Origin: Nemertoderma westbladi
Taxonomy: Eukaryota; Animalia; Xenacoelomorpha
Assembly: GCA_032718475.1 (NCBI GenBank)
Contig: JAUCBJ010001904.1
Coordinates: 1-36,088 of the forward strand
DNA length: 36,088 nucleotides
Direction: 5' to 3'
The notes under the pieces are model-generated. The model saw nothing but the letters and a program-made list of their open reading frames with translations, was not told where the DNA came from and did not search any database. This document shows positions 1-36,088 of the stretch, piece by piece (positions within the stretch are counted from its first letter, which is position 1; each line of letters opens with the position of its first letter). A program made the position numbers and the translations under genes.

Positions 1-68
1 GTGAGTATGTTTCGATTAATCCACACCATGTTTATTGCTTACCACATTCAATGTATTTTTATTTCAAG

Positions 69-186
69 GCTTGTTTGGCTAAAGCAAATTCTGCAGCAGA
101 TCTAGAAGAAACAATAAGTCAGGATATTGAAGTTGGTGATGGGCACCAAGTTGAGCTTGGGGACAGTGTTGCAGTATCTTATACGG
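69..186 (+). CDS. FKBP15: FKBP15 exon (start of FKBP domain)
   Basis: tttcaag|GCT...ACG G|gtaagc; ACLAKANSAADLEETISQDIEVGDGHQVELGDSVAVSYT. Confidence 0.9.
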
Positions 187-3100
187 GTAAGCCAGGACAT
201 ACTTACCTACCACACTATAAAGTATAGTTCCGAAGTAGGTCTGGGAAGATATAATCAGCAATAATAATATAATAGTGGCTGGAAAATATCAAAATATCAT
301 AGAATATAAATTAATAAGTAATTAAACAGGACTAAGGATGATCCAACTCTATAGCAAATGGAGCGGAAAAAATGAATTCGCCACCAGCTGGATTTGCTAT
401 AGAGTTGGATCCTCCTTAGTCCTGTTTAAATACTTATTAATTAATACATAAAAATTGTATATGTGTTTAACATCCATAGATTGTATAAATTAATACGTAA
501 TTAAACAGGACTAAGGATGATCCAACTCTATAGCAAATGGAGCGGAAAAAATGAATTCGCCACCAGCGGGGATCGAACCCGCGTCTCCCGATAAACGTTC
601 AGGTATGCTAACCACTACACTACACTACTCCATTTGCTATAGAGTTGGATCATCCTGTTTAATTACTTAATAATTTATACAATGTATGGATGTTAAACAC
701 ATATAAAATAATCATAGAATATAACTTTTAGTGAAAGTGAAAGTTGAATTTGTGTTTAATGAAAAAAAAACAGTTTATTTTGTAATGTTTCAGAGAGGCA
801 GAACAACCTAACGAAAATTAACATTTACACTTTAGCTGTTTTACCTCTTATATACAATGTTGGGTCCGTTGTTCTGGTTCACTATTATCTACTAAATATA
901 AATAGTAAAAAAGGTGATAAAAATATGCGGCTCTAGGAATTTAATATAACGCCATCTTGTGTCATTTTGGTGAAAAGCCTTTTGAGAAAATGTTTTGTCG
1001 TTTTGTCTCTATAGCAACTAAAAATAACTTGAACATTTCGCATCTCTCAATTTCCATCCAGAATAAATTTTTTTAACACAAAACATTATTCATTCTTCCA
1101 CTAAAATTAATATTTTACCGCGGTTATAAAAGCCTACATATGTAACCTGTTCCTTTCCCGCAATTGGTAACAACATTGTTTATTGTTTTGGTTATAAAAG
1201 CCTACCTCTAACCTGCTCCTTTCCCCCAATTGGTAACGACACTGTTTATTGTTTTGGTTATAAAGCCTACTTCTATAACCTGCTCCTTTCCCCCAATTGG
1301 TAACGACACTGTTTATTGTTTTGGTTATAAAGCCTACTTCTATAACCTGCTCCTTTCCCCCAATTGGTAACGACACTGTTTATTGTTTTGGTTATAAAGC
1401 CTACTTCTATAACCTGCTCCTTTCCCCCAATTGGTAACGACACTGTTTATTGTTTTGGTTATAAAGCCTACTTCTATAACCTGCTCCTTTCCCCCAATTG
1501 GTAACGACACTGTTTATTGTTTTGGTTATAAAGCCTACTTCTATAACCTGCTCCTTTCCCCCAATTGGTAACGACTCTGTTTATTGTTTTGGATATAAAA
1601 GCCTACTTCTATAACCTGCTCCTTTCCCCCAATTGGTAACGACTCTGTTTATTGTTTTGGATATAAAAGCCTACTTCTATAACCTGCTCCTTTCCCCCAA
1701 TTGGTAACGGCACTGTTTATTGTTTTGGATATAAAAGCCTACTTCTATAACCTGCTCCTTTCCCCCAATTGGTAACGACTCTGTTTATTGTTTTGGTTAT
1801 AAAAGCCTACCTCTGTACCCTGCTCATTCCCCCAATTGGTAACAACATTGTTTATTGTTTTGGATATAAAAGCCTACTTCTATAACCTGCTCCTTTCCCC
1901 CAATTGGTCACAACATTGTTTATTGTTTTGGATATAAAAGCCTACTTCTATAACCTGCTCCTTTCCCCCAATTGGTAACAACATTGTTTATTGTTTTGGA
2001 TATAAAAGCCTACTTCTATAACCTGCTCCTTTCCCCCAATTGGTAACGACACTGTTTATTGTTTTGGTTATAAAGCCTACTTCTATAACCTGCTCCTTTT
2101 TTTTCCCCCCAATTGGTAACAACATTGTTTTGTTTTGGTTATAAAAGCCTAACTCTGTAACCTATTCATTTTCCCCAATTGGTAACAACACTGTTTATTG
2201 TTTTGGTTATAAAAGCCTACTTCTATAACCTGCTGCTTTCCCCCAATTGGTAACAACATTGTTTTTTTTTGGTTATAAAAGCCTAACTCTGTAACCTATT
2301 CATTTTCCCCAATTGGTAACAACACTGTTTATTGTTTTGGTTATAAAAGCCTACTTCTATAACCTGCTGCTTTCCCCCAATTGGTAACAACATTGTTTTG
2401 TTTTGGTTATAAAAGCCTAACTCTGTAACCTATTCCTTTTCCCCAATTGGTAACAACACTGTTTATTATTAAGTTACTACTTTTTTCTTAGGTTATTTGG
2501 TTACCATAAGTTCCTATTTTTTATTAGGTTATTTGGTTACCAATAAGTTCCTATTTTTTATTAGGTTATTTGGTTACCAATAAGTTCCTATTTTTTATTA
2601 GGTTATTTGGTTACCAATAAGTTCCTATTTTTTATTAGGTTATTTGGTTACCAATAAGTTCCTATTTTTTCTTAGGTTATTTGGTTACCAATAAGTTCCT
2701 ATTTTTTATTAGGTTATTTGGTTACCAATAAGTTCCTATTTTTTTATTAGGTTATTTGGTTACCAATAAGTTCCTATTTTTTATTAGGTTATTTGGTTAC
2801 CAATAAGTTCCTATTTTTTATTAGATTATTTGGTTACCAATAAGTTCCTATTTTTTATTAGGTTATTTGGTTACCAATAAGTTACTACTTTTTTATTAGG
2901 TTATTTGGTTACCAATAAGTTCCTATTTTTTATTAGGTTATTTGGTTACCAATAAGTTCCTATTTTTTATTAGATTATTTGGTTACCAATAAGTTCCTAT
3001 TTTTTATTAGGTTATTTGGTTACCAATAAGTTCCTATTTTTGATTAGGTTATTTGGTTACCAATAAGTTCCTATTGTTTCTTAGGTTATTTGGTTACCAA

Positions 3101-6100
3101 TAAGTTCCTATTTTTTATTAGGTTATTTGGTTACCAATAAGTTCCTATTTTTTTATTAGGTTATTTGGTTACCAATAAGTTCCTATTTTTTATTAGGTTA
3201 TTTGGTTACCAATAAGTTCCTATTTTTTATTAGATTATTTGGTTACCAATAAGTTCCTATTTTTTATTAGGTTATTTGGTTACCAATAAGTTACTACTTT
3301 TTTATTAGGTTATTTGGTTACCAATAAGTTCCTATTTTTTATTAGGTTATTTGGTTACCAATAAGTTCCTATTTTTTATTAGATTATTTGGTTACCAATA
3401 AGTTCCTATTTTTTATTAGGTTATTTGGTTACCAATAAGTTCCTATTTTTGATTAGGTTATTTGGTTACCAATAAGTTCCTATTGTTTCTTAGGTTATTT
3501 GGTTACCAATAAGTTCCTATTTTTTGTTAGGTTATTTGGTTACCAATAAGTTCCTATTTTTTATTAGGTTATTTGGTTACCAATAAGTTCCTATTTTTTG
3601 TTAGGTTATTTGGTTACCAATAAGTTCCTATTTTTTATTAGGTTATTTGGTTACCAATAAGTTCCTATTTTTTGTTAGGTTATTTGGTTACCAATAAGTT
3701 CCTATTTTTTATTAGGTTATTTGGTTACCAATAAGTTCCTATTTTTTGTTAGGTTATTTGGTTACCAATAAGTTCCTATTTTTTATTAGGTTATTTGGTT
3801 ACCAATAAGTTCCTATTTTTTGTTAGGTTATTTGGTTACCAATAAGTTCCTATTTTTTATTAGGTTATTTGGTTACCAATAAGTTCCTATTTTTTATTAG
3901 GTTATTTGGTTACCAATAAGTTCCTATTTTTTGTTAGGTTATTTGGTTACCAATAAGTTCCTATTTTTTATTAGGTTATTTGGTTACCAATAAGTTCCTA
4001 TTTTTTATTAGGTTATTTGGTTACCAATAAGTTCCTATTTTTTTATTAGGTTATTTGGTTACCAATAAGTTCCTATTTTTAATTAGGTTATTTGGTTACC
4101 AATAAGTTCCTATTTTTTATTAGGTTATTTGGTTACCAATAAGTTCCTATTTTTTATTAGGTTATTTGGTTACCAATAAGTTCCTATTTTTTGTTAGGTT
4201 ATTTGGTTACCAATAAGTTCCTATTTTTTATTAGGTTATTTGGTTACCAATAAGTTCCTATTGTTTCTTAGGTTATTTGGTTACCAATAAGTTCCTATTT
4301 TTTGTTAGGTTATTTGGTTACCAATAAGTTCCTATTTTTTATTAGGTTATTTGGTTACCAATAAGTTCCTATTTTTTATTAGGTTATTTGGTTACCAATA
4401 AGTTCCTATTTTTTATTAGGTTATTTGGTTACCAATAAGTTCCTATTTTTTATTAGGTTATTTGGTTACCAATAAGTTCCTATTTTTTTATTAGGTTATT
4501 TGGTTACCAATAAGTTCCTATTTTTTATTAGGTTATTTGGTTACCAATAAGTTCCTATTTTTAATTAGGTTATTTGGTTACCAATAAGTTCCTATTTTTA
4601 ATTAGGTTATTTGGTTACCAATAAGTTCCTATTTTTTATTAGGTTATTTGGTTACCAATAAGTTCCTATTTTTAATTAGGTTATTTGGTTACCAATAAGT
4701 TCCTATTTTTTATTAGGTTATTTGGTTACCAATAAGTTCCTATTTTTAATTAGGTTATTTGGTTACCAATAAGTTCCTATTTTTTATTAGGTTATTTGGT
4801 TACCAATAAGTTCCTATTTTTTATTAGGTTATTTGGTTACCAATAAGTTCCTATTTTTTGTTAGGTTATTTGGTTACCAATAAGTTCCTATTTTTTATTA
4901 GGTTATTTGGTTACCAATAAGTTCCTATTTTTTATTAGGTTATTTGGTTACCAATAAGTTCCTATTTTTTATTAGGTTATTTGGTTACCAATAAGTTCCT
5001 ATTTTTTATTAGGTTATTTGGTTACCAATAAGTTCCTATTGTTTCTTAGGTTATTTGGTTACCAATAAGTTCCTATTTTTTGTTAGGTTATTTGGTTACC
5101 AATAAGTTCCTATTTTTTATTAGGTTATTTGGTTACCAATAAGTTCCTATTTTTTATTAGGTTATTTGGTTACCAATAAGTTCCTATTTTTTATTAGGTT
5201 ATTTGGTTACCAATAAGTTCCTATTTTTTATTAGGTTATTTGGTTACCAATAAGTTCCTATTTTTAATTAGGTTATTTGGTTACCAATAAGTTCCTATTT
5301 TTTATTAGGTTATTTGGTTACCAATAAGTTCCTATTTTTAATTAGGTTATTTGGTTACCAATAAGTTCCTATTTTTTATTAGGTTATTTGGTTACCAATA
5401 AGTTCCTATTTTTTATTAGGTTATTTGGTTACCAATAAGTTCCTATTTTTTGTTAGGTTATTTGGTTACCAATAAGTTCCTATTTTTTATTAGGTTATTT
5501 GGTTACCAATAAGTTCCTATTTTTTATTAGGTTATTTGGTTACCAATAAGTTCCTATTTTTTATTAGGTTATTTGGTTACCAATAAGTTCCTATTTTTTA
5601 TTAGGTTATTTGGTTACCAATAAGTTCCTATTGTTTCTTAGGTTATTTGGTTACCAATAAGTTCCTATTTTTTGTTAGGTTATTTGGTTACCAATAAGTT
5701 CCTATTTTTTATTAGGTTATTTGGTTACCAATAAGTTCCTATTTTTTATTAGGTTATTTGGTTACCAATAAGTTCCTATTTTTTATTAGGTTATTTGGTT
5801 ACCAATAAGTTCCTATTGTTTCTTAGGTTATTTGGTTACCAATAAGTTCCTATTTTTTGTTAGGTTATTTGGTTACCAATAAGTTCCTATTTTTTATTAG
5901 GTTATTTGGTTACCAATAAGTTCCTATTTTTTATTAGGTTATTTGGTTACCAATAAGTTCCTATTGTTTCTTAGGTTATTTGGTTACCAATAAGTTCCTA
6001 TTTTTTGTTAGGTTATTTGGTTACCAATAAGTTCCTATTTTTTATTAGGTTATTTGGTTACCAATAAGTTCCTATTTTTTATTAGGTTATTTGGTTACCA

Positions 6101-9100
6101 ATAAGTTCCTATTTTTTATTAGGTTATTTGGTTACCAATAAGTTTCTATTTTTTATTAGGTTATTTGGTTACCAATAAGTTCCTATTTTTTTATTAGGTT
6201 ATTTGGTTACCAATAAGTTCCTATTTTTAATTAGGTTATTTGGTTACCAATAAGTTCCTATTGTTTCTTAGGTTATTTGGTTACCAATAAGTTCCTATTT
6301 TTTATTAGGTTATTTGGTTACCAATAAGTTCCTATTTTTTATTAGGTTATTTGGTTACCAATAAGTTCCTATTTTTTATTAGGTTATTTGGTTACCAATA
6401 AGTTCCTATTTTTTATTAGGTTATTTGGTTACCAATAAGTTCCTATTTTTTATTAGGTTATTTGGTTACCAATAAGTTCCTATTTTTTATTAGGTTATTT
6501 GGTTACCAATAAGTTCCTATTTTTTATTAGGTTATTTGGTTACCAATAAGTTCCTATTTTTTATTAGGTTATTTGGTTACCAATAAGTTCCTATTTTTTA
6601 TTAGGTTATTTGGTTACCAATAAGTTACTACTTTTTTATTAGGTTATTTGGTTACCAATAAGTTCCTATTTTTTATTAGGTTATTTGGTTACCAATAAGT
6701 TCCTATTTTTTATTAGGTTATTTGGTTACCAATAAGTTCCTATTTTTTATTAGGTTATTTGGTTACCAATAAGTTCCTATTTTTTATTAGGTTATTTGGT
6801 TACCAATAAGTTCCTATTTTTTATTAGGTTATTTGGTTACCAATAAGTTCCTATTTTTTATTAGGTTATTTGGTTACCAATAAGTTACTACTTTTTTATT
6901 AGGTTATTTGGTTACCAATAAGTTCCTATTTTTTATTAGGTTATTTGGTTACCAATAAGTTCCTATTTTTTATTAGGTTATTTGGTTACCAATAAGTTCC
7001 TATTTTTTATTAGGTTATTTGGTTACCAATAAGTTCCTATTTTTTATTAGGTTATTTGGTTACCAATAAGTTCCTATTTTTCCTTAGGTTATTTGGTTAC
7101 CAATAAGTTCCTATTTTTTATTAGGTTATTTGGTTACCAATAAGTTCCTATTTTTTATTAGGTTATTTGGTTACCAATAAGTTCCTATTTTTTATTAGGT
7201 TATTTGGTTACCAATAAGTTCCTATTTTTTATTAGGTTATTTGGTTACCAATAAGTTACTACTTTTTTCTTAGGTTATTTGGTTACCAATAAGTTCCTAT
7301 TTTTTATTAGGTTATTTGGTTACCAATAAGTTCCTATTTTTTATTAGGTTATTTGGTTACCAATAAGTTCCTATTTTTTCTTAGGTTATTTGGTTACCAA
7401 TAAGTTCCTATTTTTGATTAGGTTATTTGGTTACCAATAAGTTCCTATTTTTTATTAGGTTATTTGGTTACCAATAAGTTACTTGCCGGAGAAATAGATT
7501 CCAACCGCGATACTGAGAAACTACTGACTATGAAGATTGGCAGGGGTAAAGTGATAAAGGTAATTTATTAGTTTGAATGACATTAGTTATTAGTTTGCAC
7601 TCAACTCAATTCTTATCGTAATTATATTCCGTTATTTACTGTAAATATTATAAATGTCGTCTCTCTATTATAGATCCATTGTTTTTATTATCCAATATTG
7701 GTTATGGTAACAATTCCGACAGAAATAATTCACTATGACGTCACCCTAACTACAAACTGGTACACACGTCATGTAGTTAGTATCTTAATAAAAAATCATC
7801 TTTTTGGTGTTTTTTTATTAAGTCGAGGCCGTAACTTCTTCCGAAATTTATATTTTATACTAAATCACTGTAAATATTATTGGTTGCCTTAGGGATGGGA
7901 GAATGGAATGATTGGAATGCATCGCAATTCCCGTAGAGTGTTAGTTATTCCACCGCTAGAGGGATACGGAAGTAAAGCCATAACAGACCGAATTCCCGCC
8001 AACTCAACGCTGGTATTTGATGTTCAAATTGTAAAAGTAAGTTATAAAATGTAAAAATAGTAAGTTGTAGATTTATCTTAAACTGTCATTGGGCCATGCG
8101 GGTTGACATAAGTCCCATGTTATCCCTCTAACCAAAATAATAAACCGAAGTCGATAGTGCTGATTACAGTTTAATGTTGCTGGTAATAAATCAGCTCAAG
8201 TTAATTTTCCTGTGGAGATGGACGTATTTTGATGGCTCCCGAGTCCCCAACCCCTCTTTTTAAACTACGTATTATAAATCTTTAAGCTAAATGTTCTCCC
8301 ATCATTCACCCCCGATGCGGTAATAAATCGTTTTAGATTAAACCGTCGAGCGATATATCGGGCTCGTCTTCGCCCCTTACGATACCCACCAAACCGGTAG
8401 CAGGAGGTCCATTGCCGCGCCCCGAGAGAGTTGCTTCGGTTAAGGACCGGACGAGTTCTTTAGACGATCAGATGAAGCTGCCGCCTTCATCCCCGGGTAA
8501 GTAAACCTATTATTATTATATACCAAACCAATGCCCATGTTGTCCAATAACAATCTATTAATATTTGAACAAACCCGGAAACAATACAGTCCCTCATAGC
8601 GCTTCACTTTACGCCTTTTGATTAGGTTATTTTATATTAAAATGGATAAATATCTAAAAATTTTAAAAGTATTTATCTCTTAAAAAGTAAATTTTAAACG
8701 GTCAATTCCATTTTACCTTTCTATAATTATATAGGTGTAGATTCCACCAAAGCAAAGTTGATAAGTCGCATGGCGCGAATGGGGCAGGCGACTCTGCCAT
8801 TGGCTGGAGCCACTGTAGCAGTTGAGTCATCGGATTCGGAACCGGAGTCGGATAGACTTATGGAAGGTAAGTAGTGATGTAGACTTAGTATTTGTTGTAC
8901 TTAAGAGTGTCTCGAAATTTTTTAATATTTTCGATTTGCTCATCTCAGCTTCTATTGTCTAGTTGGTGATTCTGATTTCGATTAGGAAAATGTAAAAACA
9001 TAAAAACGCAAAATTAATCCGATAGAGAACCATATCCGGGGGGGGGGGGGGGGGGCTAATACTCATTCGACTCATCCGTTTTTCAAAATTTACAGTTATG

Positions 9101-12100
9101 TTTGTCATATTGTTTTTTCATTGACACGACGGCAAAACCACGAAATTCGGTTGAAATTGAGTTTATTATAAAAAGAAAATCTTTCCAAATTTTGTGGAAA
9201 CACGATTAGAGTTTTTGTCTCAGCTTTAGCAATCCGATGTGTTGATGGTTTGCAACATGCGTGTAAATTGTTTTTTTTATTCCGTTCCTTTCAGAATCCA
9301 GCGAAGAAACCAGAGTTCCCTCAACGAGAAGTTACAGCCCTCACTTGGCAACCAATAGCGACGTACTTGGCCCTCCCTTAGCAACCCAACGCTCCAATCG
9401 TAGAAACCCCGCTACCCAAAGAGCCCCCAAACCTACACCCGTCCCAACCACTAACCCGCCTTACCAACAGCAACAACATCAACATCCCGCTATGTACGAT
9501 CAAGGTTATTCAGCTTATCAACAACAACCTCCTTACCATCAACATCAACAACAACCGGTGCTCCTGGCTTCGGGCCCGATGCTGATTGGTCCGCGTCCAT
9601 CACTACCAACAGCTATGCAACCCACACAGGAGCTCGCTGTTTACCAGCCGGCCAATCAGGTGAGCTGGTTCATTAGTTCGATTATTATTGGTGCTCTACA
9701 AGGCAGACAACATGCAACTGCTGTTACAATGTTAATATACTAGTGCTGCTCTTTGTCTGCTGAATATACAATTAAACCTCAGTGATGAACATGACTTTCG
9801 AACCCTGTGGTCGTGGTGTAGTTGCATGAGAAAATATTGTCAAAGTTCCATACAACCCTGACTCGAAAAAGTAACAACTATTTAAGAATATATACCGAGA
9901 GTTATTATTCTATTCATCGTGTGTGATATACCCCACTGGAGCTCTACTCGAGTTCCTGCAGCTATTATTAGTTTGTTTGTGGTTGGGTGGCTGACCGGCT
10001 GGGTTTGTGGTTGGGTGGCTGACCGGCTGGGTTTGTGGCTGGCTTTGTGTGTGTGGCATGAATGTTTGAACGCTAATAAGTCGGTCAATCTGGGATGAAG
10101 TGGAACCAAACTTGGTACACATGTAGTGTAACAAAAATAAAGAAATTCTACACACATGTAGACTTCTATAGTTCCTCCGTCTACCGCTAGGGGGCGATTT
10201 GACAGAAACGTAAAAGTAGCTGTAATTATAGAACCAAACATCAGATTCATCTGAAATTTGTTAGTAGTAACCTAAGAGCAGACAGACTTTTACAGTTCCT
10301 CTGTCTGCCGCTAGGGGGCGAATAGAGCTCCAGTTCATCGTGCTTAGCACGGTTTAATTATATTGTATTTTTCAGCCAGCACCAGCGTTCTCGCAGTTTC
10401 CCGTGGCTACGTCAGCGCTCTACAATTCCTTGCCGCCACAACCTCAGCCTGCGGTCCCAGCACCTACGGTTCCAGCACCATCGAACCCATCACCCTCGAT
10501 GGGCAGTGAAGTAGCTCTGAGCGAGAGTCGACATAATCAAACCGAAATAAGGTCGGTTATCTTCTAAAGAAGCTCGACTTCTGTTACACATAGTTCGTTG
10601 TTCACCCCCGGACATCTTTACGCGGTTTTTCTTTTTATGTGTATACCACTTTGCAATTAATATTTGTAACTTTTACCCACAATTTGAAAATTTGTCACTT
10701 TGTTGGAGCTCCGCTATTCTCAAAGTAGAAGAGAAAATGTTCCAAACAAAGTTATTTCGAGAAAAACTCTCGAATTAGTTTTCTATTTGGTTCCAACTTT
10801 CCAAATATGCACCAAAAGTGAAATTTTTCAAAATAATTTTTTTTATGGTTTTATATACCTGTTTTTTTTGGCGCTGATTCCGAAAATAGTAAAATATATA
10901 ATTCTTATATTTTTTTATATGGTATTAAACCATCACCCTAAACAGTATTAAGTAATAATAAATTACCAATTATGTTTAACTTAATAATAAATTATATTAA
11001 TTTTATAAATAATTATTTATTATATGAATTATATAGAAAAACAAACAGAAAATATTCGATAAATAATCCGGCAAATAATCCGGCAAATAATCCGGCAAAT
11101 AATCCGCAATCCGCAATCGGCAAACATGAAGTAGACGTCAAGAAACAGGACATGGGGCAATTTTACAAGCCCGTCGGTTAGGCGGGCATTTAGGTGGTAA
11201 TAATTCCTTCCATCCATGCAGTGTATCGTCCCCATTACTGATGCAGCATAGTAGGACCGTGGCTCCAGCGTCACGAAGATTCGCTTCATCAGGAACTGGT
11301 AGGACCGTGGCTCCAGCGTCACGAGGATTCGCTGCATCGGGAACTGGTATGACCGTGGCTCCAGCGTCACGAAGATTCGCTGCATCAGGAACTGGTAGGA
11401 CCGTGGCTCCAGCGTCACGAGGATTCGCTGCATCAGGAACTGGTAGGACCGTGGCTCCAGCGTCACGAGGATTCGCTGCATCAGGAACTGGTAGGACCGT
11501 GGCTCCAGCGTCACGAGGATTCGGTGCATCAGGAACTGGTAGGACCGTGGCTCCAGCGTCACGAGGATTCGCTGCATCAGGAACTGGTAGGACCGTGGCT
11601 CCAGCGTCACGAGGATTCGCTGCATCAGGAACTGGTAGGACCGTGGCTCCAGCGTCACGAGGATTCGCTGCATCAGGAACTGGTAGGACCGTGGCTCCCG
11701 CGTCACGAGGATTCGCTGCATCAGGAACTGGTAGGACCGTGGCTCCAGCGTCACGAGGATTCGCTGCAGGAACTGGTAGGACCGTGGCTCCAGCGTCACG
11801 AGGATTCGCTGCATCAGGAACTGGTAGGACCGTGGCTCCAGCGTCACGAGGATTCGCTGCATCAGGAACTGGTAGGACCGTGGCTCCAGCGTCACGAGGA
11901 TTCGCTGCAGGAACTGGTAGGACCGTGGCTCCAGCGTCACGAGGATTCGCTGCATCAGGAGATGGTAGGACCGTGGCTCCAGCGTCACGAGGATTCGCTG
12001 CAGGAACTGGTAGGACTGTAGCTCCAGCGTCACGAGGATTCGCTGCAGGCACTGGTAGGACCGTAGCTCCAGCATCACGAGGATTCGCTGCAGGCACTGG

Positions 12101-15100
12101 TAGGACCGTAGCTCCAGCATCACGAGGATTCGCTGCATCAGGAACTGGTAGGACCGTGGCTCCAGCATCACGAGGATTCGCTGCATCAGGAACTGGTAGG
12201 ACCGTGGCTCCAGCATCACGAGGATTCGCTGCATCAGGAACTGGTAGGACCGTGGCTCCAGCGTCACGAGGATTCGCTGCATCAGGACCTGGTAGGACCG
12301 TGGCTCCAGCGTCACGAGGATTCGCTGCAGGAACTGGTAGGACCGTGGCTCCAGCGTCACGAGGATTCGCTGCATCAGGAACTGGTAGAACCGTGGCTCC
12401 AGCGTCACGAGGATTCGCTGCATCAGGAACTGGTAGGACCGTGGCTCCAGCGTCACGAGGATTCGCTGCATCAGGAACTGGTAGGACCGTGGCTCCAGCA
12501 TCACGAGGATTCGCTGCATCAGGAACTGGTAGGACCGTGGCTCCAGCGTCACGAGGATTCGCTGCAGGAACTGGTAGGACCGTGGCTCCAGCGTCACGAG
12601 GATTCGCTGCATCAGGAACTGGTAGGACCGTGGCTCCAGCATCACGAGGATTCGCTGCATCAGGAACTGGTAGGACGTGGCTCCAGCGTCACGAGGATTC
12701 GCTGCATCAGGAACTGGTAGGACCGTGGCTCCAGCGTCACGAGGATTCGCTGCATCAGGAACTGGTAGGACCGTGGCTCCAGCGTCACGAGGATTCGCTG
12801 CATCAGGAACTGGTAGGACCGTGGCTCCAGCATCACGAGGATACGCTGCATCAGGAACTGGTAGGACCGTGGCTCCAGCGTCACGATGATTCGCTGCATC
12901 AGGAACTGGTGGAACCGTGGCTCCAGCGTCACGAGGATTCGCTGCATCAGGAACTGGTGGGACCGTGGCTCCAGCGTCACGAGGATTCACTGCATCAGGA
13001 ACTGGTAGGACCGTGGCTCCAGCGTCACGAGGATTCGCTGCATCAGGAACTGGTAGGACCGTGGCTCCAGCGTCACGAGGATTCGCTGCATCAGGAACTG
13101 GTAGGACCGTGGCTCCAGCGTCACGAGGATTCGCTGCATCGGGAACTGGTATGACCGTGGCTCCAGCATCACGAGGATTCGCTGCATCAGGAACTGGTAG
13201 GACCGTGGCTCCAGCGTCACGAGGATTCGCTGCATCAGGAACTGGTAGGACCGTGGCTCCAGCGTCACGAGGATTCGCTGCATCAGGAACTGGTAGGACC
13301 GTGGCTCCAGCGTCACGAGGATTCGCTGCATCAGGAACTGGTAGGACCGTGGCTCCAGCGTCACGAGGATTCGCTGCATCAGGAACTTGTAGGACCGTGG
13401 CTCCAGCGTCACTTCCCGGATACTTTTCCCGATTTCATTGAGGAACTGAACTGGCTTGTTGCTGACCCCGGTCTACCCAAAGTCTCAAATAGCCGCGGTT
13501 GCCAAGCTCCTCAAACTTTCGGAATTTCCGGTTCTCTGCCTCCCCAGCTGCGCTATGGGAGCCGGATAATGTGTGCCTGATTTTGCTGGCAGCAAGTGGT
13601 TTACTATACTGTTGCGTATTGTTAATGTACGGCCCTGGGCCCATGGGACTATAGGGTCACCCCATCCAGCCTCTCTCCATCCCCTCTACAGAGGCCAGGT
13701 GGCTCCTTGGTGTTGGCCAACGCACCTTCTGCGTGAGCGTTGGAGCGTTATAATATTTTTAATAATTTAAAATATTATAATTGTATATTAATAATAATAA
13801 TAATAAATTAATATATAAAATAAAATATATTTATATATTTTACCAGGGTCTCCCTAACTAAGATGACAGACAAGCTGGAATTGTTGGCCGACCGATTGGA
13901 CGGGATTCAGCGCAGTACCGCGTTACTTGGCAACCCATCACTGCCGGTCGTCCAGGAAGCCAGCACGCTCCTAGCGGGAATATCGAGAATTTGTCAGGAG
14001 AATGAGAGAGTGAAGGCGACCCTGGCGGAACGTAACCGAAAGGTTGAAGAGCAGAATGTGAAGATATCCGACTTACTAAACCGAAATCAACAGTAAGTGA
14101 GTTAAATTACGTTACCCGTTGTGTCAAAATGGCACTTTTCGGCGTTTAAGTCCCTTTAATATTTATGTAAACCTCCTTCGCTTCTCTCGTTCGGTACATA
14201 TAAATACAATCGAGTCATAACGCTGAAAAAGTGTTACAAGCAAGCAAACAGTCGGCCGAAGCCGGAGGCAACCCGAAGGCTCCCTTTCGGTAGCCGCTAC
14301 CCGAAGGTAGGGGTGGGCGCTACTCCCATCTGCTACCCGAAGGTAGGGGTGGGCGCTACTCCTATCTGTTACCCGAAGGTAGGGGTGGGCGCTACTCCTA
14401 TCTGCTACCCGAAGGTAGGGGTGGGCGCTACTCCTATCTGCTACCAGAAGGTAGGGGTGGGGGCTACTCCTATCTGCTACCCGAAGGTAGGGGTGGGCGC
14501 TACTCCTATCTGCTACCCGAAGGTAGGGGTGGGCGCTACTCCTATCTGCTACCCGAAGGTAGGGGTGGGCGCTACTCCTATCTGCTACCCGAAGGTAGGG
14601 GTGGGCGCTACTCCTATCTGCTACCCGAAGGTAGGGGTGGGCGCTACTCCTATCTGCTACCCGAAGGTAGGGGTGGGCGCTACTCCTATCTGCTACCCGA
14701 AGGTAGGGGTGGGCGCTACTCCTATCTGCTACCCGAAGGTAGGGGTGGGCGCTACTCCTATCTGCTACCCGAGGGTAGGGGTGGGCGCTACTCCTATCTG
14801 CTACCCGAAGGTAGGGGTGGTCGCTACTCCCTAGTTTTGCTCTCATTAATTCAACTGGTCCTCATATACTTTTACAGAATGATGTAAATAGTTATTTGTT
14901 GAATTAATTTGCCTTATTGTGCAGATTTATCGAGCAAAGTAATGTGTTGTTGGAGCAACGTAATGAAACATTCCACACGACTGCCACTCAAGCCCAATCG
15001 AGGCTCGGCGTACTGGAAGAGGAGAGAGCCAAACAGTCGGTTGAACTGAGTACCGCTCTGGCTAGGGTGTCGACACTAACCCTGGAACTCAATGCGCTAA

Positions 15101-17981
15101 AAGAAGACGAAGTCGATGTGAAGCGGCGTCTAACGGAGACGATGGGAGCCTTACGAGCGACAACGAGTGAACGAGCCAATCTTAAGGGGCAGTTACAGGA
15201 AGCGGAGGGAGTGAGAGAGACACTGCAATCGAGTCTAAAGGAAGATCGGTTGCTAAGGAAACAGTTAGAAACAAAGGTAAAGTAAAGTATAGCCAATTAT
15301 AATTTGTAAATGCCTCTCATAAGTTGCACTATTCAATTAAAATTATTATAATGTGCAATTATATTTTTAATGGAATTATATTTCTTCTATTTTTATTGTC
15401 TCTCTTCTTTGGACGACTAAACCTACTTTTTTTTGCTTAACTATTAACTATTGGCTACTGTTCCACTTTATTCACCGTGATATAAATAGATACATTTATA
15501 GTGTTCGATTCTTTATCATATTATTATCTTTCATTTTATAATTTATTTGATTTTACATTTTAGTTAAACGAAGTTGAGGACGATTTTTCCGAATCCAAAT
15601 CGAAAATAGCTATGCTGGAAAAGTTTTATGCTGAGAAAAAGGAAAAGTCCGTTAAAGATAATAAAATACACGAGGATGAGTTGTTGGAGTTGAGAGAAAG
15701 TCATAAGAGTGAAGTTGAATCTCTTCAGAAGAAGTTGAGAACTTTGCGACTTAGTAAGGATAACGCCGTGTCCGAACAGGTGAGCGAGGTATTCTTTATT
15801 TTGTGTTTTTTTTTTAATTTTATTGTTAAATTACTTGGTTTTAGTTCGATCGTTTGGTTCAATATTCGGTTTTATTTTAACTTCTACCAACTATCTCGTA
15901 TCAACCACTTTAACCACTTTGCGGGTTACCTAGGTTACTAATAATCCAGGTTAAATTGGGATCAGACCAAAGAATTTAAAAAAGTGCAGATAAAGTTTGA
16001 GCTATTTTAGGTCGCCATTGTTGAAATATCTCACTTTACAATTATAACAAAACGAGATGATTTACAGTTTGAAATAAATAAGGCTTTATATTGTTGGTTG
16101 CAGTTGTCTTTGGTGGAAAAGGAACAAGCTGAACATTGGAGTAATAAGTTGGAACAGAATTTGGCGAAGGAACGCAAAAACCACCTAGCCAAGGAATCAG
16201 TTTTGCAAGATGCAAACGATGAACTCGAAGCCAATATGAACTTGTTGCAGCGGAAAACTGACGATCAGAAGACGATAATAAGTGAGAGTAAAGAGAAACT
16301 GAGTGCTTACGAGGAGCAAGTGAGTAATCTTACCGATGAGGTCGGGTCATGGAAACAACGGTACCAGAATCTTATCAAGAATGTCAGGGATATGAAAGGG
16401 CAGTATGAAGAGAAAGTTGGCGAGCTGGAAGCTGAGATAGAACAGCTGGAGTCCCGTGTTGATTCGGGATCTGGTGATGTTATTAATGAAACAAAGAAGG
16501 TTATGAATGGTGTATTCCATTCGCTACGCGCCGAAATTGATGCTAATGATACCTACCGAGGCAGTAAAGTGATATCTATTGTTATGGAAACTATAAAATC
16601 TGTTACTCTGAAAATGACAGCGCCGCCCGCAAGGGACGACTCTGTAGAGCACGAAGAGAGCGGAGATGGTGATTCAGACGTAGATGATGATGATGTTGCT
16701 AATCCTGTCGATGATGTTCGAGAAGAGTTTGCCAATAAAGCGCCTGAGTCGGGGAGTAGGCGGGTCTCCTTCCACAGTGAGGTGTTGGAGTACGGTGACG
16801 ATGCAAATAGCAGTGGCGTGGCGGTTCTCAATGAAGAATACCATTCCTTGGGTCGTTACAAAGATGCACTGGAAGTAGCAGCCCTTTCTGCCAACAAACC
16901 TGGTAATAATGATGATGGAGATGGTGAGGATGAGGATGACGAAAGTCCTAAAGACGACGATGCCGAAGATATAGCTCCTAATGTATTAATTCAGCCGGAT
17001 GTTCTAACGGACAGACCGGAGGCCGAACAGGATGTAGATCTTCCACAACAACTTACCGGAGTTATCGGTGACGCGGTACCGGAAGGGACGTTACCTGGCA
17101 ATGACGTAGATTTTGAACAACCGGAAGTAGTTACAATACATGACTCACAATCGGGTGAATTGCCATTAGCAGTTGTCGATAGTCATCCATCACGAGATGA
17201 AGTCGATGTAATAAGTGATTCCGAGCCGGAAGTAGATACGCAGCATTTAATCCCGGAAGTGGACACGCCGGAAGTGGATAAATTACGTGAAATAGAACAG
17301 GAAGTAGAAATATTACATGAATCTCAACCGGAAGTGGTACATGACTCTCAACCGGAAGTGGTACATGACTCTCAACCGGAAGTGGTACATGACTCTCAAC
17401 CGGAAGTGGTACACGACTCTCAACCGGAAGTGGTACATAAATCTCAACCGGAAGTCGATGCATTTGAAGATAAACTGGAAGTGGATCCATTACGTCACCC
17501 AAGCCCAGTCGAATCTCAACCAAAAGTAAATGATATATTGCGTCAATCCCAACCGGAAGTAGACATATTACATGACTCAAAACCCGAAATAGAGATCGCT
17601 AATAATCCCTTAGCAGTGAGCGATGTGAGTTCTCCTGTGCGAACGGGCGATTCAATGGAAAACCTGTCTGAAACTGAAGATTTAACCAATCAGAGCGTCG
17701 CTATTAAGCCGACCGATAAAGTGGGTAGTTCGTTGGAATCAGATGGAACCGGCGCCGATCGTAGTAATAAATCGAGCGATCCTGTTATTCATAAAAATAG
17801 TAAAAGTAAAGAAATTAAAGGAATATTTGATAATGAGGACAGTGATGATGATGATAACATATTTGCGGAGAAAACCACCACCGTTGTTGCTAAAGCGACG
17901 AAGGTTGAACCACCTCCATCGCCACTCTTCGGGGGCGATTCGGACTCTGATGACGATTTAACTTGGTTGAAATCATCCTAG
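69..17981 (+). CDS. FKBP15: FK506-binding protein 15 orthologue, 5'-partial; join(69..186,7459..7559,7893..8036,8337..8496,8735..8866,9295..9659,10376..10551,13847..14092,14925..15276,15564..15779,16104..17981)
   Basis: All introns are GT-AG and the phases join into one 3888-nt frame. Recognisable FKBP15 blocks: FKBP domain (VELGDSVAVSYTG...KIGRGKVIKGWENGMIGM...LVIPP...NSTLVFDV), KAKLISRMARMGQ, ESRHNQTEIR, QENERVK...KISDLLNRNQQFIEQSN, KKVMNGVFHSLR...METIKSVTL, and C-terminal PLFGGDSDSDDDLTWL. The window starts at a GTGAGT donor, so the N-terminus lies upstream. Confidence 0.93.
308..442. mobile_element. Internally deleted copy of the palindromic MITE-like element
   Basis: ~50-bp inverted arms (aattaataagtaattaaacaggactaaggatgatccaactctatagcaaat and its near-perfect reverse complement) around a ~32-bp spacer that matches part of the core of 458-705. 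Confidence 0.7.
458..705. mobile_element. MITE-like foldback element with ~80-bp TIRs and a tRNA-derived core
   Basis: tatatgtgtttaacatccata...tagcaaatggag (458-542) pairs with ctccatttgctatag...tatggatgttaaacacatata (628-705). Confidence 0.75.
558..629 (-). pseudogene. tRNA-derived (SINE-head-like) pseudo-tRNA
   Basis: Minus strand: TAGTGTAGTGGTTAGCA (A box), CCTGA-ACGTTTA-TCGGG (anticodon arm), GCGGG-TTCGATC-CCCGC (T arm/B box), then TTTTTT. The acceptor stem does not pair and position 33 is not U. Confidence 0.65.
1121..2467. repeat. 67-68 bp minisatellite, ~20 copies
   Basis: Unit ggttataaa(a)gcctacttctataacctgctcctttcccccaattggtaacgacactgtttattgtttt; period 67 measured between 1324 and 1391. 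Confidence 0.95.
2470..7480 (+). repeat. 37-bp satellite, ~135 copies, made of the FKBP15 3' splice site plus exon start
   Basis: Unit cctattttttattag|gttatttggttaccaataagtt; the last unit runs directly into the coding exon at 7459. Confidence 0.97.
7459..7559 (+). CDS. FKBP15: FKBP15 exon (FKBP domain); its first 22 nt are the last satellite unit
   Basis: ttattag|GT TAT TTG GTT ACC AAT AAG TTA CTT...ATA AAG|gtaatt; (G)YLVTNKLLAGEIDSNRDTEKLLTMKIGRGKVIK. Confidence 0.88.
7893..8036 (+). CDS. FKBP15: FKBP15 exon (end of FKBP domain)
   Basis: ccttag|GGA...AAA|gtaagt; GWENGMIGMHRNSRRVLVIPPLEGYGSKAITDRIPANSTLVFDVQIVK. Confidence 0.92.
8337..8496 (+). CDS. FKBP15: FKBP15 exon (Ser/Pro linker)
   Basis: ttttag|ATT...CCG G|gtaagt; open frame IKPSSDISG...KDRTSSLDDQMKLPPSSP. 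Confidence 0.85.
8735..8866 (+). CDS. FKBP15: FKBP15 exon
   Basis: atatag|GT...GAA G|gtaagt; DSTKAKLISRMARMGQATLP; a second in-frame AG lies 6 nt downstream (alternative start 8741). Confidence 0.88.
9295..9659 (+). CDS. FKBP15: FKBP15 exon (Pro/Gln-rich)
   Basis: ctttcag|AA TCC...CAG|gtgagc; same frame as ORF 9345..9743. Confidence 0.85.
9902..10355 (+). mobile_element. Non-autonomous Helentron-associated (DINE-1/HINE-like) element
   Basis: Subterminal inverted repeat actggagctcta (9935-9946) / tagagctccagt (10323-10334), GT-rich microsatellite-like tract near the 5' end, internal ~38-bp direct repeat, and 3' stem-loop cgtgc-tta-gcacg (10339-10351) followed by Ts. Boundaries approximate. 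Confidence 0.6.
10376..10551 (+). CDS. FKBP15: FKBP15 exon
   Basis: ttttcag|CCA...ATA AG|gtcggt; ends ...SEVALSESRHNQTEI(R). Confidence 0.85.
11061..13750 (-). mobile_element. 5'-truncated, frameshifted 3' end of a CRE-like non-LTR retrotransposon (restriction-like endonuclease domain)
   Basis: Minus-strand fragments across frameshifts: KEPPGLCRGDGERLDGVTL / VPWAQGRTL / SAAGEAENRKFRKFEELG / FETLGRPG / FLNEIGKSIREVTLEPRSYKFLMQRI ... AASVMGT. These match the RLE C-terminal pattern RPDG-x-TL-x-PW ... AE-xx-K-xx-KY ... ET-x-G ... EPR-xxx-FL-x-QR ... NAA-x-V-x-GT. Boundaries approximate. Confidence 0.72.
11250..13412. repeat. 45-bp (some 42-bp) GC-rich minisatellite, ~48 copies
   Basis: Unit gtaggaccgtggctccagcgtcacgaggattcgctgca(tca)ggaactg; inside the FKBP15 intron 10552-13846. 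Confidence 0.97.
13847..14092 (+). CDS. FKBP15: FKBP15 exon (coiled coil)
   Basis: taccag|G GTC...CAA CA|gtaagt; VSLTKMTDKL...QENERVK...KISDLLNRNQ. Confidence 0.92.
14296..14832. repeat. 36-bp G-rich minisatellite, ~15 copies
   Basis: Unit gctacccgaaggtaggggtgggcgctactcctatct; intronic. Confidence 0.95.
14925..15276 (+). CDS. FKBP15: FKBP15 exon (coiled coil)
   Basis: gtgcag|A TTT ATC GAG CAA...AAG|gtaaag; FIEQSNVLLEQRN...RKQLETK. Confidence 0.92.
15564..15779 (+). CDS. FKBP15: FKBP15 exon (coiled coil)
   Basis: ttttag|TTA AAC...CAG|gtgagc; LNEVEDDF...LEKFYAEKKEKS...AVSEQ. Confidence 0.9.
16104..17981 (+). CDS. FKBP15: FKBP15 terminal exon (coiled coil, acidic region, LF-acidic C-terminus)
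   Basis: ttgcag|TTG TCT TTG GTG...TAG; KKVMNGVFHSLR, TIKSVTL, PLFGGDSDSDDDLTWL. Confidence 0.92.
   Translation: MSLVEKEQAEHWSNKLEQNLAKERKNHLAKESVLQDANDELEANMNLLQRKTDDQKTIISESKEKLSAYEEQVSNLTDEVGSWKQRYQNLIKNVRDMKGQYEEKVGELEAEIEQLESRVDSGSGDVINETKKVMNGVFHSLRAEIDANDTYRGSKVISIVMETIKSVTLKMTAPPARDDSVEHEESGDGDSDVDDDDVANPVDDVREEFANKAPESGSRRVSFHSEVLEYGDDANSSGVAVLNEEYHSLGRYKDALEVAALSANKPGNNDDGDGEDEDDESPKDDDAEDIAPNVLIQPDVLTDRPEAEQDVDLPQQLTGVIGDAVPEGTLPGNDVDFEQPEVVTIHDSQSGELPLAVVDSHPSRDEVDVISDSEPEVDTQHLIPEVDTPEVDKLREIEQEVEILHESQPEVVHDSQPEVVHDSQPEVVHDSQPEVVHDSQPEVVHKSQPEVDAFEDKLEVDPLRHPSPVESQPKVNDILRQSQPEVDILHDSKPEIEIANNPLAVSDVSSPVRTGDSMENLSETEDLTNQSVAIKPTDKVGSSLESDGTGADRSNKSSDPVIHKNSKSKEIKGIFDNEDSDDDDNIFAEKTTTVVAKATKVEPPPSPLFGGDSDSDDDLTWLKSS
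17316..17459 (+). repeat. Coding 24-bp repeat (HDSQPEVV) x6 with degenerate flanking copies
   Basis: catgactctcaaccggaagtggta units, in frame within the FKBP15 last exon. Confidence 0.92.
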
Positions 17982-18522
17982 AGTCTCCATTTAAATGAGC
18001 GAAAGATAAATAATTAATTAACCATATTTTTAAACTTATTATTACTAATTAATTATTGTGCTATTATTATTATTGCAAGCATTAATTAGTGCACTGCAAC
18101 TGAGTGCGTACGTACGTGTGGTATATTTTATTGCAAATTTAATTATTTGTATTGAACAACTTGAGCAGTTAGTTGTATGTGTTGTATTTTTAATGCATCT
18201 TGGAGGTATTAATTTAATTACCGTAAACGTACTGAATGCTGGATGTGCTGCACCCTGCTACATTTACTATTAGTGAGGGGTTTTTTATAGCGCTGCATAA
18301 CACTTGATTTCCATGTGCGAGCCGCGTGCTTGCATACTCTATGCGTGCGTCGTGCATGTATGAATGTCACTGCAATGCATTATCAGCGCTACTGTTATTA
18401 CATCGTCGGTTCGTTAAGCCCAATCGATGACGATTTTATCGGCTCTGTCTGCAGCGGGTTGCCAGTGCTGTATCATTTAGTTAGTATTACTTATAGAATC
18501 ATATAGACGCCATATGTATTTA

Positions 18523-18804
18523 TTATTTTTACCTTTGTCCCCCGCCACCACACCATGGATGGTAACTTATATTTTTACCTTTGTCCCCCGCCACCACACC
18601 ATGGATGGTAACTTATATTTTTACCTTTGTCCCCCGCCACCACACCATGGATGGTAACTTATATTTTTACCTTTGTCCCCCGCCACCACACCATGGATGG
18701 TAACTTATATTTTTACCTTTGTCCCCCGCCACCACACCATGGATGGTAACTTATATTTTTACCTTTGTCCCCCGCCACCACACCATGGATGGTAACTTAT
18801 ATTT
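18523..18804. repeat. 46-bp tandem repeat x6
   Basis: tatttttacctttgtcccccgccaccacaccatggatggtaactta; period 46 (18531, 18577, ... 18761). Confidence 0.95.
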
Positions 18805-20228
18805 CTTCAGAATACATTTTTTTCCGATTATTGTTGCTATTATTTTGTGCTATTGCGATTCCATAATTTTCAACCTATCCCATTTTTTTTGTTTTAATCG
18901 CTAGCTTTTTTTGATAATGTTATTGGTATAAGGTTTAGTCGGAAGTCACTATTTTGTTAAACCTCTTAAACTGACTCGGTCAAAAAAGTACCTTAAACCT
19001 TACTTTACCTTAAAAGTACCTTACTTTGTTACCAAAAATCGAGTCGAATATCTCATGTTGTTCTGGAATGTTAATTATTTATCTTAAATTTAATAATTGT
19101 GATGAAATATCAATAATTATTTAACAGATTTATTAATAAAGAAATAAAGTCATATTATAATATTTATTATTGTTTCATATTATTACATATAAATATAATA
19201 AAGAGTGCCTTAGAAATATATCCTTATTGGCTTCTTGGTAATAAATTTGTTTGACAAAAGATTGGCTTCGAAAACAATTAACATTTCGATTAAACTGATG
19301 ATACAATTTGTATATTTCTTTTGATTTCAATGCGACTCGCTTAGCTCAATAAAAAAGTTGAGCGAAGAGATACTATTATACGGTTCATAAATAGTAAGAA
19401 AAAATAATATGAAGGTTAAAAAATATTGAAATATTTGACTATTCAACTTTCTATATGAAGGACTATATTTACCCTTTCTAATAATACCATTTTGTCTTTA
19501 ATTTTTTTAAATTTTAACATTCACAGCACTTTAAAATTAACAAAGATTAATTGTTGTAAACTATACCAGTACATTATAATTAATACACAGAATATATATA
19601 TAGTATCTTGTATTACGTATTTCATGATATGGATTATAATTTTGTCTGCGACTTTATCGTTTATCATTTTGATGGGTAATTTATTAGCAGAATTAATTTT
19701 CATATTCTTATTAAATATATTATTTATTAAAATCAATACTAATTGTTTATAATTGATATTGTTTTCTTTCCCGGATAATTCCACCCACAAGAGTGTTTTA
19801 AGTTCCGGACAATTAATTTACGGACTGTGAATTCATGGGCCCTTTCTTTAATAGTATAAACAATAACTATATAGACAGACTCAATTACATTACCGGAAAG
19901 AATTATTATTACTACTAATACAAGTGATTATCATACAACATTTATATGGAATGAGGAGACATAAATCAGACTTTAGTGCATAACAAATAACATTGGAAGG
20001 TGCGCAATCTGGCCCTAATATTATGTTCCAAAACGTAACAATATTTAAACCGGGGGTTGATGATAGGGTTTAATTGCGCACCAACGCAACCTGGGGAAAC
20101 GACGATGTATGGAGACGGTAATAGTGGGAGAAATTATTAGGCGGGTTAATTATTTTTGTTGATTACTGAAAATCGAACTCTAAAATTAATAACCACAATC
20201 TTCGAATGATATTCACAATCTACCCGTT

Positions 20229-20301
20229 CATAATCCCAACGAGGCATACATAAATCCCAACGAGGCATACATAAATCCCAACGAGGCATACATAAATCCC
20301 A
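20229..20301. repeat. 21-bp tandem repeat x~3.5, just 3' of the myosin stop
   Basis: ataaatcccaacgaggcatac units. Confidence 0.85.
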
Positions 20302-20420
20302 ATCCAATTCATTTTTATTAACCTTGCCATCTATATTATTTTTCTTATATTTCAAACACATTCCCCATCCCCCAACGAATCTGGGGAAGATGGTAAAGAA
20401 CAAACAGCCTTCATTCTATT

Positions 20421-23400
20421 CTATGAGTATTCTTTAGGCCAGCACAGAATCCAATCAGGGCCATCCTTTTTGAACTCGGGTCGACTCCTATTGGCTAACT
20501 CCACTATAACTCGATGTGGCTTTTGTTTTTCAACATAACGGACTTCCTCTTCGATGGTTATCCGGAGATCCGCCCCCTTCGCGCGTCGGAACTCCATCAA
20601 TATAACAGCCAACTCTGCGACTCTATTCTCCATCCTCCCGTTGTACAAACACATTACCAAATCCGTCCCGCCCTCCATGTGGAACACAACCAGCTGATCG
20701 CCCCCGGGCGTGAAACTCAACCCTATTATGTCTGCCGTCGGGTGCGATTTCAACTCCTTAAAATCTTTCTTGTGATCCAACTTATAAATATGTTTCTCTG
20801 TGATCAACAATCCCCGAGATGTGGACTTCCCTTGCTTGTTCACCTTTTTTATGAAACCCGAAAAGAGAACTCCCCTTGATCCTTCTTCCTCCTGGGCCAA
20901 TAATCGGCTGGATACCGAAAGAAATGTCGCGGATGATAAATGCTCTCGCGGCAGCGCCAAGTAGTTCCCAGCCCAGGCTCTCATCAAACCCAATTGCTCC
21001 TTTTTCCCTTTCAAGGAATCCACTGCCAATATCTTCAATTTGATCGCGTGGTAGTCCTCTTGTTTAACGCTTTGTAGCAAGGCGAACATCCTCCAGCGGT
21101 AGAAGATCTTCTGCAACTTGAGACTGAACTTATAGAGAGCCCACGGTGGGGGCGGCCATACGATAGATTTACCGAAGTCCGGTGCATCTCTCACCCCCCG
21201 GAACAACTTACTAACAGCTAGGATGTAAGATCGCAGTTTGTAGGTTTTAAACTGTTTGATTATTTTGTAGACGTAGAACATTAAACGGAATCGCTGTCGA
21301 GCCATGGCACCTCGCCACATCTTCTGTAGAAACTTTAATATAAATGGTAGAAGCTGAAGTCTCGATTCCTCCAATATGTACAACGATTGTCGACTCCGCA
21401 CGTATATATTTCCTTCTCCGAGTTCGCAATCACCGAGAACTCCTTTGCCGTGGCAAATAATTCGGAGACCTTCTTCGATTTTCTTCCCGTAGTAGTTAGG
21501 CCAGGTGTAGACGGAGAGACACTTGTATCTCTGCATGAATTCCGCATGAGACATAGTGTGACAATAGCTATTCTGGCGGTATTTTATGTAGTTGAGGACT
21601 GCGTGTTCGCCAAGCTGCCTCAATACTGCCTCCCAATTGAACGACCCTGGTTTATTTGTATCATTGCCTCTTAGGCACCAAATGTAATGCGTCTTTCGGA
21701 ATGCAATGCGGTTCATGACCTGATTGAATGACCGTCGCATTCGTTGACTCACCGTGTTGGGAAACTCGTGACTGCTAGATAACCTCTTGCCTCTCTTTTG
21801 GATACCACCAGCGCTGCTATCAATATCTTTAAGAAAATCACTAATTCCCTTTTCATCCATATTTGCGTATATGTGACCTTGACCACGCTGTGGAACTCTT
21901 TCCAATAATAATTCCTTTAAACTAGGTATGTTTGAAGAATTTGCGAGATTGTAGAATTCTCTACTCCAAGAATCGGCATTCTTGGATATAAATCCATCAA
22001 CATTGTACACAACCTTCCCAGCAAAATGCGATATCGTGAACTGATTAGTGTCTTTTGTACCTTTGTACTGGCTGTAGCTCGATAGTTTTTGATTCAATGT
22101 CACCATCAGCATATTGTCATCAACATATCCTATATCCCGACAGCATTCATCGACCACCGACAACATTCCCTTATAAGACTGATCGATTAGTTCGCAGACC
22201 AACTTATTGGTTGTACAAGGAATCATCTCCCATTCCAATTTATCTCTAATTAACCTCTGTTGGGGTCTTCTTATTCCTTGTTCTACAATCACATTGTGCA
22301 GTTTCTCATTCACGTAGTTTATAACAAGCTGCTCGAATCCGTTGTGGGAGTCAGTGGTGTTGCCTTGGAAACCAGGAAAGTCTAGGAGCCCGAGAACATT
22401 GTGGCGATGGTGAACCTCAGGTGGCGTTGGCTCCTACAAGATTATGAAAAAACTTGAGATAAAATTATTAAAATCATGATATTTTATTTAAAGAACAAAG
22501 ATTGGGACACCCAAAGCTCAAACACCTCCAAGTGCTTAATATGTTATATGATGCATTTATAAGTATGGTTTATAGTTGTCGCTACAGAATAAGATCCTGT
22601 ACAGAATATAGTAATATTTCATTTAGAATTAATAATTCGCCAGAGGTATTGTTGTCTTTAAATCTACCCAAATCAAAGCCAACGCTTATTACATACCTGA
22701 ATTTTATTGACGACCTCTATCAGCCAGTAGACGATTCCCTCAAATAGGGAATCAATAAGATTGTTCGTCGTCTTCACGGCTTCTTCTACGCTGTTACCCC
22801 AGTCTATAGCGTCGCCCATGGCAACCTGGCTATGGAAACACAAAGTCTGACTCAGTTGGCCAGGCGTTACCCCTAGCAACGCCGCAGCCGGTTCCATGTA
22901 GGTGGTTACACAGTCAGGATCTATGGTAGCCTCCATATCGGAGTCCGCAATGAACTCTACGTTGCCTAGTAACAGCACAGCAGCAACAGTCCGCCACACT
23001 GTCTCGCATTGGTCTGTGTCCAACCCGGCAGCACGGAGAGCGTTGGCCGTCTCTGTGTAAACGTCCGCCCAATCATATACCTCGGGTACCTATAGGAGAT
23101 GTTGATAAATGAAAATGAGAGAGTAATACAATTATATGTAATATCCGTGGAGGGTGGACGCAATTACAACCTTTTCCGAATTCATATCTCGTCTCAAAGT
23201 TAAATTATCAATTAAGGGAAATCCCATGCCATACAGATATATATTATACAGAAAAACGTATTCCTTTTTAATACCTTTTTTTTTTATCTAAACCATATTT
23301 TAACCTTAATGTTTGTAATGAGGTGGTATGATAATTTTAAAATTGATAAATTCATCAACTCAATTTGTAAGTTATAACTACCGCACGTGAAATTACCTGG

Positions 23401-24134
23401 GATTCTTTAAGGATTGAAAAGTTTTGCCAGTTCCTTGTGAGGTTCAATCGATGTATGACGTCATCCGGAGAGCCGAGCAGGAGGGTATAGAAAACTAAGT
23501 AGTTGCTCTCGCCTTCTGTAGTCATGGAAACTCTGGTCTTCTCGAAATAACAAAGGTTAACCGCGGCGCCAACGAGAAGTGACCGAAAATCGTAATATAA
23601 TTGGTGGCTGATGACGCAACGTGTTGCTGTCTCGTTGCCCTTGGTTACTGCGCTAACAAAAGGCCTCAACGCGTCAACGCAGCTCCGTAAACTCATTAAC
23701 TCACGCCCTCTAGCGGCAGTCTCCGATACAGCGTTCAAGTAACCAAGACAACGAGACAATGTGTAACTCTTCCCCGAGTTTGTTTCCCCGACTATGAGGA
23801 TGTTTGTGTCCCTCCGGAATCGAAGGAGATCCGTTAACGCAATCTGAGCGACTCCGTACACGTGAGCAGGTAGTTGGTAAGTCTCCTTCCCCTTGTAGGT
23901 CTCTATCTGTTTCGTCCATTCCGTTTCGCTATGCGTTTCGTACATGGGGTTTACCAGGACCACGGAATCCGCGATGTAGGTAGACTCGCGTTTCGCGTAG
24001 AACCTCGCCCGGAGAACCTCCAGGACCAGTTCCTCGTCGACATCTTCTATAACCGCCAAGTCTTCTACTTCCTCGACGCCGGTCTCGAAACTCTCGCTAG
24101 TTTCGATCGGATCCGCGGGTTTATCTATTGCCAT
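20421..24134 (-). CDS. Divergent class I myosin, MYO1D-like (motor-IQ-TH1); complement(join(20421..22433,22697..23089,23397..24134)), ~1047 aa
   Basis: Motor: GVEEVEDL...LRARF...STYIADSVVLVNP, LPAHVYGVAQIA, VAAVLLLGNVEF, FEQLVINYVNEKL, FTISHFAGKVVYNVDGFISKN. IQ: LQKMWRGAMARQRF. TH1 tail with MYO1D-type blocks: YTWPN, DFGKSIVWPPPP, LGLMRAWAGNYL, VLFSGFIKKVNK, GDQLVVFH. Two phase-0 GT-AG introns (CAG|gtaatt..ctatag|GTA and CAG|gtatgt..ttgtag|GAG). Confidence 0.9.
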
Positions 24135-24295
24135 GGTATCCACCAGTCAAGGATTAAAAAAATGTTATTTAATAGTTTTATGTACAATAATTATTCAAAA
24201 CTGGAAACGTTATTTGTCTTATACTTAATGGGTAGTTTGAACTTGCTTTATTATATTAGACCATCACCCTTAATACAACAACCATTTTAAGCAGG

Positions 24296-25656
24296 TCAGA
24301 GCACCCCCCCCCCCCCCCCCGTCGGAGCACCCCCCCCGCCCGTACGGCTACACCAGTTCTGGTTCTCTCGCCCAGTGCCTGTAAGTGGGGTATCACTCTC
24401 TGACAGTCCCAACCGCGCCAGTTCTAGTCGGCGCTTCAGTTTGGCTTGATGTTGCATAAGCCCCCTTAGTTGGGCATGCAAATCATCCCGCCTGCGCTTA
24501 CCCTCTACCTCTAAATCTCTCATCTCTCGTACATTTTGCTCGGACAACCCATCGGTGTTCATCTCCCGCTCTCTACACTTCTCAGCTCTCTCTCTATTCT
24601 CCCTTTCCCACTCTCTAACACTCTGGTCTAGCGCCATAATATCTAAATCATATGCCAGATTTATCTCCCGCACCCTTCTTTCTTTTTCGGAGGATGTAGC
24701 AGACTTATCGGTTGCGACGGACTCCCGTCGCCCCTCCGTCCTACCAACTTTCCCCTGCTTCCCGGAACTTCCTCCGACCGACGAGACCGAATCCTCGGAG
24801 TTAACCTCGGATTCGCCCTCCTGCGGTCTCCTCCAACCCACTAATTTTACTCCCCGGGCATCGACTAAGTATGGCCCTATGTACACTACACTAGGCTGCC
24901 TACCCCTACACTCCCATAGTTCAATCAGTTCGTTGGCAACTCCCCTCGCCCTCTCCTCGGCTAGTTCTCTCTGCCCAAATACGCATTAGGTAATCAAAGT
25001 GTCTATTCGACTCACCTAGTCGTTTCCTCAATCTCACCCTCATCTATCTTCGCCCCTCCTTTGGCCTCTCTCAGTCGCTCCCGGGTCGCGAGGTAGGCTC
25101 GTCGGAGCCGGTCGCAGACTCCGACGTCCTCGTTGCCGACATCTCCTCTATCCTTCCGTGTCCAGCATCGTACCGTCGGCCCCCACCGTCGCCGTTCCGG
25201 TGGACCGTCCATCGTCCTCGGCCTGTGGCTGGGCCGGCGACATCGGCACGTCGACCGCCGCTATGTGTCGACCCGTCTCTCTCCCCTCTCGACTCGTCCT
25301 CTGGTTGTAGACGGCCCCCCTCATCTTCGGTTACCGGGTCGCCCGTTATCGATGGGTCCAGCGTCGTGGGTTTATACCATCTCGTCGCGGCCTCGCGGAT
25401 CGCTAGATCGCCGTCTGAGGTCCGCGGCGGTGTCGTTTATCTCTCTTGACTCATCTTTATACTGGCTGGCAGTCGCAGTCTCGATAGTAGGCCCTGGGTA
25501 ACTTTGTAACTGTGACGGGATCGATGGATCCCGATTTATCCAGTTTGGGTTTATATACGCGTCCCCGCCGTGTGAGTGAAAAGGGTTGTTGTAAGTCCTT
25601 CTGATATTGCTGATACAGTGATGCGGTTGATAGTATAATATATACAGAGATAGCAC
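24296..25656 (-). pseudogene. GC-rich, interrupted coding-like segment (R/E-rich, coiled-coil-like), possibly a decayed retroelement gag/ORF1
   Basis: Three consecutive minus-strand ORF fragments (25372-25656, 25012-25212, 24296-24886) separated by stops or frameshifts; sharp GC rise; ends at a C17 run. No domain recognised. Confidence 0.3.
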
Positions 25657-26348
25657 CAGATAATAGAATAGTTGTATAAGTATACTGATGACGGCGGCGA
25701 CGGTTACAAAGTGTTACCGTCGTGCCCTAGCTAATCGAACGACTGAGTAAACTGAATAACTGATTGCTGTCAACTGGTTATATTGCATGGGTTGGCCTTG
25801 TTACTGTACCTAGCCGGTGCCTCCCTCCCATTGGCTAATATCCTACTTGTCACCCTTTGCCCCCCTCTGAAGTGCTTCCCTTCGCCCTTGCTATTCTCTC
25901 TCTGTCAGGGGTGTAGCCCCTGACCCCTATTGTGTGTTTCTCCTTCCCACTTTATTGGGGTGACACGAGGTTGATATTGGTAATCAACCTCGTGCTCCCA
26001 ATATTGCTTAACGGCTTACTTTGTGGGGTGTTAGCGGAATTGAATACGCTAACAGTTCCTGACTGATCCCTTCGGGGTTCGGGAAGGGTGGGACGGACAT
26101 GCGAACGGGTCGACCGACTAACGTCGGTCTAACCGACTAAAGGGTTCGACGAGGACTGCCTTCCTGACGTGGGTTCCACAACCGGCGTTAGTACGAGCCT
26201 GAATAAGGACTCGGAAAACCACCAACCGTTGGGGCTCACGACGGGCTGACAGACATCCTTGCCAAGCCGTACTGGTTCCTGACCGATCCCTTCGGGGTTC
26301 GGGAAGGGTGGGACGGACACGCAACGGGGTCGAAAGACAAAGGACTGG

Positions 26349-27018
26349 ACTCTACTGGCCTACCGACTGTTCAGAGCAGCTTCTCGGCTGCCGAAGCGAC
26401 TACGAGCCTGAATAAGGACTCGGAAAGCCTAGGTGGTTGGGTCCCTGCGATGAACCAACGGACCCCTAGCCAAGCCATACTGGTTCCTGATGACCAATCC
26501 CTTCAGGGTTCGGGAAGGGTGGGACGGACACGCAAATGGGTCCACCGACATGACAGACCCCTAGCCAAGCCGTACTGGTTCCTGATGACCGATCCCTTCG
26601 GGGTTCGGGAAGGGTGGGACGGACACACAACAGGGTCGACCGACACCGACACTACGGTACCGAGACTAGGACCGGGGGAAAATTGGGGAACATTAGTTAG
26701 GCTAAAAATCTGAGCAAACAGTGGGTAATTAAATAATATACTGTAGGGATTTATATTGTCGTGTTATATTATTGTGAATATTTGGTGTATATTGGTTTGG
26801 GGAAGCCCAACTTATTCTCAATCAAGGTTCAACTGTAGGGAAGTTACATTAAAGAGTATATCCAACCAATGAAACTTTTCCTCAACCGCAATCTTGCATT
26901 TAAGAACGTCTTCCTTCTCCACTACCAATATCCGGTGACTGGCCGGGATTCCGTGGTCTGAAAAGTTCCGCCTCCAGCATCGGCGTTTTCCCCCATGGTG
27001 TCGGGAATAACGGCAACA
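26349..27018 (-). mobile_element. Left arm of a ~670-bp inverted repeat (LTR-like or foldback arm)
   Basis: Reverse complement aligns along its whole length, with many substitutions, to 27647-28318; both copies begin TGTTGCCGTTATTCCCGACACC. Confidence 0.7.
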
Positions 27019-27058
27019 TCAGTCCCAATCGGAGCCACCTCCCGACATCCGTGAACTA

Positions 27059-27615
27059 AGGGAAAGGAGCAGGCTACATGGGCGGGCTTTTCTAACCAAA
27101 ACAATAAATGTTATCATTAAAAATTGAGGGAAAGGAGCAGGTTACATGGGCGGGCTTTTTTAACCAAAACAATAAACGTAATCATTACAAATTGAGTTAA
27201 AGGAGCAGATTACATGGGCGGGCTATTCTAACCAAAACAATAAACGTTATCATTACAAATTGAGGGAAAGGAGCAGATTACATGGGCGGGCTTTTCTAAC
27301 CAAAACAATAAACGTTATCATTACAAATTGAGGGAAAGGAGCAGATTACATGGGCGGGCTTTTCTAACCAAGACAATAAACGTTATCATTACAAATTGAG
27401 GGAAAGGAGCAGATTACATTGGTGGGATTTTCTAACCAAAACAATAAACGTTATCATTACAAATTGAGGGAAAGGAGCAGATTACATGGGCGGGCTTTTC
27501 TAACCAAAACAATAAATGTTATCATTACAAATTGAGGGAGAGGAGCAGGTTACATGGGCGGGTTTTTCTAACCCAAACAATAAACATCATAACAAATTGA
27601 TGGAAAGGAGCAGTT
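27059..27615. repeat. 68-bp minisatellite, ~8 copies, same family as 1121-2467 in the opposite orientation
   Basis: Unit aaggagcagattacatgggcgggcttttctaaccaaaacaataaacgttatcattacaaattgaggga; its reverse complement shares ctgctcctttccc, caatt, gtttattgttttggtta and aaaagcc with the 67-bp unit. Confidence 0.92.
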
Positions 27616-27646
27616 AAATAAATTAAATATATTAATTAATCAAAGT

Positions 27647-28318
27647 TGTTGCCGTTATTCCCGACACCATGGGGAAAAACGCCGATGCTGGAGGCTGAAT
27701 TTTCAGACCACGGGATTCCGGCCAGTCACCGGATATTGGGAATGGAGAAGGAATACTTTCTGAGATGCAAGATTGCAATTGACGAAACGTTGCATTGGTT
27801 GGATATAATCTTTTAATGTAACTTCCCTACAGTTGAATCTTGATTGAGAATAAGTTGGGCTTCCCCACGCCACACCAATATACACCAAATATTCACAATA
27901 ATATACGACAATATGAATTCCTACAGTACATTAATTAATTACCCACTATTCGCTTTAGATTTGAACCTAACTAATGTTCCCCATTTTCCCTCGGTCCTAG
28001 TCCCGGTACCGTAGTGTCGGTGTCGGTTGACCCTGTTGCGTGTCCGTCCCACCCTTCCCGAACCCCGAGGGGATCGGTCATCAGGAAAGCGGTACGGCTT
28101 GGCTAAGGGTCGGTCAAGTCGGTAGACCCGGTTGCGTGTCCATCCCACCCTTCCCGAACCCCGAGGGGATTGGTCATCAGGAAAGCGGTACGGCTTGGCT
28201 AGGGGTCTGTCGGTTCATTGCAGGGTCCCAACCACCTAAGCTTTCCGAGTCCCTTTCAGGTTCGTAGTCGCTTCGGTAGCCGAGAAGCTGCTCCGAATAG
28301 TCGGTAGACCAGTAGAGT
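27647..28318 (+). mobile_element. Right arm of the ~670-bp inverted repeat
   Basis: tgttgccgttattcccgacacc...gaccagtagagt mirrors 26349-27018. Confidence 0.7.
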
Positions 28319-28919
28319 AAACTAACACATTATTTAAACAAAGTGCTACATTACCTGATTAAACTAACACATTATTTACTGATTTGTTGACTTTGTAATT
28401 TATGGGAAACTAAATAAGTTAATCTTGCACATTTAATTATTATAGGTCATATGTTTATCAATATTATGTTTGTGTAATTTGGTGGATTATTTTTCAATTA
28501 TATTCCGGGAAAAATGAAACAAGTTAATTAAAAATAAATTATAACTCTCGTAAATGCAAAATATTTAACTAACACGCCTATTTAGGAAAATGAATTGGTT
28601 ACATAGGCGACAGGCGTGCTTTTTTAACCATCACAATAAAGGATGTCATAATATATGAAAGAACCAAGTTACAGAAGCGGTATTTTTTACTCTACATTTT
28701 TCGCTGTTGGACATATTTTAATTACACTGGCACATTATCAACGATTTGGCTAAAAATTATGTGCTAAAATTATTTCATTATGTTGTACAATATTGAAATC
28801 ATGTGCCAGAGAAATATTAAATTATATGCCATTGGTAAAACAAATTATATTTCAGAATATTAAAATTATGTCGGGCCGCAGAAATCATTCATATCTATAT
28901 TTTAAATATATTGTTTCAG

Positions 28920-30420
28920 GTCCATTGGCGATTCCAGCGGGAATGGAAGTGCCTATAGACGAACCACCAACGCTATATATCCACGGTTACAGAAACGTCA
29001 CCGCCACTCATTCTCTGGGTACAGTCGCCGCCGTCCAGTACGCCTACACCAGCGGCCGGGAAGCAGTGGAATGCGGAGGCGACGGCAACTGTATGTACCT
29101 GACGATACGCCACTCAACTTCATGGAAACCGGGCGACTCTATTCCGTTCAAGAACTCAGAGGGTTGGTCGCAAATCAACTGTGGGCTCGGGGGGATATAT
29201 ACAGGGACTTTTTATTACCAATCTTGCCAGCGGGTTGTACGTACAGGACTAGAGTGGGGGGACCAATTTTCACTTTCTATTTTGTCTAACATTCTAAATT
29301 TACATAAACGTATTTTCAATTCGGGTACTGGGGTAATTAACATGGTGGGCCGATATATCGCGGAACTATTTCTAGGGTACATACAGGATTTGGGGCCGCA
29401 CTATGTATCCCTTATACGGCGTACACAAATTAATCAGTTGTCTAGCCACCACACATACTTGCCGTTGCCATCAAACCCAGCAGTTATTGTTTTAGAAAAT
29501 GAAATCAATGAAGTTCCATCCAGACCGTATAATGTTGCCAGGGAGCCCGTTGTAGGAACCAATAGCGGTGAGGGAGTGCAGGACCGCATTAATGTTGGTG
29601 TTGTTTCTGATGGTGGCATTACCAACAGGTTGGAAGAGGAAATTGACGGTTGGAGCTCGAGTGAGGAGGGATCAGACAGCGACGGTGGATTGACAGACAC
29701 TGAGGTCGATTGCCAGGACTTTGTAACAGTTGGGCGCTGTGAGAACTGTCTTCGGCAAACTGTGGAGAGGATGGAGGTACAACTGAGGACGTTTGTGGGA
29801 AGATTATTAACTCGACAGTTTGGAGAATTGAAACGTGGTGGTCGTGGGGAATTCGTTTTGTGTGGGCAATGTAAGGCCTACTTTACAACAAACTCAACTC
29901 ATCCGAAGTGGAGTGATGGTGGACCGGCCTATCTATGGTCGTTAGTGACCACCGCCACAGAAGGGTCAGTGTGGAAGATTATTCCACAAACATTCAGGAA
30001 TGCGTGGGAGGGAGTTGGAAATAGATATTCGCCATCGATCCGAGCAAACCTCCATATTCCACCCTCTTTTAATGACATTACCTCAACTAGGGCGTGATTT
30101 GCAACCGAGGTTGGGAGTTTAATGGATGCCCGGATCATAAACGCCCTCAACAAATTCCTCTGCTAAGCCATCCGGTGCCCTATGGGTTGTGGGGGGTTCA
30201 TAGACGAGGGAAACCTCCTACAGTTACACCACTTTCTTTTTGGATCTTTCTTTTCTATTTGTGGAGCCCCAGTTTCTCCTGGTTCAAACCGAAACCTCAT
30301 CTGGCACAAGGTACACGGGAGGATTGGTTGATTCGGTCGACATTACTTTCTTGGGAAGTGGCACCGAGTCTCGTCTTTGACCGCAAACAGCTACCGTGGT
30401 CCCGAACATGGTGAGAGACG
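28920..30420 (+). pseudogene. Decayed OTU-like cysteine protease plus CxxC...CxxC protein, probably from a Helitron/Helentron-type element
   Basis: OTU motifs VECGGDGNCMY, EWGDQFSLSILS and GPHYVSL; then CENC...CGQC. The frame continues past the TGA at 30095 (FATEVGSLMDARIINALNKFLC*AIRCPMGC) with more stops and frameshifts. Acceptor-like ttgtttcag ends at 28919. Confidence 0.55.
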
Positions 30421-30646
30421 GGAAGGTTGGTCGCTACAACAGCAGTTTACCTGTATTTAAGAATATGGGTGGCTACCATGGATTGTCTGTGGCATCACTG
30501 GCGGCGCTTAGCGGCATTTTGGGAATTGGTACTTTTCAAACACACTTAAACACTCGAGTATCGAATGGCCATAATGCTAACTTACAAACACACTTCTTAC
30601 ACTTACATTCCATTTAATTTGTACTAAGTGCTAAATTATTATAAGA

Positions 30647-31045
30647 CCGCAAATACGCTAACTTGCTGAACTTTAATTGCGAATACCCCTCCGTTTCGCG
30701 AATAGCCAATTGAACACTTATTACCTAATAATAAAAGCTTTTGCACAAACTCCGGGAGCGCAAGTCTTAGCTTATTACTTTTAGATAGTCTTTGAAAGTA
30801 CTCTATACACAGTCCTAACCCGATAACTGTGTATTGTCATGGAAACGTAATGGTTTCTTACCTGGACATCCATACAATGTATTTAAATTTATTGCACAGG
30901 CGACATATTATTATGTAGTGAGTGATTGCCGTGAAATGGAAAACCTAGATATTGACAATCGTTATTTCAAAATTCATCTGGTCTAATTGTTGAGATACCC
31001 CAAATTGAGATTCTAAATTTGTGAAATTATTAGTGAAACAATTTT
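30647..31045 (+). repeat. Dispersed repeat, copy A
   Basis: Shares ttgcgaatacccctccgtttcgc, aaactccgggagcgc, agtcctaacccgataa, tgaaatggaaaac, gacaatcgttatt and gtgaaatta with 31905-32136 plus 33109-33265. Confidence 0.75.
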
Positions 31046-32151
31046 ATGGTTATAACATAAAACTGTATTTGTTTTTATGTAGAGCAATGCGTAATTTTAT
31101 TCCACAAAGTTGCCTTTTCTTTTATAGCAGGTAAATTGCAATAATTAGTGCATTATAGGCGTACCTAAACGTGCGCTATTTTTTTGAAAATTAACAACTT
31201 GAGTTTGTTACATTATGTCGATGTGGTGATATCCTCGTAACGCAGCTAAGTAATAATCACTAACTTAGTAACAATAAACTTCTATAACAAATATTGATAG
31301 TATTTCCCATTACTGATAACCATTGATTGTAGGCGAAGTGTAAGTTTAGTTGATGCACCAACTGCAATTAATTGCATAAAAAGGATATGAATTTCATTAA
31401 TATTCCTAAACATTACAATATTAACGCTAATAATTAAGCATTCAGAACGCCCTTAAATTGACATAATTTAACAAAATGGCCAACATCATTTTGTGAAAAG
31501 GGCACTGTCAACGTTTATGAATGAATGACCCTTGTATATTTATGTAAACATCCCTCGCCACCCTCGCTCGGTACATAAATACTGCTTATGTGAAACCTTT
31601 CGCACAATCATGTAAAATAGTTATTGTTTCACTTTTATCAATTTACAATATTTGCAGGAAAAATGATACAATTCAATCATTATTCGTGTAACATCAGTTA
31701 TAAATCGGTAAAATATGAAAGTTCGTTTACATAAATCAATACGTCGGTTTTTCTGACTTTTATTGTCTGCTATATTTTAATTTTTTTTACCTATTATCAA
31801 TAATGTTTTTTACTTTCTCTCGTGTTATTTTAATTTTCGCTGGTTAGTCAATCACACTTATATTCAATTTGTACCAAGTACTAAATGATTGTAAGACTGA
31901 AAATACCCTAATACGCTAATACGATAACTCGCCGAATGTTGATTGCGAATACCCCTCCGTTTCGCAAATAACAATAACCAATTTCACATCGAACATTTAA
32001 AAATAAAACCGTTTGTATAAACTCCGGGAGCGCTTAAGTCCTAACTTATACTTTCTTTTAAAAGTACTTTATACAAAGTCCTAACCCGATAATTTTGTAT
32101 TGTCATGGAAACCTAATGGTTTCTTATGGACATTGACAACTAGTCTAATGA

Positions 32152-33070
32152 AGCATATGTGTGGCGTCACATAGAAAGGGTTCAATCATGGAATACTAAA
32201 TATATTTATTAAATAAATAATAAATGTATATTTAGTATTCCATGGTTCAATCCTCAGAAAAGTGATTTTGCAAAAACGTGTTTAAAAATTTTTTTTTTCG
32301 AAAACTCCTTTTTCAGAAAAATACACTTAAAAGATGTCGAAATTAAAATTTTTTTTTTTTAAATGTTCTACTTTTTGAGATGAATTAAAAAACCGACATA
32401 TCAAAACAGCACGTGTTACTCAGGACGAGCTATATTAATGCAAAATTGAAGTTTCATTTATAAAATAATTTTAAGTATAAAACTACCATGCAATATTATG
32501 TGACATGTAACCCATCACAGCGTCACTACTTCTTTTCTACTTCTACTTCTCTCAAGCACCACCAAGAGGATCCCTTGTAAATGATTTTAATCAGTTCAAA
32601 AAACAAGCCATGGAATAGTTGCATCTGTTTAAAAATGTCACCATTGGATTCAGTGGCTTCGAAAAAACACACACACAAAAAATAGCTATCAAACTAGCCC
32701 TTTTGGAAAATTTAAAAATTTGGTTCTTTGATGAAAAGTGCTAGTAGTGAAAAAAACAAGTCAGGCATTGGTTGCATCAGTTCAAAAATATTACCATCGG
32801 ATTCAGCGGCTTCGAAAACCCACATACACAAAAAAGCGCTATCAAACTAGCCGTTTTAAAAAATTATAAAATTTAAACACATTTTTGGTTTTCTCAGACG
32901 AAAAGTACTAGTTGTATTTATTTTGCCAATATTTCGAAAACGACAAAAGATGGCGAGTTGCGGTTTTCAGTTTCAGATTCTCCGTTAAATTTCGTACCAG
33001 AATCGTTAAAAAAGTGAAAATCGATTTTTTTGGTATTTGAACCCTTTCTATGTGACGCCACACATATGCT
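32152..33070. mobile_element. ~920-bp non-autonomous DNA transposon (MITE) with 34-bp perfect terminal inverted repeats
   Basis: agcatatgtgtggcgtcacatagaaagggttcaa (32152-32185) / ttgaaccctttctatgtgacgccacacatatgct (33037-33070); internal ~150-bp tandem duplication around 32620-32910. Confidence 0.85.
32187..32244. mobile_element. 58-bp palindromic insertion with a 7-bp target-site duplication
   Basis: catggaatactaaatata...tatatttagtattccatg, flanked by gttcaat at 32180-32186 and 32245-32251. Confidence 0.7.
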
Positions 33071-34040
33071 AACCGAAATTTATTCCCAGACTGAAACGAA
33101 TAAGAATGGTGAAATGGAAAACTTACACATAGATAGACAATCGTTATTAGAATATTTCCTCGTTTAGTCTATTGTTGAGATACAATAAAAAAAAATAAAA
33201 CGCAAACTCAAACTGTAGCAAATTTAATTTGGGTTGTAAATTGGTGAAATTAGTTAGTGAAACAATAAATATAATATGCGTCGGATTAATAATTAACAAT
33301 TGTTAAAATTCAAAACAAATTAAAATTCACTATAATGATAGGCTGCTCACAGAGTAACTTAAACCCACATAAATAATTCCCTGAGTGAATTCTAACCGCG
33401 TAGGAAAATTTAATATAAAAATGTTATTTATGCGATCATTTTGGTAATTTTTATCTTATGAAAAGATAATGAAAGGAGTCATAGTGAAATTATCATATTC
33501 AAGCAACGTTTCAAAACCAATCCGGATAATTCTAAAGTGCCGGGGGAAAATAAATTAACACAGTCCAAGAATTGGAGCCGCACCTAACTAATATATCGTG
33601 GACACTGATAAAACACAAGATATACTGTATAATAATAATTATGAGGAAAAATATGAAGCATTATAGTTGCATCATTAACTGAAATATGACTCATCTCGTT
33701 GCACTGATTCAAATGAATAGCCTTGAATTATTATAGGAGCCACGGCAATTTTTATATTTTGTATCTCTTAGAATTTTCCCAGGAGTCTTTTTCCCAAGTT
33801 TTGTTTTGAATCCGTTACTGTAAAATGATCCATTACCAAATTTAATATAACATTCCCTTGCAATAAATAGACCTATAAACTGATCTGAAGTTTTCAAAAC
33901 CACGTTTCATATCGTCACTACTGTAATCTTTGACAAGTTTTTCTGATAAATGAAAAATCAGGTATCCCGAATGCCAAAATAGGGATCACGAGACGAATTA
34001 CAGAAATGCTGAATGCTGATATACTTAGTTAGTAGGCCTA

Positions 34041-34346
34041 CAACATGAATAAACCATGCAGTTAGGTGTATAATAATACTGTTCAGGTTTGCAGTTAGCT
34101 CAACATTAAATAGACCATGCAGTTAGGTGTATAATAATACTGTTCGGGTTTGCAGTTAGCTCAACATTAAATAGACCATGCAATTAGGTGTATAATAATA
34201 CTGTTCGGGTTTGCAGTTAGCTCAACATTAAATAGACCATGCAGTTAGGTGTATAATAATACTGTTCGGGTTTGCAGTTAGCACAACATTAATTAGACCA
34301 TGCAGTTAGGTGTATAATAATACTGTTCGGGTTTGCAGTTAGCTCA
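34041..34346. repeat. 61-bp tandem repeat x~5
   Basis: ccatgcagttaggtgtataataatactgttcgggtttgcagttagctcaacattaaataga; period 61. Confidence 0.93.
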
Positions 34347-34348
34347 GC

Positions 34349-34422
34349 AGAAGCCGAACCGAACCGAAATTGCCAATCTTCGGCTCGAACCGAACCGAAG
34401 CCGAAGCTTCTGTTGAGCCCTA
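34349..34422. mobile_element. hAT-like transposon terminus
   Basis: Clustered CCGAA subterminal repeats ending in gttgagcccta (reverse complement TAGGGCTCAAC). A TAGGG start with CCGAA arrays is typical of hAT ends. No partner end found. Confidence 0.5.
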
Positions 34423-34589
34423 GTACTGACACAATACATTGTTAAAACCATAGAGCCCTTAAAATAAAATAAACTACTGTAAAGTGTCTTGTGATCTCGG
34501 GTTTAAGAATGTTTGGGTAAAATATATAATGCAGGTACTTGTATTTTTTCTACACTTTGTGCTTTTTTTCTGATATCAATACAGTTAAT

Positions 34590-35438
34590 AATTAAAGGTT
34601 AAGCAGTACGCGGTTGTAGAAGCTGTTCCAGAAGTTAATTGTCTAACTTTGTCGCCAGCTGATATTGCTTTACAGTCTTGGGTTGTTGATTATTATAAAT
34701 CAAGACTAAACAAGGATTCGTCAGAATGGTTTATTGCGAAGGTGGTTGCAGTCTGTGATGATTCTTACAGTGTGAGCGGTTTGGAGAGGGTTAATCATAA
34801 ATTTAATGATTTGTGGAAGATTCCAGCGGGGGAAGATGTCTTTATTCCTGAATGTCAAGTGATATTGGCTGTGTTCAATAGCTCCCCAGCTGAAGCGAGA
34901 GGGCTAAAAAATTTAAAACTATTGTTTATCTGTGGACAGAGTCGCAGGTGTATAGTATATTGAAGTATATTGAAAAACTATTGAAGTATTGAATTTGCCC
35001 ATTATTATAGTGAAATTTGAATGCAATTTTTGTTATAAACATGTTTTTATGTCCCTGAATTCCATTAATTTTTCAGTCGCGGATGAAATGAAATTTAAAA
35101 TATTTCACAAGAAAACATTAAAAATTCAAATTTTTGATGACATTTTCGGATTCAGCACATAAAATTACCCCCATAACAAAATTTACACCACATACAGAGC
35201 AATTTGAATTGGATTTTTTAAAATTAGGGCGTAAAAAATAATGTTGCGAATGTGTGCGGTCATGCGAAAACTTGAATTTTTCAAATAGTCATATCTTGAC
35301 TTCTACTCAATATTTCTGAGAAATGTTTTTTTTTGTTCTTCATATCTTAAACCCATCATCAATCTCTCCAAAAATTAGACTGATCCAAGACATAGTGGTT
35401 TTTAACATTGGTCGTTTTGATATGGACTGACCCGCATA
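34590..35438 (+). mobile_element. 3' remnant of a DNA transposon (transposase C-terminal-like fragment plus terminus)
   Basis: WVVDYY...WFIAKVVAV...YSVSGL...WKIP..ED...IL resembles the beta-rich C-terminal module of several invertebrate transposases. It is followed by AT-rich subterminal DNA ending ...ttttgatatggactgaccc. Superfamily not assignable. Confidence 0.4.
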
Positions 35439-35670
35439 CAATACAGTATACTTAGTAGTTTAACGAGTTTCAGAGCAGCAGATGTGCTCTAATACAAAGG
35501 TATTTTTTTAAAACCTTAATTAGCAGCCCGGTTTACCTCAATAGCATGGTAAAATGGGCTTCTTATTGGTAAACATAGGGTGGCCCAATTTTCCCATCCA
35601 GTGGGCTAAAATGGGCCATCGTGAGAGAAAAAAAAACGCTTCATTTTCATATTGACAAAAATACTTTCAG

Positions 35671-36088
35671 AACTTGTTCATTACCTTACAGCATAGTGTA
35701 ACAGATCAATGGATAATGCCTATTGTAACAAGTGCTGATGTACATATCACTGAATATGAAATCAACCTCTCTGATTAAAAAAAAGGGTGGCACATCTGTC
35801 GTCGTACCCAGGAGACAGACTCTGGTTATGAAATCTTCCACTTATCCCACACCCACAGTACCACAGTAAGTATTCTCTTATTATGAACTGTTAACTGCAA
35901 TTATTATAAAATTTACCGGTATGTGATGTCTATAATATATCTACATCCATATTGTAATATTGTATTTGTCATATATGTGTGTATATCCCATATACTTGGC
36001 TGCAGGGGTATATGGCCTGACCAGGCAGATGGTGATCTACCAATGGCTGGTCAGGAGTAGAGTGTTCTCATGTCCACTCTGAGAGCAC
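35671..36088 (+). pseudogene. Possible fibronectin type III pseudo-exons (35671-35865, 36006-end)
   Basis: ctttcag|NLFITLQHSVTDQWIMP...HITEYEINLSD*KKGW...YEIFH/LIPHPQYH|gtaagt shows the FN3 pattern W-xx-P...I-xx-Y...L-x-P-xxx-Y but has stops and a frameshift. Confidence 0.35.

What the first reader, a model, noticed from the sequence alone, without database searches (positions are those of the whole stretch)
2470..7559. A 5-kb satellite built from the host gene's own 3' splice site: ~135 tandem acceptors, only the last productive
Seen: each 37-bp unit is a pyrimidine tract, TAG, and the first 22 nt of the FKBP15 exon (ttttttattag|GTTATTTGGTTACCAATAAGTT). The last unit reads G-Y-L-V-T-N-K-L into the FKBP domain, in phase with the exon ending at 186. 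Seen: splicing to the penultimate copy reads ...AAG TTC CTA TTT TTT ATT AGG TTA TTT GGT TAC CAA TAA, a premature stop. Earlier copies also hit a stop within about two units. Known: scanning models favour the first AG after a branch point, and exon definition should discriminate poorly between acceptors 37 nt apart. Inference: the rest of the gene is intact, so either a mechanism picks the distal copy among ~135 near-identical ones, or array length tunes productive versus NMD-bound mRNA.
Basis: partly seen in the sequence, partly recalled or inferred. Interest (0 to 1): 0.88.

Follow-up and report, generated by a model that had tools for sequence, protein, structure and literature searches.

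The report
Splice-acceptor "mirage" repeat in FKBP15
The end of one intron and the first 22 bases of the next exon of an animal's FKBP15 gene are repeated 135 times in a row, yet the one assembled transcript found joins at the last, correct copy, so this is likely a tolerated, unusually large example of a repeat type already known from lancelets.

Summary
The array is real: 135 copies of a 37-bp unit (2470-7480), each an intact acceptor plus the first 22 nt of an FKBP15 exon. All 134 internal copies would give a stop within 38-92 nt. The unit is multi-copy in DNA runs of two samples. One spliced contig joins donor 186 straight to the last copy; contigs drop minor forms, and that sample's own allele was not seen.

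This fits the lancelet "mirage" minisatellites (PMC3087553: 3-6 units, splicing undisturbed), here about 20 times larger. The scan has already noted many such arrays, some far bigger, in this genome and others (unchecked notes).

Likely mechanism: cross-exon choice of the acceptor nearest donor 7559, helped by the purine-rich exon body that only the last copy has. Acceptor strength and RNA folding do not single out the last copy. Length-tuned NMD is unsupported but untested. One open twist: 130 of 134 internal copies read AG|GT, so a wrong splice would recreate a weak donor, and re-splicing would give the correct mRNA. New member of a known kind; interest 0.3.

The parts
69..186 (+). Upstream FKBP15 exon; donor after 186 (phase 1)
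   Evidence: The 30-letter loose end of the X1 contig equals window 156-185; open frame. The exon's 5' boundary is inferred from the AG at 67-68.
187..7458 (+). Intron of 7,272 nt that holds the 68-bp array and the 37-bp array
   Evidence: Bridged by the X1 contig, which enters at 7458 with the upstream exon as loose end
1122..2467 (.). Unrelated 68-bp minisatellite (19.9 copies) abutting the array; member of a dispersed family
   Evidence: likeness to the 37-mer is not significant (117 of 1000 shuffles reach it); 77-79% identical to 27059-27613
2470..2491 (+). First acceptor, likely the ancestral intron end; begins with a 9-nt match (TAAGTTACT) to exon positions +17 to +25
   Evidence: The motif stands at 2470 and 7475 and in 5 internal variant units; ancestry is inferred
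2470..7480 (+). Tandem array, 135 copies: 15 nt of intron end (T tract, TAG) plus the first 22 nt of the exon; 134 non-productive acceptors
7444..7458 (+). The used acceptor (copy 135); identical from -18 to +22 to 82 internal copies
   Evidence: RNA contig; context count
7459..7559 (+). FKBP-domain exon, 101 nt; the last 79 nt are unique, 43% GC and 63% purine; donor after 7559
   Evidence: Joint 7559-7893, GT..AG; composition; homolog alignment
7893..10551 (+). Five further spliced exons (7893-8036, 8337-8496, 8735-8866, 9295-9659, 10376-10551)
   Evidence: Joints and pieces of the same X1 contig; FKBP_C hit for 7893-8036, E 7.7e-12
13847..17981 (+). 3' exons of FKBP15 (FKBP15 domain, coiled coil, acidic tail); boundaries inferred from reading frames
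   Evidence: PF23649 hits E 3.5e-10 and 1.1e-14; 6 of 8 looked-up relatives are named FK506-binding protein 15(-like)

Best explanation
The array is a tandem expansion of the gene's own intron-exon boundary (a "mirage" minisatellite), and the one spliced contig found uses the last copy, likely because the spliceosome defines the exon across from donor 7559 and takes the nearest acceptor, so the array is likely tolerated rather than functional. Shown: the anatomy, the stops after every internal copy, many copies in two DNA samples, and the joint from 186 to 7459. Inferred origin: slippage between two 9-nt matches flanking the ancestral acceptor made a 38-nt duplicate; a 37-nt variant then spread by multi-unit slippage or unequal exchange. 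Inferred choice: only the last copy is followed by the purine-rich exon body and lies closest to the donor. In every internal copy the 22 'exonic' nt hold the branch-point-like motifs of the next copy, so assembly on copy n+1 would mask copy n and bias use towards the 3' end. Rare errors would carry a stop and would be removed by NMD.
For: Run X1: 1 of 1 contig laid on 7405-8014 enters at 7458 with the upstream exon as loose end, and none lies on the two units before it. The same 3,617-nt contig joins six exons by five GT..AG joints. Lancelet mirages do not disturb splicing (PMC3087553 passages; PMC3902484 passage). In minigenes with two identical donors the cross-exon-nearest site was used exclusively (PMC9225289 passage). 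The unique exon part is 63% purine with 4 GA(A/G)A motifs, against 38% and 0 in the unit; branch-point-like adenosines at -26 and -19 lie in the exon-derived part of the preceding unit. About 65% of this gene's intron length is tandem array, and a rough count expects 0.57 of its 7 arrays to overlap a junction by chance (P of at least one 0.45). No sign of selection on the decoy AGs (P 0.54 that about 11 mutation events all miss them).
Against: The RNA evidence is one contig from one sample. Contigs drop rare forms and NMD would deplete wrong products, so precise choice cannot be told from sloppy choice plus decay. That sample's own array allele was not seen; it only shares the 7921 A>G variant with the array-bearing sample S2. 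For acceptors, PMC9225289 reports only a reduced upstream preference under exon definition, not exclusive downstream use (section 9). Human donor-side arrays do leak into neighbouring copies (6-16, CBS: PMC1557585 Introduction; ABCA7). The enhancer and masking steps rest on motif counts, not assays.
Confidence: 0.68

Rival explanations
1. Sloppy choice plus decay: several of the last copies are used, the wrong products are destroyed by NMD, and array length or make-up sets FKBP15 dose.
For: All 134 internal copies give an early stop. Copies 128-134 would give exon sizes within the gene's range, 13 internal copies have a longer unbroken pyrimidine run than the used one, and 82 are identical to it from -18 to +22. 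The ABCA7 VNTR, which includes a donor, gives one-unit retention that rises under cycloheximide (PMC5954066 passages).
Against: No wrong-copy contig in X1 (weak, as contigs drop minor forms). In ABCA7, VNTR length had no effect on NMD. Under cross-exon choice, copies beyond a few hundred bases would not compete, so length above about 10 units should not matter (inference).
Confidence: 0.13
2. Self-correcting ladder: a splice from donor 186 into an internal AG|GT copy recreates a donor (the same exon end, now followed by GTTATT), and a second splice to the last copy gives exactly the correct mRNA.
For: 130 of 134 internal copies read AG|GT. The recreated donor pairs with a recalled U1 5' end at -4.9 kcal/mol, just under the weakest donors of the gene (-5.1 to -11.1) and matched or beaten by only 7% of 121 intronic GT sites. 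AGGT sites work as both donor and acceptor in tandem repeats such as UBC, and tend to be weak (PMC10809524 passages). The final mRNA would be the one seen.
Against: The recreated donor lacks the purine at +3 and the G at +5 (sequence). The duplex score is crude. No intermediate was seen. The exon's opening GT encodes a glycine conserved in 17 of 17 homologs, so AG|GT needs no selection for this role.
Confidence: 0.1
3. The RNA sample carried a short allele or none, so its clean splicing says little about the 135-copy allele, which may be mildly harmful.
For: X1 is a third sample (S1) with no DNA run listed. Mirage arrays vary in length between haplotypes (6 against 3 units; PMC3087553).
Against: Both DNA samples examined carry many copies, and X1 shares the 7921 variant with one of them.
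Confidence: 0.12
4. RNA structure hides the internal acceptors: each AG|G pairs with the next unit, and only the last copy is free.
For: The unit is nearly palindromic, and internal AG|G can pair with a CCT of the same unit.
Against: Predicted openness of AG|G at the last copy is 0.016, 0.006 and 0.007 in three window sizes, against internal medians of 0.048, 0.003 and 0.020; it ranks 135, 23 and 132 of 135.
Confidence: 0.04
5. The array is an assembly artefact.
For: No raw long reads were available; no listed contig spans the array.
Against: Ordered blocks of variant units; unique contigs of X2, X3 and X4 all start at the array's end (7449, 7451, 7471); repeat depth far above flank in two samples.
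Confidence: 0.02

Closest known systems
Amphioxus 'mirage' minisatellites, above all globin BflGb6 (also BflGb9, Adh3, troponin C, PGBD5); PMC3087553 passages, PMC3902484 passage
   Same: [quoted passage not shown]
   Different: 135 units against 6 and 3 in BflGb6; 97% against 81-100% identity; another gene, and no sign that the animal is a lancelet (lineage not determined); every extra copy is non-productive here.
Human F7 intron-7 37-bp VNTR, with 6-16, CBS, LAMIN B2 and PDGF arrays; PMC1557585 abstract and Introduction
   Same: Identical splice sites reiterated by a minisatellite; the copy adjacent to the real exon is the one mainly used.
   Different: Those are donor-side arrays of 5-25 units, explained there by 5'-to-3' scanning. 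Scanning would pick the first acceptor here, the wrong one, so the shared rule is 'nearest to the exon', not 'first'.
ABCA7 intron-18 25-bp VNTR; PMC5954066 passages
   Same: A long VNTR containing a splice site; use of a neighbouring copy gives a stop-bearing transcript; precedent for length effects on expression.
   Different: Donor side; length effects were measured there and were not due to NMD; nothing of the kind is measured here.
Dual-specific AGGT splice sites in tandem repeats (UBC); PMC10809524 passages
   Same: A tandem array with AG|GT at each unit boundary.
   Different: UBC units are coding and splice stochastically to vary monomer number; here the units are intronic, stop-bearing, and donor use is not shown.
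Intron gain by tandem duplication across an intron-exon boundary (potato RdRp); PMC4974935 abstract
   Same: The duplication crosses the intron end and exon start, copying tract and acceptor.
   Different: There an upstream copy became an exon with its own donor; here no internal copy appears in the contig and the unit's internal GTs are poor donors (-2.6 and -2.0).

Membership tests
Mirage minisatellite | Tandem unit spans an intron-exon boundary of the host gene | tested here: met
   Unit = 15 nt intron + 22 nt exon; boundary shown by RNA; exon part is conserved FKBP15 code
Mirage minisatellite | Many units keep the splice signal | tested here: met
   TAG in 135 of 135
Mirage minisatellite | Minisatellite unit size (10-160 bp in the lancelet cases) | tested here: met
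   36-38 bp; range from PMC3087553
Mirage minisatellite | Regular mRNA is still made from the authentic site | tested here: met
   1 of 1 X1 contig joins 186 to 7459; minor forms cannot be seen in contigs
Mirage minisatellite | Concerted turnover inside the cluster, boundary units apart | tested here: met
   82 identical units, duplicated blocks of 11 and 16 units, first unit of a rare type
Mirage minisatellite | Length differs between alleles, or somatically | tested here: inconclusive
   Contigs collapse the array; X2 shows many variant contigs and X4 one, which may reflect depth and assembly
F7-type donor VNTR | First monomer spans an exon-intron boundary and reiterates the donor | tested here: not met
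   The acceptor is reiterated and the last monomer is the authentic one; it works like the mirror image
Recursive / dual-specific AG|GT array | AG|GT at unit boundaries | tested here: met
   130 of 134 internal copies
Recursive / dual-specific AG|GT array | The recreated donor is usable | tested here: inconclusive
   -4.9 kcal/mol against -5.1 to -11.1 for 10 scored sites of the gene; top 7% of 121 background GTs; crude score
Recursive / dual-specific AG|GT array | Intermediates or lariats show use as both acceptor and donor | not testable with these tools
   Only contigs were on offer
FKBP15 gene | FKBP domain followed by the FKBP15 coiled-coil domain | tested here: met
   PF00254, PF23649, named relatives

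The most novel reading that the evidence does not exclude
The array is a self-correcting splicing ladder. Because the exon opens with GT, a splice into any of 130 decoy AG|GT copies recreates a usable donor, and re-splicing to the last copy restores the exact mRNA. Such error-proofing, together with cross-exon choice, would be what lets this animal's splice junctions grow into kilobase satellites across many essential genes, and would make them a genome-wide natural experiment on 3' splice-site choice.
Probability: 0.1. Interest if true: 0.72.

Novelty: new member of a known kind. Interest (0 to 1): 0.3.

Why it matters
Taken alone it extends a known lancelet oddity to a much larger acceptor-side array in another gene. 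Its use is as a natural test piece: 82 acceptors identical from -18 to +22 differ only in what follows them, so the locus isolates position and downstream exon context from splice-site strength. The published cross-exon proximity rule is firm for donors but only statistical for acceptors (PMC9225289). If the unchecked notes on many larger arrays in this genome hold, the genome-wide pattern matters more than this locus: why junction repeats reach hundreds of copies here, and whether their make-up (AG|GT, frame, stops) departs from chance.

Tried and rejected
No whole genome is held, so no genome-wide count of junction arrays and no search for the unit elsewhere; within the window no 14-mer of the unit lies outside the array. 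The run search listed no holder on record as RNA; X1, listed as 'DNA?', proved spliced when laid. Two word-indexed protein searches found nothing; the HMMER library search found 64 relatives, of which I aligned 17 long ones and looked up names for 8. Hairpin masking of internal acceptors: rejected. Acceptor strength as the selector: rejected, since 82 internal copies are identical, 3 have more pyrimidines and 13 a longer unbroken run. Exon-size limit as the selector: insufficient. Origin from the neighbouring 68-bp satellite: not supported. Selection to keep the decoy AGs: no signal. Part of the output is void because one anchor did not match; the model was redone from RNA joints. Some exon starts were off by one base, and one of the ten donor sites scored (15780) was misplaced; coordinates in this report follow. 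Paper searches listed no report of this array or of an acceptor-side array of over 100 copies; the library is open-access only, and the original Adh3 mirage paper was not seen. Look-ups of earlier notes near this place or by sequence gave nothing relevant.
Full report
What is there. The window opens inside an FKBP15 gene of an animal whose lineage I did not determine. Its exons carry FKBP_C and FKBP15 domains, and 6 of 8 relatives looked up are named FK506-binding protein 15(-like). The intron after donor 186 is 7,272 nt long and ends in a tandem array at 2470-7480: period 37, 135.2 copies, 97% matches. Each unit is 15 nt of intron end plus the first 22 nt of the next exon; TAG precedes 135 of 135 copies. 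Those 22 nt are the gene's own: the spliced model aligns to 17 of 17 homologs tested with no gap at the junction, and no 14-mer of the unit occurs elsewhere in the window. Joining donor 186 to each copy, only copy 135 is open; the other 134 stop after 38, 56 or 92 nt.

Is it real? Variant units recur in ordered blocks of 11 and 16 units. In three DNA runs of two samples the unique contig starts at the array's end (7449, 7451, 7471). In X4, whose contig shows no other letter against the window here and which may be its source, one 67-nt contig holds the collapsed unit at depth 1641 against 20.2. In X2, another sample, 52 contigs were laid and depth on the units is far above the flank. Depth is not a copy number, so this shows many copies in two samples, not the length.

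Which copy is used? Run X1 was listed as 'DNA?' but is spliced: one 3,617-nt contig joins six exons by five GT..AG joints. It enters at 7458, and its loose end equals window 156-185, so it joins donor 186 to the last copy; it is the only X1 contig laid on 7405-8014. The seven-exon model reads 399 codons without a stop. Limits: one contig from one sample; contigs drop rare forms; NMD would deplete wrong products; and X1's own allele is unseen, though it shares the 7921 variant with the array-bearing sample.

How is it chosen? Not by strength: 82 of 134 internal copies are identical to the last from -18 to +22, 3 have more pyrimidines, and 13 a longer unbroken run. Not by folding: the last AG|G is predicted no more open than the rest (rank 135, 23 and 132 of 135). 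Not by an exon-size cap: copies 128-134 give 138-361 nt, and the gene's own exons run 101-365 nt. What differs is what follows. The last copy is nearest donor 7559 and alone is followed by a 79-nt body that is 63% purine with 4 GA(A/G)A motifs, against 38% and none in the unit. Branch-point-like adenosines at -26 and -19 lie in the exon-derived part of the preceding unit, so assembly on one copy would mask its upstream neighbour (inference). PMC9225289 (passages and section 9) reports that under exon definition the sites closest across the exon are favoured: exclusively for identical donors in minigenes, but for acceptors only as a reduced upstream preference. The mechanism is therefore likely, not shown.

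How did it arise? A 9-nt motif opens the array at 2470 and recurs at exon positions +17 to +25 (7475) and in 5 internal 38-nt variants. Slippage between two such matches would make a 38-nt first duplicate, from which the 37-nt type differs by three changes (inference; a truncated first unit would look the same). About 65% of this gene's intron length is tandem array, and a rough count expects 0.57 of its 7 arrays to overlap a junction (P 0.45), so no special targeting is needed for this one locus. The abutting 68-bp array is a dispersed family and not significantly like the unit (117 of 1000 shuffles).

An open twist. 130 of 134 internal copies read AG|GT. A splice into one would leave the same exon end followed by GTTATT, a weak donor: -4.9 kcal/mol with a recalled U1 end, against -5.1 to -11.1 for ten scored sites of the gene, and in the top 7% of 121 intronic GTs. 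Re-splicing to the last copy would give the very mRNA seen. Weak AGGT sites act as both donor and acceptor in UBC (PMC10809524 passages). Nothing here shows such intermediates, and the GT is part of a conserved glycine codon. I give it 0.1.

What is known. Notes of this scan (unchecked AI notes) pointed me to the name 'mirage', which I checked. PMC3087553 (passages) describes tandem duplications of the intron end and exon start in lancelet globin BflGb6 (6 and 3 units) and Adh3 that do not disturb splicing; PMC3902484 (one passage) adds troponin C and PGBD5. PMC1557585 (abstract and Introduction) covers human donor-side arrays of 5-25 units, some leaking into the next one or two copies. PMC5954066 (passages) shows one-unit retention at ABCA7 and no effect of length on NMD. 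PMC4974935 (abstract) is a single boundary duplication that made an intron. PMC11830802 (TERT VNTR) I saw only as a search listing. I read no supplements; those of PMC3087553 hold the mirage alignments. Five of six mirage features are met here and allele-length variation is inconclusive. Nine searches listed no acceptor-side array of this size, within an open-access library. The notes describe many such arrays in this same genome, with 150 to about 2,100 copies, several with an RNA contig using the exon-adjacent copy and one (e1-10614089) with use of a variant copy; I tested none, they are not independent support, and readers flag junction-overlapping arrays by choice.

Verdict. Observation confirmed; interpretation partly supported. 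A large new member of the mirage class, likely tolerated through cross-exon choice (0.68). Length-tuned NMD (0.13) and re-splicing (0.1) remain open because only contigs were available. Interest 0.3: a good natural test piece, but a known kind, and by the scan's notes a modest example in its own genome.

Noticed in passing
window 1122-2467 and 27059-27613: Two 68-bp arrays on opposite strands, 77-79% alike. The second sits in the middle of a roughly 2-kb element with long inverted arms (26349-27018 against 27647-28318, 81-95%), likely a foldback or MITE-like element.
   Followed up: partly
window 11251-13412, 14296-14830, 9975-10042, 17314-17455, 18524-18804: Further arrays in or just after FKBP15: 48 bp x 45.5, 36 bp x 14.9 and 28 bp x 2.4 in introns, 24 bp x 5.9 in the last exon (8-residue repeats), 46 bp x 6.1 downstream. 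None overlaps a splice junction.
   Followed up: partly
window 2470-7480: Unit variants cluster in the intronic part (unit positions 23-33); the 22 exonic nt are nearly invariant (one G>A type in 4 units, one deletion). This may be a homopolymer hot spot, or homogenisation from the coding copy.
   Followed up: partly
window 7407-7421: The penultimate acceptor has an interrupted T tract of a type found in 3 of 135 copies; may be chance.
   Followed up: no
window 7921: A>G in X1, X2 and X3 but not X4; by reading the frame it changes His to Arg, where most homologs have Lys.
   Followed up: partly
window 20421-24146, minus strand: Class I myosin (Myosin_head plus TH1) in only three reading-frame blocks: unusually intron-poor, possibly a retrocopy.
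   Followed up: partly
window 28754-30097, plus strand: 447-codon open frame with no Pfam match above cut-off (weak OTU, E 0.009); possibly from a mobile element.
   Followed up: partly
window 321-660: By eye, a piece of about 90 bp occurs twice, the second time with an insert that looks tRNA-derived.
   Followed up: no
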